Shown here: piece by piece, positions 1 to 64,000 of the stretch
Layout of the letters: each line of letters opens with the position of its first letter
Numbering within the stretch: the first letter of the stretch is position 1
DNA from: a virus
Taxonomy: Duplodnaviria > Caudoviricetes
Direction: 5' to 3' (one strand)
Length of the DNA stretch: 64,000 nucleotides
Virus record (IMG/VR): IMGVR_UViG_3300005535_000018
Coordinates: 39,500 to 103,499 of that record
Notes under the pieces: model-generated
Databases searched by the model: none
What the model was told of the DNA's origin: nothing
Seen by the model: the letters and a program-made list of their open reading frames with translations, nothing else
Program-made: the position numbers and the translations under genes

Positions 1-92
1 CAGCTCGGCCCGGCCGTAGGCAGCCGTATGGGGCGGTGACCCACGCACGCCCCGCGGGTCACCACCCCGGCGCACAGTGTGCCGGGCGGCGG

Positions 93-377
93 CTACGGCT
101 CAGTACAGCCGCCCGGCCGATCGAAGGCGGTCGTTTGGTGGGGTCGGTTCCGGGAATCCAGGCCGTCGAGCAGAGCCTGGATTGCCGCCGCGCCGGACCG
201 GCGGGCGAGACGGTCGATGTGGAGCCAGACGCGGCGCTGCTCGTCGTCGGGCAGGGCCGCGACCGAGGCGGGTGGGGTTGCGTCGGGCCCTTTCAACCAC
301 CACGCGATCTGGTCGATGAGACCTTCAACGGTGAGGCGGCGCTGCTCGCCCGTGTCCGGGTCGGCTGTGGCGCTCAT
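93..377 (-). CDS. Hypothetical protein
   Basis: ATG overlaps the stop of the upstream gene (ATGA); GC3-rich frame. Confidence 0.6.
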   Translation of the reverse strand: MSATADPDTGEQRRLTVEGLIDQIAWWLKGPDATPPASVAALPDDEQRRVWLHIDRLARRSGAAAIQALLDGLDSRNRPHQTTAFDRPGGCTEP

Positions 378-604
378 CGCCGCGTGGCCGCGGCGGGCAG
401 GGGCCGTACGCCGGCCCGCATCACGAACACCGATCTGCGCTCGACCGCTTCGCCTTGCTCGTCGACCTCGTAGCCGTCGAGCCACACCCACCCGTCGGCC
501 CCGGCGGTGGCGGCGGGCAGCTCCCGAATGATCCGGAACCCGATCGGTTTGACGAACTGTGGCGAGGCCGCCCGGCCCAGCAGGACCACATCACCGGCTC
601 GCAT
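374..604 (-). CDS. Small conserved hypothetical protein of the Micromonospora type
   Basis: GDVVLLGRAASPQF..FRIIR..DGWVWLDGYE...RRSVFV motif; AAGGGAG RBS. Confidence 0.75.
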   Translation of the reverse strand: MRAGDVVLLGRAASPQFVKPIGFRIIRELPAATAGADGWVWLDGYEVDEQGEAVERRSVFVMRAGVRPLPAAATRR

Positions 605-664
605 CCTGTCGCTCCCTTGCCTCGGTAGGCCCCCGGCAGCGCAACCCCCTGGGCTGACCGAGAA

Positions 665-692
665 GGCCGCACCCGAATCATCGGGTGCGGCC
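665..692 (-). terminator. Intrinsic terminator-like hairpin
   Basis: GGCCGCACCCGA-ATCA-TCGGGTGCGGCC, followed by TTCT on the minus strand. Confidence 0.6.
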
Positions 693-729
693 CCGGGGCG
701 TGTTACGCGCGCCGGCCCGGTTTGTCTGT

Positions 730-1068
730 TCAGCCGGGTCGGGTGTGCCCGCCGGTACTGGGCCCGGCCGCCGGGCGTCCCTCGATCGGGTCGGCCGGTC
801 GGGGGTCGCCGAGGAAGAACCGCAACGCCTGGTCCGGGTCGGTGTACAGGAGGAGCTGCGTGCCGGCCGGGTTGGTGACGGCCCACCCGTTGCGGCCGAA
901 GGCGTACAGGGCTTCGGCCGCGCCGTCGACGAGGCCGGCCCGCCACGCCGCCCGGAACGCGGCCGGGTCGGCGGGGGCCAGGCGGTAGATCTCGCCGTGC
1001 CACACGAACGACCACCCGGCCGGGGTCAGCTCGACGCGGGGGTCGGCGTCGTAGCCGGTGGGGTCCAT
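730..1068 (-). CDS. Hypothetical protein
   Basis: Protein-like composition; co-oriented with the operon. Confidence 0.55.
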   Translation of the reverse strand: MDPTGYDADPRVELTPAGWSFVWHGEIYRLAPADPAAFRAAWRAGLVDGAAEALYAFGRNGWAVTNPAGTQLLLYTDPDQALRFFLGDPRPADPIEGRPAAGPSTGGHTRPG

Positions 1069-1096
1069 GCCGAAACTTTGTTTCACAGTTCCGGGT

Positions 1097-1309
1097 TCAC
1101 CAACCCGGCTCGCCCGCGGCCCGGGCCCGGGCGGCGTGCCGTTCCACCGCGGCCTCAACCTCGGCCCGCTCGTCGGGGGCCAGCTCGGCCATCACCCGGG
1201 CGTACATGCCCGGGTCGATTGGGTTCGCGGCGATGCGGGCCAGCAGCCGGGTCGTGACCGCGTCGTACGACGCCTGCGACGCCTCACCGTCGCTGGAGCT
1301 CCCGGTCAT
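1097..1309 (-). CDS. Hypothetical protein
   Basis: Overlapping start/stop chain. Confidence 0.6.
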   Translation of the reverse strand: MTGSSSDGEASQASYDAVTTRLLARIAANPIDPGMYARVMAELAPDERAEVEAAVERHAARARAAGEPGW

Positions 1310-1506
1310 CGGTCTACGGCGCGGAGCACCTCGCGCACCTCGTCGAGCCGCTCCGGAATCGTGGCCCCGTCGCGAACCATGGCCTCGTTCACGAGATTCC
1401 AGGCGTACTCGTCGCGGGTCGCGCTCGGGAAGATCCGGGCGTTGCGTTCACGCCGGGCCTCGATCTCGTCGCTGGCCGTCTCGGCCGTCCACCGCTCGCC
1501 GCCCAT
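1306..1506 (-). CDS. Hypothetical protein
   Basis: GGGAGG RBS; translational coupling. Confidence 0.65.
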   Translation of the reverse strand: MGGERWTAETASDEIEARRERNARIFPSATRDEYAWNLVNEAMVRDGATIPERLDEVREVLRAVDR

Positions 1507-1727
1507 CAGCCCTCCCCTGCCGCTGCTGCCCTGGCCTGGTAGGCGGCCTCGGTGACCACCTCGATGGTCATGTCGCCCGATGCCAGGTCGGCCGCGAACG
1601 TCTCGAGCACGAATGCCGTGCCGTTCGTGGCCTCGTCCCGGCTGCGGGGCGAGCTGGCCACGACGCCGCCGGCCCGACCACGCAACACGACCCGGTACAG
1701 GTCGTCGCTGTCAGCCGAGCCCGTCAT
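1506..1727 (-). CDS. Hypothetical protein
   Basis: MTGSADSDD start after a GAGGGG RBS; coupled. Confidence 0.6.
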   Translation of the reverse strand: MTGSADSDDLYRVVLRGRAGGVVASSPRSRDEATNGTAFVLETFAADLASGDMTIEVVTEAAYQARAAAAGEG

Positions 1728-1941
1728 CGTGGCCCCCCCTCGCCGCCGTGTAGTCGTCGATGCGTTGTGTGCGGCCCTCCCGCAGCCCATCGCGGTACGC
1801 GCGAGACGAGAACGACGCCTCGTCGTACGCGGCCGGGTTCCCGTCCGGGTCGATGCCGCTGCGGCCCACGGCGTAGCCGTCACGCCGGCCCGCCTCACGA
1901 AGCGCCGCCCGGCGCTTCTCGCCTCTCTGGTCGTCGCTCAC
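1711..1941 (-). CDS. Hypothetical protein
   Basis: Coupled small ORF. Confidence 0.6.
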   Translation of the reverse strand: MSDDQRGEKRRAALREAGRRDGYAVGRSGIDPDGNPAAYDEASFSSRAYRDGLREGRTQRIDDYTAARGGHDDGLG

Positions 1942-2165
1942 TTGTCTCCCCCTCTGCCTAGGTTGTGCAGGCGCCGGTACTCGCGGGCCCAGCGGTTCGG
2001 GTGGTCGACGTGGGCCACGTCGACACCACTGTTGCCGGTCGGCTGGCCCTGCTCGTCCCAGCCGTCGTCGCTGAACCCGAACCGGCCGGTGGTGAGGCCG
2101 TCGTACTGGGGGCGGCGCTCCGGGTCCATGAGCAGGTTCGCCCGCTCCGCGTCGCGGTCAGCCAC
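1938..2165 (-). CDS. Hypothetical protein
   Basis: GTG start VADRDAER; coupled. Confidence 0.55.
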   Translation of the reverse strand: MADRDAERANLLMDPERRPQYDGLTTGRFGFSDDGWDEQGQPTGNSGVDVAHVDHPNRWAREYRRLHNLGRGGDK

Positions 2166-2424
2166 TGCCCCGCCCCTCGTCGATCCGGTTGGCGATGGCC
2201 TGATCCATGGTGTCGACGATGGCCGACCGGTCGCCGTCGGTGCCGACGTCGTGGCAGGCCAGCTTCGTCGACCAGCCGCCACCCCCCATCTGCTGCACGA
2301 TGTGCGCCCCGTTGTCATCCAGGCGGTCGGCGTTGACCATCGCCGGCACGTCGGGTGGCCAGCCGTCGGTCGCCCACTTGACCCTGGGGTCGTCGCGGTA
2401 GCGGCTCGCTTCACGTCTGTCCAT
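2158..2424 (-). CDS. Hypothetical protein
   Basis: GAGGAAGGA RBS. Confidence 0.65.
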   Translation of the reverse strand: MDRREASRYRDDPRVKWATDGWPPDVPAMVNADRLDDNGAHIVQQMGGGGWSTKLACHDVGTDGDRSAIVDTMDQAIANRIDEGRGSG

Positions 2425-2451
2425 GGTGGACTGTCCTTCCTCGAGGGGGGG

Positions 2452-2718
2452 TTAGCGGCGGCGGGTTGCGCGTCGCTCGTCGGCGCGGGACTCCCGCAGG
2501 TAGTTGATGACGTGGCGGCCCCACCGCAGCCGCCGGCCGGTGCCGCCGCACCGCCGGCACTCCCGCCAGGCTTTGCCCGAGGGTGAGCGGGTCTTGCCGT
2601 CGCCGTTGCACTTGACGCACGACGCGAACGGCCACAGCAGACACGCCACCCAATACACGGCCCCGGCGACCAGGCCCGTGAGCACCGTGACCGCGGCGGC
2701 GACGGCGGTGCCGCTCAC
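2452..2718 (-). CDS. Small membrane-anchored zinc-finger protein (DnaJ-like CxxCxGxG), typical of actinomycete transfer regions
   Basis: N-terminal hydrophobic segment, then CVKCNGDG...CRRCGGTG. Confidence 0.7.
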   Translation of the reverse strand: MSGTAVAAAVTVLTGLVAGAVYWVACLLWPFASCVKCNGDGKTRSPSGKAWRECRRCGGTGRRLRWGRHVINYLRESRADERRATRRR

Positions 2719-3059
2719 GAGCCGACCCCGGCCGGCACGGTGACGATGGTGGCCTGGCAGATCTGCCTGGTGACGATCGCGGCGTAGGCCCGGGCCCGGG
2801 CCGGGTCGGTGGGCAGGTCCACCACGGCCCGGACCTCCATCCGGTTGGTGCCGCCGCGGGTCTGGACCCGGGTCAGGACGACCCGGCCGGCGTCGGTGTC
2901 CATGGTGACCGGGTGGGAGCGGTGCTCGCCGTTGGACATCACCTCGGCCGAGCACACATGCGACCGGCCGCACCAGTCGGGGTGCGACGGACGCCGCCGA
3001 CGGCGGCTGGTCACCACCGGCGGGGGTGCCGTCACCGTGCGGCGGACGAGGCGGATCAC
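2715..3059 (-). CDS. Hypothetical protein
   Basis: GTGA overlaps on both sides; HPDWC..HVC motif. Confidence 0.6.
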   Translation of the reverse strand: MIRLVRRTVTAPPPVVTSRRRRRPSHPDWCGRSHVCSAEVMSNGEHRSHPVTMDTDAGRVVLTRVQTRGGTNRMEVRAVVDLPTDPARARAYAAIVTRQICQATIVTVPAGVGS

Positions 3060-3496
3060 CACGCCCCCGCCAGGGCCAGGTCCTCGTCGGCGACGTCGGT
3101 GCCGTCCGGGTCGCAGGCCCGGCCGCCCGGGCCGGCGAAGCAGTTCATGCCCAGCCGGTAGTCGGCGATGACCTGCTGCACGGCAGGTGAGGCGGCGGCC
3201 AGCCACGCGGCGGCGTTGTCGGCCCGCAGGGTGTACCAGTCGGCGTCGGTCGCAGCCACGGCCAGGGCGGCCCGAGCGCAGCAGGTGATGCACCCGGCAC
3301 CGCCGACCAGGGGCCGCCCGGTCGGCGAGTGGACGACCCGGAAGGTGTGGGGCCAGCGTGGGTCGTTGGTTGACGCGATGGCCAGGTGCGGGCCCAGCCG
3401 GACGTTGAGTGCCTTGAGGTTGACGGGGCGGGTGTGGGTCCAGTAGGCGCGGCCGGTCGCGTGCTCGTAGATGCGGGCCACAAGGCGGTCCATCAT
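3056..3496 (-). CDS. Hypothetical protein
   Basis: GGAGG RBS before MMDRL. Confidence 0.65.
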   Translation of the reverse strand: MMDRLVARIYEHATGRAYWTHTRPVNLKALNVRLGPHLAIASTNDPRWPHTFRVVHSPTGRPLVGGAGCITCCARAALAVAATDADWYTLRADNAAAWLAAASPAVQQVIADYRLGMNCFAGPGGRACDPDGTDVADEDLALAGAW

Positions 3497-3712
3497 CGGT
3501 GGTGCCCTCCAGTTCGGCGGTGGGTGCCGGGGCGCTGGCTGATAGAGGTCGGGCAGCGCCCCGGCCGGGTAGGTAGGCGGTCGGTTAGCGGCGGGCGACC
3601 TGGTGCCGGCTGGCCCGGGCCAGCTCGGCGGCTCGCAACTTGTCGTCAAGCGCCGTCGAGTTGTTGGTGTCGTCGGCGAGTTCGGCCCGCTGTTGGGCCC
3701 TGGACGGTTTGC

Positions 3713-3925
3713 TCATTCCTGTTCGGCTCCTCTCGCAGCCGCACGGGCGGCGAGGGCGTCACACGTCGCCACCGCCCGATGGGCCTCCCTGGCCAACATG
3801 GCCTGGTCGGCGGTTGACAGTCCCCGTATCGATTCCGGCGGGTACGCCGCACCCGATGCCTGCCACTCGATCGCGTCCGTCGCGATCTGCGCGGCCCGTT
3901 TGGCGTCCCGGCCGGTCGTCGTCAC
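3713..3925 (-). CDS. Hypothetical protein
   Basis: GAGGAG RBS before GTG. Confidence 0.6.
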   Translation of the reverse strand: MTTTGRDAKRAAQIATDAIEWQASGAAYPPESIRGLSTADQAMLAREAHRAVATCDALAARAAARGAEQE

Positions 3926-3948
3926 TTCGCTACTCCTCTCCGCGTCGC

Positions 3949-4152
3949 CTACTGGTGGCCGAAGGTGACCTGGTCGGCCCGAATGTCCAGGCCGTCCATC
4001 GCCCGGGCGGGTCGCTCGGGCCGTGTTGCCCGCTCGTCCGTGCCTGTCTCGTTGAGGGTGCCGACGATGGTTTGGCCGTCGCCGAACCCGATCGCACCGG
4101 CCTGAACCGGGCCGTTGAACGTGACGCCGTCGTGCTCTGCGTCGAACTGCAC
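3949..4152 (-). CDS. Hypothetical protein
   Basis: AAGGAAGG RBS before GTG. Confidence 0.55.
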   Translation of the reverse strand: MQFDAEHDGVTFNGPVQAGAIGFGDGQTIVGTLNETGTDERATRPERPARAMDGLDIRADQVTFGHQ

Positions 4153-4247
4153 GTGCGTAGTCCTTCCTTTGCTTGCGGGTGTGTGGGGGCCCTGGCAGTC
4201 GGGGCGGGCCCCCACGAGGGCCCAGGGGCTCCTTCCTGCGGGTGGGG

Positions 4248-5528
4248 TTAGGCCGCCGCGGCGACGGTGGCGCGGCGGTGGGGCTTGAACGGCAAGGTCG
4301 CCGTGGCCAGGTGATCGATGGTGTCGTCGGACACCCACGCGACCTTGATGCGTACCGGCACGCCACCCGGGCCGAGCAGCAGTGCCACACCCCGCGCCTC
4401 GAGGTCGATCTCGGCGGCGTTGTAGCCGCTGGCGGCTTTGCCGTCGCCGAGGATGACGTCTGAGTTGGAGGAGTTCGCCGTCTTGAACGCGGCCCTGATG
4501 CCGAACAGGTCGGACAGGGCCCGCGGCACGACGTCCTGGGTGGGGCGCTGGGTGCCGATCACCGGGATGAGGCCGGCGGCCCGGCCCCGTGAGACCACGT
4601 CACGGGCGGTCGACGCGAACCGCTCCCGCTGGGCACCCGACCCGACCGTTGCGGTGTGGTAGGCCAGCTCATCGATCGCCAACAGGAACGGGTGCAGGCC
4701 CAACACCTCGGCCACCTCGGGGGTGAGCTTGCGCACGACGCCCGGCAGGGCCTCCATCGCGGCCAACCGGTCGTCGACCTCGGCCTGCACGGCCTCCAAC
4801 ACCGCCAGGGCCTCGTCCGGGTCTTTCTGGGCGTACATGGTGGCCCTCGCCCGCCACGGCCCGAACTGCACACCCTGCGGGTCGATCAGGTACAGGGGGG
4901 CCGGCGACTTCGCCCCGGTCGACACGACCAGGTTCAGCAGGGACGACTTGCCGGAGTCCATGATGCCGCCCGCGATCACACCCCGACCGACCAGCGACAG
5001 CCGCAGGTCGACGCCCAGTTCGGTCATGCCCAGGTGCACCGGGTCCCACAGCGACAGGGTCGGCTTGTCCTGGTCGAGCCACGCCACCGTCGCGACAGCG
5101 GCCAGCGGGTCACGTCGCACCACCTCCATGGTGATCTTGTTGGAGGCTTCAGGGTCACGATCGATGCGCACCGTGCGGGCATGCAACGCCGCCCGCAGCT
5201 CCTCCATGCGCAGCGACAGAAGTTCGGCCGAGTGGCCGGGCCGGGTGCGCAGCTGCACCCGCTCACCGACCGGGGTGGCCTTCACCGACCACACCCGCGG
5301 AACCTGGCCCGCCATGTTGGTCATCTTGGTGGCGGCCAGGCCGGCCCGGATGAGGCGACGGGTACGGCCGCACCGCATCCAGCCCAGGGCGACCCGACGC
5401 GACGGTGGGATGGCCAACGGCACACAGAGGGTTACGGCCAGGGCGAGAACGACGAGGGCCTCACGCCAGTACAGGTGGATCATTCGGCCGAGGTGGCCCC
5501 GGACGGTCGTGGGTGCGGGCATGGTCAT
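4248..5528 (-). CDS. FtsK/SpoIIIE-family ATPase (short TraB-like)
   Basis: N-terminal TM; Walker A GGIMDSGKS; Walker B LLAIDELA; RGRAAG..GTQRP. Confidence 0.9.
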   Translation of the reverse strand: MTMPAPTTVRGHLGRMIHLYWREALVVLALAVTLCVPLAIPPSRRVALGWMRCGRTRRLIRAGLAATKMTNMAGQVPRVWSVKATPVGERVQLRTRPGHSAELLSLRMEELRAALHARTVRIDRDPEASNKITMEVVRRDPLAAVATVAWLDQDKPTLSLWDPVHLGMTELGVDLRLSLVGRGVIAGGIMDSGKSSLLNLVVSTGAKSPAPLYLIDPQGVQFGPWRARATMYAQKDPDEALAVLEAVQAEVDDRLAAMEALPGVVRKLTPEVAEVLGLHPFLLAIDELAYHTATVGSGAQRERFASTARDVVSRGRAAGLIPVIGTQRPTQDVVPRALSDLFGIRAAFKTANSSNSDVILGDGKAASGYNAAEIDLEARGVALLLGPGGVPVRIKVAWVSDDTIDHLATATLPFKPHRRATVAAAA

Positions 5529-5749
5529 CCTTCTTCCGTGGGCCAGTTGGCCCGGTCAGCCGCACGGGCGGCGTAGGGATCGACGGCGCGTAGGACTTCG
5601 TGGTCGCGGTACTCGCGTTCCATGAGCAGGTCGGCGGTACCGCACACCCCGCCCGACCGGCACGTGCCGCAGGTGGCGGTATGGCCGTCGGTGTCGGCGA
5701 CCGACGCCAGGTAGTCGGCCCGTTGGGGGCGGCCCGGGGCGGCGCTCAC
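5525..5749 (-). CDS. Small Cys/His protein
   Basis: HxxxCxxC..C motif; coupled to both FtsK genes. Confidence 0.6.
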   Translation of the reverse strand: MSAAPGRPQRADYLASVADTDGHTATCGTCRSGGVCGTADLLMEREYRDHEVLRAVDPYAARAADRANWPTEEG

Positions 5750-7875
5750 GACCCGGCCCCGATCTGGCGGGCGGTCATCGCGTCGACCACCGCTTCAAGC
5801 TTCGCGCCCTTGAGCACGGCGCCCTTCTCCTTGCCGTTGACCGACGGGACACCCAACGCCCGGGCCTGGGCCGAGATGGCCTCCTGGCTCAGCGCCTCGT
5901 AAAAGTCCGGGAACTGCCCGACCAGCCGGCTGGCCAGCTGCTGCCAACTGACGAAGGCCTCACCGGCGTAGAACACCGACCGGACGTCGGCCAGCACGTC
6001 CCGGCTGGGGCGGGTCACGTCTTCGCCGGCCGCCATGCCGGACAGGGTCCCGGCCCGCTGCCGCAGAGCCCTGGCCGCGGTGAGGATCTTCTCGGCGTCC
6101 TGACCGTCGGCGAGGTACGTGCGCACCGTGGGCGAGGCGTCCGAGGCGCCCCGCAGGATGCCGACGCCCTTGTAGGTCGGCATGAGGGTTGAGGCGTCGA
6201 GACCTTCGCTGTAGGCCCCGGCGCCGAGGATCACGTCAGACACCTGCCACGACCCGACCCGCAGAGCGAGCCGGATTTGGTGCTGGTCACGGAACGCGGT
6301 GAAGGCGTTGGCGATCTGGCCGGTGCCGACCCCTGACGGCTTCTGTGTCGCGTCGAGCACGATCACCCCGGCGCCGGGGGCAACCTTGACCAGGTACACG
6401 AGCAGGCCGGCGATCTCCTTGGCGCTCTCGCCGGTGTCGAAGTACTCCTGCACCTCGTCGATCACCACCAGCCGCACCGGCATCCTGAACCGGGGGTCGC
6501 GGGCGATCGCGCGAGTGAGCTTCCCCTCGGGGCACACCTCGGGCGGGAGCTCGGACAGCCGCCGGTAGCGATCTTCGACGTCGGCGCGCAGCTCGCGCAG
6601 CGAGTCCAGGAACAGGTCGACCGGGTCGCCGTCGCGGGACAGGGCCAGCCCGAACCCGCACCGGTCGGCCACCAGCCGGAACGAGCGCCAGTCGGGTGAG
6701 CCCTTGCCGTCGAAGACGGTCAGCTTCACGTACGGGTCCATCGCCCCGTACAGGGCGATCGCGCGGGCGGTGAACGTCTTGCCGGCCCGGGGCACGGCCC
6801 CCACGAGGATCGAGTGCCACAGCAGCGGCACGACCACGGGCCGGCCCCGCTCATCCAGCCCGAGCGGGGCCGGCTCCCAGATGTCGGTCGGGCGTAGCCG
6901 CAGCAGCGGTGTCCGCCCGGCCGGCACGGCGAGCGGGTCACGGTCGGCGACCCAAAGAGTGTGGCGGCGCTGCGAGGTCGGGTCGCGGTGGATGAACACC
7001 TGCGACAGGGTCACGTCGAGACCGGACGCGATGCGGGGCCGGGCCTTGACCGCGTCTTCGAGGCCCCTGCCGTACGGGAGGTCGACCGTCACCCGGGAGC
7101 CCTCGCCGTCGCGGGCCATCGGCGACCCGAACATGATCTGCTGGTCTGGCTTGTCGGGGTGGCCGAGGCCGGCCGCGTAGTAGGCCCGCAACACGATGTC
7201 GGCGGTGAGCCTGCGGTACCGGCTGGTGACGACGGCGGCGGACACGATCGGCCGGCCGGCGGGGCGGCCCAGGTGCGCGAGAAGCGGCACCGCGACGGCC
7301 GCAACAAGGCCCCACGCCCAGTGGGGCGCCAGCACCTCGATCAGCACTGCCCCGACGGTGAGCGCGACCAGTTCGGCGCACAACACGATGCCTCGCCAGA
7401 GGCGCACGTTGCGGGCTTCCTTGTGCAACTTCAACCACGTGGCCGGGTCGTTCGCGTTGGCGGCTTCCTGCCGTAGCTGGTGCTGCTCGGTCAGCCACCA
7501 CCACCGCAGCTGCCGGCCGATCAGCCGGAACACGCCCACGATCGCCCACCAGGCCGCCAGCACGACATAGGCGGGCGACCGGACGGCGTGGAAGCCGACG
7601 CGGTGGCCGGTGCGGCCGGCGGTGCGCTTGACGGTCGGCACCAGGTTGGCGCCGCGCAGCGCCGCCGGGATGATCGGGCGAAGGTCGTCGACCTGGCTGG
7701 TGACGTCGACGTAGACCGGCCCGGTCGACGCCAGGGGCGGCTCGTCCAGCTCGATCTCGTAGTGCGTGTCCAGCAGCTCGCCGCGGCTGACCAGTTCGGC
7801 GCCGCCCCGCGGTGGCAGGTGGTAGACCCGGGCGCCCTCGTTGTCGACGTCGTCGTCGATCGGCTGCTGCGTCAT
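5746..7875 (-). CDS. FtsK/SpoIIIE conjugative DNA translocase (TraB-like)
   Basis: TM segments; Walker A GAVPRAGKT; Walker B LVVIDEVQE; ATQKP; C-terminal wHTH-like region. Confidence 0.92.
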   Translation of the reverse strand: MTQQPIDDDVDNEGARVYHLPPRGGAELVSRGELLDTHYEIELDEPPLASTGPVYVDVTSQVDDLRPIIPAALRGANLVPTVKRTAGRTGHRVGFHAVRSPAYVVLAAWWAIVGVFRLIGRQLRWWWLTEQHQLRQEAANANDPATWLKLHKEARNVRLWRGIVLCAELVALTVGAVLIEVLAPHWAWGLVAAVAVPLLAHLGRPAGRPIVSAAVVTSRYRRLTADIVLRAYYAAGLGHPDKPDQQIMFGSPMARDGEGSRVTVDLPYGRGLEDAVKARPRIASGLDVTLSQVFIHRDPTSQRRHTLWVADRDPLAVPAGRTPLLRLRPTDIWEPAPLGLDERGRPVVVPLLWHSILVGAVPRAGKTFTARAIALYGAMDPYVKLTVFDGKGSPDWRSFRLVADRCGFGLALSRDGDPVDLFLDSLRELRADVEDRYRRLSELPPEVCPEGKLTRAIARDPRFRMPVRLVVIDEVQEYFDTGESAKEIAGLLVYLVKVAPGAGVIVLDATQKPSGVGTGQIANAFTAFRDQHQIRLALRVGSWQVSDVILGAGAYSEGLDASTLMPTYKGVGILRGASDASPTVRTYLADGQDAEKILTAARALRQRAGTLSGMAAGEDVTRPSRDVLADVRSVFYAGEAFVSWQQLASRLVGQFPDFYEALSQEAISAQARALGVPSVNGKEKGAVLKGAKLEAVVDAMTARQIGAGS

Positions 7876-7960
7876 GACCTGCCCCCGAGGTAGCTCGTAG
7901 CGGCCGGGACGGGTGCAGTGGGCCCGAAAACCGGCCCCCCAGCCCCGGGTGCCGTCGTGG

Positions 7961-8037
7961 CGCTACCCGCTACCTGAGGCCGTCTGCGCTGGTCAGCCGG
8001 TAGCGGCCGCGGTAGCGGTGCCGCTACCCCGGTAGCG
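7961..8037. repeat. Six copies of CGCTACC/GGTAGCG in both orientations
   Basis: Copies at 7961, 7968, 8022 (+) and 7999, 8011, 8031 (-). Confidence 0.8.
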
Positions 8038-8225
8038 GCACCCTTGCGACCGGACCGGCGCACAGGCACCCCCGCGGGCGCCGTGGACAGGCCAGTGCGG
8101 GCGTGCGCTTGCGGGCCCGGGCGGGCGCTCGTACCCTCGCGCGTGCGCGGGCGCGCGCCCGGGCCCACGCGCGAGCCCGCGGCATCGCGGGGGCGGGCGG
8201 AGGCGGGCGCGCACCGCCCGGGGGA

Positions 8226-8643
8226 GGGCCCAACTTCGGCCCCAGCCGGGGCACAACTTGACGCCCCGAAGTTGGGTTCGTCTGCACCGCTGTAACGGCC
8301 CTCAGCCGGGCCCAACTTCGGGGCACCATCTGACCCGAAGTTGGGCCCGGCGAGGGCCCAACAACGTCCACAACGTCGGCGGGAGGCACCGCAAAGTTGG
8401 GCTTGGGGAAGCTCGTCACGGGTCGCGTCGCCCCACGCCGATGTTGTGGACAGATCCTGCTGGTCGTGGCCGGTTCCGGAAGGGTCTGACCGGACCCAAC
8501 TTGACGCCCAGGCGGCCGCCATCACGCGGCCGGCCGGGCCCAACAACGACAGCCGAATCGAGCCGTTGGCGGACCCAACATCGCCACGCACCACATGCTC
8601 CGGGCGGGCCCAACTTCGCAGGCCGGCGGCGGGCCCAACTTCG
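8226..8643. repeat. About 14 copies of a GGGCCCAACTTCG-like motif; candidate clt or protein-binding array
   Basis: Exact copies at 8226, 8308, 8606, 8631 (+) and 8336 (-), plus about 9 variants. Confidence 0.85.
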
Positions 8644-8708
8644 CCCGCACAGCAGCGGTGGTGGTTGGTGAGTGTGAACATCGCGGCGGTGGGTCCTTCC
8701 TGGGCGGG

Positions 8709-9926
8709 TCAGTCGGTGGTGCTGGTGCGGCCAGCTGCGCGCCGCACGGTGTTCAGCCGGGTGTCGGAGACGCCGAGGTCGGCGGCGATGTCCTTCCACG
8801 TCCGGGTCGGGTTGGCCTCCCGGAGGGCGTCGGAGCGGGCCAGCAGCTCGGCCGCGGGGATGCGCTCACGCTTGCCGGCGTCGCCGGACTTGCCGCGACG
8901 GCGGCGGGGAGCGGCCGGGGCGGGCGCCGGCTGGGCGGCACCGGCCGGCGCCGAGGGCGTCGTGACCCGGGCGGCGCGGCGGATACCGAACAGCCGACGA
9001 CGGTTGGCCCGCTCGACCGCATGGGCTTCCTCGATCTGGGCCGGGTCGATCCGCCGGGCGTAGATCGCGGCCAGCTGACCCAGCTGGGCCTGCGCCGAGA
9101 TCTCGTCGGCGAGCTGGTCCGGGTCGATGACCGACGTCATCAGCTGGGCGTTGTCGGCGCCGAGCACCCGGCCCAGGTCGGCGCGGATGATGCGCTGCAT
9201 GGCGGCGCGGCGGGCGTCGGCGGCCAGGGACTTGCGGGCTGCCTCGAGCGACCCGGCCCGGCCCAGGCCCGGGTCGGTGATGGCGTGCTGCTTCGCCCGA
9301 GCCACCAGCTTCGGTTGGGTGAGGGTGAGCCACGGCCCGTACAGCGGCGGCGGGTCGTCGATCTTGTTCTGCCGCCAGAGACTGTCGCGGCGGTTGAAGG
9401 CCGACTCGATCACGAACGTGACGAACCCGGCTGCGCTGAAGACGGCGAAGACCCCGGCCAGGAACGGGTTGACGACGTGGTGGCCCCACCAGTTGACCAG
9501 CACAGCGAAGCCGGAGAAGCCGGTCGACAGGGCGTAGGCGACGTAGGCGTTCTCGCCGAGGGCGCGCCGGTAGTTGGCGACGGCGGCGAATCCGACCGCG
9601 AAGCCCTCGACCGCGACGACGAAGACGATCGCGACGAACAGGGGCATCTTGGCGACCAGGTCGGTGGTGAGTTGGCCGGTCATGGCGACGACCACGGCCA
9701 GGACGTAGATGACCCGCAGGAGCCACTTGACGCCCCGGCCCTTCGTCTCGATCAGTCTGACCCGCTCGGCCCGGGCCTCGGCCCGGCGGCGGTCCAGCTC
9801 GGCCTGCTCGCTGCGGGTACGGGTTGGCGGTGCCAGGGCCGGGGTCAGGGTCGGGTGCCGGCCGTTGGGGGAGGTCGTGGCGGTGTTGGGTGTCGGTGGC
9901 ATGCCGGCCATCATCGACGCGGTCAT
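8709..9926 (-). CDS. Spd/DUF2637-like multi-TM spread protein with C-terminal HTH
   Basis: About 4 TM helices, a helical region and WKDIAADLGVSDTRL; upstream of TraB. Confidence 0.75.
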   Translation of the reverse strand: MTASMMAGMPPTPNTATTSPNGRHPTLTPALAPPTRTRSEQAELDRRRAEARAERVRLIETKGRGVKWLLRVIYVLAVVVAMTGQLTTDLVAKMPLFVAIVFVVAVEGFAVGFAAVANYRRALGENAYVAYALSTGFSGFAVLVNWWGHHVVNPFLAGVFAVFSAAGFVTFVIESAFNRRDSLWRQNKIDDPPPLYGPWLTLTQPKLVARAKQHAITDPGLGRAGSLEAARKSLAADARRAAMQRIIRADLGRVLGADNAQLMTSVIDPDQLADEISAQAQLGQLAAIYARRIDPAQIEEAHAVERANRRRLFGIRRAARVTTPSAPAGAAQPAPAPAAPRRRRGKSGDAGKRERIPAAELLARSDALREANPTRTWKDIAADLGVSDTRLNTVRRAAGRTSTTD

Positions 9927-10186
9927 CGGTCGCTCTCCCGCTCCTCGGTCAGGCCCGGCGTGGCGCTACCGGGACGATTCGTGTCGATGCGGTGCCAGCC
10001 GGGCAAAGGGGACCCGTCGAAGGCGACTGGGCTGTGGTAGCCCTGCCGGCCCTGCCGTCGGGCCGCCTCAGCCACCCCCCGCCGGTGCTCCGCGCACATC
10101 GGCCCGGCGGCCATGTCGCCGCCCGAGGCGACCCAGCAGCAGGCCCCCGACGCGGCCTCGGTGGTGGTGTGGCGTCTACCGAACAT
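9923..10186 (-). CDS. Hypothetical protein
   Basis: GGAGG RBS; coupled. Confidence 0.55.
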   Translation of the reverse strand: MFGRRHTTTEAASGACCWVASGGDMAAGPMCAEHRRGVAEAARRQGRQGYHSPVAFDGSPLPGWHRIDTNRPGSATPGLTEERESDR

Positions 10187-10466
10187 GAGTCGCCCTCCAC
10201 ATCACGAACACGGCGACCACGTCGAGCACGACAACCACGGCGAGCGCCCACGCCAGCGGGGCGACGCCGGCCGCCTGCAGGGCCAGGACCGCACCGACCA
10301 GACCCGCGGCGGCGAGCAGCAGAACGGCCGTCACCAACACCGCGCCCCACAGCCGCAGACGGCGGACCGTACGTTGCCGCCGGCCCGCCGGTGTCGCCTT
10401 CTCCCAGCGGCGCACCGCCGCCCGGGTGTACGGGTCGGTCTGACGGGCCCGCCTAAGCAGAGACAT
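10176..10466 (-). CDS. Small 2-TM membrane protein
   Basis: Two hydrophobic segments; GGAGG RBS. Confidence 0.7.
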   Translation of the reverse strand: MSLLRRARQTDPYTRAAVRRWEKATPAGRRQRTVRRLRLWGAVLVTAVLLLAAAGLVGAVLALQAAGVAPLAWALAVVVVLDVVAVFVMWRATHVR

Positions 10467-10731
10467 CGCCGACCTCCGGCCTGGTCTGGGACAGGAGCCG
10501 GCTGATGCGGGCGTGGTCGACCTCGAGGAGCCGCGCGATGTCCGCCTGGGCCTGGCCGCGGGCCAGGTCGGCGATCAGGTCACGTCGGAGCGCGGCCAGG
10601 TCGGCGGGAAGGGTGCGCCTGCTCCGTGCGTAGTCGGTGAGAGCTATCGCCCGGTCGGCGACGGGCTGGGCGACGTCACGAGCGATCGCGAGTAGGCGAA
10701 GCTCGCCCTTCGTCTTGGAGCCCTTGGCCAT
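10453..10731 (-). CDS. Small HTH protein; first gene of the transfer operon
   Basis: QADIARLLEVDHARISRLL. Confidence 0.75.
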   Translation of the reverse strand: MAKGSKTKGELRLLAIARDVAQPVADRAIALTDYARSRRTLPADLAALRRDLIADLARGQAQADIARLLEVDHARISRLLSQTRPEVGDVSA

Positions 10732-10764
10732 CCCGCCGACCCTCCCAGGATCTTGACACGTCAC

Positions 10765-10836
10765 GTCTAGACAAGCTAGACCAGCGTGTGACGCGACACG
10801 GCCAAAGTCAAGCCTCTCGGCTAAACTTGTCTAGAC
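10765..10836. promoter_or_regulatory. GntR/HutC-type operators in a divergent promoter region
   Basis: GTCTAGACAAG (10765-75) and CTTGTCTAGAC (10826-36); GTCTAGAC core. Confidence 0.75.
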
Positions 10837-10892
10837 CGGTGTGTTGGCTCATGATGGGGGGCGACCCGCGCCGCCGAGAAGGAGACGAGTAG

Positions 10893-11666
10893 GTGCCGCC
10901 TCAGCTATCCGTCCAGGACCAGATCGCCGCCGATCTGCGCCGAAAGATCACCACCGGGGTTCTCGGCCCTGGCGCCAAACTGCCCACCGAGCGGGGCCTG
11001 ATGGCGATCTACGGGACGGCGCGCAACACGGTCCGCTCTGCCCTGACCCTCCTGATCCAGGAGGGTCTGGTCACGAGCCGGCAGGGGCACAGCTACAGCG
11101 TCCGGGAGTACGCACCGTTGGACTGGTGGCCGGGCACCTTCGAGCACCAGGCCAGCCGCCGCGACACGGCTGAGGCGGGGGCTGACGCCTGGGCCGCCGA
11201 CGTGCAGGCGCAGGGCCACGAGGCCCGCCAGGAGGTCGATGTGTCGATCATCGTTCCGCCGGCCCGCGTCGCGGCGGAGCTCAAAACCCCGGACGGCGAG
11301 CTGGTCGTGGTACGCCGCCGCCGCCGCTTCGTCGACGGCGCCCTGGTCCAGTTGGCCGACTCGTACTACCCGTTGTGGGTAGCCGAGGGCACCCCGATCA
11401 TGACCCCCGGGGACGTAACGATTCCGGGCGGCCTGATGGCCGCCGCGGGGCAACGTCAGGCCCGCTACGTCGACGACATCATCAGCCGGATGGCGACCCG
11501 GGCCGAGGCGGTCCTGATGGACCTCGGCGCGGTGACGCCGATGATCGTGCACCTGCGGGTCGGGTACAACGTCGCTGGTCGGCCGGTGCGGGTCATCATC
11601 ACCACCGCCCCGGGCGACAAGCTGCGCATTCGGATGGAGTTCACTGACCCGGCGGTGACCGGGTGA
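10893..11666 (+). CDS. GntR-family repressor with UTRA domain (KorSA/TraR-like)
   Basis: GAKLPTERGLMAIYGTARNTVRSAL wHTH; QLADSYYP UTRA; divergent from tra. Confidence 0.92.
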   Translation: MPPQLSVQDQIAADLRRKITTGVLGPGAKLPTERGLMAIYGTARNTVRSALTLLIQEGLVTSRQGHSYSVREYAPLDWWPGTFEHQASRRDTAEAGADAWAADVQAQGHEARQEVDVSIIVPPARVAAELKTPDGELVVVRRRRRFVDGALVQLADSYYPLWVAEGTPIMTPGDVTIPGGLMAAAGQRQARYVDDIISRMATRAEAVLMDLGAVTPMIVHLRVGYNVAGRPVRVIITTAPGDKLRIRMEFTDPAVTG

Positions 11667-12259
11667 GTGTCTACTTGATCCGCTGCGCGACCGGCGCTGA
11701 CCTCGACGCTGTGCTCTCGCTGCGCCGTGAGGCCGAACGGTGGCTGGCCGAGAACGGCATCCGGCAGTGGACCGCCGACTACGACGAGTACGCCGTGGGG
11801 GTGCTGACCGCCTGGATCGACTCGGGCGCCGCCTGGGTGGTTGAGGATGACGGCGCGGTGGTGGCGACGGTGTCGGTGCACCGGCTGCCCGACCTCGACT
11901 TTTGGGGCTGGGCTGACCCGCTCGACCGCGCCGCCGCCCTGTACCTCGGCAAGATGATCGTTGCTCGGTCCCACGCCGGCCGGGGCATCGGCGACGCGAT
12001 TATGAACTGGGCCAGCCGGCGGGCCGTCGCCGCCGACCTCACCTGGGTTCGTCTCGACGTACGCCGCGACAACCTCCGTCTTCAGGGCTACTACGAGGAG
12101 CGAGGCTTCCGGCACCTACGGACCTGGCACGCCGCCGGGCGCCGCACCGAGTCGGGCTGGCTCGCCCAACGGCGGGCCGGAACGCTGACCGACACGCCAG
12201 CCCAGCTCGTCGAGGCGTGCCCGGCGGGTCATCGCGGGTCAGCAGCGAGAGAGGGGTGA
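11663..12259 (+). CDS. GNAT acetyltransferase
   Basis: VARSHAGRGIG; RLDV...NLRLQGYYEERGF. Confidence 0.9.
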   Translation: MSVYLIRCATGADLDAVLSLRREAERWLAENGIRQWTADYDEYAVGVLTAWIDSGAAWVVEDDGAVVATVSVHRLPDLDFWGWADPLDRAAALYLGKMIVARSHAGRGIGDAIMNWASRRAVAADLTWVRLDVRRDNLRLQGYYEERGFRHLRTWHAAGRRTESGWLAQRRAGTLTDTPAQLVEACPAGHRGSAAREG

Positions 12260-12544
12260 GATGAGGGCTGCGCGGCCGCTGGATCGGCGGCAAACGAGGC
12301 ACCGCCCGCCGAGGTGGCGGTACGGTGCCGGAAACGACAGATAGGCCGCATACCCGGACGGGCGTGCGGCAAACAGGCCAAATGTAAGGGCCGCCTAGGA
12401 GGGATCAACTCCTGGCGGCCCGAGAACCGAGACCCACGCACCCAAGCGATAAGGGGCTCCCTAACCGCTCGCGCGGTGAGGCTGTCTGGAGTCTAGCAAC
12501 GGGCTCCGGCGTTTCCTCAACCCCGCGCGGGGAGAGGAACGCAT

Positions 12545-12865
12545 ATGCAGTCTGACGACCAGGCTGTCGACCCCACCGACCAGCTCACCCCGATCGACGT
12601 CCTGTTTTCCGCCGTCTGTGACCGCCGCCTGTCCTGGGCCGCGCGAGGCGTCTACGCCTCCATCGCCGTCGCATTGACAGCCACCAACCGGGAGCTGAAC
12701 CTCACCGTCGACTGGCTTGAGAAGTACACGAGCGACGCGGACAGACCGCAGCCCGGCCTCGTCGTCGGCGCTCTCCAGGAGTTGGTCGACGCCGGCTACC
12801 TGAGGGCGGTCACCCAGTACGAGCCGGACCCCCGCGGCGGCGAGGCCGGCGGTGGTGGCGTATGA
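12545..12865 (+). CDS. Winged-helix protein, replication-initiator N-domain-like
   Basis: DRRLSWAARGVY...ALQELVDAGYL. Confidence 0.7.
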   Translation: MQSDDQAVDPTDQLTPIDVLFSAVCDRRLSWAARGVYASIAVALTATNRELNLTVDWLEKYTSDADRPQPGLVVGALQELVDAGYLRAVTQYEPDPRGGEAGGGGV

Positions 12866-13773
12866 GTCTTCAAGCGATCGCTTGGGTCCTGGAGGCCGCG
12901 CCTGACGTGCCACCTCACCTCGTCGCCGTCCTGGTCGGCTTGGCCAACCACGCCAACGAAGACGGCCGCAACGCCTACCCGAGCCAGGAGCTGCTGGCCT
13001 GGTACACCCGCAAGGGCGACCGGTCGGTGCGCAAAGACCTCGACGCGCTCGAGGAGCTGGGCCTGATCCGCCGCGGCAACCAGCGGGTCGTCGAGTACCT
13101 GCCAGCCGACAAGCGTCCGGTGGTGTGGGACCTCGCCCTCGACCAGCGGCGCGACCCCCGCCCCGCTCACGGCCAGCCGGGCCGGCCGACGGCAAACCCG
13201 CAGCTCAAGGCCGGCGAGGAAAACGGGGGGAACCACAGGCCCCCCGGATTGTTGGCCGACCCGGAAAACGGGGGGGCCTACAGTTCCGGGCGGGCCCTGG
13301 ATACAAATCGGGGGGGCCTACAGTTCCAAATCGGGGGGGCCTGTAGGCCCGCCGAACCGTACTTAGAACCGTACTTGAACCAAGAACCCCCTACCCCCCG
13401 CGCAAGCGCGGGGGAACCCGAATCGTCAGACCAAACCCGAACCCCCGGCCGGCCCTGCGGCCGCAATCACCCGGACACCGTCGCCTGCCGACCGTGCGGC
13501 ACCAACCCCCGGGCCCGGGCCGCGGCCGCCGAGCGGGGCCGGCTCAGCACACGCCGGCCCTGCCCTGCTCACCCCGGCCAGTTCGCGGACGGGTGCTCCG
13601 GCTGCCGTGCCGACGAGAAGGCCGGCACAGCCGTACCGGCACAGCGCGAGCCGCGCCGCCCCTGGTGCGGCCGGTGCCGCCGGAACAGCCGCATGGTCGG
13701 CACCGGCCGCAACTACCGGGCCTGCCCGACCTGCGGTGACGTCGCCGAGCCGGCCTCGTTGGGCGCTCCATGA
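12862..13773 (+). CDS. Phage/plasmid replication initiator (HTH_36-like) with Cys-rich C-terminus
   Basis: MSLQAIAWVL..VLVGLANHA...AYPSQELLA...LEELGLI; internal DNA repeats. Confidence 0.8.
   Translation: MSLQAIAWVLEAAPDVPPHLVAVLVGLANHANEDGRNAYPSQELLAWYTRKGDRSVRKDLDALEELGLIRRGNQRVVEYLPADKRPVVWDLALDQRRDPRPAHGQPGRPTANPQLKAGEENGGNHRPPGLLADPENGGAYSSGRALDTNRGGLQFQIGGACRPAEPYLEPYLNQEPPTPRASAGEPESSDQTRTPGRPCGRNHPDTVACRPCGTNPRARAAAAERGRLSTRRPCPAHPGQFADGCSGCRADEKAGTAVPAQREPRRPWCGRCRRNSRMVGTGRNYRACPTCGDVAEPASLGAP
13218..13380. repeat. Iteron-like repeats inside the initiator gene (putative origin)
   Basis: CGGGGGGGCCTACAGTTCC at 13269 and 13309, variants near 13229 (inverted) and 13332; GAACCGTACTT at 13354 and 13366. 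Confidence 0.75.
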
Positions 13774-14210
13774 CCGATCAACCCGCCGTGACGGCGGAGG
13801 CTGACCAGTTCCGGGCCGCCGCGGCCGAGGCCCGCGCCTGGGCCAAGGCGGAGGCCACCAAACCCGACTCCGTCGACCACGCCGAGGTCGAAGGCCCGCC
13901 CCGCTGGATCGTCGACTTCGTCCACCGCCACGACCACGCCCTAGTCAACGGCCCGCGCACCATCTGCCCCCACATCGGCGCCCACCCCCGCGTCGCGCAC
14001 GTCGCCCACTGGCGGCCCGGGTCGCTGGCCTGCACGCCCTGCGCCGAGGCCGGCTGGCTCGACCGTCTCGCCACCTACGAGCAGGCCATGACCTGCGCCG
14101 TGTGCGGCAACCACGGCACCGCCGCCACCATGTCCGGCGGCCGCGCCCAAAACGGGCCGTTCGTCCTCCACTTCGGCGTTCACAAAACCTGCTCCTGGAG
14201 CCAGCCATGA
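13770..14210 (+). CDS. Zinc-binding hypothetical protein
   Basis: CxH, CxxC, CxxC; coupled. Confidence 0.7.
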   Translation: MTDQPAVTAEADQFRAAAAEARAWAKAEATKPDSVDHAEVEGPPRWIVDFVHRHDHALVNGPRTICPHIGAHPRVAHVAHWRPGSLACTPCAEAGWLDRLATYEQAMTCAVCGNHGTAATMSGGRAQNGPFVLHFGVHKTCSWSQP

Positions 14211-14671
14211 CCAACCCACCGACCCGGCCCCCGGCCTCGGCCGAGGTCGCCGCGCACATGATCAAACGGGCCGAGGCCGACGCAACCCGCGCCCTCGACG
14301 CGGCCGCCGCCACCTTCGGCGGAACACCCACCGCCCTCACCGACCGCGCCCCCCTCTGGGCCCAGCCCTACATCGCCCGCCACAACGACGCCATGGACCG
14401 CGAGCACTACGTCTGCGAACACATCACCGGCCCCATCACCGCCATCCACATCGCGGTCTGGGCCCCCGGCTACGTGTGCTGCTCCGACTGCGCCGACATC
14501 GGCCTGCTCAGCTCCCTGTGCCCCCCGGCCGAGGCCCACCGCTGCGACGTGTGCGGCCGCGACTGCCCACCCCCGGCCGGCCTGCGCCACGGCATGCTCC
14601 GCGGCGGCCACGCCCTCATCCACTTCGGCTGCTGCGACCCCTGCAACGACTCGGGCGCCGTGACCCGGTGA
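14207..14671 (+). CDS. Zinc-binding hypothetical protein, paralog of 13770-14210
   Basis: Shares CxHI..WxPG..CxxCA..CxVCG..HFG. Confidence 0.7.
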   Translation: MTNPPTRPPASAEVAAHMIKRAEADATRALDAAAATFGGTPTALTDRAPLWAQPYIARHNDAMDREHYVCEHITGPITAIHIAVWAPGYVCCSDCADIGLLSSLCPPAEAHRCDVCGRDCPPPAGLRHGMLRGGHALIHFGCCDPCNDSGAVTR

Positions 14672-14994
14672 CCGCACCCGCGAGACCGTGGCTCCTCACC
14701 TGCTATGGCCAACCCGTCGACGGGTTCGAGGTGACCCTCGCCGAAGCGAAACGCCGCGCCAACGACCACATCCGCCACACCTGCCCCTACGGGCCGATGC
14801 CCTGGGCCGCGTTGATCTTCTGGTACCAGACCACCCTGCCCGAGCTGGGCGGCCGGTACGTCTCCTCCGGCGGCGGGTCGTGGCTCAACCACCACCTCAT
14901 CCCCATCCCCGCCGGGCCGGCCCAAGATCACCCGGCCGGACCCCCCTCCGTCGGCGCAGAGCCCGTGGCGAAGCGGCCCGGCGCGTCGCCATAG
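14668..14994 (+). CDS. Hypothetical protein
   Basis: GTGA overlap. Confidence 0.55.
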   Translation: MTAPARPWLLTCYGQPVDGFEVTLAEAKRRANDHIRHTCPYGPMPWAALIFWYQTTLPELGGRYVSSGGGSWLNHHLIPIPAGPAQDHPAGPPSVGAEPVAKRPGASP

Positions 14995-14999
14995 AGGCA

Positions 15000-15041
15000 G
15001 GAGACCTGTCACTATAAGATTGCTTATCCCGACAGGTCTCC
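15000..15041. other. Putative tyrosine-recombinase site (lox/dif-like)
   Basis: GGAGACCTGTCACTATAA-GATTGC-TTATCCCGACAGGTCTCC; 18-bp arms matching at 15/18; 6-bp asymmetric spacer. Confidence 0.7.
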
Positions 15042-15056
15042 AGGGGAGGAAGATCA

Positions 15057-15206
15057 ATGGCAGAGCAAGCGGCGACGGCCGAGCTGATCGGCCACTGCGA
15101 GGGCTGTAGCGAGCCGATCTATGCCGGGCAGCCCTACACCGAGGGCGAGGAGTTCCCGGGCGACCTGTGGCACGTCGACTGCCTGCCGGAGGGCGGCGAT
15201 GACTGA
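15057..15206 (+). CDS. 49-aa CxxC/HxxC mini-protein (not in ORF track)
   Basis: GGAGGA RBS; MAEQ..CEGC..WHVDC. Confidence 0.65.
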   Translation: MAEQAATAELIGHCEGCSEPIYAGQPYTEGEEFPGDLWHVDCLPEGGDD

Positions 15207-15612
15207 CGGCCAGTACATCCCGATCAAGGACCGGCCGGCGTTCGTGCGGAAGGTCGTCGCGGTGTGGCGGCTGCACCACCTCGCCCAGGGCGACGAGCTG
15301 GCGGTGTACCTGCCGGCCGACGAGTGGCCGCCCGGCGGGCCGGCCGAGGTGGCCGGGGCGATCGTCGAGCACCCCGACTGGTACGACCACCCGAACGGGG
15401 TCATGGTGATCGGGGGCGTCGCGGGGACGGTGCGGTTCGCGATCAGCGTTGCCCACCGGATGCTCGCGCCGATGTCGGCGGCCGACCTCGCCCTGTGCAC
15501 GGCGTTCGGGGAGCTCCCGACGAGCGGGGCCGACGACGGCAGCGTGTGGTTCGCGCCCGACCCGGCCACCGGTGCCGCGCCGGTGTTCGTGCTGCCGCGG
15601 GGCCGGCGATGA
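15199..15612 (+). CDS. Hypothetical protein
   Basis: GGAGG RBS; coupled. Confidence 0.65.
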   Translation: MTDGQYIPIKDRPAFVRKVVAVWRLHHLAQGDELAVYLPADEWPPGGPAEVAGAIVEHPDWYDHPNGVMVIGGVAGTVRFAISVAHRMLAPMSAADLALCTAFGELPTSGADDGSVWFAPDPATGAAPVFVLPRGRR

Positions 15613-15854
15613 CCGCCCCAGTCGCGGCGGCAGTCGATCTCGGCCCCTGTGCGGCCCCTTGGTGTGACCGGCCGGCCGTGGTCTACATGGCCGGCCCGAC
15701 CTACGGCCGTTCCCCTCGCCTGCTGCTCATCGGAGGGCAGCGGGCAGCGGAGCTGATGCAGGGCGACCCGCTCGCGGTCCGGTGCCTGGACTGCGTGTGC
15801 TGGGCCGTCGGCGACGTGTCCGGTGGGGAGAGGTGGCCCGGTGGCCGAGACTGA
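15609..15854 (+). CDS. Small Cys-containing hypothetical protein
   Basis: ATGA overlap. Confidence 0.55.
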   Translation: MTAPVAAAVDLGPCAAPWCDRPAVVYMAGPTYGRSPRLLLIGGQRAAELMQGDPLAVRCLDCVCWAVGDVSGGERWPGGRD

Positions 15855-15866
15855 GGACCGGTCGCG

Positions 15867-17132
15867 GTGAGCGCCCCCCGATCTGACGGGCATGCGGCGG
15901 TGTCGCGGGCCCTCGCCATGGCCCGGTCGCTGCGCGAAGAAGAAGAGATCATCGAAGCCGAGATCGTCGACTACGGGCCGGTGCCCACGACGAAGGCGCT
16001 GATCGCCCGCGGCCGGGTCCTGTTGGCTGACATGGGCCGCAACCCGGACGACTGGGTCGACCGGGCCACCGAGGAGGCGCTGCGGGTCAACGAGGTCAAG
16101 AACACCATCGACGTCATCCACTGGGGCTGGGCCCGGTGGGTTTGGTGGGGTGGGCTGCCACAGATAGGGGTGGCCACCGACCCGCCCAACGTGCGGCCCA
16201 ACGCCGTCCGCCGCTACATCGAAGCCCACAAGACGATGGCCCACCCGGACGGGACGCTGCGCGGGCGCCGCGGCCGGCCCTACTCGCCGAACGTGGTCGA
16301 GTTGGCCGTTGCGGTGATCTCGATGGTCTACAAGCGGCTGGGCTACCTCGAGTCGCCGACCCGCCACCCCAAGGTGCGCGAGCAGCTCGACGCCTACTGG
16401 GCGTGGTGGACCGGGCAAGGGTACGAGATCGACCAGGCCGACCCGATCACCCCCGCCGAGTCGGTGATCATCGCCCGCACACAGAACCTGGCCACCGTCG
16501 GCGGGTTGCGCAACGCCGCCGCGTTCCGGCTCCTGTTCGACCTGGGTTGCCGGCCGGCCGAGCTGCTCGCCCTGCAGATGGGCGACCTGCGTTGGCAGCC
16601 CGGCAACCGGCTCACCGTCACGATCCGCCGGTGGAAGACCAACCGGGAAGGCAAGAAACCCCGCCACGTCGGTGTCCAGGGCGACCCGGCCGTCGACTGG
16701 GACGTCGACCCCGAACGGCTCACCCGAACCTGGTGGGAGGCCCTCCAGTCGGCCGGGCACACCAGCGGGCCGCTGTTCCCGGAGGTCAACTCCGCCGTGC
16801 CGCGCCTGGACGGCCGGCTCGCCGGCACCATCACCAACCAGCCGTGGCTGTACGAGGCGTTGGCCCGGTCCTGGAATCGGGCCGTCAAAGCCACCGACCT
16901 CGCCCTGTGGACCGACCCGGTGACGGGCCGGCAGCGCAGGATCTCGCTCTACTCCAACCGCACCGGCCTCATCAGCGCCCTGTTCGCGCTCGGCGTGCCG
17001 CGCGAGGTGGTCGAGCGGCGCACCGGCCACGCCCCCGGCTCCGAATCGCTGAGCCGCTACGTGCGGTCGGGCGTCCAGTGGGACGAGAGCAACCCGGGCC
17101 TGATCGTTCGCCAACGGCAACTGGCGTCGTGA
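15867..17132 (+). CDS. Tyrosine recombinase, Cre-like
   Basis: LRNAA..LFDLGCRPAEL; IRRWKTN; YSNRTG; TGH..SESLSRY. Confidence 0.9.
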   Translation: MSAPRSDGHAAVSRALAMARSLREEEEIIEAEIVDYGPVPTTKALIARGRVLLADMGRNPDDWVDRATEEALRVNEVKNTIDVIHWGWARWVWWGGLPQIGVATDPPNVRPNAVRRYIEAHKTMAHPDGTLRGRRGRPYSPNVVELAVAVISMVYKRLGYLESPTRHPKVREQLDAYWAWWTGQGYEIDQADPITPAESVIIARTQNLATVGGLRNAAAFRLLFDLGCRPAELLALQMGDLRWQPGNRLTVTIRRWKTNREGKKPRHVGVQGDPAVDWDVDPERLTRTWWEALQSAGHTSGPLFPEVNSAVPRLDGRLAGTITNQPWLYEALARSWNRAVKATDLALWTDPVTGRQRRISLYSNRTGLISALFALGVPREVVERRTGHAPGSESLSRYVRSGVQWDESNPGLIVRQRQLAS

Positions 17133-17409
17133 CGGCCAGGTCATCGCTGCGGTGACCTGACCGGCATGGATGCCCCTTCCCGCGCGCCGTGGGGTCGAGA
17201 AACGGCACGCTCCCGGCGATGACGGGGGCCTACGCCGGGAGCGGCCAAGGGGGGTTGCTACTGGCCGCGACGCTAGACCGGAGGGCGTGATCGTTTGCCC
17301 GCGTCGCGGGCGCCCTCACCCAACCGTGTCGCGTGTTGATTGGATATTGCATGTCAGCTAGCCTCGACAACGATACCCACATGACGCAGCAGGGGAGGAA
17401 CCCACCACC

Positions 17410-18123
17410 ATGGACACCGACAACCCGACCTCACCGGCGAGTGGCCTACACGACGTGCGGATCGAATACCGCGCCAAGGGCGCCAAGGAAGGCTCACCAG
17501 CGGTGCGGGTGCTGACGCTGTCCGGCCTCGAACGGGACGAGCTGGTCGCCAGCTTCGCCGCCGACGCCAGCGCCACCGCCACGCTCACACTGCGGTGCTC
17601 ACACACCCACGACGACGAGGCCGGCTGCGACGGCACCTTCCAGGTCCAGGCTTGGCGGGTCCGGTCGATCGTGGCGCTGCCCGGCGGCGAGGTGCTGTAC
17701 GAGCGGCGCCGCAGCGTCAACCGCGTCGACGGCTGGTACCACACCGACGGCAGCCGCTGCCCGACCGCGTTGCTGCCGGCCGGCGCCGACGACGGCAAGT
17801 ACTGGTGCACCGAACATCAGCAGCACCTCTACGCCGCCCCCCCGGCGGCGCTGGTGCCGGCCCGGCCGAGGCCGGCCACAACGCCCCTCAACCTCGACGA
17901 CGCCCACGCCGTGTTGGGCGGCGAGCTGGAGCAGCTCCTCGCCAACGCCGCCGGCCGCGACGCGCTCGCCCCGGGGGCGCTCATGGTCCAGGCGTTCAAA
18001 GAGACCGGCGACGAGCTGGGCGCCCTCGTGGTGTCGCAGGTCATGAGCCTGTTCCTGATGCGGCTGCAAGCCGCCGCGGCCCTGTACGACGCCACCCCCG
18101 ACTCGAGAGGACCGTCCGCATGA
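17410..18123 (+). CDS. Hypothetical protein
   Basis: GGAGGA RBS; GC3-rich. Confidence 0.7.
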   Translation: MDTDNPTSPASGLHDVRIEYRAKGAKEGSPAVRVLTLSGLERDELVASFAADASATATLTLRCSHTHDDEAGCDGTFQVQAWRVRSIVALPGGEVLYERRRSVNRVDGWYHTDGSRCPTALLPAGADDGKYWCTEHQQHLYAAPPAALVPARPRPATTPLNLDDAHAVLGGELEQLLANAAGRDALAPGALMVQAFKETGDELGALVVSQVMSLFLMRLQAAAALYDATPDSRGPSA

Positions 18124-18695
18124 CCACCACCGCCGCGGTGCTGCTGGAGGAATACCGGGCCATCAAGGCCGAACAGAACGACCGCTTGAAGACCCGCGAC
18201 GCCCTCGTCTACGCCACCATGGCCGTGATCGGCGTCGTCACCTACACCGCTATCACGATCCGCCAGCCGGACCTGCTGCTCGGCGTGGCAGCCGGAACGT
18301 TGGTGCTGGGCTGGCTGTACCTCGGCAACGACCGCAAGATTGCCTGGGCCAGGGACTACCTGCGCAGCGAACTGCGCTACCAGTTGGCCGCCGAACTCGA
18401 TGACGTCGACCCGGGCCGGCTGCTGCGCTGGGAAACGCCGCCCCGCTACTGGGGGCTGCCGCTGTGGCGCCTCGGCGGACTGTGGCATGACCTGGCCCTG
18501 TTCGTGGTGCCGCCCGCCGTGGTGCTGGCCTGGTGGCCGGTCGAGCGGTGGAACGGCACCTGGACAGATCCGCTCAGCTGGGCCTGGGCCGCCCTCACCG
18601 TTGACCTGGTGATGGTCACCGTCGCCGTGTTCGCGTCCACGGCCGTACGGCAACCTGCTGGAGATCCCCTGGAGCGGCGAGCACTCGCGGGTTGA
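18120..18695 (+). CDS. Integral membrane protein (about 4 TM)
   Basis: Hydrophobic pairs; ATGA overlap. Confidence 0.75.
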   Translation: MTTTAAVLLEEYRAIKAEQNDRLKTRDALVYATMAVIGVVTYTAITIRQPDLLLGVAAGTLVLGWLYLGNDRKIAWARDYLRSELRYQLAAELDDVDPGRLLRWETPPRYWGLPLWRLGGLWHDLALFVVPPAVVLAWWPVERWNGTWTDPLSWAWAALTVDLVMVTVAVFASTAVRQPAGDPLERRALAG

Positions 18696-18708
18696 GCGGG
18701 CCTACGAG

Positions 18709-19206
18709 TTGACCGCCGCCGCGGTCGGGTTCGACAGCAACTGGTCCGGTCTGCGGGTCTACTGGTACTGCGGCGGGCCGTTGGGTTGCGGCGCGCACGT
18801 CACCGACCGGGGGCCGTACGACGGTTACCCGTCTGACTGCGAGTCAGGCCACGTCGACGGCTGCCGCCGCTTGGCCGCCGAGGAGGACGCCAAGATCCGG
18901 GAAAACGAGGAAGCCGAAACCCGAGGGCAGGTCATGGACGAGGCGTTGGAGCGGCTGCTGCCGGGCAGCTTCGCCCGCGACACCGCCATCCGGGCCCGTG
19001 ACGTGCTCGCCCACGGTGGCCAGTACCGCGGTTGGTCCACCGGCGAAACCCTTGCCGTGGCCCTGGCCCTGAACGACGAGGCGATGCTCAAGCAGCTCGG
19101 CTACACGGACCGGGCCCAAGCCATCCAGCGGGTGGGGGCCGGCCTGACCAGCGACCCGCAGGGCTGCCTCGCCCTGATCAGGGCAGCCGTGACCGGCGAA
19201 CGCTGA
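18709..19206 (+). CDS. Hypothetical protein
   Basis: Protein-like composition; start uncertain. Confidence 0.6.
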   Translation: MTAAAVGFDSNWSGLRVYWYCGGPLGCGAHVTDRGPYDGYPSDCESGHVDGCRRLAAEEDAKIRENEEAETRGQVMDEALERLLPGSFARDTAIRARDVLAHGGQYRGWSTGETLAVALALNDEAMLKQLGYTDRAQAIQRVGAGLTSDPQGCLALIRAAVTGER

Positions 19207-19498
19207 CCCTTCCCGCGGCCCCCGATCGGGCGACCCGGCGCGCGCCACCGCCGCCGCCGCCCGGCCGGGGGCCGTACCGTACCTGCGTGTTGATCGCGCC
19301 ACGCCGACCCGACCCTGACGAGATGGGCGGCGGGACCTCAATCGTCACCGTGTTGGCCGAGGTCGAGCGGGGCCTGCGTTGCGACCAGTGCGGCCAGGAC
19401 ACCCGCGTCGACACCCACGTTCGGGCCGACGAGACCTCCCCGATCATCGCCACCCTGACCGGCTGCACCGCCTGCCGCACCGGCCTGTACGGGGCGCC

Positions 19499-19825
19499 AT
19501 GACCCAGCCGTTGCCGGCGTCGCCGGGCGACTGGCACCACGCCCCCGACCACCTCGTCGCGCTCGTCGCGGCCCTGACCGGGCCGCCGCCCCGCACCCTG
19601 ACCGGGGAGCCCACCGCCGAGCAGTGGTACCGGCAGATACGGCGGGTCGTGGACCAGGTCTGGTCGACGGGCTGGCTGGCCGGCGCCACCGACTACGCCG
19701 CCCGGATGCCGGCGCGGTGGGAGGTCACGTCAGGAACGCCGCTCCCGCCGGCCGTAGTGGCCGCTGAGGCCCGAGCGGCCCGACCCCAGGCAACCGTGCC
19801 GGCGAGCCAGGCAGGCCGCTCCTAG
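19499..19825 (+). CDS. Hypothetical protein
   Basis: GC3-rich frame. Confidence 0.55.
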   Translation: MTQPLPASPGDWHHAPDHLVALVAALTGPPPRTLTGEPTAEQWYRQIRRVVDQVWSTGWLAGATDYAARMPARWEVTSGTPLPPAVVAAEARAARPQATVPASQAGRS

Positions 19826-19882
19826 GGCTTTGGGGGGCGGGGTGGTTGACTCAACATCACCCAACACCCGAAGGACCCAACC

Positions 19883-20770
19883 GTGCCGAGACCCGACCGG
19901 CACCTGAGCGTGCGCGATGCTGCCGCGGCGCTGGGCGTGCCCGACTCCACTGTGCGGCTGTGGCTCGCCCGCGGCGACCTGCACGGCGGCGCCGACGACG
20001 CCGACCCTGGGCTGCGTCGCATCACCCCACCCACCCAATGGGTCGCCCAGTCCTCAGTGGACGCTGCGTTAGCGGCCCGGGCCGCCCGGGCCGGGGTACG
20101 CCTGGCCGTCACCGTCGCCGCCCTCAAGGGCGGCGTCGGCAAGTCGACCACGACGTGGGCGTTGGCGTCGCTGCTCGCCGACGAGGGCTGGCGGGTGCTG
20201 GTGATCGACGCCGACCCGAACTCGCAGACCTTGTACAGCCTGGCCGGGCGGTACCTCGAGGGGGGCGGGGAGCTGCCGTGGCGGGTGGTGCCCTGGGCGA
20301 CCCACGACCTGGGCCTGCTCGCCAACGCGCGCCGTCTCGCCGCCGACTACGACCACGTGCTGATCGACACCGGCCCCGACGGCGCCGACCTGACCCTGCT
20401 GCAGGCTGCCTGCCGGGTTGCGCCGCTGCTGGTGATGCCGTTCGCGCCCCGGGCGATCGAGCTGGAGCGGCTACCGGCCACAGTGGAGGCGGCCCGCCGC
20501 GGCAGCGTGCTAACCGAACAGCCGGTGTGGCCGGTGGTGCTGCTCACCAAGGTCGCGTTGCGCTCGCCCGCCGCCGAACGGACCCGGGCCGAGCTGGCCG
20601 CCGCCCCGCCCCCGATCAGCGGCATACCGGTGCTGGACAGCGAGGTCCGCGAGCTGGCCGTGTACACCCGCTACGCCGGACCCCTGACCCGCGCCGAGGC
20701 CGGCGACTACGTCGGGGTGCTCGATGAGCTGCGGGCCCTCACGGCCCAAATCGAAGACCAGGAGCTGTGA
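19883..20770 (+). CDS. parA: ParA-family ATPase with N-terminal HTH
   Basis: KGGVGKSTT; LVIDADPN; LIDTGP; N-terminal SVRDAAAALGVPDSTVRLW. Confidence 0.88.
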   Translation: MPRPDRHLSVRDAAAALGVPDSTVRLWLARGDLHGGADDADPGLRRITPPTQWVAQSSVDAALAARAARAGVRLAVTVAALKGGVGKSTTTWALASLLADEGWRVLVIDADPNSQTLYSLAGRYLEGGGELPWRVVPWATHDLGLLANARRLAADYDHVLIDTGPDGADLTLLQAACRVAPLLVMPFAPRAIELERLPATVEAARRGSVLTEQPVWPVVLLTKVALRSPAAERTRAELAAAPPPISGIPVLDSEVRELAVYTRYAGPLTRAEAGDYVGVLDELRALTAQIEDQEL

Positions 20771-21108
20771 TGGCCTCGACCAAACCGACCCCCGTGTCCG
20801 GGTCAGTGTTCACGAACCCGTCGCCGGTCACCCGCGACGACGGCGGCCCTCACACGCACGCGGGCGCGCGCCCGGGCGAGAGCGGGGGCAACGGCGCAAC
20901 CCCGGCCCCGGCCGGCGTGACGGGCCGCGACCTCGGCCTGGCCGCCCTGTCCGTCGTCGCCGCGATCGCCCGGCTGCGGGAACGGCGTGAGGCCCTGGCC
21001 GCCACCGTGGCGGGGGCCAGGGCCTCACAACACTCCGACGCGGTCATCCGCGCCCACCTCGTCGTGAACGGGCTGGAGCAGGACGAGATCGATGCCGCTA
21101 TGGGCTAG
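20770..21108 (+). CDS. Hypothetical protein, possible ParA partner
   Basis: Coupled to parA; disordered N-terminus and helical C-terminus. Confidence 0.55.
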   Translation: MASTKPTPVSGSVFTNPSPVTRDDGGPHTHAGARPGESGGNGATPAPAGVTGRDLGLAALSVVAAIARLRERREALAATVAGARASQHSDAVIRAHLVVNGLEQDEIDAAMG

Positions 21109-21329
21109 CGCTCCTGCTCGTGGCGGGTCCAATGGTCGCCGGCCCGGTCGACTGCCTCACCTTCGCTGTCGAACGTCTCGCTGCGGCCCGGCCGGTGCAC
21201 GCCGCCCAGCCCGCAGCGGAGGGGGCAGGTGAACAGCCAGCCCGTCACGAACGAGCCGCGCCACTCCGGATGAACCCGGATGCCATCGACGCAGCCCGGC
21301 ACGGGCAGATCCAGCGCGGTCGCCATCAC
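21105..21329 (-). CDS. Hypothetical protein
   Basis: Coupled to the HTH gene. Confidence 0.55.
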   Translation of the reverse strand: MMATALDLPVPGCVDGIRVHPEWRGSFVTGWLFTCPLRCGLGGVHRPGRSETFDSEGEAVDRAGDHWTRHEQER

Positions 21330-21622
21330 CGGCGCCGGGTGCGGGCCAGCTCGTCCGGCGCCGCCGGGGCGACGGTGACGGTGAGCAGGTGGCCGAAGCG
21401 GCGGCAGGCGTAGGGGCGGCTGGTGCCCAGCGCATCCGCGATCTCATCCCAAGTCATGGGCTTCGGCTTCAACGCCCGGGCCGCGGCCACGGCCGCCAGC
21501 TCGTCGCGCTCCAACTGTGCCCGGCGGGCCGGCATCGCCTGAAGCGCCTCTGTGGCTGCGGCTTTGGCCTCAGCGGCCACCGCCACGGCGGCCGGGTCGG
21601 GTGGCGTAGTCGTCTTCGTCAT
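21326..21622 (-). CDS. Small HTH regulator
   Basis: MTWDEIADALGTSRPYACRRFG. Confidence 0.8.
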   Translation of the reverse strand: MTKTTTPPDPAAVAVAAEAKAAATEALQAMPARRAQLERDELAAVAAARALKPKPMTWDEIADALGTSRPYACRRFGHLLTVTVAPAAPDELARTRRR

Positions 21623-21629
21623 GCTCCCA

Positions 21630-21712
21630 AGTGTGCCGGATTGTCTCTGAGATAACAAGGGGCGAAACAGGGACTTGTTATCTCTGGGGTACGGATGTAT
21701 CGTAGGGACAAC
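21630..21712. promoter_or_regulatory. Divergent promoters/operators; regulon copy 1
   Basis: TTGTTA-17-TATCGT on plus; TTGTTA-17-CACACT on minus; 11-bp inverted repeat at 21649-59 and 21674-84. Confidence 0.75.
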
Positions 21713-21749
21713 GACATACAGACGCAGACCCCCACAGAAGGAGCAAGCC

Positions 21750-22739
21750 ATGTCAGCACAGGTCGACACGATGTACTCGGTCCGCGAGGTCCCGTGGCAC
21801 AAGCAGGGCCAGGTGCTCGCCGAGTACCCCGGCTCCTGGGCCGAGGCCCGCGAGCAGGCCGGCATCGACTGGGATGTGCTCGCCGAGGAGCCCAAGTACC
21901 TCGACGGCATCGACGGCGACGGCTTCCCGATCTATGTCACGGACAGCGAGTACCGCCGGGTTTACCGCTCCGACACCCGCCGCACCCTCGGCTACACGTC
22001 GGACACCTATGAGGTCATCGACCACGAGGCGATGGGCGGGATCATCGAGGCCGTCCTGGCCCAGACCAACGTCAAGTACGAGACGGCCGGCAGCCTCGAC
22101 GAGGGCCGCGCCGTGTGGTGCCTCGCCCGGCTGGACGAACCGATCACCCTGCCCGGCGACCCGAACACGGTCACCTACCCGTACCTCGCGATCACGAACC
22201 GCCACGACGGCATGGGGTCCTGCGCCCTGAGGGCCACCGCCATCCGCATCGTGTGCATGAACACGTTCCGGGCGGCCGAGATGGAGGGCGAGCGCACCAA
22301 GGCAACCTTCACCTTCCGCCACACCAAGAACTGGAAGGACCGGGTCACCGAGGCCCGCGAGGCCGTCACCGGCGCCCGGCGCGAGATCGCCGACTACATC
22401 GAGCTGGCCACCGATCTGCTCGGCATGCCCGTCACCACGGCCCAGCAGGAGCAGTTCGTGCGGCTGTTCATCGGCACGCCGCCCGAGGCGCTGGTGTCGA
22501 AGCGGGTCGCCAACAACATCGAGACCTCCCGCGGCCTGATGCGGAAGATCCTGGCCTCCGAGACCACCGCCAGCGTCGCCCACACCGCGTACGGGCTGGT
22601 GCAGGCCGGCGTCGAGTACGCCGACCACGTCCGCCGGGCGAAGTCGTGGGAGAGCAAGCTCAACCGGACGCTGTTGCAGCCCGAGCCGCTCAAGCGCCGC
22701 GCGTTGGTGCTGGCCCGGGAGGTCGTCAAGACCGGCTGA
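21750..22739 (+). CDS. DUF932 (phage/plasmid-like) protein
   Basis: SVREVPWH; YETAGSL..GR.VW; NRHDG; IRIVCMNT; RHT. Confidence 0.88.
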   Translation: MSAQVDTMYSVREVPWHKQGQVLAEYPGSWAEAREQAGIDWDVLAEEPKYLDGIDGDGFPIYVTDSEYRRVYRSDTRRTLGYTSDTYEVIDHEAMGGIIEAVLAQTNVKYETAGSLDEGRAVWCLARLDEPITLPGDPNTVTYPYLAITNRHDGMGSCALRATAIRIVCMNTFRAAEMEGERTKATFTFRHTKNWKDRVTEAREAVTGARREIADYIELATDLLGMPVTTAQQEQFVRLFIGTPPEALVSKRVANNIETSRGLMRKILASETTASVAHTAYGLVQAGVEYADHVRRAKSWESKLNRTLLQPEPLKRRALVLAREVVKTG

Positions 22740-22755
22740 CCGGTTCGTCCGATAT

Positions 22756-22808
22756 TGCCCCAGAGAACCCCTTGTGTTCTCTGGGGCACTGTCGTATCCT
22801 AGAGATAC
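22756..22808 (+). promoter_or_regulatory. Repeated promoter/operator, copy 2
   Basis: 13-bp stem hairpin; TTGTGT-17-TATCCT; CTAGAGATAC. Confidence 0.85.
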
Positions 22809-22826
22809 CAACCACAGGAGGCCCCC

Positions 22827-23102
22827 ATGAACACCCACCCCGCCACCCCCGGCCAGAAGGTCATCTACCACGGCTCGATCGAAGAGGCCCGGGGCGAGGC
22901 CACCTACATCGGCGTGTGCGACGCCGACGTCCTTGACCCCTGCGCCGAGTGTGCGGCCCGGGACGAAGAGTGGGAGTTCTGGGGCAGCCCGGCCCCCGCG
23001 CCGATCCGCTACCGGCTGCGCCTCACCGCCACCGTCGAGCTGCGCTGCGTCCGGGCCGAGTCGTTCAGCCCGATCGTGGCCGACGCCGTCGCCGCCCACT
23101 AG
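22827..23102 (+). CDS. Hypothetical protein
   Basis: AGGAGG RBS. Confidence 0.75.
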   Translation: MNTHPATPGQKVIYHGSIEEARGEATYIGVCDADVLDPCAECAARDEEWEFWGSPAPAPIRYRLRLTATVELRCVRAESFSPIVADAVAAH

Positions 23103-23154
23103 ACCCCCCCCGGCCGGGGCGCCCCGCCCCGGCCCGCCGCCCGAGGAGGCAGCC

Positions 23155-23541
23155 ATGCTCGACACCACCACGATCCGCGTCCGGGTCGGCCGGACCGTCA
23201 AGACCTACCCGGCCGACGTCGCCGCCTACGCCCAGCACCTCGCCGAGGGTGGCGTCACGGTCAGCCTCGCCGAGGCCCGCCGGCAGGCCCGCGAGATGCT
23301 CGCCGCGAACCGGGCCGAGTGGGTCACCGGCGTCGTGTTCTGGGCGACCCTCGATGAGTCGGGTCTGGCGTACCGGCTGGACTTCGACCGCCGCGGCCGC
23401 TACAGCATCGACGCGGCCGCCCCGATGGCCGGACCCGACAACGTGCGAGACCTGTACGACGTCGACGGCTACGGCTGCGGCTGGGCCGGCCACAGCGACG
23501 CGGTCGGCGAACACGGCTGGTGCCCGGTCTGCCAGGACTGA
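23155..23541 (+). CDS. Hypothetical protein
   Basis: AGGAGG RBS; C-terminal CxxC. Confidence 0.75.
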   Translation: MLDTTTIRVRVGRTVKTYPADVAAYAQHLAEGGVTVSLAEARRQAREMLAANRAEWVTGVVFWATLDESGLAYRLDFDRRGRYSIDAAAPMAGPDNVRDLYDVDGYGCGWAGHSDAVGEHGWCPVCQD

Positions 23542-23566
23542 AGCGCCCCGGGCCTTGCGTCCGGTT

Positions 23567-23620
23567 TGCCCCAGAGAACCCCTTGTGTTTCTCTGGGGCA
23601 CTGTTGTATCCTAGAGACAC
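23567..23620 (+). promoter_or_regulatory. Repeated promoter/operator, copy 3
   Basis: TTGTGT-18-TATCCT; same hairpin. Confidence 0.85.
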
Positions 23621-23643
23621 AACGACGAGGCGAGGAGCCCACC

Positions 23644-24207
23644 ATGACGACCACCCGCACCTTCACCGAAGGCGAAGACGCCCTGTTCGAGCAGATCGAC
23701 AACGACGGCACGATGCGCTGCACCGTGTGCGGCTCGGTCGACTCGATCGCCAGCGAGTCGTACCCCAGCATGTATGCCGGCGACGAGAGCAGCGAGACCT
23801 GCGGCATCTGCGGCTCGTACGAGGCCGACAGCGACCCGTTCAAAGGCACCCGGGTCATCGAGCGCCGCGAAGGCCAGCTGCTGCTGATCCCGGCCGGCGA
23901 CACCACGATGCGGCTGGTGGCGCGGGGCGGGTTCCTGTACCCGGCGACCAGCGACGAGCACGACGAGGCCAACTACGAGACGGACCCCGCAACGCTCCTC
24001 GACGTCAAGGTCGGCGACCGGGTCGCGGTCACCTACCCGCACCTGGACTGGTTCGGCACCTTCACCGTGACGGAGCTCCAGCGCGACCAGTGGGGCCTTC
24101 GCTTCCACGGCGCGAGCTGGGACGCGGCGGGAGCGGGGCAGCCGATGCCGGCGGGCGTGAGCCCGTTCGCGGAGACGTCCACGCACCGCATCGCCCGCGC
24201 CGCCTGA
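23644..24207 (+). CDS. Hypothetical protein with N-terminal double-CxxC module
   Basis: GAGGAG RBS. Confidence 0.75.
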   Translation: MTTTRTFTEGEDALFEQIDNDGTMRCTVCGSVDSIASESYPSMYAGDESSETCGICGSYEADSDPFKGTRVIERREGQLLLIPAGDTTMRLVARGGFLYPATSDEHDEANYETDPATLLDVKVGDRVAVTYPHLDWFGTFTVTELQRDQWGLRFHGASWDAAGAGQPMPAGVSPFAETSTHRIARAA

Positions 24208-24221
24208 CCGGTTCGTCCGAC

Positions 24222-24275
24222 GTGCCCTAGAGAACCCCTTGTGTTCTCTGGGGCACTGCCGTATCCTAGAGACAC
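24222..24275 (+). promoter_or_regulatory. Repeated promoter/operator, copy 4
   Basis: TTGTGT-17-TATCCT. Confidence 0.85.
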
Positions 24276-24300
24276 AAGACGACGCGATGAGGAGCCCCCC

Positions 24301-24807
24301 ATGACGATCAACTTCACCCAGACGATCGCGACCGACGCCGACGCCCTGTTCGAGACCAGCCCGGACGGTACGACCTGCTGCACCGTCTGCGAGTCGCTCA
24401 ACTCGCTCGCCCGCGGCCGCCGCTGCACCGTGTGCGGCTCGTTCGAGGCCGACGGCCAGCCCGGCACCCGGGTCATCGCCCGCCGCAACGACGCCCGCAC
24501 CCTCGCCGACATCGAGCACGCCTACGACAACGAGGACTGGTGCGGGTACGGCTACCTAGCTCGCCGCAGCCAAGCCCTGAACAGCACCGACCCGGAGATC
24601 CCCTCGCAGCCCGACCGGGTCACCGAGGCCGACACGTGGCTGCTGGCCGAGGTCAACAGGCAGGGCTGGACCGCCGAAGAGTTGTTCAACTGGCTCAACA
24701 GCCGGACGGGCCGCTTCTACGGCGACCTGTGGTTCGGCGGCACCGCCGGCACCAAGCACCCGGTCGTGGAGCAGTCCCGGCCGCTCGTTCGGCGAGTGCG
24801 GGTCTGA
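24301..24807 (+). CDS. Hypothetical protein sharing its N-module with 23644-24207
   Basis: DALFE..DGT..CTVC..CGS.EAD..GTRVI. Confidence 0.75.
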   Translation: MTINFTQTIATDADALFETSPDGTTCCTVCESLNSLARGRRCTVCGSFEADGQPGTRVIARRNDARTLADIEHAYDNEDWCGYGYLARRSQALNSTDPEIPSQPDRVTEADTWLLAEVNRQGWTAEELFNWLNSRTGRFYGDLWFGGTAGTKHPVVEQSRPLVRRVRV

Positions 24808-24816
24808 TCTGCCGCA

Positions 24817-24870
24817 AGTGCCCTAGAGACACCCTTGTGTCCTCTAGGGCACTAGTGTATCCTAGAGACA
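24817..24870 (+). promoter_or_regulatory. Repeated promoter/operator, copy 5
   Basis: AGTGCCCTAGAG/CTCTAGGGCACT; TTGTGT-17-TATCCT. Confidence 0.85.
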
Positions 24871-24891
24871 ACACCAACCGAGGAGAGCCAA

Positions 24892-25311
24892 ATGACCGCC
24901 ACCAGCACCCACGAGTCCCGCTCCACCGAGATCGCGAAGGCCTTCGGCTTCGACTTCGACTTCGCCAGCCTGTGCACCACCGAGACGGGCCCAACCGGGG
25001 CGCAGCGGTTCGTGCTGTCCCTGATCGAAGAGATCACCTCGACCGAGCGTCAGATCGAGACGCGCCGCTACTGGATCCAGTCGAACCTCGACCGGACCAT
25101 GGGCGAGGTCAACGCCATCGACGGCCGGCCCTCCAGCCTCACCGCGGTCAGCGCCGACGAGCTGAACGGCCTCGTGGCCACCCTCGTCGCGCTGCGCAAG
25201 GTGCTCTCCGAAGCCAAGCGCACGATGTTCCCCGACGCCCCCAAAGAGCCCCGCAAGGTCACGCTCGGCCCCGACCAGGTAGCCCGGCGCACGGCGCAGC
25301 GGGCGCAGTAG
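24892..25311 (+). CDS. Hypothetical helical protein
   Basis: GAGGAG RBS. Confidence 0.75.
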   Translation: MTATSTHESRSTEIAKAFGFDFDFASLCTTETGPTGAQRFVLSLIEEITSTERQIETRRYWIQSNLDRTMGEVNAIDGRPSSLTAVSADELNGLVATLVALRKVLSEAKRTMFPDAPKEPRKVTLGPDQVARRTAQRAQ

Positions 25312-25313
25312 CC

Positions 25314-25374
25314 CCGGCCGGTCACGGTCGGGCGTGAACCCCCTGCAGGGTCGCGCCCGTCCGTGTCCGGCCGG
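25314..25374 (+). repeat. Intergenic long hairpin, copy A
   Basis: GCCGG-T-CACGG...CCGTG-T-CCGGC. Confidence 0.7.
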
Positions 25375-25410
25375 AGCTGTCCGGCGCCCCCTTCCTGAAC
25401 GGAGCTCCAC

Positions 25411-26067
25411 ATGATCACCTTCACCACCAAAGAGATCACCGACCCGGGCGCGCGGGTCACCGTCCGCGCCTCGGACGAGCGGGTCGCGCTCCGGCGTCCC
25501 GGCGCGTACGGACTGCGGTACCGGGCCGAGATCTGGTCGGCGCCCAGCCTGCCGACCACCGTCCAGCTGGCCCTGGTCGACACGCAGGCCCCCGAAGGCG
25601 ACGACCTGGTCGGCCGGGCCCTGACCGAGACGGACGAGCCCATCGCCATCGACGGCCAGCTCTACCGGGTCCGGTGGGGGCTGCACGCGGGCGACCCGCT
25701 GACCCTCGAACCCATCCGGACGATCACCCAGGAGCAGGCCGACGCCGCCCTGGCCGCGGTCAAGGCCCAGTACCGGCACTACCTCGAGGCCGGCTACGAC
25801 GGCCCGCAACTGCTGCCGCCGGGCCACCAGTTCAACCCGGCCCTCGGCTGGATGGTCATGTGGGAAGACGGGCCGTACGAGTGGGCGTACCGGGCCGGCG
25901 TCGGCGGCGTCGACGAGGAGCTGTTGACCCTCGCCGCCGATGAGCCGGCCCTCGGCAAGGCCGTGGCGGTCGAGCTGGCCACCGAGCCAGAGCCAACCGG
26001 CTACCCGGCCGGCGTGTTCGTCGAGGCGTGGTTCTCGTACGCCGTCTGGCTGTCCCCGGCCGAGTAG
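25411..26067 (+). CDS. Hypothetical protein
   Basis: GGAG RBS; GC3-rich. Confidence 0.75.
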   Translation: MITFTTKEITDPGARVTVRASDERVALRRPGAYGLRYRAEIWSAPSLPTTVQLALVDTQAPEGDDLVGRALTETDEPIAIDGQLYRVRWGLHAGDPLTLEPIRTITQEQADAALAAVKAQYRHYLEAGYDGPQLLPPGHQFNPALGWMVMWEDGPYEWAYRAGVGGVDEELLTLAADEPALGKAVAVELATEPEPTGYPAGVFVEAWFSYAVWLSPAE

Positions 26068-26072
26068 GCCCC

Positions 26073-26124
26073 GCCGGTCACGGGCCGGCGCGCACCGTCG
26101 AGGTCGCGCCAGTCCGTGTCCGGC
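26073..26124 (+). repeat. Intergenic long hairpin, copy B
   Basis: Same outer stem and GGTCGCGCC.GTCCGTGTCCGGCCGGA. Confidence 0.7.
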
Positions 26125-26161
26125 CGGACCCGACCGGCCGCGCACAGGAAGGCAACCCCTG

Positions 26162-26755
26162 ATGGTCACCAAGCAAGAAGCCGAGGCCGCCCTGGCGCGG
26201 GCCTTCGCCGAGATGAACGAGCCGGCCGCGCGGGACGCGATCGCCGGCATTCTCGGCGTGGACTCGATCACGTTCGCGGTCGACGACGAGGCAGAGCCGG
26301 CGCCGTGGCCGGCCGAGACGATGACGGTGCGGGTGCGTGACCGCTCAGCCGAGGCGCCATGGGGCTTTGGCCTCACCAACCCGGTCGTGCGGGTCGTCAC
26401 GATCTCGGCGTTCTGCACGGTCTGCGGCGGCCGCCGCGGCGAGCCGGGCAACCTCAACCAGTGCGACGACGGCGCGCACTACTCGGTCGACGTGTGGACC
26501 AACCCGTGCGGGCACACCGACGAGTACAGCGACGTCGTCGCCGAGGCGGCCGAGCTGCTGGCCCGGTACCCGTACTGGACGGCGACGACCCGCAAGGGCA
26601 CCACCCTGCACCGCGCCGGCCCGGCCGGCTTCACCGTCGACGGGTGCCACCGGTCGATGACGGCCGGCGGCGTCCGGCTCACGCCTGACGACGTCGCGGC
26701 GATGGACTACACCTGGTGCACCCTGTGCCCCGTCGACGAGGCGCCGCGTGCCTGA
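26162..26755 (+). CDS. Hypothetical Cys-rich protein
   Basis: AGGAAGG RBS. Confidence 0.7.
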   Translation: MVTKQEAEAALARAFAEMNEPAARDAIAGILGVDSITFAVDDEAEPAPWPAETMTVRVRDRSAEAPWGFGLTNPVVRVVTISAFCTVCGGRRGEPGNLNQCDDGAHYSVDVWTNPCGHTDEYSDVVAEAAELLARYPYWTATTRKGTTLHRAGPAGFTVDGCHRSMTAGGVRLTPDDVAAMDYTWCTLCPVDEAPRA

Positions 26756-27068
26756 GCGGGTGTGGCGGCGGCGTACGGCCGGCTGGCGTAAGCCGGCCGG
26801 CGTCGTCGACGTCACCCGGCCCGGCCAGTGGTGCAACCCGTACCGGGTCGGCCGGCCGTGGCGCGGCTACCGGGCCGCCGCCGACGCGGCTGAGGCGGTG
26901 TGGCTGTTCCGGACCCTGGTGGCCGAGAGCCCAACGTTCGTCGAGCTGGTGCGGGCCGAGCTGGCCGGGCGGGACCTGATGTGCTGGTGCCCGCTCGTCG
27001 ACAGCCGCGGCCGACCGATGCCCTGTCATGCCGATGTTCTTTTGGAGATCGCTAATGCGCCCCGTTGA
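26748..27068 (+). CDS. DUF4326-family protein
   Basis: GWRKP..V.VTRP..W.NP; LAGRDLMCWCP..CHADVL. Confidence 0.85.
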   Translation: MPERVWRRRTAGWRKPAGVVDVTRPGQWCNPYRVGRPWRGYRAAADAAEAVWLFRTLVAESPTFVELVRAELAGRDLMCWCPLVDSRGRPMPCHADVLLEIANAPR

Positions 27069-27080
27069 CTACGCGGCTCT

Positions 27081-27181
27081 GACCCCAGATCTTGGCGCGC
27101 ATGGCTGCCTACGCCGAGCTAGACCTAGGGCTGCCGGGGGAGCCGTGCCACGCGGACGTGTTGCTCGATCTCGCCAACCCC
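27081..27181 (+). pseudogene. Remnant: endonuclease-VII-like tail followed by a duplicate DUF4326 C-terminus
   Basis: PQILARMAAYAEL, then PCHADVLLDLANP in the same frame. Confidence 0.55.
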
Positions 27182-27186
27182 GCCCC

Positions 27187-27225
27187 TTGTGTCCCTAGGG
27201 ACACGGGTGTATCTTAGGGATACAC
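27187..27225 (+). promoter_or_regulatory. Repeated promoter/operator, copy 6
   Basis: TTGTGT-17-TATCTT; palindrome GTGTCCCTAGGGACAC. Confidence 0.8.
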
Positions 27226-27242
27226 AGGATGAGGGAGCCGAG

Positions 27243-27836
27243 ATGAACACGAGCACGATGACCCCCCGCGAGATCGACGAGATGCTGGCCGACCTCTACA
27301 TGGCCCGCCTCGCCAACGACCACGCCTACGAGATCGCGCTCAACGCCATCCACAGCGCCGTCGGCTCCCGCGAGTACGTCCGGGGCAGCTGGGCCCAGAA
27401 GGGCCACTACGTCAACCACATGACCGATGAGGCCGCAATCGGGGAGCAGCGCCGCCGCCTCGACGCGGGCGAGGTCGAGGCGTGGAACGTCGAGTACGCC
27501 GAGAGGCGGCTGGCCGCCCTCGACGCCTGCGACGCCGAGTACACCCGCATCATCGTCGCGAAGACGCCCCTCGACGACGAGTTCGCCCGTCGGCCCTGGT
27601 CGCGGTTCTTCCTCGTCACCTCGAGCGATGGGCACATCCACTCGTCGATGTCCTGCCAGACGTGCAGGTGGTCGACGACCTTCGGGTGGCTGCCCGAGCT
27701 GTCGGGCCAGACCGAGGCCGACGCCGTCGCGTTGCGCGGCCCGGCGCTGTGCACGGTCTGCTTCCCGTCGGCTCCGACCGAGTGGACCAGCGCCAAGCTC
27801 ACCAAGACGGGCCGGCTCAGCAAAGCGGCCCGCTGA
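27243..27836 (+). CDS. Conserved actinophage hypothetical protein
   Basis: WSRFFLV..GHIH..CxTC..WLPELSG..LCTVCFPSAP. Confidence 0.78.
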   Translation: MNTSTMTPREIDEMLADLYMARLANDHAYEIALNAIHSAVGSREYVRGSWAQKGHYVNHMTDEAAIGEQRRRLDAGEVEAWNVEYAERRLAALDACDAEYTRIIVAKTPLDDEFARRPWSRFFLVTSSDGHIHSSMSCQTCRWSTTFGWLPELSGQTEADAVALRGPALCTVCFPSAPTEWTSAKLTKTGRLSKAAR

Positions 27837-27843
27837 CCGCACG

Positions 27844-27883
27844 AAAGGGCCGCCGCCCCGGGTCACCCGGGCGGCGGCCCTTT
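27844..27883. terminator. Intrinsic terminator closing the cassette array
   Basis: AAAGGGCCGCCGCCC...GGGCGGCGGCCCTTT. Confidence 0.85.
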
Positions 27884-27994
27884 GCGTTGATCGGCTGCCC
27901 GGCCTGCGGCCGCGCGTCTACCATCTCGGGCAAAAGACGGACGAATCACCCCAAGACGGCGGGGGTGCCGCGCCGCGCTACCACGGGGGGCATC

Positions 27995-28837
27995 GTGACC
28001 ACACCGGCAACCGAGCGGCGCGTGGAGTACATGCCGCTCTCAGCCATCCACCGCGCCCCCCGCAACCCGAAACAGCACGACGCCACCGGCATCAGGGCCA
28101 GCCTCGCCCGCTTCGGCGTCGCCGACCTACCGGTGCTGGACGAGCGCACCGGCCAGCTCGTCTCCGGCCACGGCCGCCTCGACCAGTTCCACTACCTCGC
28201 CACCCTGCCGGCGGCCGCCCTCGAAGAGGTCGTGGGCCGGCCCGGCCTGCCGGGTGGGGTGCGCGTCGACGCCGACTCGGGGGAGTGGCTGGTGCCGGTC
28301 GTGCGGGGCTGGGCGTCGGCGACCGACGCCGAAGCCGAGGCGTACGTGATCGCCGCGAACAAGCTCACCGTCAACGGCGCCTGGGATGACACCGAGCTGG
28401 CCCGCATGTTGGCCGACCTCGTCGACGCCGACGGTGACCTGGCCGCCCTGACCGGCTTCGATTCGGGCGAGCTGGACGACCTGTTGATGCTGCTCGACCC
28501 GGGCCCGATCATCCACGACGCTGTGCCGGCCACCGGGGCCCGCTACGCCGAGACCGACGAGCAGGAGGCCGTGCGTGACGAACGCATCGCCGGCTACCAG
28601 CCCGCCGTCGACCGGGCCGGCGGCTTCTCGGAGGTGATCCTGGTCTACCCGCGCGAAGACCGGGAGGAGTTCGGCCGCCTCGTCGCCGACGCCCGCGAAG
28701 TGTTGGGCGTCGACCTGCGCGCCGCCGACATCGCCCTGCGGGCGATGCGGGTGCTGGCCGCGGTCCTCGACGCCCGCCACGACCCCAACCCCATCACCGG
28801 CGCTGGCCTCGCCCGCCACGCCGGCTGGGCGCAGTGA
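27995..28837 (+). CDS. ParB/Srx N-terminal domain protein
   Basis: PRNPKQH..IRASLARFG..VSGHGRL..AYVIAANKL. Confidence 0.85.
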   Translation: MTTPATERRVEYMPLSAIHRAPRNPKQHDATGIRASLARFGVADLPVLDERTGQLVSGHGRLDQFHYLATLPAAALEEVVGRPGLPGGVRVDADSGEWLVPVVRGWASATDAEAEAYVIAANKLTVNGAWDDTELARMLADLVDADGDLAALTGFDSGELDDLLMLLDPGPIIHDAVPATGARYAETDEQEAVRDERIAGYQPAVDRAGGFSEVILVYPREDREEFGRLVADAREVLGVDLRAADIALRAMRVLAAVLDARHDPNPITGAGLARHAGWAQ

Positions 28838-29745
28838 TGGACGGCGACGCCTTCGCCGACCTGGTGATGTTCGCCCGGCTCGAGGTTGCCGCCGCCGACA
28901 TCGAACCGTGGGCGGCGATCTTGGAGCACCTCCACCGCGGCGGCTACCTCGACGACGAAGAGGCCCTGTGGGCCGTCAAGCTGTACAACGCCACCGACGA
29001 CCTCGGCACGACGTGGCGGCTACGCGACCGGTGGCCCACCCCGGCCGCCTGGAGCTCCGACCTCGACCACACCTTTGCCCGGGGGCTGCCCCTGTCCCGC
29101 GAGAGGCGCAACCTGCGCGGCGGCCGCATCACCCAGCACCTCGACTCATACCTGGCGCACCTGCACGGCCAGACCCAGTCGACGTGGCTGTGGGAGGCAG
29201 TGCCGCCCGGCGCCACCCCCACCGAGGCGTTCGGCACCCTCATCCCGTACCTGCGCCGCGTGTGGGGCGTCGGCCGGCAGACCGCGTTCGAGTGGTGCGA
29301 GTTCGTCGCGAAGGTCGGCGGGTTGCCCGTCGAGGCGCCCGACGCCTACCTGTGGGAGTCCAGCGGCCCCCGCGAGTCGCTCGAGCGGCTCTACAACCGC
29401 GGCGCCCCGGCCCCGTCGCCGCAGTGGCTCAACACCGTCGCCGCCGACTGCCGCGCCGCCCTCGCCGCCGCCGGGGTGGCCCTGACGTGGTGGGACTTCG
29501 AGACCGTCATCTGCGACTTCAAGGTCATGTGCAAGGGCCGCTACTACCCGGGCCAGCACATCGCCATGATCCGCGAAGAGATCGAAGGGCTGCCCGACCC
29601 GCACCGCGGCCACCTGCGCCGCGCCCTGCAGGCCGTCGTCCCGGCCCCCTGGTGCGACGTGCCGCCCGGCCCAGACAAGGCCCTGGCCCGCGCCTACCGC
29701 GACACCGGAGCGATCACCACACCCCTGGAAGGGGCCACCGTATGA
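28834..29745 (+). CDS. Amino acid:DNA transferase-like (aGPT-Pplase, HhH-glycosylase fold)
   Basis: VWGVGRQTAF HhH; ETVICDFK..GRYYPG; gene context. Confidence 0.72.
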   Translation: MMDGDAFADLVMFARLEVAAADIEPWAAILEHLHRGGYLDDEEALWAVKLYNATDDLGTTWRLRDRWPTPAAWSSDLDHTFARGLPLSRERRNLRGGRITQHLDSYLAHLHGQTQSTWLWEAVPPGATPTEAFGTLIPYLRRVWGVGRQTAFEWCEFVAKVGGLPVEAPDAYLWESSGPRESLERLYNRGAPAPSPQWLNTVAADCRAALAAAGVALTWWDFETVICDFKVMCKGRYYPGQHIAMIREEIEGLPDPHRGHLRRALQAVVPAPWCDVPPGPDKALARAYRDTGAITTPLEGATV

Positions 29746-30848
29746 ACACCGCCACCACCGACCCGCGGGCCGCGGCCCGGTTCATGGGCACCTACTCGCG
29801 GCGCTTCGCCGCCGGAGCGTTCGCCACCCCGACCGCGGCCGAGATTGCCCGCCTGGTCGAGGCCGGCGACGGGTGGCACGAGTGGCCCGGCGTGGCGGCC
29901 GCGTCGCGGCATTTGACCCGCGACTCGACCCGCCGCGACTTCACCGGCCGGCCCTATCTGCTGCTGGGCGGGGCCCGCGTCATCACGCACCTCGCCGCCG
30001 ACCCGGACGCCACCCTGCCCGACCTCGACCGCTTCGACTGGGTCTACGCCTACGTCGAGGACACCAACATCACCGCGCAGCTGCGGGCGCAGGGCCGGGA
30101 GGTGCGGGCGGTGCGGATCTCCGCCGCCAGCGAGATCATCGCCTGCTGGGGGCGGCCCGGCACAGGCACCCCCACCGACAAGGTCGACGCGGCGACCCTG
30201 GTGCGTATCCCGCTGACCGTGTTGGCGCCGCTGCGGGCCCGCATGGCCGCCGAGGCCGCCGCGATCGACTCCTGGCACGACGACTTCCCGTTCTACTCCG
30301 ACGGGTCGTGGGCTGCGGTGTCGCTGCGCGGGTTCAACCCGGCCGACCCGACGTGGGGAATCAAGCCGGCCGAGATGTCGAAGAGCTGGTGGGCGGCGCA
30401 TCCGGAGGCCGAGCAGTACGACCGGTGCGACTGGACTGTGCTGGCGAAGCGGTGCCCGGCGATCGTCGACATGATCGAGTCGGTGGACTGGTGGCCCGGG
30501 CTGGAGCGGGTCCGGCTGCTGCGCATGGCTGGCCGCGACGGCAAGGGCGGCGCGTTGGCCCGCCACACCGACGTCACCGACCGGGCCGCCGGCACCGGCG
30601 ACGGGCAGATCGTCCGGTTCCACATTCCGCTCGTCACCGCCCCGAAGATCACGATGTCGGCGTGGAACCTCGACGGGCGCCGCACCGACCGGCACCTGCC
30701 GGCCTGGTCAATGTGGTACCTCGACGCCCGCAAACCCCACGCCGTCACCAACCGGGCCGGCATCGACCGCATCCACCTCGTCGTGGATGTGGTGGCCGAC
30801 GAACGCACCCGCGCGGCGATCGTGGCGGGCGAGGACGCGGCGGCGTGA
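29742..30848 (+). CDS. Asp/Asn beta-hydroxylase-like 2OG-Fe(II) oxygenase with an extra N-terminal domain
   Basis: RVRLLRM; HTD; RFHIPL; KPHAVTN; RIHLVVD. Confidence 0.82.
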   Translation: MNTATTDPRAAARFMGTYSRRFAAGAFATPTAAEIARLVEAGDGWHEWPGVAAASRHLTRDSTRRDFTGRPYLLLGGARVITHLAADPDATLPDLDRFDWVYAYVEDTNITAQLRAQGREVRAVRISAASEIIACWGRPGTGTPTDKVDAATLVRIPLTVLAPLRARMAAEAAAIDSWHDDFPFYSDGSWAAVSLRGFNPADPTWGIKPAEMSKSWWAAHPEAEQYDRCDWTVLAKRCPAIVDMIESVDWWPGLERVRLLRMAGRDGKGGALARHTDVTDRAAGTGDGQIVRFHIPLVTAPKITMSAWNLDGRRTDRHLPAWSMWYLDARKPHAVTNRAGIDRIHLVVDVVADERTRAAIVAGEDAAA

Positions 30849-30849
30849 C

Positions 30850-31410
30850 GTGGAGCTGCTGTACGTGGCCGGGCCGCCGTGCGCGGGCAAGTCGACCCTG
30901 ATGGCGGCGTTGACGGCCGGCTGCGAACGGGCCCCGGCCGACCTGCCCGTGCCGCACAGTCGGCTGATCGACCCGGCCGACGGGAGCGTGGTCGGGGCCG
31001 AGCTGGGCCGTGACCGGGCCGGGTTCCCCGGCACCGACGCCCTCGGCATGGCGGTGTCGCCGGTGGCGTGCCGGTGGGTGCAGGGCGGCGGGCCGGCGTT
31101 GCTGCTCGCCGAAGGGGACCGCCTCGCCCATATGGGGTTCCTGCGGGCCGCCGCGGCGGGCGGCTACGCCGTCACCCTCGCCCACCTCAACGCCCCGGCC
31201 GAGGTGCTCGACGAGCGGTGCGGGTGGCGCGGCTCGACCCAGAACGACGCCTGGCGACGCGGCCGCGCCACGAAGGCCGCCCGGCTCGCCACCGCGGCCG
31301 CCGCCGCCGGGCTGGCTGTGACCAGCCTCGACGCGGCCGACCCGGTCGACGAGCTGGTGACGCAACTCAGGACCGCCGTGCCGGCCCTGTCGGCCCTACC
31401 GGAGGCATAG
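30850..31410 (+). CDS. P-loop nucleotide kinase (base-modification type)
   Basis: GPPCAGKST; FPGTDAL; EGDRL; RGSTQN. Confidence 0.82.
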   Translation: MELLYVAGPPCAGKSTLMAALTAGCERAPADLPVPHSRLIDPADGSVVGAELGRDRAGFPGTDALGMAVSPVACRWVQGGGPALLLAEGDRLAHMGFLRAAAAGGYAVTLAHLNAPAEVLDERCGWRGSTQNDAWRRGRATKAARLATAAAAAGLAVTSLDAADPVDELVTQLRTAVPALSALPEA

Positions 31411-32319
31411 ATGACGACGGTCCACACAGAGGTGAGACTCCGCACGCGGGTGTCGGAGGACGCCATCCGGGAGCACCTCAGCGGGCGGGTGCTCGGCCCG
31501 GCCGACTACGACGTGCTGCTGACCGGGCCGACCCGGGTCCGTAAACCGGACGGGCGGCCGCTGTGCGTCTACCTTCCCGGCGCCCTGGCCGAACAGGTCG
31601 CCGAACCCGCCGTGTACGAGGTGCTGCACTCCCTGCGGGACCGGCTGACCAAGAACCGCGGCGCCGCGTCGGGCACGCGGCGCCTGCGCGGCGGCAACGT
31701 GCGCCGCTCCTACGCCCTCGAAACCGCGTCGGCCGTGATCGGGGCAGTCGACCCGATGGGGCAGATCCGCTACTGCCGGCTGACGGCCTGGACCGGCGAG
31801 AACCTGCCCCAGTGGCGCATCCTGCAGCCGCTGCTCGCCGAGGTCGCCGCCAACTTCGCCCAGCACGTACCGGACCGCTACGCCGCCCAGCTCGCCGAGG
31901 CGGCCCGCACCGACCCGGCGTGGGTCGTGCCCGGCACCCCGTTCAGCACCGTCACGGTCAACAACACCTACCCGACCGGAGTCCACAAGGACAAGGGCGA
32001 CCTGGACAAGGGGTTCTCCACGATCGGGGTGCTGCGCCGCGGCTCCTACATCGGCGGCCACCTCGTGTTCCCCGCCTGGCGGGTGGGGGTCGACCTGCAC
32101 GACGGCGATCTGATCCTGATGGACGCCCACGACTGGCACGGCAACACCGTGATCGTGTGCGAGTGCGGGCGGGAGGCCCGCGGCGCGTGCCCCGACTGCG
32201 GCGCCGAACGCATCAGCGTCGTGTCGTACTTCCGGACGAAGGTCGCCGACTGTGGCAGCCCGGACGAGGAGCTGACCCGCGGCGACGCCCGCCGGGCCGC
32301 CCTCGCCCCGGCCGACTAA
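31411..32319 (+). CDS. TET/JBP-family 2OG-Fe(II) dioxygenase
   Basis: CRLTAW; PFSTVTVN; HKDKGD; WHGN; RISVVSYFR. Confidence 0.87.
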   Translation: MTTVHTEVRLRTRVSEDAIREHLSGRVLGPADYDVLLTGPTRVRKPDGRPLCVYLPGALAEQVAEPAVYEVLHSLRDRLTKNRGAASGTRRLRGGNVRRSYALETASAVIGAVDPMGQIRYCRLTAWTGENLPQWRILQPLLAEVAANFAQHVPDRYAAQLAEAARTDPAWVVPGTPFSTVTVNNTYPTGVHKDKGDLDKGFSTIGVLRRGSYIGGHLVFPAWRVGVDLHDGDLILMDAHDWHGNTVIVCECGREARGACPDCGAERISVVSYFRTKVADCGSPDEELTRGDARRAALAPAD

Positions 32320-32330
32320 GGCGGCGGGCC

Positions 32331-32924
32331 GTGCCTTCTGTGACGCTGCCGACGTTGCCGCTCGACCCGGGCCGTGACCCTTGGGACCGGCAACCCGACG
32401 AGACGACGCTGCGCTACGACCAGTTCCGGCTCTACCTCGACGCGGGGCGGGGCCGCACCCTGCGCAAGGTTGCCGAAACCCTTGCACGTCACCCGGCCTA
32501 CGTGCGGGCGGTCGCGGCCGCGTACCGGTGGGTGGAGCGGGCCGAAGCCCAAGACCGGCACCGCGACGACCTGCACGAGAAGGTGTGGCTGGAGGAGCGG
32601 CGCAAGGCCGCCGAACGGGACAGTGCCCTGCTCAACGCCGCCGTCGGGAAGGTCGCCGGCCGGCTCCAGACGCTGCTGCCCGAGGAGCTGGACCCGGCGG
32701 ACCTGGTGCGCATGTTGGACGTCGTCATGCGGCACCGGCGGGCCCTGTTCGGCGACCCGGGGCTGACGGTGGCGGTGACCGGCCCGGGCGGCGACCCCCT
32801 CGCGGTGCAGTTGGCCGAGCTGGCGGCGATGACGGCGGACCAACGCCGCTCCGCGATCGCGGACCTGACCGCGGCCGTGGCCCGCCGGTCACGGGCGTCG
32901 GCCGGTGGGGACGACGATGAATGA
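32331..32924 (+). CDS. Terminase small subunit (putative)
   Basis: PWDRQPDE..F..YLD.G..R.L..VA; WVERA; precedes TerL. Confidence 0.7.
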   Translation: MPSVTLPTLPLDPGRDPWDRQPDETTLRYDQFRLYLDAGRGRTLRKVAETLARHPAYVRAVAAAYRWVERAEAQDRHRDDLHEKVWLEERRKAAERDSALLNAAVGKVAGRLQTLLPEELDPADLVRMLDVVMRHRRALFGDPGLTVAVTGPGGDPLAVQLAELAAMTADQRRSAIADLTAAVARRSRASAGGDDDE

Positions 32925-34504
32925 CGGGCCCCGACCGGGCCGGCGAGCTGGCCACCGCCGATGACCTGACGGTCTATTCGACGCTGCTGGCTGCGCAGCG
33001 GTCCCTGGCGGGTGACCTGCTGGTCGACCCGGCGACGATGGCGCGGGGGCTGGACGGCGAGTACCGCATGCGCCCGCACCTGCGGGTGATCGGGGCGGCG
33101 ATGGCGGGGGTGCTGGCCGGTGCCTATGACCGGCTGCTCGTGATCACGCCCCCGCAGGTCGGCAAGTCCACCCTCGTCGGCGAGTGGGGCGTGATGTGGT
33201 GGCTCGCGAACCGGCCCACCGACGACGTTGTGATCGCCTCCTACGGGGCTGACCTGGCCGAGGCCCGGTCGAAGGCCGTCCGGGCGTTGATCATCGCCCA
33301 CGGCGGCGAGTACGGGCTGCGCCCGTTGCGCGGCTCCAACGCGGCCAAAGACTGGCGCCTGGAGTCCGGAGCGCACCTGCGGGCGATTGGTGTGGGCGGT
33401 GGGCTGTCCGGCTTCCCGGCGAACCTCCTGGTCGTCGACGACCCACACGCTGACCGGGCCGAAGCCGAGTCGCCCCGCATCAGGGGCGCCGTGCATGACT
33501 GGTGGTCGTCGACCGCGTCGACCCGGCTGCAACCCGACATGGGGGCGGTGATCTGTGTCCAGACCCGATGGCACCTCGACGACTTCGCCGGCCGGCGCCT
33601 CGAGGAGGAAGGCCGCATCGAAGACGGCGGCCGGTGGAAGGTGGTCCACCTGCCCGCCATCGCGGACCCCCGCTTCGGCGTCGACCCGCTCGGCCGCCAG
33701 CCGGGGGAGCCCCTGACCCACCCGAAGATCCGCACCAGCGACACGGCGGCGCTGGTGGCGTGGTGGCAGGGCAAGAAGGCCGGCTCGCTCGTGCGGGACT
33801 GGCATTCGCTGTACCAGGGCGACCCGCAACCCGCCGCTGGGGCGTTGGTGACGGCCGAGGTGCTGCGCAACATCCGCGACGCCAAGACCGAGGTCGAGCC
33901 GCAACGCATCGCCGTCGCGGTTGACCCGTCGGGCGGGGGCCGCGACGTCGCCGGCATCATCGGCGGCTTCCTCGGCGACGACGGCCGGCTGTGGATCACC
34001 GACGACGTCTCCGCGGTCATGTCGTCGGAGGAGTGGTCGCTGGCCGCGGTGCGCCTGGCCTACGACATCGGCGCCTCAGTGATCGTCGTCGAGACCAACT
34101 ACGGCGGCGACATGGCCACGCTGGTGCTGCGCACTGCCTGGGCGACGATGGCCCGCGAAGGCGAGATCGACGCCGAGGAACTGTGCCCGCTGATCAGGGT
34201 CGTGCGGGCCCGGCAAGGCAAGCTGCTGCGGGCTGAGCCGATCGCCCAGCAGATGTTCATGGACCGGGTGCGGCTGCGGGGCCTGTTCGTGGACCTTGAG
34301 CGGGAGTGGATGACGTGGCAGCCCACCGACCCGCTGTCGCCCGGGCGCATCGACGCCTCGGTGTACCTCGCCTACGCGTTGTTGCCGATCCCGTCGATTG
34401 GGGCGCAGTTCGCCACCCCGTCCGGGTCGATGCCGACCAGTGCCGTGTCGCCGCTGGGCGGCCAGTCGGCGGAGGCGACGACCACGGTGTCGCCCCTGGG
34501 CTGA
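32921..34504 (+). CDS. Terminase large subunit
   Basis: PPQVGKST; LVVDDP; QTRWHLDD; VAVDPS; RIDA. Confidence 0.95.
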   Translation: MTGPDRAGELATADDLTVYSTLLAAQRSLAGDLLVDPATMARGLDGEYRMRPHLRVIGAAMAGVLAGAYDRLLVITPPQVGKSTLVGEWGVMWWLANRPTDDVVIASYGADLAEARSKAVRALIIAHGGEYGLRPLRGSNAAKDWRLESGAHLRAIGVGGGLSGFPANLLVVDDPHADRAEAESPRIRGAVHDWWSSTASTRLQPDMGAVICVQTRWHLDDFAGRRLEEEGRIEDGGRWKVVHLPAIADPRFGVDPLGRQPGEPLTHPKIRTSDTAALVAWWQGKKAGSLVRDWHSLYQGDPQPAAGALVTAEVLRNIRDAKTEVEPQRIAVAVDPSGGGRDVAGIIGGFLGDDGRLWITDDVSAVMSSEEWSLAAVRLAYDIGASVIVVETNYGGDMATLVLRTAWATMAREGEIDAEELCPLIRVVRARQGKLLRAEPIAQQMFMDRVRLRGLFVDLEREWMTWQPTDPLSPGRIDASVYLAYALLPIPSIGAQFATPSGSMPTSAVSPLGGQSAEATTTVSPLG

Positions 34505-34575
34505 ACAGGAAGCCTTGCGGTGAACCCCGCCAAACGCCGGACGATTTCCGGTGATACGCCCCTATAGTCAGGATT

Positions 34576-34920
34576 ATGTCGGTATGGCCGTGGGTGGTGT
34601 ATGCCCTGGCAGTCGCCCGCATCACCGGCCTCATCGCCGCCGACGAGATCAGCCGGCCGGCCCGTGAATGGATCGTCGAGCACCTTCCGCTCTGGCGCTT
34701 CTCCGTTGCGTTCGAATACCTGCTGACCTGCGTCTGGTGTGTGTCCTTGTGGGTGGCGGCTGGCACCGTGGCCCTCGCGTGGCATTGGGGTGGGCGGGCC
34801 TGGCTGGTGGGTCCGGCCCTCGCCCTCGCGCTCAGCCAGGTCGCCGGCATGGTGTCGCCGCTGGGCCGGCCGGCCCCTCAACCCGCACCCGACAGTGACG
34901 ACGCCGCGGTGACGCCATGA
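34576..34920 (+). CDS. DUF1360-like membrane protein
   Basis: ARITGLI..D.I; LLTCVWCVSLW; TATAGT 7 nt upstream (leaderless-type). Confidence 0.75.
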   Translation: MSVWPWVVYALAVARITGLIAADEISRPAREWIVEHLPLWRFSVAFEYLLTCVWCVSLWVAAGTVALAWHWGGRAWLVGPALALALSQVAGMVSPLGRPAPQPAPDSDDAAVTP

Positions 34921-36893
34921 CGGTGGCGACCCTGCCCGCCCACCGTCTGCCCGACCTCAACCAGCGCTGCACCGGCACCGCGACCACGACCGGCGCCCAG
35001 TGCCGCCGGTGGACCGTGCCCGGCACCGACCGGTGCGGCACCCACGCCTCCGCGACGTTGCCGATGCAGGCCGTCACCGCCTCGGTCGCCACGGTCCAGA
35101 TGGAGGGGGTGGGGTGGCGTACCTGGCGGCCCGGCTCCCGCACCTGGCAGACCGAGGCGTGGCGCCTCTACGACATCACCCCCCAGCTGCGGTTCGTCTG
35201 CAACTGGGTCGGCAACTCCGTCAGCCGGTGCCGGCTGTACGTGGCCGAGCTGGACGAGTCCGGCGAGATCACCGGCGAGGTCGACGACCCCGAGATCGGC
35301 GCCCTGGCGCAGGGCCCCCTCGGTAAGGGCCCCGCCAAAGACGAGGCGCTGCGACTGCTGGCGATCAACCTGTACGTGCCGGGTGACGGCTTCATCGTCG
35401 CCGAGGCCGACGCCGGCCCCGACGGCGACGACCTGTGGTTCGTGACGAGCGGCCGCCAGATTCGCCTGTCCGGCGACCGGATCATCATTCGCCGCTCGCT
35501 GCTGCACGGCGGCGGCGACATGATCTTTAGGCCCGGGGTGGACCTGCTGCTGCAGGTGTGGACGCCTCACCCGGCCGAACCGGACGAGCCGGACTCGCCG
35601 ACCCGCTCGGCCATCCCTGACCTGCGAGAGATCGAGGCCCTGCGCAAGCGCGAGTTCGCCGAGTTGGACTCGCGGTTGGCCGGCGCGGGCCTGCTCGCCC
35701 TGCCGCAGGGCATCGACTTCCCTCGGGCGCCCGACGACCCGCCCGGCATCGACGGCTTCCAACGGCTGCTGATGCGGGCGATGGCGACCAGCCTGCAGGA
35801 CCGGGCCTCCGCCGAAGCCCTCGTGCCGATCATGGTGACCGTCCCGCCCGACGTCGTCGACAAGATCAGGCTGGTCACGTTCTGGAGCGACCTGTCCGAG
35901 CAGTTGCTGCCGTTGCGTGAGGCGGCCGTGCGGTCCCTCGCCCAGGGCCTGGACATACCACCAGAAATCCTCCTAGGTCAGGCAGATAGCAATCACTGGA
36001 CTGCCTGGCAGGTGAGCGACGATGCGATCACCACGCAGATCAAACCGATCTTGGCCCGCATCGCCGACGCCCTCACCACCGGCTACCTGCGCCCGGCGCT
36101 CGAGTCGATGGGCCTCGACCCGGACCTGTACTCGTACGACTTCGACACCGGCCCCCTGTCCGCCCGCCCGAACCGCACCACCGACGCCCTCGCCTACCAC
36201 TCCGAGATCCTGTTGTCCGACGAGGCGGCCGTGCTCGCGGGCGCGTGGACGCCGGAGCAGATGCCCACGCAGCGGGAGCGGCTACGCCGCATCGCGGAGC
36301 GGGCCCTGGTGGCTGACCCGACCCTGCTGACCGACCCGACGATCAGGGAACTGGTGGGCCTACCGCCGCCCCCGCCGTCGGTGGTCGCGCCGGCCCCACC
36401 GCCCGGCGCCCCCAGCCCGCCGCCGCCCGCCCCGGGTCAGGAACCCCGCGCTATCCCGACCCAGCCCACCGAGGCTCCCAAACCGGCCCCCCCGCCGGCC
36501 CAGCCCGCCCCCGCGCCGGCCCCGACGGCAGCGTTGCTGCTGCCCGTGGCGGGGCTGGCGGTGCGGCGGGCCCTTGCCCTGGCCGGGGTGCGGCTGGTCA
36601 CCCACTACCAACGTGACCAGTGGCCCGACACGCCCCGCCACCAGCTCCACACCCGACGCGGCCCGGTCAGCGTCGCCGACGCCGAACGGGTGCTGCGCGG
36701 CGCCTGGACCGAGCTGGCCCCCGCCGCCGACGACCTCGGCCTTGACCCGGTCAGTGTTGAGACCCTCCTGCACGGCTTCTGCGTCGAGCTCCTCACCCGC
36801 GGCATGGCGTACGAGGCGACCCTGCTGCGTGACCTCGTCGACGCCGCCTGCACCGGCCGGCGCCTCGACGCGGCACTGGGGGTCGCCGCATGA
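34917..36893 (+). CDS. Portal protein
   Basis: Position after TerL; WQTEAW.LYD..PQL; DSP.RS; LDIPPEILLG..NHW.AW. Confidence 0.85.
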   Translation: MTVATLPAHRLPDLNQRCTGTATTTGAQCRRWTVPGTDRCGTHASATLPMQAVTASVATVQMEGVGWRTWRPGSRTWQTEAWRLYDITPQLRFVCNWVGNSVSRCRLYVAELDESGEITGEVDDPEIGALAQGPLGKGPAKDEALRLLAINLYVPGDGFIVAEADAGPDGDDLWFVTSGRQIRLSGDRIIIRRSLLHGGGDMIFRPGVDLLLQVWTPHPAEPDEPDSPTRSAIPDLREIEALRKREFAELDSRLAGAGLLALPQGIDFPRAPDDPPGIDGFQRLLMRAMATSLQDRASAEALVPIMVTVPPDVVDKIRLVTFWSDLSEQLLPLREAAVRSLAQGLDIPPEILLGQADSNHWTAWQVSDDAITTQIKPILARIADALTTGYLRPALESMGLDPDLYSYDFDTGPLSARPNRTTDALAYHSEILLSDEAAVLAGAWTPEQMPTQRERLRRIAERALVADPTLLTDPTIRELVGLPPPPPSVVAPAPPPGAPSPPPPAPGQEPRAIPTQPTEAPKPAPPPAQPAPAPAPTAALLLPVAGLAVRRALALAGVRLVTHYQRDQWPDTPRHQLHTRRGPVSVADAERVLRGAWTELAPAADDLGLDPVSVETLLHGFCVELLTRGMAYEATLLRDLVDAACTGRRLDAALGVAA

Positions 36894-37282
36894 GCGACAC
36901 CCCGTGGGGCATTGCGCAGGCCGTCGCGCAACGCAACGGCCTCGACCCGCTCGTGCTGTACACCCACGCCAACGCCCACCACGACGGCAACCCGATCGGC
37001 CCCGACTGGACCGCCCAATGTGAGGCGGCCGCCGCCTGTCTGCACGGCCACGACCCGGCCCAATGGCTCATCGCGGAGGTTGACCGGGCCGCGGCCGAGG
37101 TCACCGACCGGGTGCTGCGGCCAGCCCTGGCCGACGCGGGCCTGGACCCCACTCAGCATTCGCTCCGGTTCGACACGACGCCCCTGCTGACCGACGAGCT
37201 GCGGCCGCTGCGAGACGCGGCCGTGCGGTCCCTCGCCCGGGGCCTCGACATCCAGCCCGAGATCCTCGGCGGTGGGCAGTGA
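36890..37282 (+). CDS. Hypothetical protein containing portal-derived segments
   Basis: LRPAL..GLDP..FDT.PL and PLR.AAVRSLA.GLDI.PEIL. Confidence 0.65.
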   Translation: MSDTPWGIAQAVAQRNGLDPLVLYTHANAHHDGNPIGPDWTAQCEAAAACLHGHDPAQWLIAEVDRAAAEVTDRVLRPALADAGLDPTQHSLRFDTTPLLTDELRPLRDAAVRSLARGLDIQPEILGGGQ

Positions 37283-38124
37283 CGGGCTGGGACGGCACCG
37301 GCGTCGACCCGTTTCTGCCCGAACGCATCGCGGCCGAGCTGGACGCCGCCACCGCCGAACGGCAGGTGTACCGGGCCTGGTGGTCGTCGCTGTCCGAATG
37401 GCTCGTCGAAGTCAACCGCGGCGTGTTGGCCAGCGGCCTGCCCGACCCGAACGCGATCTGGGCGCAGGCCCCGCAGTGGTCGTCGCTGATGGACGGCGTC
37501 GTCTACGGCGCCGTACGCGGCGCGGTCGGCCTGCCCTACGGGCAGCTGCTGGGCGGCGACTACCTGTTCGATCAACGGCCGGCGGTCACCGCCTACCTGG
37601 GTGAGGTCCACAACCGGATGGTCCGCACCCCGGAGCAGGTGTACGACGTCGTCGCCCGCCAGGTCGCCCGCGGCGCCGCGGCCGGCGAGTCCATCCCGAC
37701 CATCGCGGCCCGGGTCGACGACGTGCTCACCACGACCGGCACCGCCAACTGGCGGGGCCGGGCCACCGTCGTCGCCCGCACCGAAACGTTGGGGGCGCTG
37801 TCGTTCGGCCGGGCCGACGCCTTCAGCGCCGTCGCCGACACCCTGGGCGGCGACTTCGAGCTGGTGTGGTTGGCCACTTTGGACAGTCGGGTGCGGCCCG
37901 CCCACCGCATCGCCGACGGCCAACGCGTGCCGCTCGGCACCCCCTTCACGGTCGACGGCGAGCACCTCATGCGCCCCGGCGACCCGGCCGGCTCGGCCGA
38001 CAACGTCATCCAATGCCGCTGCTCAACCCTCCTGGAGCGGCCGGGCGAGACCACCGACATGACCGGACGCGGCTTCACCGACGCGGCCGCGTGGTGGGCC
38101 AAGCAAATCGCGCAGGTCACATAA
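37279..38124 (+). CDS. MuF/SPP1 gp7-like minor head protein
   Basis: ARTET; WLATLDSRVRPAH..ADGQ; PGDP..NVIQCRC. Confidence 0.9.
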   Translation: MTGWDGTGVDPFLPERIAAELDAATAERQVYRAWWSSLSEWLVEVNRGVLASGLPDPNAIWAQAPQWSSLMDGVVYGAVRGAVGLPYGQLLGGDYLFDQRPAVTAYLGEVHNRMVRTPEQVYDVVARQVARGAAAGESIPTIAARVDDVLTTTGTANWRGRATVVARTETLGALSFGRADAFSAVADTLGGDFELVWLATLDSRVRPAHRIADGQRVPLGTPFTVDGEHLMRPGDPAGSADNVIQCRCSTLLERPGETTDMTGRGFTDAAAWWAKQIAQVT

Positions 38125-38139
38125 GGGAGCACAACCATC

Positions 38140-40287
38140 ATGGGTACGCGCTGGCGCGGGATGCTCGCGCCGATCAACCGGCCGACCGGCGACGGGCGGC
38201 GTATGGCCAAGGGTGCGTTCCGGTCCCGGCCGCTGCCCCTGGCCCTGAAGTGGCAGCGGCAAGACGAGATGGGCCACGATTCCTCGGTTGTGGTTGGCCT
38301 CGTCGACCGGCTCGACATCGACGAGGTGTCGGGCGAGGTGTGGGCCGAAGGGGAGCTGTTCGACGACCAGCCCCAGTTGCCGCGCCTCACCCAGGACGTC
38401 GCCGAGGCGATGCTGCTGACCTCCAAGAAGATCATCGGCCCGTCGGTGGATGCCGGCGCCGCCGAAATGATCTTTGTGCGGGAGGGCTCCGACGTCCCGT
38501 TGACTGACGCTGACTGGGAAGAGCTGCTGCGCCAGGAGATGGACTCAGGCGAACCGGCACCCATCGAGATGCTGTTCACCGACTACGAGATCGCCGCCGC
38601 CACACTGGTCGCGATTCCGGCGTTCGTCGAAGCCCGGCCATTCCAGCTGCTGCCCGCCGCCCCGGCCGAGCAACCCGCCCCCGACGCGGCGCCCCAGCCC
38701 GCACCGGAGCCAGCGCCGGCCGCGGCCGGCCGGCTTGCGGTGCTGACCGCGGCCGCGGCCGGGCCGGTCACGTTGCCGGCTGACGTGTTCGCCGGCCCCG
38801 CCGACGCCCCGCCCTACCAGCTGCTGACGGTTGAGGCGCCCCGCGACGGGGAGCCGTTCCGGCGGGTGGCCGGCTACGCCGCCGCGTTCGGCGTGTGCCA
38901 CGTCGGGTTCAAGGGCGTCTGTGTCCAGGCCCCCAACGCCTCGGTCGACTACGCCCTGTACCACCGCTACCCGCTCGACACGGCCGAAGGTCTGGTGGCC
39001 ACCGGCCGCATCACCACCGGCCTCGGCCGGGTCGGGTCGGGCTGCTCGCACCTCAAGTGCCGCCGCAACGACGACCACGCCTGCCGCGACTATTCGCTGA
39101 CCGACACGATCAGCCACCACGACCAGATGCGCACCGTTGCGCACGTGCGGGCGACCGAATACGCCGGCGTGGGCGTCTGGGTCCAGGGCATCATCGCCGA
39201 CGACGCCACCGACGACGACCTGGCGGTGCTGGCCCGGCAGCGGGTGTCGGCCGACTGGCGCGAGTACGCGGGCCACCTCGAGATGGTCGAGGTGTTGGCG
39301 TTGGCGAAGGAGGAGCCCGGCTTCCCGATTCCCGCGACGACCATCCGCGACGGCCGCCAGTACAGCCTGATCGCGGCGGGTGCGGTGCCGCCTCTCGACC
39401 CGGTGACCGTGACACCGCCACCCGAGCCGGAGTTGGCGGGCGTGGCGGCGACGATCGCGTCGCTGGTCGTGGCGGAGCTCCGCCGGCCGCTGCTGGCCGC
39501 GGCCGCCGCCGCCGACTCGAAGCCCGCGCCTGACCAGCAGCCCCCGCCGGACTGCCAGCCCGGCGAGCCGGGCTGCGAAGACATGCCGATGCCGGTGCAG
39601 CACACCGGCGCGATGGTGGCGTTGGTGCCGTCAGAAGCCGACGCGGCCCGCCTCGCCGTCGACGGCGGCGAAGCCCCCGAAGAGCTGCACCTCACCCTCG
39701 TCTACCTGGGTGAGGCGGCCGACATCAACGCCGCCAGCCGGCAGGCCATCATCGACTCCCTGACCTCGCTGTGCGCGGAGTGGCACACGGCTGCCGAAGG
39801 TGAGCTGTCGATCGTCGGGGATGCGTTCAGCGTCAACGCTTTCAACCCGGCGGCCGAAGACAAGGAACCCTGCATCGTGTTGGGCGTCTCGGGCGAGCAG
39901 GTCGCCGCCGCCCACGAGCAGGTGACCGACGTCGTCAAGGCCGTCTTCGGGTTCCCGCCCCAACACCAGCCGTACGTGCCGCACGTGACCCTCGCCTACA
40001 CCGAGGACATGTCGCTGATCGCCGACCTGGCCGACCGCACCGGCGACGTCACGTTCGACCGGGTCCGGATCGCGTTCGCGGGCGCCTACCACGACATTCC
40101 GTTGGGCGGCCCCGCCGACCCGGCCACCGACGGCGAGGCCCCGCCAGCCGGCGGGCAGGAGCCGGTGACCGCGGCGGCGTTGCTGGCCGAGCTGGGCGCT
40201 GCCCTCGACTGGCCCGACGCCGACGAGCGGGCCCGGGCCGCGGCCGAGCTGGCCCGCGAGATCGAGCGGGAGGCCGTGCATGTGTAG
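38140..40287 (+). CDS. Head maturation protease-like protein with C-terminal 2H phosphoesterase
   Basis: TGDGR..LPL..GH..VVG; HLTL and HVTL motifs. Confidence 0.78.
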   Translation: MGTRWRGMLAPINRPTGDGRRMAKGAFRSRPLPLALKWQRQDEMGHDSSVVVGLVDRLDIDEVSGEVWAEGELFDDQPQLPRLTQDVAEAMLLTSKKIIGPSVDAGAAEMIFVREGSDVPLTDADWEELLRQEMDSGEPAPIEMLFTDYEIAAATLVAIPAFVEARPFQLLPAAPAEQPAPDAAPQPAPEPAPAAAGRLAVLTAAAAGPVTLPADVFAGPADAPPYQLLTVEAPRDGEPFRRVAGYAAAFGVCHVGFKGVCVQAPNASVDYALYHRYPLDTAEGLVATGRITTGLGRVGSGCSHLKCRRNDDHACRDYSLTDTISHHDQMRTVAHVRATEYAGVGVWVQGIIADDATDDDLAVLARQRVSADWREYAGHLEMVEVLALAKEEPGFPIPATTIRDGRQYSLIAAGAVPPLDPVTVTPPPEPELAGVAATIASLVVAELRRPLLAAAAAADSKPAPDQQPPPDCQPGEPGCEDMPMPVQHTGAMVALVPSEADAARLAVDGGEAPEELHLTLVYLGEAADINAASRQAIIDSLTSLCAEWHTAAEGELSIVGDAFSVNAFNPAAEDKEPCIVLGVSGEQVAAAHEQVTDVVKAVFGFPPQHQPYVPHVTLAYTEDMSLIADLADRTGDVTFDRVRIAFAGAYHDIPLGGPADPATDGEAPPAGGQEPVTAAALLAELGAALDWPDADERARAAAELAREIEREAVHV

Positions 40288-40411
40288 CTGCGGCAAGCGG
40301 TTCGTTGTCACCTACCCCGACGGGCACACCGAGACGAAGAGCAGCGCCACCGCTGCCCGCATCGCCGCGGCGAAGGTGCCCGGCGCCACGTGGGCGGCGG
40401 CGCCGAAGTGA
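40280..40411 (+). CDS. 43-aa MCxC protein (not in ORF track)
   Basis: GGAGG RBS; MCSCGKRFVVTYPDG; such mini-proteins follow actinophage head proteases. Confidence 0.65.
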   Translation: MCSCGKRFVVTYPDGHTETKSSATAARIAAAKVPGATWAAAPK

Positions 40412-40716
40412 CCGTGACGTTGCCGCCGTTCCCGGTCGACGAGGCCACGCTGGCCCTGCTCGAAGCGGCGATCGACCCGTGGAGCCATGGCCACCCCGAG
40501 GCCGAACGGTCGTCGCTGTGGGACCTGCTGGACCTGATGTCTGAGCTGGGCGGCTCAGACATTCGTGCCGTCGCCGAGGTCCACGACGACGGCACGGACG
40601 GTGGCCCGTCGATCACCACCATGCGTGACCCTCGCTACACCGACCACTGCGTCATCGCCGCCCTCATCGGCGAGGTGCGCCGGCTGCGGGCCCTGACCAC
40701 GGGGCAGGGCCCGTAG
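40408..40716 (+). CDS. Hypothetical protein
   Basis: GTGA overlap. Confidence 0.6.
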   Translation: MTVTLPPFPVDEATLALLEAAIDPWSHGHPEAERSSLWDLLDLMSELGGSDIRAVAEVHDDGTDGGPSITTMRDPRYTDHCVIAALIGEVRRLRALTTGQGP

Positions 40717-41378
40717 TGCCGGTCGACTGCGTTGTTCTCTTGCCCATGCTGGGCCGGGCCCATCGGGTCCGGCCCTTGCTGGAGTCTCTGCACGCCTCGA
40801 CCGACCAGGCCCGGGCCCTGTTCGTCGTCCACCAGGGCGACACCGACGTCCTGGCGGCCATCAAGGCCCAAGGCGCCGACCACATGTTCGTGACGCGGGT
40901 GCCGGTCGGCGACTACGCCCGGAAGATCAACCTCGGCTACCGGGGCAGCACCGAGCCGTTGATCTTCCTCGGGGCGTCAGATCTCCACTTCCACCCCGGC
41001 TGGCTCGACGCCTGCCGGGCCGTGCTCACCCCCGGCGTGGGTGTGGTCGGCACCAACGACCTCGGCTCGCCGCGGGTGATGGCCGGCGACCACTCCACCC
41101 ACTCGCTGGTGACCCGCGACTACGCCGACCGGCACGGCACGATCGACGGCCCGGGCCAGATCTACTGCGAGGCGTACCCGCACGAATACGTCGACGACGA
41201 GCTGGTCGGCACCGCCAAACACCGCGGCGCGTGGGCCTTCGCCGCCGACGCCCACGTCGAGCACCTCCACCCCAACTGGCACCCCGAGGTGCCGATGGAC
41301 GAGACGTACCGGGGCCAGCAGCGGCGCATGCTCATCGGCCGGCGCATCTTCAACCGCAGGCGGCACCGGTGGATGTGA
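40716..41378 (+). CDS. Glycosyltransferase (GT-A/GT2-like)
   Basis: VLLPMLGR; KINLG; FLGASDL; YVDDEL; VEHLH. Confidence 0.8.
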   Translation: MPVDCVVLLPMLGRAHRVRPLLESLHASTDQARALFVVHQGDTDVLAAIKAQGADHMFVTRVPVGDYARKINLGYRGSTEPLIFLGASDLHFHPGWLDACRAVLTPGVGVVGTNDLGSPRVMAGDHSTHSLVTRDYADRHGTIDGPGQIYCEAYPHEYVDDELVGTAKHRGAWAFAADAHVEHLHPNWHPEVPMDETYRGQQRRMLIGRRIFNRRRHRWM

Positions 41379-41983
41379 CGGTGTGCGTGGCCACATTTGG
41401 CGGCCCGGAATGGGAACACCTCGCCCGCAGCCGGGCGTTGCCGTCGGCCCGGGCGTTGGGGGTGCCGGCGGTCCACGTCCACGCCGGCACCCTCCACGAG
41501 GCCCGCAACCTCGCCGTCGCCGAGGTCGACACCGAGTGGGTCATCCACCTCGACGCCGACGACGAGCTGGAGCCCGGCTACGTCACCGCGATGGCCGCCG
41601 GGTCGGCTGACGTGCGGGCCCCCGCAGTGCGGTACATCCGCGGCTACGGCGACCGGTCGGCCGCCGCTGCCATGCCCCGCGTCGCGGGCCACGACCACGA
41701 CTGCACCGGCGGGTGCCTGCCGTACGGCAACTGGCTCGTCGTCGGGGCGGCGGTGCGCACCGAGCTGGTGCGGGCGGTGGGCGGCTGGCAGGACTGGGAC
41801 TGGAGCGAGGACTGGGATCTGTGGCTGCGGATCTTCCTGGCCGGCGGGTCGTTTGAAGCTGTGCCGGCCGCCGTTTACCGGGCCCATGTGCGGCGCGGCT
41901 CCCGCAACCGGGGCCGCTCCCACGCCGCCCGTCTCGCCACCCACCGCGCGATCGCCGAAGCGAACGGGGTACCGGTGCCGTGA
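41375..41983 (+). CDS. Glycosyltransferase (GT2)
   Basis: ARNLA; HLDADD; VGGW..SEDWDLWLR. Confidence 0.88.
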   Translation: MTVCVATFGGPEWEHLARSRALPSARALGVPAVHVHAGTLHEARNLAVAEVDTEWVIHLDADDELEPGYVTAMAAGSADVRAPAVRYIRGYGDRSAAAAMPRVAGHDHDCTGGCLPYGNWLVVGAAVRTELVRAVGGWQDWDWSEDWDLWLRIFLAGGSFEAVPAAVYRAHVRRGSRNRGRSHAARLATHRAIAEANGVPVP

Positions 41984-42183
41984 CAACCGACTGCCTGTGG
42001 TGTGACCGGGAATGTCCCCGCTGCGGATTCCCCATCCCGGTCGGCTGGGAACACGCCGAACAGCAGCCCCCACTCGACGGGGCGATCGTGGCGATCTGTC
42101 ACCTGCGGCGGGCGGTGCGGCCACTCATCGACACCCTGGCCGGCTACCTGAACCACTACAAGCATGTGAAGGCCGGCCGGTGA
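41980..42183 (+). CDS. Small Cys-rich hypothetical protein
   Basis: Coupled. Confidence 0.5.
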   Translation: MTTDCLWCDRECPRCGFPIPVGWEHAEQQPPLDGAIVAICHLRRAVRPLIDTLAGYLNHYKHVKAGR

Positions 42184-42412
42184 ACACCTGGCAGCCGAGC
42201 CGCCCCGGTGACACCCCCGGGGCGGCGCCCCACGGTGACGACGGGCAGCCGCTGCCCCGGCCAGAGTGTTCGCTCGGTGGCGGGTTCCGGCTGACCACCG
42301 TCGCCCTCGGCCGTAAGCGGGTCCACCACCTGCGCAACGAATGGCCCCGGCCCACCAGCCGTCGTCGCCGGCCTCGCCGGCCGCCCCGGCTGCGCCGCTG
42401 GGACGGACACGC

Positions 42413-43201
42413 ATGACGGCCACCGGTGACTTCTACGAAGACGACGAGCCGGCCGGCGATGTCCAGCGGGCGTTCGAGGAGGGCACCAAAGCCACGACCC
42501 GGCCCGGGATACGGGTTGCGGTGCTGGTGGTCACCGACGGGCGAGACGAATATCTGCTGCGTACGGTCCGGGCAGCGATGGCGAACCTGACCGGGCCGAT
42601 CACCGAATGGTGGATGTACGACGACACCGGCGACTACGTCTACCGCGACTCGCTGGCCCGCCGCTACCCGACGTTCCGCCTCTTCGACGCCGGCCCGCGG
42701 CAAGGCTTCGGCGGCGCGATCAGGACCGCGTGGGCGAAGCTGACAGCCGACTCCACAGTGGACTACGTGTTCCACCTCGAACAGGACTTCGTGCTGACCC
42801 GCCGGGTCGACCTCGGCGAGCTGGCGGCCGTGCTGGACCGCCGGCCACACCTCGCGCAGATGGCCCTCGTCAGGCAAGCGTGGAACGAGCAGGAACGCTC
42901 GGCCGGGGGGCTGATCGCCCGCCACCCCGAGGCGTACCACCCGGCCGGCGACGAGTTCGGCCGGGTGTGGATGGAGCATCGCCTGTTCTGGACCACGAAC
43001 CCCTCGTTGTACCACCGAGGCATGTGCCGCCTTCCCTGGCCCGACGGGCCCCAGTCGGAGGGCCGGTTCACGCTCTCGCTGCTTGAGCATGGCCTACCCG
43101 GCGTGCCGGCCGACGACCTGCGGTTCGCCTACTGGGGCCGCCACGAAGACGGCCCATGGGTCGAACACATCGGCGAGGTGAGAAGCGGACATGGCTACTG
43201 A
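42413..43201 (+). CDS. Glycosyltransferase (GT2-like)
   Basis: TDGR.EYL..T; YDD; FHLEQDF; TTNPSL; EHIG. Confidence 0.82.
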   Translation: MTATGDFYEDDEPAGDVQRAFEEGTKATTRPGIRVAVLVVTDGRDEYLLRTVRAAMANLTGPITEWWMYDDTGDYVYRDSLARRYPTFRLFDAGPRQGFGGAIRTAWAKLTADSTVDYVFHLEQDFVLTRRVDLGELAAVLDRRPHLAQMALVRQAWNEQERSAGGLIARHPEAYHPAGDEFGRVWMEHRLFWTTNPSLYHRGMCRLPWPDGPQSEGRFTLSLLEHGLPGVPADDLRFAYWGRHEDGPWVEHIGEVRSGHGY

Positions 43202-43886
43202 CGTGAGCGTGGTGATCGCCTACCGAGACATGGGCGACCCGCACCGGGCCCAGGCCTTCCGGTACGTGCTGGACTGGTGGCAGGGCCTCGACGTGGAGAT
43301 CGTCGTCGAATCCGGGACGTCAGACGCCACCTTCACCCGCGCCACGGCGATCAACGCCGCCGTGACCCGAGCCAACGGTGACCTGATCATCGCGGCCGAC
43401 CCGGACAGCCTGGTACCGGCCGACCCGTCCCTGGTCGACGCCCTCGCCGTCGCCTCGGCCGCCGACGGCCTGGTCATCCCCCACGACCAATACCTGTACC
43501 TGACCCCGGCAGCCACCGCAGACGTGTACGGCGGCGCCGACCTGTGGGCGATGGGGCCGCAGCATTGCGAGTTCCACGGCCGCAACGGCCAAGGCAACGT
43601 GGTCGTGTTCCACCGCTCTGTCTGGCAGAAGGTCGGCGGGCTGGATGAGCGATTCCCGCTGTGGGGCGGTGACGACGCCGCGTTCTCGTACGCGACGCAC
43701 GCCTTGGTCGGGCCGATGGTGCGCCTGCCCGGCCCGATGGTCCACCTCTGGCACCACCGGCTACCTCAGTCCGAGCCGGGCCATCCTGGCTACGCCGAAC
43801 AGTTCGCGCTGTTGGCCCAGTACCGCGACGCCGCCGCCCAGGGCCCCGACGCGGTGCGGGCGCTGGTGGAGGCCCGCCGTGTATGA
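43191..43886 (+). CDS. Glycosyltransferase (GT2 with GT7C-like motif)
   Basis: SVVIAYR; AADPD; VGGLDERFPLWGGDD; HLWH. Confidence 0.87.
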   Translation: MATDVSVVIAYRDMGDPHRAQAFRYVLDWWQGLDVEIVVESGTSDATFTRATAINAAVTRANGDLIIAADPDSLVPADPSLVDALAVASAADGLVIPHDQYLYLTPAATADVYGGADLWAMGPQHCEFHGRNGQGNVVVFHRSVWQKVGGLDERFPLWGGDDAAFSYATHALVGPMVRLPGPMVHLWHHRLPQSEPGHPGYAEQFALLAQYRDAAAQGPDAVRALVEARRV

Positions 43887-44505
43887 CGCCGCTTTCTTCG
43901 ACACGATCAGGGCCGGCTGCCAGGCCAGCGCCGCGGTGGTGGTGCCGCTGGTGCTGGAGCACTTCTCTCCGCACGTGGTGCTCGACGTCGGGTGCGGGGA
44001 AGGCTGGTGGGCGAAGGCCTTCGCCGAGGTGGGTGGCTGTGAGGTGCTCGGCCTTGACGGCCCCGGCGGCGGCGGCGCGCTCGACGGCCGGTTCGTCGCG
44101 TGGGATCTGCGCTACTCCTTCGCCGACGTGGCCCAGGCCGATCTGGCCGTCGCGCTCGAGGTGGCCGAGCACCTGCCCGAGAAGCGGGCCGACCGCTTCG
44201 TCGACGACCTGTGCGCGGTCGCCCCGGTCGTGCTGTTCTCTGCCGCCGTCCCGGGCCAGGGCGGCACCGGCCACGTCAACGAGCAGTGGCCCGACTACTG
44301 GGTGGCCCGTTTCCAGGCCCGCGGCTTCGAGGTGTCGGGGGCGTTGCGTTGGCAGATCTGGGGTGACGACCGTGTCGAAAACTGGTACCGGCAGAACTTG
44401 CTCTTCGCGACGCGCTATCCGCAGAACTTCCCTCGGCTGTTCGACACCCCCCTGGCCGAGCCCTGGCCCGTTGTGCACCCGGTCCTCTACGACGCCCGAC
44501 GCTGA
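43879..44505 (+). CDS. Class I SAM-dependent methyltransferase
   Basis: VLDVGCGEG; LEVAEHL; PGQGGTGHVNEQ. Confidence 0.9.
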   Translation: MYDAAFFDTIRAGCQASAAVVVPLVLEHFSPHVVLDVGCGEGWWAKAFAEVGGCEVLGLDGPGGGGALDGRFVAWDLRYSFADVAQADLAVALEVAEHLPEKRADRFVDDLCAVAPVVLFSAAVPGQGGTGHVNEQWPDYWVARFQARGFEVSGALRWQIWGDDRVENWYRQNLLFATRYPQNFPRLFDTPLAEPWPVVHPVLYDARR

Positions 44506-44557
44506 CAGCTACGACATCACGATCAGCGTCTCCAGCCCCCAAACGGGTGATGGTGAT

Positions 44558-45121
44558 GTGTCGATCCGGGTGCGTTCCGACCTACCCGCCGACAGCCGTG
44601 GAAAGGTCGTTGCCACGTTGCTGGCCGCGGTTGAGATGCTGACCGGGGTGCCCTGCGACGGATACGCCGAAACGATCCTGGCCAGCGAGGGCGACGACAC
44701 GGTGGGGCTGACCTCCATTCACTGCGTGCACTGCGACGCCAACCACACGCCCCGGTTCCTGTGCGACCCGGCGAAGGCGATCCTCGACGCGCTGGCTGCG
44801 CAGGCCGCCGGCCGGACGATGCCGACGCTGGAGTTCCTGGACCAGCCGCTGGTCGACAGCCCGTTCCGCATCGGCACCCACCCGGGCGACGCGTTGATGC
44901 TCCAGCTCGTCATCCAGGCCGCCGCCGTCCCGGTCGGCGACACCGGTCTGGTCCGGCCGGCGATCGTGCTCACCGGCCAAGACCACTACGGCCAGCCGTT
45001 GCCGCAGTGGCTGTACGCCGGCAACCCCGACGACCTCGCCCGGGCCCACAAACTGTTCGGCGACATGACCGCCCTCGCCGTCAAGGCCGCCCGCCAGGCC
45101 AGCCAAGGAGGCCCGGCGTGA
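44558..45121 (+). CDS. Hypothetical protein (start uncertain)
   Basis: GC3-rich frame; CxxC..H..C. Confidence 0.55.
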   Translation: MSIRVRSDLPADSRGKVVATLLAAVEMLTGVPCDGYAETILASEGDDTVGLTSIHCVHCDANHTPRFLCDPAKAILDALAAQAAGRTMPTLEFLDQPLVDSPFRIGTHPGDALMLQLVIQAAAVPVGDTGLVRPAIVLTGQDHYGQPLPQWLYAGNPDDLARAHKLFGDMTALAVKAARQASQGGPA

Positions 45122-45468
45122 CCATCCACACCGTGCGTCTCGTCGGCCAGGTGCTCGACGTCACCACCACCGCGATCATGGTCGGGTTCGTGGCCTACAT
45201 CGCGTGGCTGGTGTGGCGGTACCCGGTCGGGTTGCCGCACTGGCCGCCGCTGCTGCTGCTGTGGGCTTCGTTGCTGATCGCCGTGATGGACTTCGGCCGG
45301 GCCGGGTTCGGCGCCGGCCAGGTCCACTACGTGACCGGGGCGGCGTGGGTGGGGTGCGCCGCGGCGACGTGGGCGGCGCGGCGGATAACCCAGCGCCGGC
45401 ACCGCGAGCAGATGCTCCGCCTGGCGGCCGCCGAACCGCACGAGCAACGCCAGCGGCGCCTGCGATGA
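45118..45468 (+). CDS. Small membrane protein
   Basis: AAGGAGG RBS; 3 hydrophobic segments. Confidence 0.7.
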   Translation: MTIHTVRLVGQVLDVTTTAIMVGFVAYIAWLVWRYPVGLPHWPPLLLLWASLLIAVMDFGRAGFGAGQVHYVTGAAWVGCAAATWAARRITQRRHREQMLRLAAAEPHEQRQRRLR

Positions 45469-46274
45469 CGACGGCCGTAGTTGGTATCGCCATGGTTCGC
45501 GACGAGGCCGACGTCATCGCCGGCACCCTCGCCCACATGGGCGACGAGGTTGACGCCCTGGTCGTCGCGGACAACCGGTCAATTGACGGAACCCGCACCC
45601 TGCTGGCGAAAGCTGCCGCCGACCTGCCGGTGCCGTTGACAGTGTTGGACGACCTGGACCCGGCCTACTACCAGGCTGACAAGATGACCGCCCTGGCCGA
45701 GCGGGTCGCGGCCGAGTATGACGGCGACCTGTGGATCGTCATATTCGACGCTGACGAGATCTGGTACTCGCCCCACGGCCCCATCAGGGAGGTGCTGGCC
45801 GAGGTTCGCGTCAACGTCTGTCAGGCCGCCCTTTACAACCACTTCCGGACGCCGCTTGACGTCGACGACCCGGACCCGTTCCGGTCGATGGTGTGGCGCA
45901 CCCGCGAGCCGGCCGGGCTGGGAAAGGTGGCGTTCCGGTGGCGGCCCGGGGCCCGCATCGAGCAGGGCAACCACGGCGTCACCCTGCCCCACGACCTGAT
46001 GGCCGGACTGTCCAGCGACGTTCTCGAGCTGCGCCACTTCCCGTACCGCTCGGCCGCCCAGCTCATCACCAAGGCCACCAACGGCGCCGAGGCCTACGCC
46101 CTGACCGACCTGCCCGCCGAGATGGGCGCCCACTGGCGGGCCTACGGGGAGATGCTCGACCGGTACGGCCCGGACTACCTGCGCGACGTGTTCCACACGC
46201 ACTTCTACAAGCGCTCACCGATCGACGAGGGCATGATCCAAGACCCGGCCCCGTACCGGCGGTGGGAACAGTGA
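45465..46274 (+). CDS. Glycosyltransferase (GT2_4-like)
   Basis: AMVRDEAD; DNRSIDGT; FDADEIW; HFPYRS. Confidence 0.88.
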   Translation: MTTAVVGIAMVRDEADVIAGTLAHMGDEVDALVVADNRSIDGTRTLLAKAAADLPVPLTVLDDLDPAYYQADKMTALAERVAAEYDGDLWIVIFDADEIWYSPHGPIREVLAEVRVNVCQAALYNHFRTPLDVDDPDPFRSMVWRTREPAGLGKVAFRWRPGARIEQGNHGVTLPHDLMAGLSSDVLELRHFPYRSAAQLITKATNGAEAYALTDLPAEMGAHWRAYGEMLDRYGPDYLRDVFHTHFYKRSPIDEGMIQDPAPYRRWEQ

Positions 46275-47059
46275 CCGAGCTGTCTGACGCCGACGGGCCC
46301 GACATGTACGTGATGCACGACCACACCGAACGGATAGAGGGCCAGCCGGGCCGGCACAGCCATTCGACCCAGTACGGCGGCCACGGCGCCGACGGTGACC
46401 ACAACGACGTCGAGGTCATCACCTGGCTCGAACACGGCCGCCGCTACCGCAACCAGCCAGCCGAGGGGCAGCAGTGAGGGGCTGGCGGGCGGTGGCGTTC
46501 TACGTGGCGTTGCTGGCCATCGGCTGCGGCATCTTCCAGGTCGTCTACCGGTGGACCGACGCCCAATGCCGGGCCCGCGGCGGCCACACCGAAATCGTGT
46601 ACGGCGGCCGGACGGGTTGGACGTGCGATGGGGCCCGGCCGTGACGGGACAGTCCAGAGTTGATCGGCTCATCGCCGCCGCTGCCGCGTGTGTGACCTGC
46701 GGTGAGGAGCACCAGCCCCAACCGGCGACCGGGCGGCGGGCGGCGCCGTCGTGGGCCAGCCCGGTCGACGGGCACGCCTACCGGCGGCGGCTGATCGACG
46801 TGGAGTGGCTGCGGGCGTGGGCGGCGGCGAACCCGTGACCGGCACTGGACGACCCCGCCGCTGGGGCACCCTGATCGAGCGGATCGCGATGGAGCTCCGG
46901 CAGATCGAAGCTGAGGATCTGGCTGCACGGGGCGGGTACCGCTACAACCGGACAGCGGAAGAGACGTGGGAGCCGATCAGCGACCTGCTGCGCGCCGGGT
47001 ACCGCCGCGACGCCCGCCGGCTGTTGAAAGTCATGCGGGCCTGGGTGGCTAAGCCGTGA
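46271..47059 (+). other. Chain of about 4 coupled mini-ORFs (46271-46477, 46474-46643, 46640-46838, 46835-47059)
   Basis: Successive GTGA overlaps. Confidence 0.5.
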
Positions 47060-47204
47060 GCGCCCCCGCCGACACGGGCTGCCCTGCCGGGTCCAGCATC
47101 TGCGACGGGTGGGTGACGGGAAGCTGGCCCGATGTGGTCTTCTCGTCGGTCCTGCTGGTGTGTCTGGCCGCTGTGCTGATCGCCTGGATACGGCGGCCCC
47201 GCAA

Positions 47205-47963
47205 GTGAAGGCGGCCGTGGTCGTGCCGTGGCGGGGCGGCGACCCGGCGCGGGAGAAGGCCTGGGCGTGGCTGCAACCGTGGTGGGGGCAGCATCTACCC
47301 GTCGTGGTCGGCACCCCACCCGAGGGGCCGTGGTGCAAGGCGGCCGCCGTCGCCGACGCCCTGGCCCGCACCGACGCTGAGGTGCTCGTGGTCGCTGACG
47401 CTGACGTGTGGGTGCCCGGCATTGACCGTACGGTCGACATGGTCGCGTCGGGGGGCGTGGCGTGGGCGATGCCCCACAAGCGGGTCTACCGGCTCACTGA
47501 GGCCGGCACCGACGTTCTCCTGGCCACGGGGCGACCTCCGTCGCCGGTGCGGGTTGACCGGCCCCGCGGGTCGGCCCCAACCCCGCCCGGCCAGCTCATC
47601 GTCGAATCGCACCACGGCGAGATCGGCGGCGGCTGTGTCGTGTTGCCCGCCGACCTGTACCGGCAGGTGCCGCTCGACCCTCGCTTCGTCGGCTGGGGCC
47701 AGGAGGACACGAGCTGGGGAAGGGCGTTGACCGTGATCGCTGGCCCGCCGTGGCGGGAGCCGGAGCCGCTGTGGCACCTGTGGCATCCGCCGCCGCGGCG
47801 CGCAGGCAAAGGTGAGCAACCCGACCCGGCCCAATACACCCGACGGGACCGTGCAGTCGGCACCCCCGCCGGCCTCGCCCTGTACCGCCGCTACCGGGAC
47901 GCGACCACGCCGGAGGCAATGCGGGCCCTATTGGCTGAGTTCGCCCCGAACCCGCCCGCCTGA
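47205..47963 (+). CDS. Glycosyltransferase (GT2 with GT7C-like motif)
   Basis: VVVPWR; VADADV; DPRFVGWGQED; HLWH. Confidence 0.87.
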   Translation: MKAAVVVPWRGGDPAREKAWAWLQPWWGQHLPVVVGTPPEGPWCKAAAVADALARTDAEVLVVADADVWVPGIDRTVDMVASGGVAWAMPHKRVYRLTEAGTDVLLATGRPPSPVRVDRPRGSAPTPPGQLIVESHHGEIGGGCVVLPADLYRQVPLDPRFVGWGQEDTSWGRALTVIAGPPWREPEPLWHLWHPPPRRAGKGEQPDPAQYTRRDRAVGTPAGLALYRRYRDATTPEAMRALLAEFAPNPPA

Positions 47964-48021
47964 CCCGGGCATGTGGGACAGTCCGGGCGTGCTGGGACGG
48001 CCGGGACGGCGGGAGGCCGTG

Positions 48022-48414
48022 GTGACGCTGCGGGCCGAGGTCGAGCTAGCGCCGGCCACGAGGGCGGCCCTGTTCGACCTGGTCACCCTGGCCCATCAGA
48101 TCAACAACCGCCTGAGCCGCTTGGAGCACAAGATGACCGATCTCACCGACCTTCTCAACCAGGAGCAGGTCAGCCTCGCCGACATCGCCGCGGTGTTGGC
48201 TACTACGGCCGCCGACGTGGGCGCGCTGCTGGCCCGCGCCACCGGCGTGTTCACGCCCGACGAGCGCGCCCAAGCCGACGCCACGTTGGCCGCCCTCGCC
48301 GCTGTCGGCACTGCCGTCACCAACCTCAGCACGCAGGTCGGCGACCAGGACGCCGACGGCAACCCGCCGACGACGCCACCGCCCCCGCCGCCCCCGCCGC
48401 CAGTAGAGCCGTAG
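48022..48414 (+). CDS. Coiled-coil protein with Pro-rich tail
   Basis: GGAGG RBS. Confidence 0.6.
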   Translation: MTLRAEVELAPATRAALFDLVTLAHQINNRLSRLEHKMTDLTDLLNQEQVSLADIAAVLATTAADVGALLARATGVFTPDERAQADATLAALAAVGTAVTNLSTQVGDQDADGNPPTTPPPPPPPPPVEP

Positions 48415-48431
48415 CTCGACGACCCTCCACG

Positions 48432-48465
48432 ACTGGGGGACGGTTCGGTTGAACTGTCCCCCAGT
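48432..48465. terminator. Hairpin upstream of the capsid gene
   Basis: ACTGGGGGACGGTTC-GGTT-GAACTGTCCCCCAGT. Confidence 0.6.
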
Positions 48466-48602
48466 GCCGTTCCGGTCGGCTACCTTCCCGGTGACACGAG
48501 CGAGACGGGGCGTGACGGTGCGGCCGGCCCTCGACGGCGCTTACGCATACTGGCGGCTGCTGCGGTCAGGCCAGGTGTGAGACCAGATTATTGGGGTCTT
48601 CC

Positions 48603-50474
48603 ATGCCTGACGAGCCGATCGTTGACGACGCTCCAGCCACCACCGAATACGCTTTCCCGTTTCAGGTCCCGACCGACCTTGCGGGCCTGTCCGACGCCGA
48701 CCTGCGTGCGCTGCACGAGCAGGTCCGCGCCCACGCTTCCGGCTTCTCGGGCCTCAGCCCGGCCGACACCACCGACGAGACCCTGGCCGCGCTGACCGCG
48801 TGCCGTGACCTCGCCCGCAACATCTCGGGGGAGATCGTGGGCCGCCGCGACCGGGCCGCCGCCGCCGGTGACCTCGCCGCGGAGATTGACGAGCTGGAGC
48901 TGCCAGCCGACCCGGACCCGGCCGACCTCGACGCGGCCGCCGACGTCGACAACGGCGGCGATGACGACGACGCTGCCCTTGCCGAGCCTGAGCCGGCCCT
49001 GACCGCGTCACGCCGCTCCATGCCGGCGCCGCGGGTGCGTGACGTGGCCCGCCGCTCGCCGGCCTCGACACCGCTGACGCCCGCCGCCGCGACCCGGGGC
49101 GCCTACGCCTCCCTCAACGCGGTCGCGTCGATCGGCGGCTACTCGGCCGGGCAGCGCCTCGAGTCGTTCGGCGACGCCGCCCGGGCGATGATGACGCAGC
49201 TCGAGCGGTACCAGTCCCTCACGGCTGGCCGGGCCCGCGGCAACAAGCGCTACGCCGGCAAGACCCGCCCCGTCACGATGTACGACAAGGACGACCCGGG
49301 CCGCCGGTTCGAGCTGCGCAACTACTCCCGCCACAACATCGCCGAGTTGCGGCGCGAGTTCCCGGCCGAGCTGCGCGTGGACGAGGCGACCGGCAACGGC
49401 TACGCGGTGGCCGAGTACGCCGCCAGCGAGCGGCGGCTGCCGGGCGGCAGCCTGATCGCGTCGGTGGCCCAGTCGGTCCGCAACGGCCGGTCGCTGACCG
49501 CCGCCGCTGGATGGTGCGCTCCATCCGACGTGATTTATGATCTTCTAGAACTTGAATCCCTCGATGGGATGCTAGACATCCCGGAGATCCAGACCACCCG
49601 CGGTGGCTGGCAGATCCCGATTGACGGCGGCCCCGACTTCAGCTCGATCTACAACGCGCTCGGCAACGGCGGTGACACGCACCTCACCGAGGCCGAGGTG
49701 ATGGACGACGCCACCAAGATCTGCACCGAGATTCCCTGCCCTCCCTTCGAGGACGTCCGGCTGGGCGTCGACTACTTCTGTTTGACCGGCGGCCTGCTCC
49801 AGCGCCGCGGCTACCCGGAGGTCGTCGCCCGCTTCACCAGGGGTGCCACGGTTGCCCTCGCCCACAAGATCAACTATGGGGTGATGGCCCAGATCGTCGC
49901 CGCCAGCGGCGCGGTCAATTTCATCCCGCAGGACCCCAACGGCGACGACGCCGCCAGCGCCCTGCTCGCCGCGATCGACCTGGCGATCGTCGATGCCAAG
50001 TACCGCAACCGCATGGGCTTCGCCACGACGATGGAGGTCATCCTCCCGTGGTGGGTGCTGGTGCAGGTGCGGGCCGCCCTGGGCCGCCGCCGCGGTGTTG
50101 AGGGCTGGCAGGTCACCAACGCCGAAATCCTGTCGTGGTTCGCGGAGCGCAACGCCCGCCCGCAGTTCATCTACGACTGGCAGGACGCCGCGTCTGGTCT
50201 GGCGACCGGGCCGGGTGGGGCGACGCCGCTGACCCGCCTTCCCCTGACCGTGGACTTCGCCCTGTGGCCCGCGGGCACCTGGGTCAAGCCAGTGCAGGAC
50301 GTGGTCAGTTTGGACACAATTTACGATTCAACCCTTTTGAGCACTAACCAATACACCGCCGTCTTTGTCGAAGATGGATGGGCGACGATGCAAATGTCGC
50401 CGATCTCACGCCTCTACCGGGTCAACGTCGATCCCGGTGGCGTCACCGGCTGCTGCGACACCGTCGGGTCCTGA
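48603..50474 (+). CDS. Major capsid (hexamer) protein with N-terminal scaffold region
   Basis: AAGWCAPS..YD; RRGYPE; LDTIYDS..L.TN.YTA.F.E.G; resembles mycobacteriophage cluster B-type capsids. Confidence 0.88.
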   Translation: MPDEPIVDDAPATTEYAFPFQVPTDLAGLSDADLRALHEQVRAHASGFSGLSPADTTDETLAALTACRDLARNISGEIVGRRDRAAAAGDLAAEIDELELPADPDPADLDAAADVDNGGDDDDAALAEPEPALTASRRSMPAPRVRDVARRSPASTPLTPAAATRGAYASLNAVASIGGYSAGQRLESFGDAARAMMTQLERYQSLTAGRARGNKRYAGKTRPVTMYDKDDPGRRFELRNYSRHNIAELRREFPAELRVDEATGNGYAVAEYAASERRLPGGSLIASVAQSVRNGRSLTAAAGWCAPSDVIYDLLELESLDGMLDIPEIQTTRGGWQIPIDGGPDFSSIYNALGNGGDTHLTEAEVMDDATKICTEIPCPPFEDVRLGVDYFCLTGGLLQRRGYPEVVARFTRGATVALAHKINYGVMAQIVAASGAVNFIPQDPNGDDAASALLAAIDLAIVDAKYRNRMGFATTMEVILPWWVLVQVRAALGRRRGVEGWQVTNAEILSWFAERNARPQFIYDWQDAASGLATGPGGATPLTRLPLTVDFALWPAGTWVKPVQDVVSLDTIYDSTLLSTNQYTAVFVEDGWATMQMSPISRLYRVNVDPGGVTGCCDTVGS

Positions 50475-50526
50475 CGGATCTTCACCTCCGTCTTGACCCG
50501 GCCAACCGAAAGGTGGTGAGCAGCCC

Positions 50527-51315
50527 ATGTCGATGATGCCCGCGCCGATTGTCGACGCCGCACAACCTCGTGGGCTCCGCTATGGGCTGCTCGCCGCCGC
50601 CGCCGGCCCCCTGGAGCTCCCGCCGCACGCCCTCGCCTCGGGGGTGCGGTTCAAACCGGTGTCGTGCGGCACCGTCCACATCTACGAGATCTCCTGCCCG
50701 ACCGACGACCCGGCCGAGAAGGTGTTCGACCCGCAGACCCCCTACGTCGAGGGGGACTCGTCGGCCCTGTACGCCTCGCTCGAATGTTCCCGGGTCGGCA
50801 CCAGTGCGGCGCAGATGGAAGACGACGTGCGGCGCCGCCTCGCCAACGGCGAACAGACCGGCGCCGAGACGCTCATGGCGTCGGCCCTGGCGGCAGCAGC
50901 GACGCCCCTGGTTGCCCCCAACGACGCCTCGATCTCGTCCGTGCTGGGTGAGCTGGAGGCGTTCCTCTACGACGCGGACCAGGCCGCCTACGGCAACGTC
51001 GGGTTCATCCACTCGCCGGTCCGGTACGCGGCGTACCTCGGCGCGAACGGTCTGCTGATCAGGGACGGCGCGGTGTGGCGGACCCACATGGGCACGATCG
51101 TCGTGTTCGGTGGCGGCTACCCCGACGACGGCACGATCTACGTCTCCGGCAACGTCACGGTCTGGCGGGCCGCCGACGCCAACGTGCCCCCGGCCGAGCA
51201 GACCTGGGACCACGAAACCAACACCTTCAAGCTGATCGCCGAGCGGGAGTACGTCGTCGGCTACGACTGCGTCGCCGGGTCGGTCAGCTTCATGCCCGAG
51301 GCGACGGTTTCATGA
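50527..51315 (+). CDS. Capsid pentamer-type protein
   Basis: Follows MCP; YGLL; LGELE; FGGGYP; IAEREYVVGYDC. Confidence 0.7.
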   Translation: MSMMPAPIVDAAQPRGLRYGLLAAAAGPLELPPHALASGVRFKPVSCGTVHIYEISCPTDDPAEKVFDPQTPYVEGDSSALYASLECSRVGTSAAQMEDDVRRRLANGEQTGAETLMASALAAAATPLVAPNDASISSVLGELEAFLYDADQAAYGNVGFIHSPVRYAAYLGANGLLIRDGAVWRTHMGTIVVFGGGYPDDGTIYVSGNVTVWRAADANVPPAEQTWDHETNTFKLIAEREYVVGYDCVAGSVSFMPEATVS

Positions 51316-51668
51316 CCGTCACTTTGCATCTGCCCGCCGACCCGGCCGCCCGGTCGGCGATGCTGCGGCGGCTGGTGGAGCTGGCCGGCGGCCGCAAGGC
51401 CATCCGCTCCGGGCACGGCGGCCTGGTCGTCTCCGACGAGGTCGCCCTGGCCTACCTCGCCGCCGCGTCGGCCGGGCCGGCGCCGCCGCCCTCGACCCGC
51501 ATCCTCACCCCCGACGTGGCGCGGGTGGTGCGTGGCGCCGAGACCCGCGGCGGGCTGCTTGACCGGCCAACCGCCGCGGCGCAGACGCAGACCGACCCGG
51601 CACCGAAGTCCCGGCCCGCGGCCCGCCGGCCGCGGCGCTTGGCCCAGCAGCAAGGAGCAACAACGTGA
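51312..51668 (+). CDS. Hypothetical protein
   Basis: Coupled. Confidence 0.6.
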   Translation: MTVTLHLPADPAARSAMLRRLVELAGGRKAIRSGHGGLVVSDEVALAYLAAASAGPAPPPSTRILTPDVARVVRGAETRGGLLDRPTAAAQTQTDPAPKSRPAARRPRRLAQQQGATT

Positions 51669-52366
51669 GCGAGTGTCGGACTCTCATCCAGGGCACCCGG
51701 CTGCGGGCCACCCTCGTCGACGACTGCGGGGCCCCGCTCGGCGGCCCCTGCTCGCAGATCGTCACCGACGGCTTCGTGTCGGTCGCGATGACCGACAACG
51801 TCGAGTCGCCCGACGAATTCAAGAAGAAGAATGCGGGCGGCGCCTTCTGTTTGAACCAGCGCAGCGAGCCTGAGCTGAACTGGATCGAAGTGGCGATCGT
51901 GCTGTGCGAGGTCATGCCCGAGCTGATCCACTTCCTGTCGGGCGCCCGGCTGGTCTACGACGACGCGGTCGTCCCCAACGCGGTCGGGTTCGGCACCGAC
52001 AGCGACGTCTACGCCTCGGCTTCGGTGGCTGTGGAGTTGTGGACGAACCTCGGCCGCCGCCGCGGCCAGGCCGCCTGCACGGGCGGCACGACCCGGTACG
52101 GGTACTTGCTGTTGCCGTGGTTGATCGAGGGCACGATGGCCGACACCACGATTGAAAACGGGCCGGCCGAGTGGACGATCAACACGATCACCGCCGACGG
52201 TAACGACTGGGGCGTCGGCCCCTACGACGTTCTGTTGGACCGCAACGGGGCCGCCTCGCCACTGCTGGAAGCCATCCCGTCGACCCGGCACCGGCACATG
52301 CAGTTCACCGACCTCGCCCCGCCAGACGCCCTGTGCGCGTGCCAAGAGCTGGTCCTGGCGAGCTGA
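51665..52366 (+). CDS. Major tail (tube) protein
   Basis: RATLVDDCG..VTDGFVSV; YGYLLLPW; WGVGPYDV. Confidence 0.8.
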   Translation: MSECRTLIQGTRLRATLVDDCGAPLGGPCSQIVTDGFVSVAMTDNVESPDEFKKKNAGGAFCLNQRSEPELNWIEVAIVLCEVMPELIHFLSGARLVYDDAVVPNAVGFGTDSDVYASASVAVELWTNLGRRRGQAACTGGTTRYGYLLLPWLIEGTMADTTIENGPAEWTINTITADGNDWGVGPYDVLLDRNGAASPLLEAIPSTRHRHMQFTDLAPPDALCACQELVLAS

Positions 52367-52368
52367 CC

Positions 52369-52620
52369 GTGACGGAAAACGACGCGGCCGAGCGGGTGGC
52401 GTACCGGGACAAGCTCCGATCCATCGGGGTGATCTCGGCCCGCACCCGCTCCACCGTGCGAGAGGGCCGCCGCGCCGACGGGGTGCGGGTCAAGGCCACC
52501 ACCGACGAGCTGGGCAACACCGTGACCGAGCACAACGTGCCCGGCGACCGGCAGGACGTCCACATCAGGGCGCCCCAGATCCGCACCAGCATCGAGGAGC
52601 TGACCCATGGCCGACGTTGA
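52369..52620 (+). CDS. Hypothetical protein
   Basis: GC3-rich; in the structural operon. Confidence 0.6.
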   Translation: MTENDAAERVAYRDKLRSIGVISARTRSTVREGRRADGVRVKATTDELGNTVTEHNVPGDRQDVHIRAPQIRTSIEELTHGRR

Positions 52621-52864
52621 CCTGGCCGCCCTGATCGAGCAACGGGCCGCCCTCGACGCGCAGATCACCGAAGCACACGTGGCGGCCCTGTCCGAGCTGA
52701 TCGACGCGAAGGCCGCCTACCGCGACGACCCGACCGAACAGAACCGGGCCCGCAAGGCAGCCGCCGTCGCCACGTTGCAGCAGCTGCGGGCGCACCTGCG
52801 GGCCGGGCGTACCGGTGTGCAGGTCGGCGGCGACGCATTCGTCTCAACCCCGAGCGAGGGCTGA
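52607..52864 (+). CDS. Hypothetical helical protein
   Basis: GAGGAG RBS. Confidence 0.7.
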   Translation: MADVDLAALIEQRAALDAQITEAHVAALSELIDAKAAYRDDPTEQNRARKAAAVATLQQLRAHLRAGRTGVQVGGDAFVSTPSEG

Positions 52865-52867
52865 CCT

Positions 52868-53320
52868 ATGGCAGTGACCGCTTCCGGCCTGTTCGTCGCC
52901 ACGTTCGTTGACGTGCTGGACACCACCCAGCTGGCGATCGACCTGGACCTGGAAACCCACAAGGGCGCCCTTTTCACCAACACGATCACCCCCAACTTCA
53001 CCACCGACACGGCATATGCGGTCGCGCCGTACAACGCGAACGAGGTCACCGGCGGCGCCCCGTGGCCCTCCGGCGGGGTGGTGTTGACCGGCACCACGTT
53101 CCTCGCCTCGGCCGGGACGGCAGTGTTCGACGCGACCGACGTGAGTGTCGCCGCGACCACGATCACCAACGCCCGGGCGTACCTGCTCTACGCCGACGTG
53201 CTGGTCGGCAACAACGCGATCTGCCTGGTCGATTTCACGGCGGACTACAGCACCGTCAACGGCACGTTCGCGATCACCTGGGCAGCCGGGGGCATCTTCA
53301 TCATCGACCTCACCCCGTAG
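52868..53320 (+). CDS. Virion structural protein
   Basis: Beta-rich; IDLD...K.AL; NEV.G; FDA.DV; GTF.ITW..GIF. Confidence 0.72.
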   Translation: MAVTASGLFVATFVDVLDTTQLAIDLDLETHKGALFTNTITPNFTTDTAYAVAPYNANEVTGGAPWPSGGVVLTGTTFLASAGTAVFDATDVSVAATTITNARAYLLYADVLVGNNAICLVDFTADYSTVNGTFAITWAAGGIFIIDLTP

Positions 53321-53389
53321 TCCACAGTGGAGGGCCGGCGGGGGGCCCGACCATATGCCAGCTGACATACCGGCCAGGAAGGAGAGGCG

Positions 53390-53917
53390 GTGGCGACCGG
53401 GACGGTAGTGCTGCCGATCGGCGCGGCGATGCTGCCCGACGGGTCGGCGTCGAACCTCGCCCCGGCCCTGCAGCGCACCAAGTCCAGCGCCGCCGCGATC
53501 GCCCCGTACTTCCTTCAGGCCGCCATGGACGCCGCCACCGAGGAACACCTCATGTGGGCGTTCCGGATGCCGGTCGACTACGCCTCCGCGCCGGTGGTCA
53601 AGCTTCAGTTCAAGATGGTGTCCGCCGTCACCGGCAACGTGATCCTCAACGCCCGCCTCGCCGCGGTCACCCCCGGCGACGCCACCGACGTCGACGCGAA
53701 GGCCTTCGCCACCGTCAACGCCTCGGCCGCCACAGCGGTGCCGGCGACCACGGCCGGGAAGCTGGGCGAGATCTCGATCACCATGACCAACGCCGACTCG
53801 CTCGCCGCCGAGGACTACGTGGTGCTGTCCGTGTCCCGCGACGGGGCGTCCGGCTCCGACACCGCCGCCGGTGACCTCGAGCTGGTCGCCGTCAGCCTGG
53901 CCTACACCACCACCTAG
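53390..53917 (+). CDS. Virion-associated beta-sandwich protein
   Basis: AGGAGAGG RBS; F.MP.DY; RDGA..SDT..GD. Confidence 0.65.
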   Translation: MATGTVVLPIGAAMLPDGSASNLAPALQRTKSSAAAIAPYFLQAAMDAATEEHLMWAFRMPVDYASAPVVKLQFKMVSAVTGNVILNARLAAVTPGDATDVDAKAFATVNASAATAVPATTAGKLGEISITMTNADSLAAEDYVVLSVSRDGASGSDTAAGDLELVAVSLAYTTT

Positions 53918-53925
53918 GAGTCGCC

Positions 53926-54204
53926 GTGGCTGTTCTGTCTACCGCCCAGCGGGACCAGGTGTGGCGGGCGTTCATGCGCATCGGCACCGGCGAACCCACC
54001 ACCGTCGTCAAGCAGGTCATCCGCGACGCGGTCGACGACGTCGACAACTGGGCCGAGTCGGCGGCCGCGGCGGTGCCGGCGACGAGCTACAACGCCGCCC
54101 TGAACTTGACGTTTCGCAACAACGCCACCGCCGCCCAGAAGGCGCTGATGCTCGCCCTGGTGTGCTGGCTGCGGGCCGGGAGGCCACTGGCCGAAGGGCT
54201 CTGA
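53926..54204 (+). CDS. Hypothetical protein
   Basis: AGGAG RBS. Confidence 0.7.
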   Translation: MAVLSTAQRDQVWRAFMRIGTGEPTTVVKQVIRDAVDDVDNWAESAAAAVPATSYNAALNLTFRNNATAAQKALMLALVCWLRAGRPLAEGL

Positions 54205-54208
54205 CCCT

Positions 54209-56491
54209 ATGGCCCGCACCTTCGACGGAGCCAACGACAACGTCACCTTCTCGGCGGGCGCGTTGACCGGCCACACCTACGGCACGTTCGCGGTCATCAT
54301 GCGCAAAAACACCGCCGCCTACTCCGGGGTGATCGGCCTGTACACCTCGGGTGGCCTGGTCGTGGCGGCCCTGGAGATCCAGAACGTCGACCCGGCACCG
54401 ATGGAGTACGTGCGCACCGGCGGCGGCGCCACCCCCTCAGCGTTGACCATTGCCAACGCCGACGGCTGGATCCTGCTGGCCGCCGGCAAAGGTACCGGCA
54501 CCGCGACCCCCCGCGGCCACAAGTACGTCTACGGCACCAACACCTGGACCCACTCCGACTTCACCGGCACCCAGGCCGACACGTCCGGCACCGTCGGCAA
54601 GATGGTGCTCGGCGAGTTCGAAGGCATCGACGACTATGCCGGCGACATCGCCGTGGCCGGCATCTGGAAGAACCGCAACCTCACCGACGCCGAGGTCGAG
54701 CAGCTCGCCTTCTCGTTGGAGGGCTGGCATGCGCTGACCCCCACCGGCCTGTGGGTGCTGGACCAGACACTGACCACCCAGAACGTGCCGGACATGACCG
54801 GCGGCGGCGCCAACCAGTCCGGCGTCACCGGCACCTCGATCGCGACCACGTCGGTGCCGATCTTCGGCTACGGGGCCAGCCCCCTGTACCCGAAGGCCGC
54901 CACGACAGCCACCAACGCGACCGTGACCCCGGCCGCTGTGCTGGCCAGCACGACGTTCCCGGCCGCAACGAAGTCGGGCGGCGCCACCGCGACGCCGATC
55001 GCGGTGCTGGGCAGTACGACGTTCCCGGCCGCGGTCAAGTCAGGCGGGGCCACCGCAACGCCGATCGCGGTTCAGGCGACCACGACGTTCCCGGCGGCAA
55101 CGAAGTCGGGCGGCGCCACCGCGACGCCGGCCGCCGTGTTGGGCACGACCACGTTCCCGGCCGCGGTCAAGTCTGGCGGCGCCACGGCCACCCCGGCCGC
55201 TGTGCTGGCCACGACCGCTGTGCCGGGCCCGGCCCTGGCGACTGGCGAGACGGTGACCCCGGCCGCGGTGACGGCGAACACCTCCATTCCGGCCGTGGCG
55301 GTGACCGCGGTCACGACCGTGTCGCCGGCCGCAGTGCAGGCCACCACGACCGTCCCCGCTCCGGCGGTGGCGACTGGAGAGACGGCCGCCCCAGCTTCCG
55401 TGACGGCGACCACGACGCTGCCCGCTGTGTCGCTGTCCACCGGCGCCGGGGTGGCGCCCGGCTCGATCTCGGCGACGACCAGCCTGCCGGCCCCTGCCCT
55501 GGCCACTGGGGCGACCGTCGCCCCGGCCGCAATCGCCGCCGCCGCAACCCTTCCCGCCCCGACCGTCCAAACCGGACAGACCGTGGCGGCGGCCGCGGTG
55601 CACGCCACCACGACCATGCCGGCGCCGGCCCTGGCCGCCGGTGCGGCCGTCGGGCCCGCTCCGATTGCCTCCTCCGTGACCATGCCCGCCCCTGGCGTAT
55701 CGGTGGGGGCCACGGTTGCTGTTGCGGCAGTCGACGCTACAGCTGACATTCCGACCCCCTCCGTGTCGGCCGGCGGGAACGTCGACATCGGCGCCACCAC
55801 GGTCGAGGCAACCACGACGATGCCCGCCCCGGCCCTGTCAACGTCGACGACCGCCGCCCCCGCCACCGTGCACGCCGCCACGACCGTGGCGACGCCGTCA
55901 CCGTCGGGCGGGGCCGGTGTGAGCCCGGCCACGGTGCAGGCCGCGGCGAGCCTGCCCGGCCCGGCCCTGTCGGCCGGTACCGCCGCCACCCCCGCCCCGG
56001 TCGACGCCACCACGACGATCGGCGCCGTCGCCCTGTCGACGGGTGAGACCGTCACACCGGCCCCGGTCGCCGCGACCAGCTCGATGCCGGGCCCGGCCCT
56101 GGCCGCGGGTCAAACCATCACCGTCGTCGCGATCGGCGCCACCGCGTCGATGCCGCCGCCGGCAATAGGCGCCGGGGCTGGCCCCGCCCCGGCGACCGTG
56201 GCCGCGGCCGCGGCCCTGCCGGCCGTCACCCCCTCGGGTGGGGCCACGGCGACCCCGGCCGCGGTGCTGGTGTTCGCGTACATACTCGCCCCGACCGTGA
56301 TCGTGCCGGCGGTGCTCATCCCGGCCATGACCGGCACCGCCACCGTGCGAGACCTCGCCGGCACCGCCACCGTGCGGGGCCTGGCCGGGGCGGCCGCAGT
56401 GCGGGTGTTGGCGGGGGCGGCCGCGGTGCGGCCGTTGGCCGGCGCCGCGGCCACGACCAACGACCTGTCCGGCACCGCCCGCATCACCTAG
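54209..56491 (+). CDS. Fibre-like protein: LamG/ConA-like head plus Ala/Thr/Pro repeats
   Basis: FDGAND; GDIAVAGIW..RNLT.AEV; 22-aa repeats. Confidence 0.75.
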   Translation: MARTFDGANDNVTFSAGALTGHTYGTFAVIMRKNTAAYSGVIGLYTSGGLVVAALEIQNVDPAPMEYVRTGGGATPSALTIANADGWILLAAGKGTGTATPRGHKYVYGTNTWTHSDFTGTQADTSGTVGKMVLGEFEGIDDYAGDIAVAGIWKNRNLTDAEVEQLAFSLEGWHALTPTGLWVLDQTLTTQNVPDMTGGGANQSGVTGTSIATTSVPIFGYGASPLYPKAATTATNATVTPAAVLASTTFPAATKSGGATATPIAVLGSTTFPAAVKSGGATATPIAVQATTTFPAATKSGGATATPAAVLGTTTFPAAVKSGGATATPAAVLATTAVPGPALATGETVTPAAVTANTSIPAVAVTAVTTVSPAAVQATTTVPAPAVATGETAAPASVTATTTLPAVSLSTGAGVAPGSISATTSLPAPALATGATVAPAAIAAAATLPAPTVQTGQTVAAAAVHATTTMPAPALAAGAAVGPAPIASSVTMPAPGVSVGATVAVAAVDATADIPTPSVSAGGNVDIGATTVEATTTMPAPALSTSTTAAPATVHAATTVATPSPSGGAGVSPATVQAAASLPGPALSAGTAATPAPVDATTTIGAVALSTGETVTPAPVAATSSMPGPALAAGQTITVVAIGATASMPPPAIGAGAGPAPATVAAAAALPAVTPSGGATATPAAVLVFAYILAPTVIVPAVLIPAMTGTATVRDLAGTATVRGLAGAAAVRVLAGAAAVRPLAGAAATTNDLSGTARIT
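54913..56305 (+). repeat. About 21 tandem 66-bp (22-aa) coding repeats
   Basis: GGATATP.AV..TT.FPAA.KS-type units. Confidence 0.85.
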
Positions 56492-56507
56492 CAAAGAGGG
56501 GTTCGAG

Positions 56508-56852
56508 ATGGCCACCAAGGTCGACCTGACCTTCGTCGAGGGCTCCGCCGAGACGGTTGCGTTCACGATCGTCCCCACCGACGCCGACGACGACCTGACT
56601 GCGGTCGCGTCGCTGCGGTTCACCCTCAAGGCCGACGGCTGCATCGACGACGACGACGCCGAGCTGACTTTCACCACCGCCGACCCGACCCAAATGCAGA
56701 TCCTCACCCAGACTGCCGCCCAGATCACCGGCGAGGTGTATGTGCCGCCGCTGGACGAGGCGTACCGGCGGCTCTATCACATCGACGCGGTCAGCAGCAC
56801 CGGCACACCTCGAACGGCCCTGTACGGACGGGTCACCGTCATCAACCTGTAG
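56508..56852 (+). CDS. Ig/BppU-like structural protein
   Basis: Beta-rich; DLT...FTLK; Y.ID...GRVTV. Confidence 0.6.
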   Translation: MATKVDLTFVEGSAETVAFTIVPTDADDDLTAVASLRFTLKADGCIDDDDAELTFTTADPTQMQILTQTAAQITGEVYVPPLDEAYRRLYHIDAVSSTGTPRTALYGRVTVINL

Positions 56853-56861
56853 GAGGATTTC

Positions 56862-57662
56862 ATGGGCGCTCCGTGCGGGTGGACCGTCGAACGGTGCGGG
56901 TGCGGCAGCTGCTGGACGGACTACAGCCCTGCCGTGCGCGAGGCGGCCGCCGCGCTCGCATCCACCGTGATGTGGGCCGCCACCGGCCGCCGCTACGGCC
57001 TGTGCGAGATCACCGTCCTGCCCTGCAACCAGCCGCCGGCCGCGCCGCTGTATGAGACGTTCCCGGTCGGGTCGTTCTACGACCCTCTCGGCCGCGGCAG
57101 CGTACCGGTGCCGGTGCTCGACGGCGGGCAGTGGCGCAACCTGTCCTGCGGCGGCGCCTGCAACTGCAAAGCGCCCTGCGAGGTCGCCCTGGACGGGCCG
57201 GTCGCCGACGTCGTCGAAGTGCTCATCGACGGTGAGCCGGTTTCGCCTTCCACGTACGAGGTCCACGACCGGCATCTGCTGGTGCGTCTCGGCGGCGAAT
57301 GTTGGCCGACCTGCGGCACCTACGGCCTGGAGATCCCCGGCTTCGAGGTCACCTACCACCGCGGCGACCCGATACCCGACTTCATCAACGCCGCCACCGG
57401 GCCGCTCGCCTGCGAGTACGCGAAGGCCTGCGCCGGCAAGCCGTGCGGCCTGCCCTCCCGGATGACGCGGCTGACCCGCCAGGGCGTCGAGGTGCAGGTG
57501 GCCGACATCCCCAGGGACGGCAAGGGCCGCATCAGGACCGGGCTGCGCCTGGTCGACGACGCGATCGACGCCGACAACCCGTACGGGCGGGTCGAGCGGG
57601 CCACGGTGCTCACACCTGACCTGCCGACGCCGCGGGTGGTGACCTGGCGCGGCGGGTCGTGA
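56862..57662 (+). CDS. Head-to-tail adaptor
   Basis: MWAATGRRYGLC.ITV.PC; LACEYAK; RQGV; TGL..VD. Confidence 0.78.
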   Translation: MGAPCGWTVERCGCGSCWTDYSPAVREAAAALASTVMWAATGRRYGLCEITVLPCNQPPAAPLYETFPVGSFYDPLGRGSVPVPVLDGGQWRNLSCGGACNCKAPCEVALDGPVADVVEVLIDGEPVSPSTYEVHDRHLLVRLGGECWPTCGTYGLEIPGFEVTYHRGDPIPDFINAATGPLACEYAKACAGKPCGLPSRMTRLTRQGVEVQVADIPRDGKGRIRTGLRLVDDAIDADNPYGRVERATVLTPDLPTPRVVTWRGGS

Positions 57663-57670
57663 CGTGAAGC

Positions 57671-57847
57671 GGCCCCACCCGGCCAAAGCGTGTCCAGAGG
57701 CCGGGGTGGGGCCACAGTGGTGTGGCCCCGTCCCCGGGCTACCCCCGAAGGCGGGGCCACGTCTGACGGTCCCACCCCCCGGGGCGCCGTAGCTGATCAC
57801 CGACGCCAGAGCCTGCCTGACGGGTCGGCGCCCCGGGGCGTGGGGCC
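57671..57847. repeat. Three tandem GC-rich hairpins with related GGCCCC(A/G) stems
   Basis: 57671-57713, 57722-57760, 57768-57847. Confidence 0.65.
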
Positions 57848-57939
57848 AGCGACGAGGATATGTCATCACGTCGAGATGACGCACCCTCGCGCGCCCGAAC
57901 CGCACCGACTGTCCGGTGCGGCGGCCGACGATCACAGCT

Positions 57940-58464
57940 ATGCCGATCACCGACCCGGGCGTGCTTCCCGTGGCGACGTCGTTGCTGGCCTGCCTGCAAA
58001 CCGCCCTCGCCAACGTGGCCGACCCGCCCGAGCATGTGTCGCTGCGGGTCGGTACGCAGATCGAACTGCTGCTGTCCGAGACCCGCGACGAGTGCTGCGA
58101 AGGGGTCGGCTGGGTACGGGTCGTGTCGATCTACCCGTCGGCGAACTTCCCCGAGCCCGACCTCACCTACGGCCGGTGCTGGCCAATCCAGTGGGCCGCG
58201 ATTCTGGAGATGGGCGTGGCCCGCTGCGCCCCCACGCCCGAGGCCGCCGACGTGCCGTCCAGCGACGAGTGGAACGCGATCGGGGAGGCGGTGCTCGACG
58301 ACGCGGCGGCGATGCGGCGGGCGTTGTGTTGCTTCGCCGACCTGGAGGCCGACCGGATGTACCTGGCTGGGTTGTGGCAGCCGCTGCCGATCGACGGGGG
58401 CTGCCTGGGCGGCTACATGCAGGTCACCGTCGCGATCGACGCCTGCGATTGCGAGGGCGACTAG
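57940..58464 (+). CDS. Tail terminator/completion-like protein
   Basis: ECCEG.GWVRV; EMGVARC; GGC.GG. Confidence 0.7.
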   Translation: MPITDPGVLPVATSLLACLQTALANVADPPEHVSLRVGTQIELLLSETRDECCEGVGWVRVVSIYPSANFPEPDLTYGRCWPIQWAAILEMGVARCAPTPEAADVPSSDEWNAIGEAVLDDAAAMRRALCCFADLEADRMYLAGLWQPLPIDGGCLGGYMQVTVAIDACDCEGD

Positions 58465-58522
58465 GCCGGCGGTACGGTCGACGGCAGTGTTCCCGTCGGC
58501 ATCAGCCCCGGACGGACACAAC

Positions 58523-58554
58523 CTCGGGCCCCCGCTTCACCTAGGGGGCCCGAG
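58523..58554. terminator. Hairpin
   Basis: CTCGGGCCCCC...GGGGGCCCGAG. Confidence 0.45.
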
Positions 58555-58568
58555 CCGTTTGACGGGGC

Positions 58569-58997
58569 GTGGATGATCTGAACCCGTTCGACGTCGACGC
58601 GGTCGTGGCGTGCGCGAACCTGGCCGAGCGGGCCGGCGCCTCGAGCTTCGAATGCGGCTACGACCCTGACCGGGACGCCGACAGCCGCTGGTATGCGACA
58701 GCCGAGTACAGCCGCGGCGGCCACCAGCTCGCCGTCGACGGCCACCCCAGCCCGGAGGCGGCGGCCATGGCCCTCGCCGGGCGCATCCTGACCGGAGCCA
58801 AGTGCAGGTGCGGCGGGCTGGTGGCCCTGTCGGTCGACGGGGCGTGGGCGCCCCCCGACTCGGCCACCATGTACGACGGGTCTGACCCGCGGGTCTTGCG
58901 CGACGCGCCGCAGTGCTTATGGATTCTCGACGGGCAACGGTGGGAGCCCGGCTGCGACGCCCCCGCCCTCGCGATCAAGCCGATCTCGGCCGGGTGA
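58569..58997 (+). CDS. Hypothetical protein inserted in the neck module
   Basis: GC3-rich ORF. Confidence 0.6.
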   Translation: MDDLNPFDVDAVVACANLAERAGASSFECGYDPDRDADSRWYATAEYSRGGHQLAVDGHPSPEAAAMALAGRILTGAKCRCGGLVALSVDGAWAPPDSATMYDGSDPRVLRDAPQCLWILDGQRWEPGCDAPALAIKPISAG

Positions 58998-59049
58998 ACC
59001 GAGGCCGAACCCGGGCCGGGCCCACCCGGGCCGGGCCGACACTCGGGCC

Positions 59050-59466
59050 GTGCCGATCGCGTTCAGCCTGACCGTCAACGAGTCGGCCGCCCGGGCCGTC
59101 GCGCTCGACGCGGCCGGGTTGCTCGTGGTCGACGTGACCCGCCGGGTACTCAACCGGGCGATCGTGTTGACCCCGGTCGACACCGGCACTCTGCGAGCGG
59201 CGAACAACTCACGGATTCTGCGAACCCCCCACTCGGTGACCGGTGAGATCTTCAACGACACGGCCTACGCGGCCGCGGTCCACAACGGCAACCGGGCCTA
59301 CACGGTTCGGCCCAGGACGGCGAAGGCCCTGCGGTGGACGACCGCGGGCGGTGACGTCGTGTTCGCGAAGTCGGCCCGGCACAAGGCCCGCCGCGGGCGG
59401 CCCTGGCTGTACCGGGCCCTCGTCGAGGTCGCCGGCCCGGCCGGCTTCTCCATCGCCAAGCCCTAA
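59050..59466 (+). CDS. HK97 gp10-like neck protein
   Basis: PVDTGTLR; YAAAVHNG; KALRW; RPWL.RAL. Confidence 0.85.
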   Translation: MPIAFSLTVNESAARAVALDAAGLLVVDVTRRVLNRAIVLTPVDTGTLRAANNSRILRTPHSVTGEIFNDTAYAAAVHNGNRAYTVRPRTAKALRWTTAGGDVVFAKSARHKARRGRPWLYRALVEVAGPAGFSIAKP

Positions 59467-59536
59467 GCCCCCCGCCCCCAACGGGAATTGGTCATACAGG
59501 GCGAATAGGTGCAGGTCAGCCCTTACTGTGTCGTTC

Positions 59537-60289
59537 ATGGCGAATGACACGGTGGTGAAGAAGGCCCCAGCGAAGAAGGCCGCGCCGACGAGGGCCCCCG
59601 CCAAGAAAGCCGCTCCAGCGAAGAAGGCCACGCCGGCCAAGAAGGCCACCCCCGCCAAGAAAGCCGCGGCGCCGCCGGAAGGCCCGCCGCCCGGCTGGTA
59701 CTCGAGCGCCGGCTACCCCGACCGGGAACGCTACTGGGACGGCGCCGGCTGGGACCTGTCGCGCGGCTCGCGCCCCGTCGGTGGCGGCCCGGCAGAACAG
59801 GACGCCGCCCCCACCCAGCAGGCCGCGGAAGGTGAAGGCTCCGGGGACGGTGGAGGGGCCGACCCGGGCACGATCACCTTCCGCGGCCGGGTGATGAAGG
59901 TGAGCCGACCCTCCGACAGCCAGCTGGCCCTGTGGAAGCGGCTGGCCGACCGGGCCCAAAACCTCGCCCGCACCGCCGACATCCCGAAGCCCTGCACCGA
60001 CTGCAAAGGCAAGGGTGAGGGCTGCGACGCGTGCGCCGGCTCCGGCGACGGCAACACGCAGGCGGTGCTACGTCTCTACAACCAGGCCATGACGGTGATC
60101 GGGTCGGTGCTCGTCGACGAGCGTGACAAGAACTGGGTGGAAGACGAGATGCTCACCGGCACGCTCGAGCTGAACGCCGCGGCCGAGATCGTGCGCCTGT
60201 GTGTCGACAACCTCATCGCCAGCAACCGAGGCAACCAGGCCCCCCGCAACGGCCCGGCCGGCGGCGGCAAGGCTCGCCGCCGCAAGTGA
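59537..60289 (+). CDS. Putative tail assembly chaperone with PAKK repeats, a DUF2510-like motif and a Zn ribbon
   Basis: Position; PAKKA repeats; PGWY..ERYWDG.GW; CxxCxGxG. Confidence 0.6.
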   Translation: MANDTVVKKAPAKKAAPTRAPAKKAAPAKKATPAKKATPAKKAAAPPEGPPPGWYSSAGYPDRERYWDGAGWDLSRGSRPVGGGPAEQDAAPTQQAAEGEGSGDGGGADPGTITFRGRVMKVSRPSDSQLALWKRLADRAQNLARTADIPKPCTDCKGKGEGCDACAGSGDGNTQAVLRLYNQAMTVIGSVLVDERDKNWVEDEMLTGTLELNAAAEIVRLCVDNLIASNRGNQAPRNGPAGGGKARRRK

Positions 60290-60297
60290 CGTAGCCC

Positions 60298-60843
60298 GTG
60301 GCGACGACGCTGCTCGACCCGGTCGCCGCGCTGCGGTGCTGGCGCATCGACGTCGACGTGGCCGGCGAGGTCTACACCATTCCGCCGACGCCGGCCGTGG
60401 ATTGGCTGGTCGCGATCGTGGAAGGGTCGTGGGCTGACATCGTGCCGGGCCTGCTGCCGCCCGACGACATTGGGCCTCTCGACGACCTGATCGCGGCCGG
60501 CACGATCGACGAGGCGGAGCTTCGCTCGGCCGCCCAGGCCGCCCTCGCCGAGGCGGCCGGCACCAGGTGGTGGACGGCGCGGGCCCTCGCCGGGGGCGTG
60601 CTGCAGGTACCGCAGTTGACGGGGCGGCTGCTGACCCGGGGCGTGGACCCGGGGGTGGTGTCGCTCGGGGCGTTCCTGACCGCCGCGTACGGTCTGGCCA
60701 TCGACGGCATGGACCAGACGCAGCGGGTGAAGTTCGACCTGGACCTGCAACGCCCCCCGGCCGGCGTGCCGGTCGACGAGTGGTGGGACGACGACGCGGC
60801 CGCCGACAACTTCTACGCCGCCATGGGCGCCGCGGGCCGCTAG
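60298..60843 (+). CDS. Putative second tail assembly chaperone
   Basis: Position; YTIP..PA.DWL; WW.A..L; KFD.DL..PP. Confidence 0.6.
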   Translation: MATTLLDPVAALRCWRIDVDVAGEVYTIPPTPAVDWLVAIVEGSWADIVPGLLPPDDIGPLDDLIAAGTIDEAELRSAAQAALAEAAGTRWWTARALAGGVLQVPQLTGRLLTRGVDPGVVSLGAFLTAAYGLAIDGMDQTQRVKFDLDLQRPPAGVPVDEWWDDDAAADNFYAAMGAAGR

Positions 60844-61340
60844 GTGCGCGGCGGGGCGACCTGCGCCAGCGTCGCCGGGTCGGTCATGACCCGGACGCCG
60901 GACATCGTGATCGGGTGAAGCCGCCCGGCCGGCGCTGCCGTGTCGGCGGCGAGGCCGGTGCCGACGAAGCGGTCAACGTCCACGACGGCGATCACGAACG
61001 TGACAGTGAGCCCGGCCACGGGAATGATCCACACACCTTCGATGTCGCCCGGGCCGGCGGTGCGAGGCGACCACACGCCCATACCGGGGTCGGTCGTCGC
61101 GACCCCCCCGTCGGACCCGAACGTCACCACGGTCGAACCGCTGTCGGCGTTGACGGTCAGCCGCCACGCTCCGACGATGCTTGACGCGGCCAGGCCCGGC
61201 GGCCGCACCGGTGTCGCCGCCCGAGGCGGCGGGGCTGTCGCGGCGGTCGGCGGCCGGGTGCACCCTGCCAGCCCCACAACTGACGCGACGACGAGTGCGG
61301 CCGCCCCGAGCCGCCTGACCGATGTGCCCACAGTGGACAT
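60840..61340 (-). CDS. Lipoprotein
   Basis: Signal peptide with LAGC lipobox; Pro-rich linker; beta-barrel-like body. Confidence 0.7.
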   Translation of the reverse strand: MSTVGTSVRRLGAAALVVASVVGLAGCTRPPTAATAPPPRAATPVRPPGLAASSIVGAWRLTVNADSGSTVVTFGSDGGVATTDPGMGVWSPRTAGPGDIEGVWIIPVAGLTVTFVIAVVDVDRFVGTGLAADTAAPAGRLHPITMSGVRVMTDPATLAQVAPPRT

Positions 61341-61348
61341 CGTGCCGG

Positions 61349-61819
61349 TTAGTTGGCCACGAAGACGAGGTGGCGGTGCGTGTCGGGCCAGTCGGTGCAG
61401 CGGCAGGCGGGGTGGCGCTCGTCGACGGCCCAGCCGCCGCTCGTGCCGGACGGGCAGGCCCGGGCCCGCTCCAGGGCGGCAGCATCGCCGAGCGAGGTGC
61501 AGGCGATCGCCCACAGCAAGCCAGCCGGGCGCATCTCGAACTCGTCGGTGCGGTGGCCAGGGCTGTTCCGGGCGAGCAGCTCCAGCATCAGCCGGCTACC
61601 CAGTCCGGGCCCGATCGTGGTCGGCAGATCCGGCATGCTGTCCAGGTACTCCTGATAGCTCGGCTCAATCGGCACCTCCGCCCCGATCAGCCACGCCAGC
61701 CACTGCCGGGCGGCGAAGGCCTCGCCCGGGCCGATGCGGTGGTTGCGGCCGAGCACCTCGCCGTCGCGGCTCGCCAACCAACACCGCTCCTCGTCGTCGT
61801 AGATCACGTCATGTGCCAT
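61349..61819 (-). CDS. Hypothetical protein
   Basis: Protein-like composition; divergent promoter region. Confidence 0.65.
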   Translation of the reverse strand: MAHDVIYDDEERCWLASRDGEVLGRNHRIGPGEAFAARQWLAWLIGAEVPIEPSYQEYLDSMPDLPTTIGPGLGSRLMLELLARNSPGHRTDEFEMRPAGLLWAIACTSLGDAAALERARACPSGTSGGWAVDERHPACRCTDWPDTHRHLVFVAN

Positions 61820-61825
61820 GCCGAC

Positions 61826-61882
61826 ACCCTACCCGCGACACCCCCTCATAAGGTTTATTATGGAGGTGTGTCATGGTAGGGT
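61826..61882. promoter_or_regulatory. Palindromic divergent promoter/operator (or dif-like site)
   Basis: ACCCTACC..GACAC..CATAA-GGTTTA-TTATG..GTGTC..GGTAGGGT. Confidence 0.65.
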
Positions 61883-61883
61883 A

Positions 61884-62153
61884 ATGACCATGATCGACAC
61901 CCCCGCCACACTCGCCATCGCCCCGTGCTACGCCTGCGGCAACTCGTTCGCCTTCGACCCCGACACGGTGCCGGCAATCCCCATCGACCTGAACACCAAC
62001 CTGCCCTCCGACCTCGTCGGCGCCGACCCGGCCAACGCGGTCAACCGGCCGCTGTGCGACCCGTGCCTGGCGAAGATCAACCCGGTCCGGATCCGCAACG
62101 GCCGGCCGCCCTTCACCCACGGCCGGCGCCTGGAGGCGGGCCATGCTGGCTGA
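61884..62153 (+). CDS. Small zinc-finger protein
   Basis: CYACG..F.FDP; PLCDPC. Confidence 0.7.
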   Translation: MTMIDTPATLAIAPCYACGNSFAFDPDTVPAIPIDLNTNLPSDLVGADPANAVNRPLCDPCLAKINPVRIRNGRPPFTHGRRLEAGHAG

Positions 62154-62261
62154 GATCGGGCTGCGGTTCCTGGCCGTCGCCGGCCTGTGGGCGCTGCTCA
62201 TGGTCACCGTCGGCCCGCTGCTGCTGCGCGCCGGCCGGCCCCGGTCTGGCAGGCGGTGGCG

Positions 62262-62705
62262 ATGACCGAGCCCCGCACGATCGCCAACACTGACCAGCCG
62301 ATGCAGCACCCCTGGCCGGCCGACTGCTACGTGCAGGGCGGCGGCCGCGGTGTCGTCTTCGTCGACGGGGGGCGCAGCTACCGGACGGCGTTCGTTGAGG
62401 CCTTCCCCGGCACGTTCCTGCGCGGCGAGGGCGCCACCCTCGCCGACGCTGAGGACGCCTGCTGGGCTCAGTACGAGAGGATGCAGGCGTGCCCGGCCGC
62501 CCCCGACCACGGCCCGTTCGAGGCGAGGGGCTACACCAACGGGGCCGGTTTCTGCACCCAGTGCGGCGGCTGGTTCGCCAGGGTGCTGCCGCCGCAGCCC
62601 GAGCCGGGCGACGTGCGGCCCAACTCCCTGCTGCACCGTGCGTTCAGCGGCGACGTCGGCGCCGCCGTTGAGGCCGTCGGCACCTACCTCGAGGCGCAGC
62701 AGTGA
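62262..62705 (+). CDS. Phage hypothetical protein
   Basis: TAFVEAFP.TFLRGEG; GFCTQC. Confidence 0.7.
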   Translation: MTEPRTIANTDQPMQHPWPADCYVQGGGRGVVFVDGGRSYRTAFVEAFPGTFLRGEGATLADAEDACWAQYERMQACPAAPDHGPFEARGYTNGAGFCTQCGGWFARVLPPQPEPGDVRPNSLLHRAFSGDVGAAVEAVGTYLEAQQ

Positions 62706-63022
62706 AGCCGCCGACCGGGGCGTGGACGGTGCGTACGTGGTGGCTCGGGATACCGGGCGAGCCAGTCGACGACGAAGTTCACCCCGTCACCGAGCGGCCC
62801 CACGAGACGTGGGAGCCGGCCCGCAAACAGGCCCTGAATCTGTGCTGCTGCCGCGGCTCGGTCGCCGTGGTCGTGTACGACCCGGACGGCGACGTGTTCG
62901 CCCATTGGGACCGGTTCTCGAACATCGCCCACCACATGTGGGGCTCCCCGGACGACGAGGCCCGGGCCGCCCTCACCCAGGCCGCGTGGGACGAGGAACG
63001 GAAGGACCGGGCCAGTGTCTGA
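62702..63022 (+). CDS. Hypothetical protein
   Basis: Coupled. Confidence 0.6.
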   Translation: MKPPTGAWTVRTWWLGIPGEPVDDEVHPVTERPHETWEPARKQALNLCCCRGSVAVVVYDPDGDVFAHWDRFSNIAHHMWGSPDDEARAALTQAAWDEERKDRASV

Positions 63023-63296
63023 CATCCAGGACGGGCTATGCCGGCGGGTGGTCGACCTGCTACACCGCCTCGACGCCGACCTGGACCGGTCAGGCCAGCC
63101 GGCGTTGACCGCGACGCTGGCGCGGGAGGGACTGCGCGGCGAGGTTGACGGACTGCGCTACGCCCTGTGTCTGACGCTCGGCATCGACCCGGTAGCCGAC
63201 CCTTGGGCCGCCGAGAAGGAAGGCCCGGCCGACGACTACGTCCGGGCATGGCACAACGAACACTGCCAGCGCGACGACTGTGAGGGCCCATGGTGA
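63015..63296 (+). CDS. Hypothetical protein
   Basis: Coupled. Confidence 0.6.
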   Translation: MSDIQDGLCRRVVDLLHRLDADLDRSGQPALTATLAREGLRGEVDGLRYALCLTLGIDPVADPWAAEKEGPADDYVRAWHNEHCQRDDCEGPW

Positions 63297-63592
63297 GCGA
63301 CGAAACCGCAAACCTGGACGTGGAGGTGTTCTCCGACCGTGGCGCCCAGCGGCTGCTGTCGCTGCGGGGGCTGACCCACGCGCCAGCGGTCGGGGACACC
63401 ATGTCGATCGGGGACCGGCACTACCAGGTCCGCCGCCGCCACTGGTGCGTCGGCGACAGTTTCGGCGCCGGGGGCCCATACAAGCCGAGCGTGGGCACGG
63501 TCGAGATCTACGTGCGGGCGGTGCGCTTCGACGGCCCGTACGGCCGTCGGGTCGGGCGGCCGCCAGTGTCTGAGACTGACGAGAGGGGCTGA
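63290..63592 (+). CDS. Hypothetical protein
   Basis: Coupled. Confidence 0.6.
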   Translation: MVSDETANLDVEVFSDRGAQRLLSLRGLTHAPAVGDTMSIGDRHYQVRRRHWCVGDSFGAGGPYKPSVGTVEIYVRAVRFDGPYGRRVGRPPVSETDERG

Positions 63593-63600
63593 CCACACAG

Positions 63601-64000
63601 ATGGATCTGGCCACGTTGAACATCGACCCGGTCGAGGCTGAGGAACGTCTCGCCGAGTACACCGCGGCGTTGCGTGATGTGCGCAGCGCCGAAGACGAGG
63701 CGATCGCCGCGGCCTACCGGGCCGCGGCCCGGGGCCTGCCGATCATCTCCCTGTCGGCGGCGGTCGCCGCCGGTGGGTTCTTCGAAGAGACCGGGCTGCC
63801 CCGCATCGCGATCTGCCGGGCCGACGCCACCATGTGCACCGTCGAGACCCGGGGGTGGCGGTGGACCGGGTACGGGGCCGGCTTGACCTACTTCGACGAG
63901 CACGCCACCAACCGGCCGGTGGGCGCTCTCGTCGGCAGCAACCACGTCCACGTCGCCCTCGCCGAGCCGCCCCCGGTCACCGGCCGGCGCGCCGTGGGGG
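63601..64000 (+). CDS. Hypothetical protein, truncated by the window end
   Basis: ATG at 63601 (MDLATLNIDP...), open to the end. Confidence 0.65.
   Translation, partial: MDLATLNIDPVEAEERLAEYTAALRDVRSAEDEAIAAAYRAAARGLPIISLSAAVAAGGFFEETGLPRIAICRADATMCTVETRGWRWTGYGAGLTYFDEHATNRPVGALVGSNHVHVALAEPPPVTGRRAVG

Follow-up and report, generated by a model that had tools for sequence, protein, structure and literature searches.

The locus described here raises the question of which base is made by a set of DNA-modification genes lying directly 5' of the packaging genes of a phage element, and what its two-domain oxygenase gene contributes. The analysed stretch, hereafter the window, covers 64,000 nt (positions 39,500 to 103,499) of the IMG/VR record IMGVR_UViG_3300005535_000018. 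A five-gene cassette occupies 27995-32319 (+) of the window, exactly from its first start codon to its fifth stop codon, immediately 5' of TerS and TerL. The element is a Streptomyces-type phage-plasmid; a megablast search of window positions 1-25000 against plasmids returned no match. The original computational prediction of such systems is reportedly that of Iyer et al. 2013. Contigs carrying TET_JBP, kinase and amino-acid:DNA transferase (AADT) genes were noted by Lee 2021 (PMC8989533), O'Toole 2026 (PNAS) reported phage T-dioxygenases that depend on ParB and are linked to kinases, AADTs and terminases (PMC13229309), and the annotation 'five-gene thymidine hypermodification system' is already used in actinophages (PMC11955845). 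This kind of system is therefore known, having been noted in 2021 and shown experimentally in 2025-26, and the part new to such pathways is the two-domain protein, g4. The TET, ParB, kinase and AADT scheme is established, and it is the tailoring step that decides which base results.

Organization and conservation of the cassette

Genes were called from a GC3 frame plot with inspection of start codons, which gave six contiguous genes on the + strand. The features of the locus are as follows.

27843..27883, + strand: perfect GC-rich hairpin, read directly from the sequence, 3' of the stop codon of the upstream gene (27243-27836)
27995-28837, + strand: g2, ParB-like protein, 280 aa (PHROG 620/723/498)
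28834-29745, + strand: g3, AADT of the clade-2 aGPT-Pplase type, 303 aa (PF18724 ADDT)
29742-30848, + strand: g4, GNAT-like domain and 2OG oxygenase, 368 aa (PF05118 Asp_Arg_Hydrox and structure model)
30850-31410, + strand: g5, P-loop kinase of the 5-hmU DNA kinase family, 186 aa (PF18751 Ploopntkinase3)
31411-32319, + strand: g6, TET/JBP-family 5-methylpyrimidine dioxygenase, 302 aa (PF12851 Tet_JBP)
32331-32924, + strand: TerS, terminase small subunit (PHROG 6299, E 9.7e-21)
32921-34504, + strand: TerL, terminase large subunit (PHROG 38, E 2.3e-74)
34917-36893: portal gene, downstream of TerL

A first-pass annotation had named ParB-like, AADT, AspH-like oxygenase, kinase and TET/JBP genes at this locus, and Pfam cut-offs or PHROGs confirm each of them; NCBIfam searches on g2-g6 gave nothing useful. 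The tight coupling into TerS/TerL that it described is borne out by the spacing, with 4-nt overlaps at g2/g3, g3/g4 and TerS/TerL, 1 nt between g4 and g5, no gap between g5 and g6, and 11 nt from g6 to TerS. The upstream hairpin has an RNA fold of -44 kcal/mol (z -4.6), and none of 200 shuffles is equally stable; it is terminator-like and sets the upstream gene apart from the cassette. A search for a sigma-70-like promoter 5' of the cassette found none. The strong hairpin ahead of the cassette and its translational coupling to TerS/TerL make it likely that expression is limited to the lytic phase, when DNA is packaged. The stronger proposal, that modification occurs at packaging and spares the plasmid form, draws on this operon layout and the upstream hairpin, and since the cassette lies away from the terminase in several relatives, we treat it as a suggestion. 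A six-frame HMM search of the whole 103,499-bp record, in which control genomes matched, found neither PF00145 (C5-MTase) nor PF00303 (ThyA-type hydroxymethylase), which extends to the full record an absence first noted for the window. Thymine is thus the sole 5-methylpyrimidine supplied by the element itself.

The cassette is widely conserved around g4, which has more than 300 homologues. Among IMG/VR loci, a kinase lies next to the g4 homologue in 37 of 38, an AADT does so in 34 of the 35 with enough flank, and a TET/JBP gene is present in 30 of 31. The AADT-g4-kinase order is kept, together with ParB and TET, in all nine contexts inspected (9/9). The arrangement is not a product of chance.

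The ParB-like, dioxygenase, kinase and transferase genes

The g6 protein, the only Tet_JBP member in the record, scores 60.2 bits against PF12851 (cut-off 34.9). Its H192-x-D194, H243 and R267, which form the iron triad and the 2OG-binding Arg, are invariant in alignments with seven relatives each, as is C281. It is predicted to act on thymine. By context g6 resembles the ParB-dependent T-dioxygenases, with a ParB gene in the same operon, ParB kept with the cassette in relatives, and no PF00145; only 6% of ParB-dependent T-dioxygenases lie near a C5-MT (PMC13229309). The tail that follows C281 has 21 residues, compared with 50-90 in the other TET subtype, and because a C-terminal extension past the last conserved Cys occurs only in ParB-dependent enzymes (PMC13229309), the ParB dependence of g6 is uncertain. 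As judged from its published description rather than from direct sequence comparison, the 5mYOX176/ParB176 type of O'Toole resembles this cassette in having TET/JBP and ParB-like genes in one operon with no neighbouring C5-MTase, in the co-located P-loop kinase, AADT and terminase, and in a conserved Cys near the C-terminus (C281 in g6, C280 in 5mYOX176). The present cassette differs in that its TET gene lies four genes from ParB, after the kinase, that g6 combines a CxC...CxxC insert (residues ~250-263) with the 21-residue tail, and that it has an extra GNAT-like/2OG-oxygenase gene, which goes unmentioned in the main text of PMC13229309.

The g2 protein matches the ParB-like PHROG 620/723 at an E value of about 2.7e-25, and a Pfam search returned nothing at E<=0.01. 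It aligns both to gene 1, also ParB-like, of LilMcDreamy, Wooper and Tonitrus and to ParBs encoded in metagenomic cassettes, and a homologue in L017 backs its start codon. With PADLOC, the sole match was to the ParB domain of fusions between ParB and a methyltransferase. The ParB of the ParB-dependent subclass consists of a nucleotide-binding domain and a C-terminal domain, without a DNA-binding domain (PMC13229309), and the subclass is further defined by thymine oxidation that requires this ParB on double-stranded DNA. The g2 protein is likely an activator or partner of the T-dioxygenase. The related plasmid pSITFR-21c also has a ParB-domain gene directly 5' of its TerS/TerL homologues, and a TET/JBP search found no match anywhere in its record. 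The idea that g2 is a mere terminase-associated ParB of that sort was rejected because the two ParBs have no detectable similarity.

The kinase g5 scores 117 bits against PF18751 (cut-off 27) and has a Walker A motif, GPPCAGKST, at residues 8-16. The M6 gp54 kinase and gp51 AADT are biochemically characterised (PMC8989533); pairwise BLAST of g5 with M6 gp54 shows no significant similarity, with an E value of 0.067 over the P-loop only, and the link between them runs through the Pfam family PF18751 alone. The transferase g3 scores 45 bits against PF18724, above the cut-off of 26.2, and belongs to that family. Its E223-T-x-x-C227 motif aligns with ETVLC of M6 gp51, and E223 and C227 are invariant across 11 relatives. 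We take C227 as the catalytic Cys because it is the only invariant Cys in the g3 alignment; the main text of PMC8989533 gives no residue numbers for its AADT mutants. The EWCEF motif (C153) was rejected as the active site, as C153 is variable and C227 is conserved. M6 gp51 transfers glycine (PMC8989533), but with only 19% identity between the two, g3 does not reveal which amino acid it uses.

The two domains of g4

The AspH-like label given to g4 at first pass holds for its oxygenase part, while a separate GNAT-like N-terminal domain of ~145 residues had been overlooked. The match to PF05118 is a marginal pass (26.3 bits, cut-off 22.6) and covers residues 231-351 only. In the AF2 model (pLDDT 93), residues ~145-355 adopt the double-stranded beta-helix of an Fe(II)/2OG oxygenase, in its AspH/proline-hydroxylase form, and the HxD...H...R site is intact, with H275, D277, H333 and R343 invariant in 40 homologues. 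The best structural matches are 1e5r (Z 16.5), 4p7x (Z 16.1; Foldseek E 1.4e-10) and AspH (Z 15.8), which leaves proline hydroxylases and AspH tied, and phmmer against the PDB gives a single match, 4p7w (E 0.031). The nearest solved structures use free proline or protein Asp/Asn and none uses nucleic acids; the strict synteny of g4 with DNA-modifying enzymes argues against EGF-domain Asp/Asn in protein as its substrate. A functional analogy is offered by ALKBH8, a 2OG oxygenase that hydroxylates the C5 side chain of a tRNA uridine (mcm5U; PMC4051686). It likewise is an Fe(II)/2OG enzyme for a uridine C5 side chain in a nucleic acid polymer, but it is eukaryotic, acts on RNA and belongs to the AlkB subfamily, with no specific relationship to g4. 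In the literature we found no description of an Fe(II)/2OG oxygenase of the g4 type in thymidine hypermodification pathways, and g4 may produce a base nobody has identified so far.

The N-terminal domain (residues 1-145) is modelled with a pLDDT of 86. The best 50 matches of a VIA search all belong to the GNAT superfamily, mostly acetyltransferases (Z 7.4-9.8, 110-138 residues aligned), and Foldseek gives weak matches, with GNAT proteins making up most of the top rows (prob up to 0.97, E at least 0.018). Residues 1-150 match no Pfam family at E <= 5, hence no GNAT model; inspection by eye found no acetyl-CoA loop (Q/RxxGxG/A) and no Gly-rich loop ahead of helix 108-116; a search for standalone sequence relatives of the domain found none. 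The ESM Atlas shows no features for the domain and was uninformative on its structure, since GNATs and methyltransferases appear side by side among the matches (TM <= 0.5) and the model is poor. With its likeness confined to the fold, the domain is therefore GNAT-like in fold only and not a GNAT member, and since it lacks the usual loop it may be non-catalytic. It is conserved, with many invariant charged residues.

Among cultured phages in the collection, Mycobacterium phage LilMcDreamy (MN284893) alone has a g4 homologue. Ahead of its terminase, gp1-gp5 represent the same five families, with 46% (AADT) and 44% (g4) identity to the present cassette, and its genes 2-4 are annotated 'hypothetical'. 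Its order is ParB-TET-AADT-g4-kinase, whereas it is ParB-AADT-g4-kinase-TET here; its TET belongs to the other subtype and is 24% identical to g6, and its genome is linear, 71.5 kb long and of lytic type, unlike the phage-plasmid. Rhodococcus phage Tonitrus and Gordonia DR-cluster phages such as Wooper and CaiB also carry ParB-like, TET-like, aGPT-Pplase2 and 5-hmU DNA kinase genes, placed at the left genome end ahead of the terminase (PMC11955845). No g4 homologue was found in these cassettes, and the product of their fifth gene (~290 aa) is unrelated and shows a weak Rossmann-type match at its N-terminus. In PaMx11, an FAD oxidase (gp47) and then a GNAT acetyltransferase (gp48) come right after the AADT (PMC8989533), and together with the Rossmann-type fifth gene this indicates that a slot for oxidative tailoring recurs behind the AADT. 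The M6, ViI and PaMx11 systems share with this cassette the PF18751 kinase family, the AADT family with its essential Glu/Cys motif, and the succession of 5hmU, phosphate, amino acid and tailoring, the last being oxidase plus GNAT in PaMx11. They differ in making 5hmdU before replication through a dUMP hydroxymethylase, whereas TET/JBP would act on the polymer here, and in tailoring with PLP, radical-SAM or FAD enzymes instead of a 2OG oxygenase.

Proposed pathway and competing readings

What we observed directly is which genes are present, their catalytic residues, the folds and the conserved gene order, whereas the chemistry of each step, the amino acid used, the timing and what g4 does are inferred. 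The cassette is probably a late-operon, post-replicative thymidine hypermodification set of the ParB-associated T-dioxygenase kind, with steps assigned by homology and g4 tailoring the adduct. The dioxygenase g6, probably aided by g2, would hydroxylate T in DNA to 5-hydroxymethyluracil, and g5 would phosphorylate the hydroxymethyl group. Cys227 of g3 would attack C6, the phosphate would leave, and an amino acid would add to the exocyclic methylene. This order, from T through 5hmU and 5-phospho-hmU to an amino-acid adduct, had already been proposed; it fits the characterised homologous families (PMC8989533, PMC13229309), and the catalytic residues are present. Finally, g4 would tailor the amino acid on the DNA: the Fe(II)/2OG domain would oxidise a side-chain carbon, and the GNAT-like domain would bind the substrate or acylate an exposed amine. 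The base case would be a stable hydroxylation; with glycine, the same chemistry would trim the adduct back to aminomethyl-U. Virion DNA would thereby be protected from host nucleases. The first-pass annotation had gone further, to a hydroxylated adduct and an unreported base. We regard both as candidates, because the best structures are free-proline hydroxylases and AspH, the GNAT-like domain suggests other outcomes, and a product like that of PaMx11 is possible.

Such a product would arise if the AADT added glycine through its alpha-amine and g4 hydroxylated C-alpha, the resulting carbinolamine giving 5-aminomethyl-dU and glyoxylate; acylation of the amine by the GNAT-like domain would then yield 5-acetylaminomethyl-dU or something closely similar. 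In that case the enzyme alone would be new, the base being already or nearly reported. The parallel with gp47 and gp48, which directly follow the PaMx11 AADT (PMC8989533), is suggestive, as g4, encoded directly after the AADT, is a single chain in which an oxidase domain is joined to a GNAT-like one, and g3 shares its active-site motif with the glycine-transferring M6 gp51. However, that sharing comes with just 19% identity, the GNAT likeness stays at fold level (Z <= 9.8; Foldseek E >= 0.018), neither a sequence match nor an evident acetyl-CoA loop backs it, and hydroxylation by the nearest oxygenases is at beta or gamma carbons and not at the carbon adjoining nitrogen. We consider this outcome fairly unlikely.

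It is also conceivable that g4 acts before transfer, hydroxylating a free amino acid (e.g., proline, aspartate or asparagine) that the AADT then attaches. The top structures are indeed free L-proline 3- and cis-4-hydroxylases (1e5r and 4p7x), as is consistent with 4p7w being the sole phmmer match in the PDB, but the tie with AspH means that the fold does not point to free amino acids in particular. In addition, a small free substrate would not need the conserved N-terminal domain with its invariant charged residues, and the characterised tailoring enzymes of these pathways all act on the DNA polymer (PMC8989533), which makes action before transfer improbable. At the first step of the pathway, the TET/JBP enzyme might use 5-methylcytosine from a host methyltransferase, so that the cassette would modify cytosine and not thymine. 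Some phage TET/JBP enzymes are 5mC dioxygenases (PMC8256090), and characterised T-dioxygenases oxidise 5mC as well in vitro (PMC13229309). Against this stand the absence of a C5-MTase from the whole record, the demonstration that ParB-associated enzymes without a neighbouring C5-MT are T-dioxygenases (PMC13229309), and the fact that the partner 5-hmU kinase and AADT families are known only on 5hmU (PMC8989533). A cytosine pathway thus appears very improbable.

On the preferred reading, in which g4 tailors the adduct on DNA, the GNAT-like/2OG-oxygenase fusion could be a new enzyme class acting on amino-acid-decorated T inside DNA, and actinophages, including a cultivable mycobacteriophage, could contain an undescribed hypermodified thymidine, confined here to virion-destined DNA; we advance this only tentatively, at somewhat below even confidence. 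The tailoring enzymes characterised so far are PLP, radical-SAM, FAD and acetyltransferase enzymes only, so a 2OG oxygenase in the tailoring slot, if true, would extend the reactions known on polymer DNA and probably the set of bases as well. Thymidine hypermodifications make DNA resistant to restriction enzymes and to other nucleases, and are a source of DNA-labelling enzymes. The g4 protein is conserved in hundreds of actinophage sequences. LilMcDreamy, with the same cassette, grows on M. smegmatis mc2 155, which makes the question directly testable. A phage-plasmid with an unmodified resident replicon and modified virion DNA, if that holds, would offer a clean natural setting in which to study when post-replicative modification takes place.

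A glycosyltransferase/methyltransferase cluster at 40.7-46.3 kb was considered as a base-J-like branch of the DNA pathway and is not supported, since one of its glycosyltransferases has no homologue in three complete cassette-bearing genomes. A 7-deazaguanine modification may be present in this element as well, by way of its DpdA.

Gene content and predicted active sites of the cassette

Third-position GC singled out a single + strand frame for each gene, and we compared these frames with Pfam and PHROGs. All five genes that the first-pass annotation had named as a base-hypermodification cassette were found at window positions 27995-32319; the cassette is real and had been described accurately. 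The reported lack of a C5-methyltransferase or thymidylate-synthase-family enzyme in the window was also confirmed, and it extends to the whole record.

Features of the cassette region (window coordinates)
27843-27883, +, perfect GC-rich hairpin at the end of the gene preceding g2 (-44 kcal/mol, z -4.6)
27995-28837, +, g2, ParB-like (PHROGs)
28834-29745, +, g3, amino-acid:DNA transferase (AADT; PF18724, 45 bits)
29742-30848, +, g4, AspH-type (PF05118, 26.3 bits, limited to the C-terminal third)
30850-31410, +, g5, kinase (PF18751, 117 bits)
31411-32319, +, g6, TET/JBP (PF12851, 60 bits)
32331-32924, +, TerS, directly after the cassette
32921-34504, +, TerL, after TerS

The junctions from g2 to TerL are 4-nt stop/start overlaps or spacings of 0-11 nt, and because of this packing and the upstream hairpin the cassette and packaging genes look like the beginning of their own transcription unit. 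A search upstream of the cassette yielded no sigma-70-type promoter, which is a weak test for an actinomycete late promoter. The gene preceding the cassette (27243-27836, +), which the hairpin separates from g2, belongs to a family of unknown function (phrog_2433) and carries CxxC...CxxC motifs.

Alignments show that H192-x-D194, H243, R267 and C281 of g6 are invariant in both cassette-linked TET/JBP subtypes. In g3, C227 is the sole invariant cysteine, four residues past the invariant E223, and the resulting ETxxC motif aligns with gp51 of phage M6, a glycine:DNA transferase in which the conserved Cys and the neighbouring Glu are essential (PMC8989533). A canonical Walker A motif is present in g5; its similarity to the M6 5-hmU DNA kinase, gp54, is not significant in pairwise comparison, so the kinase assignment rests on the Pfam family.

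Structure and distribution of the two-domain protein g4

The AlphaFold model of g4, built from 40 homologues, has a pLDDT of 93, and H275-x-D277, H333 and R343 are invariant across these homologues. Residues ~145-355 form a double-stranded beta-helix whose best structural match is L-proline 3-hydroxylase (Z 16.5), effectively tied with L-proline cis-4-hydroxylase (Z 16.1; Foldseek E 1.4e-10), human AspH (Z 15.8) and a nucleoside-antibiotic hydroxylase (Z 15.0). Residues 1-145 were modelled separately (pLDDT 86). All of the 50 best VIA-align matches of this N-terminal domain lie in the GNAT superfamily, mostly acetyltransferases (Z 7.4-9.8), and the top Foldseek rows are also mostly GNATs, at weak scores (E >= 0.018). 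Because a Pfam GNAT match, standalone relatives in sequence search and, on inspection by eye, an acetyl-CoA loop are all missing, we call the modelled domain GNAT-like in fold and not a GNAT. It is rich in charged residues that are invariant in the homologue alignment, a pattern suggestive of some functional site.

Full-length g4 homologues number more than 300, nearly all metagenomic, together with Kribbella prophages; Mycobacterium phage LilMcDreamy is the sole cultured phage with one in the collection searched. Every inspected context has the order AADT-g4-kinase, with a ParB-like gene and TET/JBP close by. With cassette HMMs derived from our alignments we scanned 38 IMG/VR loci that have a g4 homologue. 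The kinase adjoins the homologue in 37 of the 38 and the AADT in 34 of the 35 loci having enough flank, and TET was found in 30 of 31. The sole locus that breaks the pattern holds a distant homologue (33% identity). Two layouts occur: ParB-AADT-g4-kinase-TET in the element under study and its closest relatives, and ParB-TET-AADT-g4-kinase in LilMcDreamy and most other loci. Their TET subtypes are only ~24% identical. The terminase directly follows the cassette in many relatives, not all.

The exceptional homologue (L056:7806-9095, in the 111-kb record IMGVR_UViG_3300036799_000043) is alone among the 38 in having no AADT, kinase, TET or ParB nearby, and it could reveal the role of the fusion outside the cassette.

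Published systems and the possible role of g4

The kind of system is already known, as three sources show. Lee et al. established a chemistry of 5hmdU formation, 5-hmU DNA kinase, AADT and then tailoring, and noted contigs with TET_JBP in place of dUMP hydroxymethylase (PMC8989533). Experiments by O'Toole et al. demonstrated that T in DNA is oxidised by phage TET/JBP enzymes and that one subclass requires a co-encoded ParB; the same study reported that the genes of phage T-dioxygenases keep company with those of P-loop kinases, AADTs and terminases, only 6% of the enzymes being near a C5-MT (PMC13229309). In actinophages, the term five-gene thymidine hypermodification system was already applied in the announcement of Rhodococcus phage Tonitrus (PMC11955845). 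The reading in the first-pass annotation largely matches these systems, and its claim of novelty was therefore too strong.

Gordonia DR-cluster phages and Tonitrus likewise carry ParB-TET-AADT-kinase, whereas their fifth gene differs from g4 and has a weak Rossmann-type match. Lineages may differ in which oxidoreductase occupies the slot after AADT and kinase. The proteins concerned, gp5 of Gordonia phage Wooper (L010:3054-3926) and Tonitrus gp8 (L011:3761-4642), are annotated 'hypothetical', and the match is to an N-terminal NAD/FAD-binding Rossmann fold (E ~0.01).

What is new is an uncharacterised two-domain oxygenase that is strictly cassette-linked and widespread. Our literature search, which covered the main text of O'Toole et al., found no description of a 2-oxoglutarate oxygenase or GNAT-like/2-oxoglutarate oxygenase fusion as a tailoring enzyme.

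In the proposed pathway, g6, helped by g2, would convert T to 5hmU, g5 would phosphorylate it to 5-phospho-hmU, g3 would swap the phosphate for an amino acid, and g4 would tailor the adduct oxidatively on the polymer. For this last step we slightly favour, at less than even odds, the stable hydroxylation of the adduct that was first proposed, for which ALKBH8 is a tRNA precedent as described in PMC4051686. Only a little less likely is a route like that of phage PaMx11, in which oxidation would trim the adduct to aminomethyl-U and the GNAT-like domain would then acylate it; hydroxylation of the free amino acid ahead of its transfer is improbable, and some other activity of g4 takes up the remaining probability. 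In this role g4 probably determines a base that has not been identified previously, and LilMcDreamy, an available mycobacteriophage, makes the question directly testable.

The element and its other genes

The window spans bases 39500-103499 of an IMG/VR virus record, which is 72% G+C and 96% complete by CheckV. The record holds a complete set of head and packaging genes (TerS, TerL, portal, MuF-like protein, major capsid, head-tail adaptor) and plasmid-type genes (ParA, two FtsK/SpoIIIE, two tyrosine recombinases, DnaB), and its terminase region shares 68% DNA identity with pSITFR-21c, a circular 103.5-kb Streptomyces plasmid bearing phage genes. Putative Streptomyces-type phage-plasmid is therefore a reasonable label, and the backbone may be capable of conjugative transfer as well. 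For a phage-plasmid, late, packaging-phase expression of the cassette is plausible from the operon layout; a mechanistic link of modification to packaging and an unmodified plasmid form are both conjecture.

Other genes of the element (window coordinates unless stated)
4248-5423 and 5746-7875, both -, FtsK/SpoIIIE-like, Streptomyces TraB-type
15981-17132, +, tyrosine recombinase
19952-20770, +, ParA ATPase
38140-40287, +, MuF-like minor head protein; residues ~488-656 match PHROGs labelled 'RNA ligase'
41438-41983, +, glycosyltransferase (PF13632)
42578-43201, +, galactosyl transferase (PHROG)
43203-43886, +, Glyco_transf_7C
43879-44505, +, class-I SAM methyltransferase
record 7287-9971, tape-measure gene
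record 26855-28132 (L005:6855-8132), DpdA fused to DUF6884 (PF23859, 157 bits), located 11-12 kb before the window begins

The DpdA fusion would give the element a second enzyme for DNA modification, a 7-deazaguanine transglycosylase that would depend on host preQ0, since QueC and GTP cyclohydrolase I are absent from the record. A cluster of GT-A glycosyltransferase genes and a methyltransferase gene (40740-46274, +) lies between the MuF-like and major capsid genes. Because one of its glycosyltransferases has no homologue in three complete cassette-bearing phage genomes, the cluster probably serves virion glycosylation and not the DNA pathway. In the MuF-like protein, the C-terminal part that matches 'RNA ligase' may act as a fused cargo or effector domain.

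The 103,499-bp record has no called end repeats. Its first 10 bases equal its last 10 (103490-103499; window 63991-64000), GCCGTGGGGG, and the tape-measure and head genes lie at opposite ends; the record may represent a circle opened at an arbitrary point. TerL and the portal gene are separated by a small hydrophobic ORF (34576-34920, +), and a DUF1360 membrane protein occupies the matching position in pSITFR-21c and comparison locus L017.

What the first reader, a model, noticed from the sequence alone, without database searches (positions are those of the whole stretch)
35955..36002. Recoded island on the conserved portal motif
Seen: IPPEILLGQADSNHWT uses A/T-ending codons in 10 of 16 positions (ATA CCA CCA GAA..CTA GGT..GCA GAT..AAT..ACT), while flanking codons are almost all G/C-ending and the protein motif is intact. 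Inference: targeted sequence escape from a DNA-recognising agent (homing endonuclease, CRISPR spacer or other guide) at a site that cannot change at protein level.
Basis: partly seen in the sequence, partly recalled or inferred. Interest (0 to 1): 0.75.

Follow-up and report, generated by a model that had tools for sequence, protein, structure and literature searches.

The report
Recoded empty intein site in portal gene
The odd stretch of A/T-ending codons in this high-GC phage's portal gene lies directly beside the point where close relatives carry a self-splicing, self-copying intein, so it is most likely an intein-free version of that target site shaped by conflict with the intein's DNA-cutting enzyme.

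Summary
Codons 347-362 of the portal gene (34917-36893) have 10/16 A/T-ending codons against 42/643 elsewhere (p about 8e-9). It is the strongest such window in the gene.

The decisive result is that portal homologues carry an intein inserted exactly between W361 and T362 (35999|36000). One of them is a near-isogenic sister of the closest relatives. The large forms fold as Hint plus LAGLIDADG homing endonuclease.

The intein-bearing sister allele uses ordinary GC codons in this flank. The intein-free window, its clade and a phage only 76% identical overall (L096) share the A/T-rich version. The shared 24-nt core (35973-35996) is discordant with the extein tree and falls in the best-conserved DNA window of the gene. 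Across 17 intein-free alleles, the gene-wide peak of A/T-ending codons sits at codons -10 to 0 of the insertion site. A distant portal subfamily with the same motif shows no peak.

Best reading: an intein-free homing-site haplotype, probably endonuclease-resistant, moved between phages by short gene conversion. Resistance is inferred, not shown.

Caveats:
- One intein-bearing allele also has an A/T-rich flank.
- The sister lineage was invaded despite A-type ancestry.
- The capsid gene has similar islands with no known intein.

The parts
34917..36893 (+). Portal protein gene (658 aa), intein-free
   Evidence: PHROG 776 E 3.8e-151 over residues 49-633. No copy of the intein was found anywhere in the 103-kb genome, while positive controls matched in two other records.
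35955..36002 (+).
   Evidence: 10/16 A/T-ending codons against 42/643 elsewhere, p 7.8e-9.
35973..35996 (+). Core 'A-type' haplotype CTA GGT CAG GCA GAT AGC AAT CAC (codons 353-360), shared with the L004-L008 clade and with the divergent phage L096
   Evidence: L096 matches L004 and differs from its own sister L105 at seven consecutive informative codons, -8 to -1. The 48-nt window over codons 350-365 is 97.9% identical between L004 and L096 and 93.8% between the window and L096, against 76% overall. It is the best window of the gene.
35997..36002 (+). Empty intein insertion point, between W361 (TGG, 35997-35999) and the +1 residue T362 (ACT, 36000-36002)
   Evidence: Homologues P0004, P0049, P0055, P0058 and P0060 read ...NHW|C...(143 or about 400 aa)...TGN|(T/S)AWQV. 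Loci L055-L060 and L081 show the same.
36000..36053 (+). 3' flank of the insertion point, identical over 54 nt to relative L004
   Evidence: The genes are 84.5% identical overall, so the chance of 54 identical bases is about 1e-4. The intein-bearing L055 differs here (TCC GAA GAC, AAG, CTG).
35892..35972 (+). Direct repeat copy R1 (portal codons 326-352), ending where the A-type core begins
   Evidence: 81-nt repeat, 81% identical to 37187-37267.
36890..37282 (+). Small ORF P0002 (130 aa) made of portal-like pieces. Residues 3-99 are an old paralogue of portal residues about 339-414. Residues 100-128 are a second copy (R2, 37187-37267) of portal residues 326-354, written in GC-ending codons. 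A link to the homing site is possible but not shown.
   Evidence: L105 has a 108-aa orthologue (62% identical) and L004-8/L055 have 65-aa forms. R2 is present only in the window phage.

Best explanation
The island is the 5' flank, plus the +1 codon, of an unoccupied homing site for a LAGLIDADG-type intein that circulates in the portal genes of related high-GC actinobacterial phages and prophages. In this phage and some others the site carries a synonymous 'A-type' haplotype. It keeps the invariant protein motif but differs at about 8 bases in the 27 nt next to the insertion point from the GC-type sequence that flanks the intein in occupied alleles. The proposed mechanism has three steps, all inferred. 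First, the intein's endonuclease cuts GC-type empty sites during co-infection. Second, cut genomes are repaired from an uncuttable template, which is either an intein-bearing allele (homing) or an A-type empty allele. Third, the surviving intein-free alleles become enriched for variant sites, and the short A-type patch is copied across otherwise divergent phages. The codons end in A/T because in a genome with 92% GC3 almost any synonymous departure from the default is A/T-ending, and for two-fold codons it is the only option. Shown here: the position at the insertion site, the allele contrast, the tree-discordant sharing of the patch, and the endonuclease fold. Inferred: resistance to cleavage and the direction of conversion.
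For: (1) Intein insertion exactly after W361 in relatives.
(2) The inserted element has Cys1, a conserved TT..H block, a terminal Asn followed by Ser/Thr, and two LAGLIDADG-like motifs (VAWYFTEG, FIDTA(V/I)R(G/A)DG). Its AF2 model (pLDDT 77) matches TliVMA intein, PI-SceI, PI-PfuI and I-DmoI at Foldseek E down to 3e-12. At least 290 long proteins carry this intein family, many of portal size.
(3) L055 is 96.9% identical to L004 in the exteins and carries a 143-aa mini-intein. It has GC-type flanks, and 21 of its 63 differences from L004 lie within +/-55 nt of the insertion point (p 1e-11).
(4) The A-type core is shared by the window, L004-8 and L096, although the extein tree places L096 with GC-type L105 and L097.
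(5) In 17 intein-free alleles the ten highest 9-codon A/T3 windows of the whole gene all start at -10 to 0 of the site (0.30-0.35 against a mean of 0.10). More than 20 high-GC alleles of the distant subfamily with the same motif show 0-1 of 16.
(6) The Asn359 codon is AAT in 12 of 17 intein-free alleles and 1 of 6 intein-bearing alleles (Fisher p 0.05, not corrected for phylogeny).
(7) In IMG/VR no A-type flank is joined to an intein, and one GC-type flank is.
(8) Literature: for the LAGLIDADG enzyme WHO6, 8 of 24 synonymous changes in a 28-bp site gave resistance (bioRxiv 10.64898/2026.08.13.744650). Resistance by target mutation is only speculated for actinophage inteins (bioRxiv 10.1101/2025.01.02.630785).
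Against: - No cleavage data exist, so resistance is inference.
- L055 is nested inside the A-type clade. An A-type ancestor was therefore apparently invaded at least once, with about 55-nt co-converted flanks.
- The intein-bearing allele L056 has an A/T-rich 5' flank (9/16) although its intein is GC-rich. The six intein-bearing alleles also peak near the site. A/T-richness here is therefore not exclusive to empty sites.
- The island reaches -45 nt, and L097's A/T-rich tract reaches +51 nt. Both extend beyond a typical 22-31 bp recognition site.
- The TCG to AGY serine switch cannot arise by single synonymous steps, which suggests the patch evolved elsewhere and was imported.
- The capsid gene of the same phage has two comparable A/T3 islands with no intein found.
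- Samples are small and phylogenetically non-independent.
Confidence: 0.5

Rival explanations
1. Co-conversion scar without any resistance function. The patch is flanking DNA dragged in during past homing or intein-loss events, possibly from a lower-GC donor, and is now decaying neutrally.
For: L055 shows that tracts of about 55 nt on each side travel with the intein. The island length (45 nt) and L097's 3' tract fit that scale. All differences between the window and L004-8 inside the island can be read as A/T to G/C decay from an ancestor with about 12-13 of 16 A/T-ending codons. The serine codon-family switch suggests import. Intein-bearing L056 also has an A/T-rich flank.
Against: The amino-acid sequence of the patch is identical to that of GC-type close relatives, and no low-GC donor with this motif was found. 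L056's intein is GC-rich while its flank is A/T-rich, which is the opposite of what a low-GC donor would give. A/T3 codons are retained between the window and L005 at 6/10 in the island against 8/34 elsewhere (p 0.05). The L004-L096 patch is 47/48 identical on 76% identical backgrounds, which argues against slow neutral decay. The window carries no intein, so a precise loss would be needed.
Confidence: 0.28
2. General motif-centred patch exchange or local mutation process unrelated to the intein. Conserved motifs in structural genes of these phages acquire short A/T-rich patches, and the intein site coincides only because inteins also choose conserved motifs.
For: The capsid gene 48591-50474 has two A/T3 islands over conserved motifs. 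They are polymorphic among relatives, and no intein-bearing homologue appears among the best 120.
Against: The distant portal subfamily keeps the identical NHWTAWQV motif and spans GC3 of 0.6-0.93, yet shows no enrichment. In the exposed subfamily the peak sits at the insertion point at codon resolution. Patch boundaries abut the insertion point.
Confidence: 0.12
3. Functional nucleic-acid or translation signal: a rare-codon pause for folding, an internal or antisense promoter, or an RNA structure.
For: CTA, ATA and AGT are rare codons in this genome. The core is well conserved between the window, L004 and L096.
Against: Near-isogenic pairs differ in it (L004 against L055; L096 against L105), so it is dispensable. 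There are no promoter-like or terminator-like sites. The RNA fold z-score is -1.5, not significant. It is absent from most high-GC alleles.
Confidence: 0.05
4. Escape from CRISPR spacers or another guide-based defence that targets the conserved motif.
For: The patch length (24-48 nt) resembles a protospacer, and conserved motifs make good spacer targets.
Against: Escape usually needs one PAM or seed change, not 8-10. This does not explain the exact abutment on the intein insertion point or the contrast between intein-bearing and intein-free alleles. No spacer database was available to test it.
Confidence: 0.05

Closest known systems
Inteins with LAGLIDADG homing endonucleases in actinobacteriophage portal proteins (Kelley et al. 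2016, PMC5050341; bioRxiv 10.1101/2025.01.02.630785)
   Same: Same host protein class and host phylum. The relatives' element has class-1-like splicing residues, a Hint fold and a double LAGLIDADG domain. Mini-intein and full-length forms coexist.
   Different: The window itself has no intein, only the empty site. This intein family is not detected by Pfam or NCBIfam, and its penultimate residue is Gly rather than His. Those papers do not describe target-site variants; one only speculates about resistance.
Cleavage-resistant target alleles in LAGLIDADG homing systems: WHO elements/FBA1 in Torulaspora (bioRxiv 10.64898/2026.08.13.744650), and PI-SceI/VMA1 (the latter from my own knowledge)
   Same: A conserved host gene, allele-specific target sequences, synonymous changes able to confer resistance, and gene fragments left downstream of the target gene after homing. 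Compare the portal-like pieces in P0002.
   Different: In WHO elements positive selection also acts on amino acids and the endonuclease gene sits downstream. Here all changes are synonymous, no endonuclease gene lies in the locus, and resistance is untested.
Invasion-resistant empty intein sites in haloarchaeal MCM (PMC10643990)
   Same: Empty sites in an intein-exposed population differ systematically from occupied ones, and co-conversion of flanks is needed for invasion.
   Different: In MCM the barrier is a +1-side proline that blocks splicing, which is a protein-level barrier. Here the protein is unchanged. Relative L106, with Ala at +1, may be the analogue of that mechanism.
Co-conversion tracts and marker exclusion by phage homing endonucleases (T4 I-TevI, SegG; Liu et al. 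2003 as cited; otherwise my own knowledge)
   Same: Short tracts of donor sequence centred on the cut site, and mosaic distribution among related phages.
   Different: Those involve introns or free-standing genes in T-even phages. Tract sizes here (24-55 nt) are at the short end.

Membership tests
Intein (Hint domain) with LAGLIDADG homing endonuclease: the element in relatives | In-frame insertion inside a conserved host-protein motif, with the host sequence continuous on removal | tested here: met
   NHW|C...N|(T/S)AWQV in P0004, P0049, P0055, P0058, P0060 and loci L055-L060, L081. Exteins align end to end with intein-free portals.
Intein (Hint domain) with LAGLIDADG homing endonuclease: the element in relatives | Splicing residues: Cys/Ser at position 1, block-B Thr..His, C-terminal Asn, and Cys/Ser/Thr at +1 | tested here: met
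   C1, T66/T67, H70 and N405 are invariant in six inteins, and +1 is Thr or Ser. The penultimate residue is Gly rather than the usual His.
Intein (Hint domain) with LAGLIDADG homing endonuclease: the element in relatives | Hint fold plus LAGLIDADG endonuclease fold | tested here: met
   AF2 model pLDDT 76.7. Foldseek hits to TliVMA intein (E 3e-12), PI-SceI, PI-PfuI and I-DmoI. Sequence profiles (Pfam, NCBIfam, PDB phmmer) found nothing significant.
Intein (Hint domain) with LAGLIDADG homing endonuclease: the element in relatives | Presence of the element in the window | tested here: not met
   The window portal is 658 aa and colinear with intein-free alleles. There is no match to the intein anywhere in the 103-kb genome, while controls matched.
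Endonuclease-resistant (immune) empty homing site | Lies on the recognition or insertion site of the endonuclease | tested here: met
   The island ends at the insertion point. The shared core spans nt -27 to -4.
Endonuclease-resistant (immune) empty homing site | DNA differs from the sequence flanking occupied alleles while the protein is unchanged | tested here: met
   The intein-free alleles (window and L004, A-type: CTC CTA GGY CAG GCA GAY AGY AAT CAY TGG ACT) differ from L055 (CTG CTC GGC CAG GCC GAC TCG AAC CAC TGG ACC) over the same amino acids.
Endonuclease-resistant (immune) empty homing site | Not cleaved by the cognate endonuclease | not testable with these tools
   Needs a cleavage assay. 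L055's position inside the A-type clade suggests resistance may be incomplete.
Homing co-conversion tract | Short tract centred on the insertion site whose history disagrees with the rest of the gene | tested here: met
   L055 against L004: 21 of 63 differences lie within +/-55 nt. L096 carries the L004-type core on an L105-like background.
Homing co-conversion tract | Tract accompanies an intein in the same allele | tested here: not met
   The window, L004-8 and L096 have the tract but no intein.
Internal promoter or structured RNA element | Consensus promoter hexamers, or a fold more stable than shuffles | tested here: not met
   0 promoter-like sites. Fold z-score -1.53.

The most novel reading that the evidence does not exclude
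The A-type patch is an intein-free 'immune' allele that itself spreads super-Mendelianly. Whenever the intein's endonuclease cuts a GC-type portal gene in a mixed infection, repair can copy the 24-50-nt A-type patch instead of the intein, so a resistance allele hitch-hikes on the selfish element's own cleavage across phages only 76% identical. If so, islands of A/T-ending codons in high-GC phage genes, including the two in this phage's capsid gene, would serve as a sequence-only marker for present or past homing-endonuclease targets.
Probability: 0.25. Interest if true: 0.75.

Novelty: new member of a known kind. Interest (0 to 1): 0.6.

Why it matters
Models of the intein and homing-endonuclease life cycle predict resistant empty sites, but few natural examples exist, and none is documented for phage inteins; the 2025 actinophage survey only speculates about them. 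This locus offers a natural three-allele series on nearly the same genetic background: GC-type empty, A-type empty, and occupied with a mini or full intein. All differences are synonymous, so the DNA-level conflict can be separated cleanly from protein function and tested with simple cleavage assays. It also suggests a cheap, sequence-only way to find homing sites in high-GC phage genomes, namely local dips in GC3 over invariant motifs.

Tried and rejected
- **Promoter or terminator.** The scan of 35700-36300 found none.
- **RNA structure.** Fold z-score -1.5, not significant.
- **Repeated promoter-like motif.** A TCCTAG-containing motif occurs elsewhere in the genome, but it shares only the hexamer with the island.
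- **Antisense ORF 35567-35956.** It has an upstream AGGAGG. It is a shadow frame whose ATG and SD-like bases are forced by the Asp-Ile and Ile-Leu-Leu codons. Considered from the sequence and not pursued.
- **Low-GC intein as donor of the A/T-rich flank.** L055's intein has A/T3 of 0.04 and L056's 0.10, while L056's flank is 0.56. Not supported.
- **A universal rare-codon cluster of this portal motif.** Absent in more than 20 high-GC alleles of the distant subfamily.
- **Searches that gave little.**
  - The phage GenBank collection returned only distant matches.
  - Genome contigs returned one distant locus.
  - IMG/VR exact-pattern scans returned only the five known relatives.
  - Pfam, NCBIfam and PDB sequence searches did not recognise the intein.
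  - Earlier-findings look-up was empty.
- **Capsid-gene intein search.** None among the best 120 of 420 homologues. Lower-ranked hits were not visible, so this is weak evidence.
- **Mutagenic-repair signature.** The changes mix C>T, C>A and G>A, with no strand-coordinated pattern (read).

Full report
**1. The observation**

The window is part of a 103.5-kb, 71.7% GC viral contig that is about 96% complete. ORF 34917-36893 (+) encodes a 658-aa portal protein (PHROG 776, E 3.8e-151). It lies between a large terminase gene (32921-34504) and a Mu-F-like head morphogenesis gene (37279-38124).

Ten of the 16 end in A/T, against 42 of 643 in the rest of the gene. That gives p = 7.8e-9 per window and 5e-6 after correcting for all windows. 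All top-scoring windows overlap this island. As a 48-mer it is in the lowest 0.18% of the genome for GC.

**2. Relatives**

Five IMG/VR contigs (L004-L008, 82% amino-acid identity) have the same amino acids and also 7-8 of 16 A/T-ending codons. Some are the same codons (GAA, CTA, GGT, GCA, AAT, ACT) and some differ (ATT against ATA, AGT against AGC, CAT against CAC). More than 20 other high-GC portals of the wider family keep the NHWTAWQV motif but have 0-1 A/T-ending codons there. The feature is therefore lineage-restricted and is not a general property of the motif.

**3. The decisive result**

A protein search restricted to residues 300-430 returned homologues of 810-1061 aa that matched only about half of the region. 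Their sequences show an in-frame insertion exactly between ...SNHW and (T/S)AWQV.... In window coordinates this is between 35999 and 36000.

The insertion begins with Cys and ends in Asn, followed by Thr or Ser. It has an invariant TT..H block and, in the forms of about 400 aa, two LAGLIDADG-like motifs (VAWYFTEG and FIDTA(V/I)R(G/A)DG). Sequence profiles do not recognise it. An AlphaFold2 model (pLDDT 77) matches the TliVMA intein, PI-SceI, PI-PfuI and I-DmoI with Foldseek E down to 3e-12.

The family is common. At least 290 long proteins carry it, many of portal size and from Streptomyces, Nonomuraea and Streptosporangium records. Portal inteins are known in actinophages (PMC5050341; bioRxiv 10.1101/2025.01.02.630785). 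The window genome has no copy, while controls matched in two other records. The island is thus the 45 nt directly 5' of an empty intein homing site, plus the +1 codon.

**4. Allele contrast**

L055 (= P0004) is 96.9% identical to L004 in its exteins and carries a 143-aa mini-intein (A/T3 0.04). Its flanks read CTG CTC GGC CAG GCC GAC TCG AAC CAC TGG | intein | ACC ... TCC GAA GAC. These are ordinary GC-ending codons, with only 3 of 16 ending in A/T.

Twenty-one of its 63 differences from L004 lie within +/-55 nt of the insertion point (p 1e-11). This shows that tracts of about 55 nt move together with the intein.

**5. Tree-discordant sharing**

L096 is only 76% identical to the window and to L004 at the DNA level. 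The extein tree, built without the 20 residues on each side of the site, groups it with GC-type L105 and L097:

((L095,L104),((L097,(L096,L105)),(win,(L004,(L007,L055))))), with all these nodes starred.

Yet L096 carries the A-type core. At seven consecutive informative codons (-8 to -1) it equals L004 and differs from its sister L105, and outside that run it follows L105. The 48-nt window over codons 350-365 is 97.9% identical between L004 and L096 and 93.8% between the window and L096. It is the best window in the whole gene for both pairs.

On the 3' side, the window and L004 are identical for 54 nt (36000-36053) although the genes are 84.5% identical overall. Short patches around the insertion point therefore have their own history.

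**6. Meta-profile**

In 17 distinct intein-free alleles of the intein-exposed subfamily (mean A/T3 0.10), the ten highest 9-codon windows of the whole gene all start at -10 to 0 of the insertion point (0.30-0.35). Several of the highest windows in the six intein-bearing alleles lie in the same neighbourhood.

Significant enrichment in single alleles occurs in three lineages:
- the window/L004-8 clade;
- L086, which is intein-free;
- L056, which is intein-bearing.

L097 has an A/T-rich 3' flank (10/18, p 4e-5). The Asn359 codon is AAT in 12 of 17 empty alleles and 1 of 6 occupied alleles (p 0.05, not corrected for phylogeny). IMG/VR holds no A-type flank joined to an intein and one GC-type flank that is.

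**7. Interpretation**

With high confidence, the island belongs to the evolutionary dynamics of an intein homing site. Its position, the allele contrast, the patch mobility and the subfamily-restricted peak all point there.

What selects or generates the A/T-rich state is less certain. I favour an endonuclease-resistant empty-site haplotype that survives in an intein-exposed population and is copied between phages by break-induced short gene conversion. A/T endings would be the natural outcome of any synonymous departure from a 92% GC3 default. The WHO6 LAGLIDADG study found that a third of synonymous changes in a 28-bp site give resistance, so 6-8 changes within 27 nt plausibly block cutting.

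Several points count against a simple version of this:
- L055 sits inside the A-type clade, so an A-type ancestor was invaded at least once.
- L056 combines an intein with an A/T-rich flank.
- The tracts extend beyond a typical recognition site.
- The TCG to AGY serine switch suggests the patch evolved elsewhere and was imported.

The main rival is a neutral co-conversion scar. A smaller rival is a general patch process at conserved motifs. The capsid gene of this phage supports that smaller rival, because it has two similar islands with no intein found. Promoter, RNA-structure and rare-codon-pause readings are rejected, because near-isogenic pairs differ in the patch and the scans were negative. 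CRISPR escape could not be tested and does not explain the link to the intein.

**8. Nearby oddity**

The small ORF after the portal gene (P0002, 36890-37282) is built from portal-like pieces that flank the homing site. Residues 3-99 are an old paralogue of portal residues about 339-414. This paralogue is conserved as a 108-aa ORF in L105 and as 65-aa forms in L004-8 and L055.

Only in the window phage, residues 100-128 are a second copy of portal residues 326-354. It is 81% identical at the DNA level, is written in GC-ending codons, and ends about 20-27 nt 5' of the insertion point. Gene fragments left downstream of a homing target are known for WHO elements. A similar origin here is only a conjecture.

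**9. Verdict**

It is a new example of a known kind of system, with a clean and testable allele series.

Noticed in passing
window 49506-49578 and 50304-50370 (major capsid gene 48591-50474): These are the two lowest-GC 48-mers of the whole genome. They are synonymous A/T-ending codon islands over conserved capsid motifs (GWCAPSDVIYDLLELESLDG; SLDTIYDSTLLSTNQ..FVEDG). Island 1 is absent from relatives that are 81% identical (L107, L110). Island 2 is partly shared with L107 only. No intein-bearing capsid homologue was seen among the best 120 hits.
   Followed up: partly
window 36890-37282 (P0002); repeat 35892-35972 / 37187-37267: The small ORF is made of portal-like pieces flanking the intein site: an old paralogue of portal residues about 339-414 (conserved in L105, truncated in L004-8/L055), plus a window-specific copy of portal residues 326-354 in GC-ending codons. 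These may be debris of past break repair or homing events.
   Followed up: partly
L106 (portal allele), +1 position: This intein-free allele reads NHW|ASWQI, with Ala at +1 where inteins need Ser, Thr or Cys. It would be a protein-level block to productive invasion. Its flank is also partly A/T-rich (CAA GCT GAT AGT AAT).
   Followed up: no
L097, codons +5 to +17 after the insertion point: An intein-free allele with an A/T-rich tract on the 3' side of the same insertion point (10/18 against a background of 0.14).
   Followed up: partly
window about 22750-24870 (four copies) and genome position about 26400: A repeated motif of about 55 nt, gcccYagagaaccccttgtgttctctggggcactgYcgtaTCCTAGagaca, with a sigma-70-like TTGTGT-17-TATCCT arrangement. 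It is probably a set of phage promoters or operators.
   Followed up: no
L060:1-924: The gene upstream of the portal in relative L060, presumably the large terminase, is at least 912 aa with a faint Intein_splicing hit. Another head-module gene of this phage group may therefore host an intein.
   Followed up: no
window 38140-40287: A 715-aa protein in the head module with a C-terminal 2H phosphoesterase / 2'-5' RNA ligase-like domain (PF13563, E 8.6e-8; weak Acb1 anti-CBASS hit).
   Followed up: no
between the portal and Mu-F genes in L004-8, L055, L095-L098, L104-L106: This intergenic slot holds a variable set of tiny ORFs (57-108 aa, including DUF7352), different in almost every relative. 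It looks like a hot spot of gene turnover directly downstream of the homing site.
   Followed up: no

What the first reader, a model, noticed from the sequence alone, without database searches (positions are those of the whole stretch)
49506..50393. Two recoded islands on the most conserved capsid motifs
Seen: 49506-49574 (AGWCAPSDVIYDLLELESLDGML) has 14 of 23 A/T-ending codons, including the run ATT TAT GAT CTT CTA GAA CTT GAA. 50307-50393 (SLDTIYDSTLLSTNQYTAVFVEDGWATMQ) has 13 of 29 plus two TTG. The rest of the gene is strongly GC3, as expected for a highly expressed gene. With the portal and DUF4326 patches this makes four sharp islands of about 35-90 bp. Inference: a systematic immunity-by-recoding footprint of inter-phage nuclease or guide conflict; the responsible nuclease is not in this window.
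Basis: partly seen in the sequence, partly recalled or inferred. Interest (0 to 1): 0.8.

Follow-up and report, generated by a model that had tools for sequence, protein, structure and literature searches.

The report
Recoded silent-site islands in capsid gene
Two short stretches of this soil phage's capsid gene keep their protein sequence but have nearly every silent codon position rewritten, and close relatives carry several different versions at the same two spots. This most likely reflects a conflict over DNA-cutting enzymes between related phages, but the enzyme and its cutting site are not shown.

Summary
Island 1 (49506-49574) has 14 of 23 A/T-ending codons. Island 2 (50307-50393) has 13 of 29, plus two TTG. 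The rest of the gene has 7.8% (P about 1e-10 and 8e-8).

The islands lie on the DNA stretches most conserved across 62 high-GC relatives. They are not a family feature: about 74 high-GC relatives use G/C-ending codons there, so the A/T versions are derived.

Within a close clade (74-91% protein identity) the sites are polymorphic:
- Island 1's A/T allele is shared almost base for base with one other phage.
- Island 2 has at least three haplotypes, and these cut across gene relatedness.
- Island 2 is the clade's peak of synonymous diversity.
- The gene is a fine mosaic of 100-300 bp patches.

The window's 103-kb record holds no HNH, GIY-YIG, EndoVII, T5orf172, LAGLIDADG, intein, VIPR array or tRNA. 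However, a sister phage carries a free-standing HNH endonuclease gene in a 1.17-kb insertion 1.15 kb upstream of its capsid gene. The insertion is absent from the window and from a near-identical sibling.

My best reading, at about 40%, is that these are target-site immunity or co-conversion alleles of a homing-type nuclease conflict. Cleavage is untested, and the HNH-bearing phage carries the G/C alleles. Similar patches were noted earlier in this scan on other DNA.

The parts
48591..50474 (+). Major capsid protein gene (627 aa; N-terminal scaffold-like coiled coil plus HK97-fold body)
   Evidence: phrog_777 major head protein, E 1.8e-141. 68% nt identity to Actinoplanes phage phiAsp2 major head gene. 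AlphaFold model matches phage capsids and encapsulins.
49506..49574 (+). Island 1: derived A/T-ending synonymous haplotype over AGWCAPSDVIYDLLELESLDGML
   Evidence: 14/23 A/T-ending codons. G/C-type in phiAsp2 and nearly all of 74 high-GC relatives. Lies on the top family-wide DNA-conserved window.
49485..49568 (+). Block shared with L053 (an independent metagenome): about 93% nt identity here, while the flanks are nearest to other relatives
   Evidence: Codon alignment. Sliding nearest-neighbour scan. 17/23 identical codons against 5-12/24 for other clade members.
50307..50393 (+). Island 2: derived A/T-ending synonymous haplotype ('type A') over SLDTIYDSTLLSTNQYTAVFVEDGWATMQ, including four Ser/Leu codon-family switches
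   Evidence: 13/29 A/T-ending codons plus 2 TTG. Type A is shared with L054 and L253. Type B is in L003, L055 and L069, and partly in L053. G/C type is in L006, L049, L050, L056, L251, L252 and phiAsp2. Clade-wide peak of synonymous diversity, 0.597 against a mean of 0.335.
35946..36008 (+). Comparable A/T-ending island on the portal motif GLDIPPEILLGQADSNHWTAW
   Evidence: 10/21 A/T-ending codons in the window and 8/21 in five clade relatives, with partly different codons. Most distant high-GC relatives have 0-2. Portal = phrog_776, E 3.8e-151.
47800..47879 (+). Empty site: where sister record G402 carries a 1.17-kb insertion with a free-standing HNH endonuclease gene, 0.7 kb upstream of the window's capsid start
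   Evidence: BLAST of upstream regions: L006 288-943 and 2217-2734 map to window 47158-47800 and 47879-48396. HNH = PF01844/PF14279 and phrog_1035. Absent from G000 and G403.

Best explanation
The two islands are derived, sharply bounded synonymous alleles of the capsid DNA segments that are most conserved among high-GC actinophages. In this clade such alleles (G/C type and several A/T types) are passed between otherwise diverged phages by short-patch recombination. The most likely driver is a homing-type endonuclease conflict. A site-specific nuclease carried by some clade members, or by an unsampled competitor, cuts conserved capsid DNA during co-infection. Broken copies are repaired from a co-infecting genome. 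Alleles rewritten at silent positions escape or mark that process, as target-site immunity alleles or co-conversion tracts. Because 92% of codons end in G/C, almost any silent rewriting produces A/T endings. Shown: the recoding, its derived state, local excess of synonymous change, allele sharing across backgrounds, and an HNH gene that is present or absent beside the capsid gene in sister phages. Inferred: that any nuclease cuts inside these motifs, and that the A/T alleles resist it.
For: - Islands are statistically extreme and unique in 103 kb.
- They are derived: G/C type in phiAsp2 and about 74 high-GC relatives.
- Local synonymous difference is 0.5-0.8 per codon against 0.24-0.38 background. 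L003 and L006 (0.07 background) differ at 12/29 codons in island 2. Island 2 is the clade-wide diversity peak and exceeds the 95% permutation bound.
- At least three haplotypes at island 2 cut across relatedness, and type A also occurs in a 74%-identical relative.
- The gene is a 100-300 bp mosaic.
- The islands sit on the top DNA-conserved windows, the kind of site homing nucleases use (PMC5050341).
- A free-standing HNH gene lies in a lower-GC 1.17-kb insertion 1.15 kb upstream of the capsid gene in G402. It is absent from near-identical G403 and from the window. Its nuclease domain is 48% identical to cluster J mycobacteriophage free-standing HNH genes (PMC3706429).
- Homing nuclease genes cluster near capsid genes in phages generally (PMC10448857).
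Against: - No nuclease gene of six families, and no intein, in the window's record.
- The only HNH found is 2-2.9 kb from the islands, in a phage that carries the G/C alleles. Known carriers normally hold the variant, immune allele.
- Its target may simply be its own insertion site.
- No intron, intein or nuclease gene interrupts the capsid gene in the phage records sampled out of 852 matches (835 of them cover at least 80% of the query in one piece).
- L003 and L006 also differ in short patches at non-conserved places, so patchiness alone is not site-specific.
- The portal island is A/T-rich in all six clade members, which fits maintained A/T richness as well as conflict.
Confidence: 0.4

Rival explanations
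1. Neutral import. Short recombination patches from unsampled relatives with lower GC3 land everywhere. They survive only where donor and recipient proteins are identical, that is, on the most conserved motifs, leaving synonymous A/T-rich patches with no nucleotide-level selection.
For: Pervasive short-patch mosaicism. Family members with GC3 of 0.65-0.77 exist. There is a graded series of A/T counts among relatives.
Against: No donor was found in 50,697 phage records, IMG/VR or 91 family genes; the best matches to the window's islands are only its own clade. The island peptides match the close clade, not distant low-GC members. Three mutually divergent haplotypes occur at one site.
Confidence: 0.25
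2. Escape from guide-based targeting. CRISPR spacers, or another nucleic-acid-guided system of hosts or rival phages, aim at DNA conserved across many phages. In invariant motifs only silent changes can escape, and recombination spreads escape alleles.
For: The islands lie on the most DNA-conserved windows. Several alleles exist per site. Island sizes of 69 and 87 nt fit one to two protospacers. Phage-borne guide systems that target rival phages' coding DNA are documented (bioRxiv 10.64898/2026.04.26.720920).
Against: No spacer-like match in about 400 sampled actinobacterial genomes; the hits were ordinary genes and none lay in an array, though this is a weak test. No GGY/NN array in G000, G402 or the fetched loci. 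VIPR skips wobble bases, so most of these changes would not evade it. A single mismatch usually suffices for CRISPR escape.
Confidence: 0.15
3. Functional rare-codon or open-mRNA patches. A/T-ending, rare codons are selected at these points to slow ribosomes for capsid folding or assembly, or to keep the mRNA unstructured. Codon identity is free to drift.
For: Different A/T codon sets occur at the same sites. The portal island is kept A/T-rich in all six clade members. Island 2 is the most accessible 45 nt of the mRNA model, 0.66 against a mean of 0.38. Both islands are low-confidence segments of the fold model.
Against: Absent from most close relatives and about 74 family members with the same protein motifs. 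Island 1 is not unusually accessible. Folding energies overlap between allele types. Conserved residues are normally encoded by preferred codons.
Confidence: 0.15

Closest known systems
Localized marker exclusion and co-conversion by free-standing homing endonucleases of T-even phages (SegF, SegG, MobE; Edgell et al. review PMC2988022; HEG neighbourhoods in PMC10448857)
   Same: A nuclease gene sits beside an essential conserved gene and is variably present among relatives. Sharply bounded tracts of foreign or variant sequence occur in the neighbouring gene. Alleles are exchanged between co-infecting phages.
   Different: Here the nuclease gene is absent from the phage with the recoded islands. 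The one carrier has the common G/C alleles. The distance is 2-2.9 kb. No cleavage site is known.
Free-standing HNH endonucleases and a capsid-gene intron in cluster J mycobacteriophages (PMC3706429)
   Same: The G402 HNH domain is 48% identical to Baka gp50 and Optimus gp51. That paper links such genes to mosaicism and shows that actinophage capsid genes can be invaded.
   Different: No intron or nuclease gene was found inside this capsid gene family in the records examined. The capsid family is also different.
VIPR RNA-guided inter-phage silencing (bioRxiv 10.64898/2026.04.26.720920)
   Same: A phage-borne weapon aimed at coding DNA of related phages. Self copies are reported elsewhere in this scan as recoded.
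   Different: No vrRNA array was found here. VIPR ignores wobble positions, which are where most of these changes lie.
Exon co-conversion tracts left by mobile group I introns or inteins at conserved motifs (PMC5050341 for phage inteins)
   Same: Location on invariant motifs and short tract length.
   Different: No intein was found in G000, G402 or G403. The major capsid protein is not among the 19 intein hosts listed for actinophages (bioRxiv 10.1101/2025.01.02.630785).

Membership tests
HK97-fold major capsid protein (phrog_777, Rosebush/phiAsp2 type) | Profile match over the whole protein | tested here: met
   phrog_777, E 1.8e-141, residues 23-625. No Pfam match.
HK97-fold major capsid protein (phrog_777, Rosebush/phiAsp2 type) | HK97 fold | tested here: met
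   Model pLDDT 72.8 with a long spine helix. Foldseek matches to phage capsids and encapsulins, 71 with E <= 0.001.
Homing-endonuclease target-site immunity or co-conversion tract | Endonuclease gene next to the affected gene, variably present among relatives | tested here: inconclusive
   Present in G402, 1.15 kb upstream of the capsid gene. Absent in the window and G403.
Homing-endonuclease target-site immunity or co-conversion tract | Carrier genome holds the variant (immune) allele | tested here: not met
   HNH-bearing G402 has G/C-type island alleles. The HNH-less window and G403 have A/T types.
Homing-endonuclease target-site immunity or co-conversion tract | Sharply bounded tract of raised synonymous divergence | tested here: met
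Homing-endonuclease target-site immunity or co-conversion tract | Nuclease cuts the common allele and spares the recoded one | not testable with these tools
   Needs a cleavage assay.
CRISPR protospacer escape | Spacers matching the ancestral allele in host arrays | tested here: inconclusive
   No array-borne match in 381-401 sampled genomes. The host is unknown and the test is weak.
VIPR target or self-avoidance | vipr gene with GGY/NN repeat arrays in the element | tested here: not met
   No array of at least 6 units in G000, G402 or the clade loci. The vipr protein itself was not searched for.
VIPR target or self-avoidance | Differences at codon positions 1-2 (the read bases) | tested here: not met
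   Most changes are wobble. Only four Ser/Leu family switches occur, all in island 2.
Conserved rare-codon cluster (translational pause) | Cluster position conserved across homologues | tested here: not met
   Absent in about 74 high-GC relatives and in half of the close clade.
Intein or intron footprint | Intein or intron at the same site in some homologue | tested here: not met
   The listed matches (a spread sample of 852 phage records) are all single-piece, and 835 of 852 cover at least 80% of the query in one place. No Intein_splicing or LAGLIDADG_3 in G000, G402 or G403.

The most novel reading that the evidence does not exclude
The DNA encoding the invariant motifs of capsid and portal genes in high-GC soil phages is under frequency-dependent selection at the nucleotide level. 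The agent would be a sequence-directed weapon not yet identified in this clade, either a nuclease or a guide system. It would leave 'orphan' recoded islands that persist as trans-lineage polymorphisms and can be read as a map of what inter-phage weapons aim at.
Probability: 0.3. Interest if true: 0.75.

Novelty: new variant of a known kind. Interest (0 to 1): 0.55.

Why it matters
If the islands are immunity alleles, silent-site islands on invariant motifs would be a purely computational marker of nuclease or guide targets in uncultured phages. That would hold even when the weapon lies on another genome. It would also show selection on DNA sequence overriding strong codon bias in the most highly expressed phage gene. 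This clade offers a clean test set: three allele classes at one site, plus an HNH gene that is present in one near-identical genome and absent in the other. If the neutral-import rival holds instead, the pattern is a caution against reading such islands as conflict scars.

Tried and rejected
- **Composition artefact.** Low GC at codon positions 1-2 does not predict low GC3: 57 of 58 such loci have normal GC3. Rejected.
- **Family-wide nucleotide element.** There is no dip in distant relatives, and family-wide A/T-ending frequency rises only slightly in invariant columns, mostly at Gly and Cys codons. Rejected.
- **Promoter or terminator.** None found.
- **tRNA genes.** None found.
- **Repeats or complementarity.** Matches between the islands, or to the rest of the genome, are only chance ones of 16 nt or less. 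Island 1-island 2 duplex energy is no better than shuffles.
- **Operator idea.** CTAG is five-fold under-represented and island 1 has two CTAG-containing sites. L053's version of the same allele has none. Rejected.
- **Donor search.** No match for exact or degenerate island sequences. The 93 hits to a 15-mer extend to 20 nt at most.
- **Metagenome contig scan.** It added no new close relative.
- **Prophage search.** 401 genomes gave no close capsid.
- **CRISPR-like matches.** Only G/C-rich noise and ordinary genes.
- **VIPR arrays.** None found.
- **PDB sequence search.** No hit.
- **Direction of the L003/L006 island-2 patch.** Both versions are about equally distant from other relatives. Unresolved.

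Full report
**What the locus is.** The window is bases 39500-103499 of a 103.5-kb IMG/VR virus record with 72% G+C. ORF 48591-50474 encodes a 627-aa major capsid protein. It matches phrog_777 with E 1.8e-141. The nearest named relative is the Actinoplanes phage phiAsp2 major head gene, at 68% nt identity. An AlphaFold model (pLDDT 72.8) shows an N-terminal coiled coil and an HK97-type body, and it matches phage capsids and encapsulins. The gene lies in a head module of large terminase, portal, MuF-like protein and a 715-aa fusion protein. Glycosyl- and methyl-transferase genes follow, then the capsid gene and the major tail gene.

**The observation.** Binomial tails are 1e-10 and 8e-8, and permutation P is 1e-4. 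Only four 45-nt windows in 64 kb fall below 45% G+C, and two of them are these islands. Across all predicted genes of the record, comparable intragenic dips occur only here and in the portal gene, with a milder one at the helicase Walker A motif. Amino-acid composition does not explain the pattern: 57 of 58 loci with equally A/T-rich first and second codon positions keep normal GC3.

**Comparison with relatives.** I collected the following:
- phiAsp2;
- 36 prophage loci from genomes;
- about 80 IMG/VR loci;
- eleven distinct close relatives, taken from two IMG/VR loci (L003, L006) and from a protein search followed by contig look-ups.

Distant high-GC relatives show no dip at either site. Among 74 high-GC3 family members, median A/T-ending counts are 2-3 for island 1 and 1 for island 2. 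The window has 14 of 26 and 12 of 26 over the same codon spans. The A/T state is therefore derived and limited to one clade.

Within that clade the picture is as follows:
- The island 1 A/T allele is shared only with L053, which comes from another sample. Identity is about 93% over 49485-49568, and 17 of 23 codons are the same.
- L054 carries an intermediate island 1 allele.
- Island 2 has a G/C type (L006, L049, L050, L056, L251, L252).
- Island 2 type A is found in the window, L054 and L253. L253 is only 74% identical in protein.
- Island 2 type B is found in L003, L055 and L069, and partly in L053.

Background synonymous codon difference within the clade is 0.24-0.38. In the islands the window differs from G/C-type relatives at 0.5-0.8 of codons. 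L003 and L006 have a background of 0.07 but differ at 12 of 29 island 2 codons. Island 2 is the clade-wide maximum of synonymous diversity, 0.597 against a mean of 0.335, above the 95% bound of the permuted maximum (0.546). Island 1 is not a clade-wide peak because only two members carry its A/T allele. Genome-wide against sister record G402, only these two places combine at least 10 of 15 synonymous differences with a one-sided A/T excess.

**Location.** Across 62 high-GC relatives outside the clade, the best-conserved 45-nt window of the gene at the DNA level is 49509-49553, and the third best is 50337-50381. Other equally conserved windows (50154-50198 and 49777-49821) carry no island in the window.

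**Mosaicism.** The window's nearest relative changes every 100-300 bp along the gene. L003 and L006 are 96-100% identical per 100 nt except for four short patches, of which island 2 is one. Two other patches lie in non-conserved DNA. Short-patch exchange is therefore general in this gene. What is special about the islands is saturating, purely synonymous, A/T-ending divergence.

**Search for an agent.**
- The window's record has no HNH, HNH_3, GIY-YIG, Endonuclease_7, T5orf172, LAGLIDADG_3 or intein domain.
- It has no tRNA gene in the window and no GGY/NN array of the VIPR kind.
- No homologue among the phage records sampled from 852 matches shows a split capsid gene.
- Sister record G402 does hold a free-standing HNH gene of 234 aa (PF01844 and PF14279, phrog_1035). 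Its nuclease domain is 48% identical to cluster J mycobacteriophage HNH genes.
- That gene lies in a 1.17-kb insertion of lower G+C (0.671 against 0.70-0.72 in the flanks), 1.15 kb upstream of the G402 capsid gene.
- The insertion is absent from the near-identical G403 and from the window, whose empty site is at 47800-47879.

Pope et al. describe such genes as mobile and as a source of mosaicism, and they report an intron in an actinophage capsid gene (PMC3706429). Barth et al. find homing nuclease genes enriched near capsid genes (PMC10448857).

**Reading.** The data show nucleotide-level evolution that is decoupled from the protein. It is concentrated on the most conserved DNA, with several alleles moving between backgrounds, in a clade where a mobile nuclease gene is segregating next to the capsid gene. 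This fits localized marker exclusion, co-conversion and target-site immunity as known from T-even phages (PMC2988022).

The link is indirect, for four reasons:
- The HNH-bearing phage has the G/C alleles.
- The islands are 2-2.9 kb from the insertion.
- The target of the HNH is unknown.
- The portal island is A/T-rich in all six clade members, with drifting codons. That pattern also fits selection for A/T-ending or rare codons.

I put the nuclease-conflict reading at about 0.4, neutral import from unsampled lower-GC3 relatives at 0.25, guide-based escape at 0.15, and a rare-codon or open-mRNA function at 0.15. VIPR in particular is a poor fit, because it skips wobble bases (bioRxiv 10.64898/2026.04.26.720920). 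Only four Ser/Leu family switches in island 2 would matter to it.

**On the 'four islands'.** The DUF4326 gene is 26748-27068. Its patch overlaps GGAG followed seven bases later by ATG 27054, the start of the next gene. It is therefore an ordinary translation-initiation region and should not be counted.

**Earlier notes of this scan.** Similar silent-site patches on other DNA were reported beside homing nucleases or VIPR cassettes. I used them as leads only. The VIPR lead was tested here and not met.

Noticed in passing
L006:1043-2213 (= G402:C1, about 62409-63579): A 1.17-kb insertion of lower G+C carries a free-standing HNH endonuclease gene (L006:1150-1854) just upstream of the capsid gene. 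It is absent from near-identical G403 and from the window.
   Followed up: yes
window 27026-27057: The A/T-ending patch at the end of the DUF4326 gene overlaps GGAG and ATG 27054 of the next gene. It is an ordinary ribosome-binding region, not a recoding island.
   Followed up: yes
window 35946-36008: The portal motif GLDIPPEILLGQADSNHWTAW has 10/21 A/T-ending codons. Five clade relatives have 8/21 with partly different codons, and most distant high-GC relatives have 0-2.
   Followed up: partly
window 21610-21739, 22762-22819, 23565-23630, 24816-24898, 27186-27255: A repeated intergenic unit consists of a G/C-rich hairpin (CCCCAGAGAAC..GTTCTCTGGGG type) followed by GTATCCTAGAGAYAC. It sits upstream of successive + strand genes and is probably a repeated terminator/promoter or operator module.
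   Followed up: no
window 10747-10855: A divergent intergenic region holds three copies of a (G/T)CTAGAC motif, including the perfect palindrome GTCTAGAC twice. It looks like an operator. CTAG is five-fold under-represented genome-wide (53 observed against 266 expected).
   Followed up: partly
window 38140-40287: A 715-aa head-module protein has a C-terminal 2H phosphoesterase (LigT-like) domain. It also has a weak, sub-threshold match to the anti-CBASS Acb1 family (E 0.0024), so it is possibly a virion-associated anti-defence enzyme.
   Followed up: no
window 43883-48452: Glycosyltransferase-like genes here, and methyltransferase genes at the matching place in relatives, lie between the MuF-like gene and the capsid gene. 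This suggests virion glycosylation.
   Followed up: no
G000:C1:22266-23657 (- strand; outside the window): The Walker A region of the DnaB-like helicase has 7/15 A/T-ending codons in G000 and 4/15 in G402. This is a milder patch on another invariant motif.
   Followed up: partly
capsid residues 313-321 and 581-587 (window about 49527-49553 and 50331-50351): The two islands coincide with the only low-confidence segments (pLDDT < 50) inside the otherwise well-predicted HK97 body of the model, even though the residues are invariant. They may be inter-subunit contact loops.
   Followed up: no
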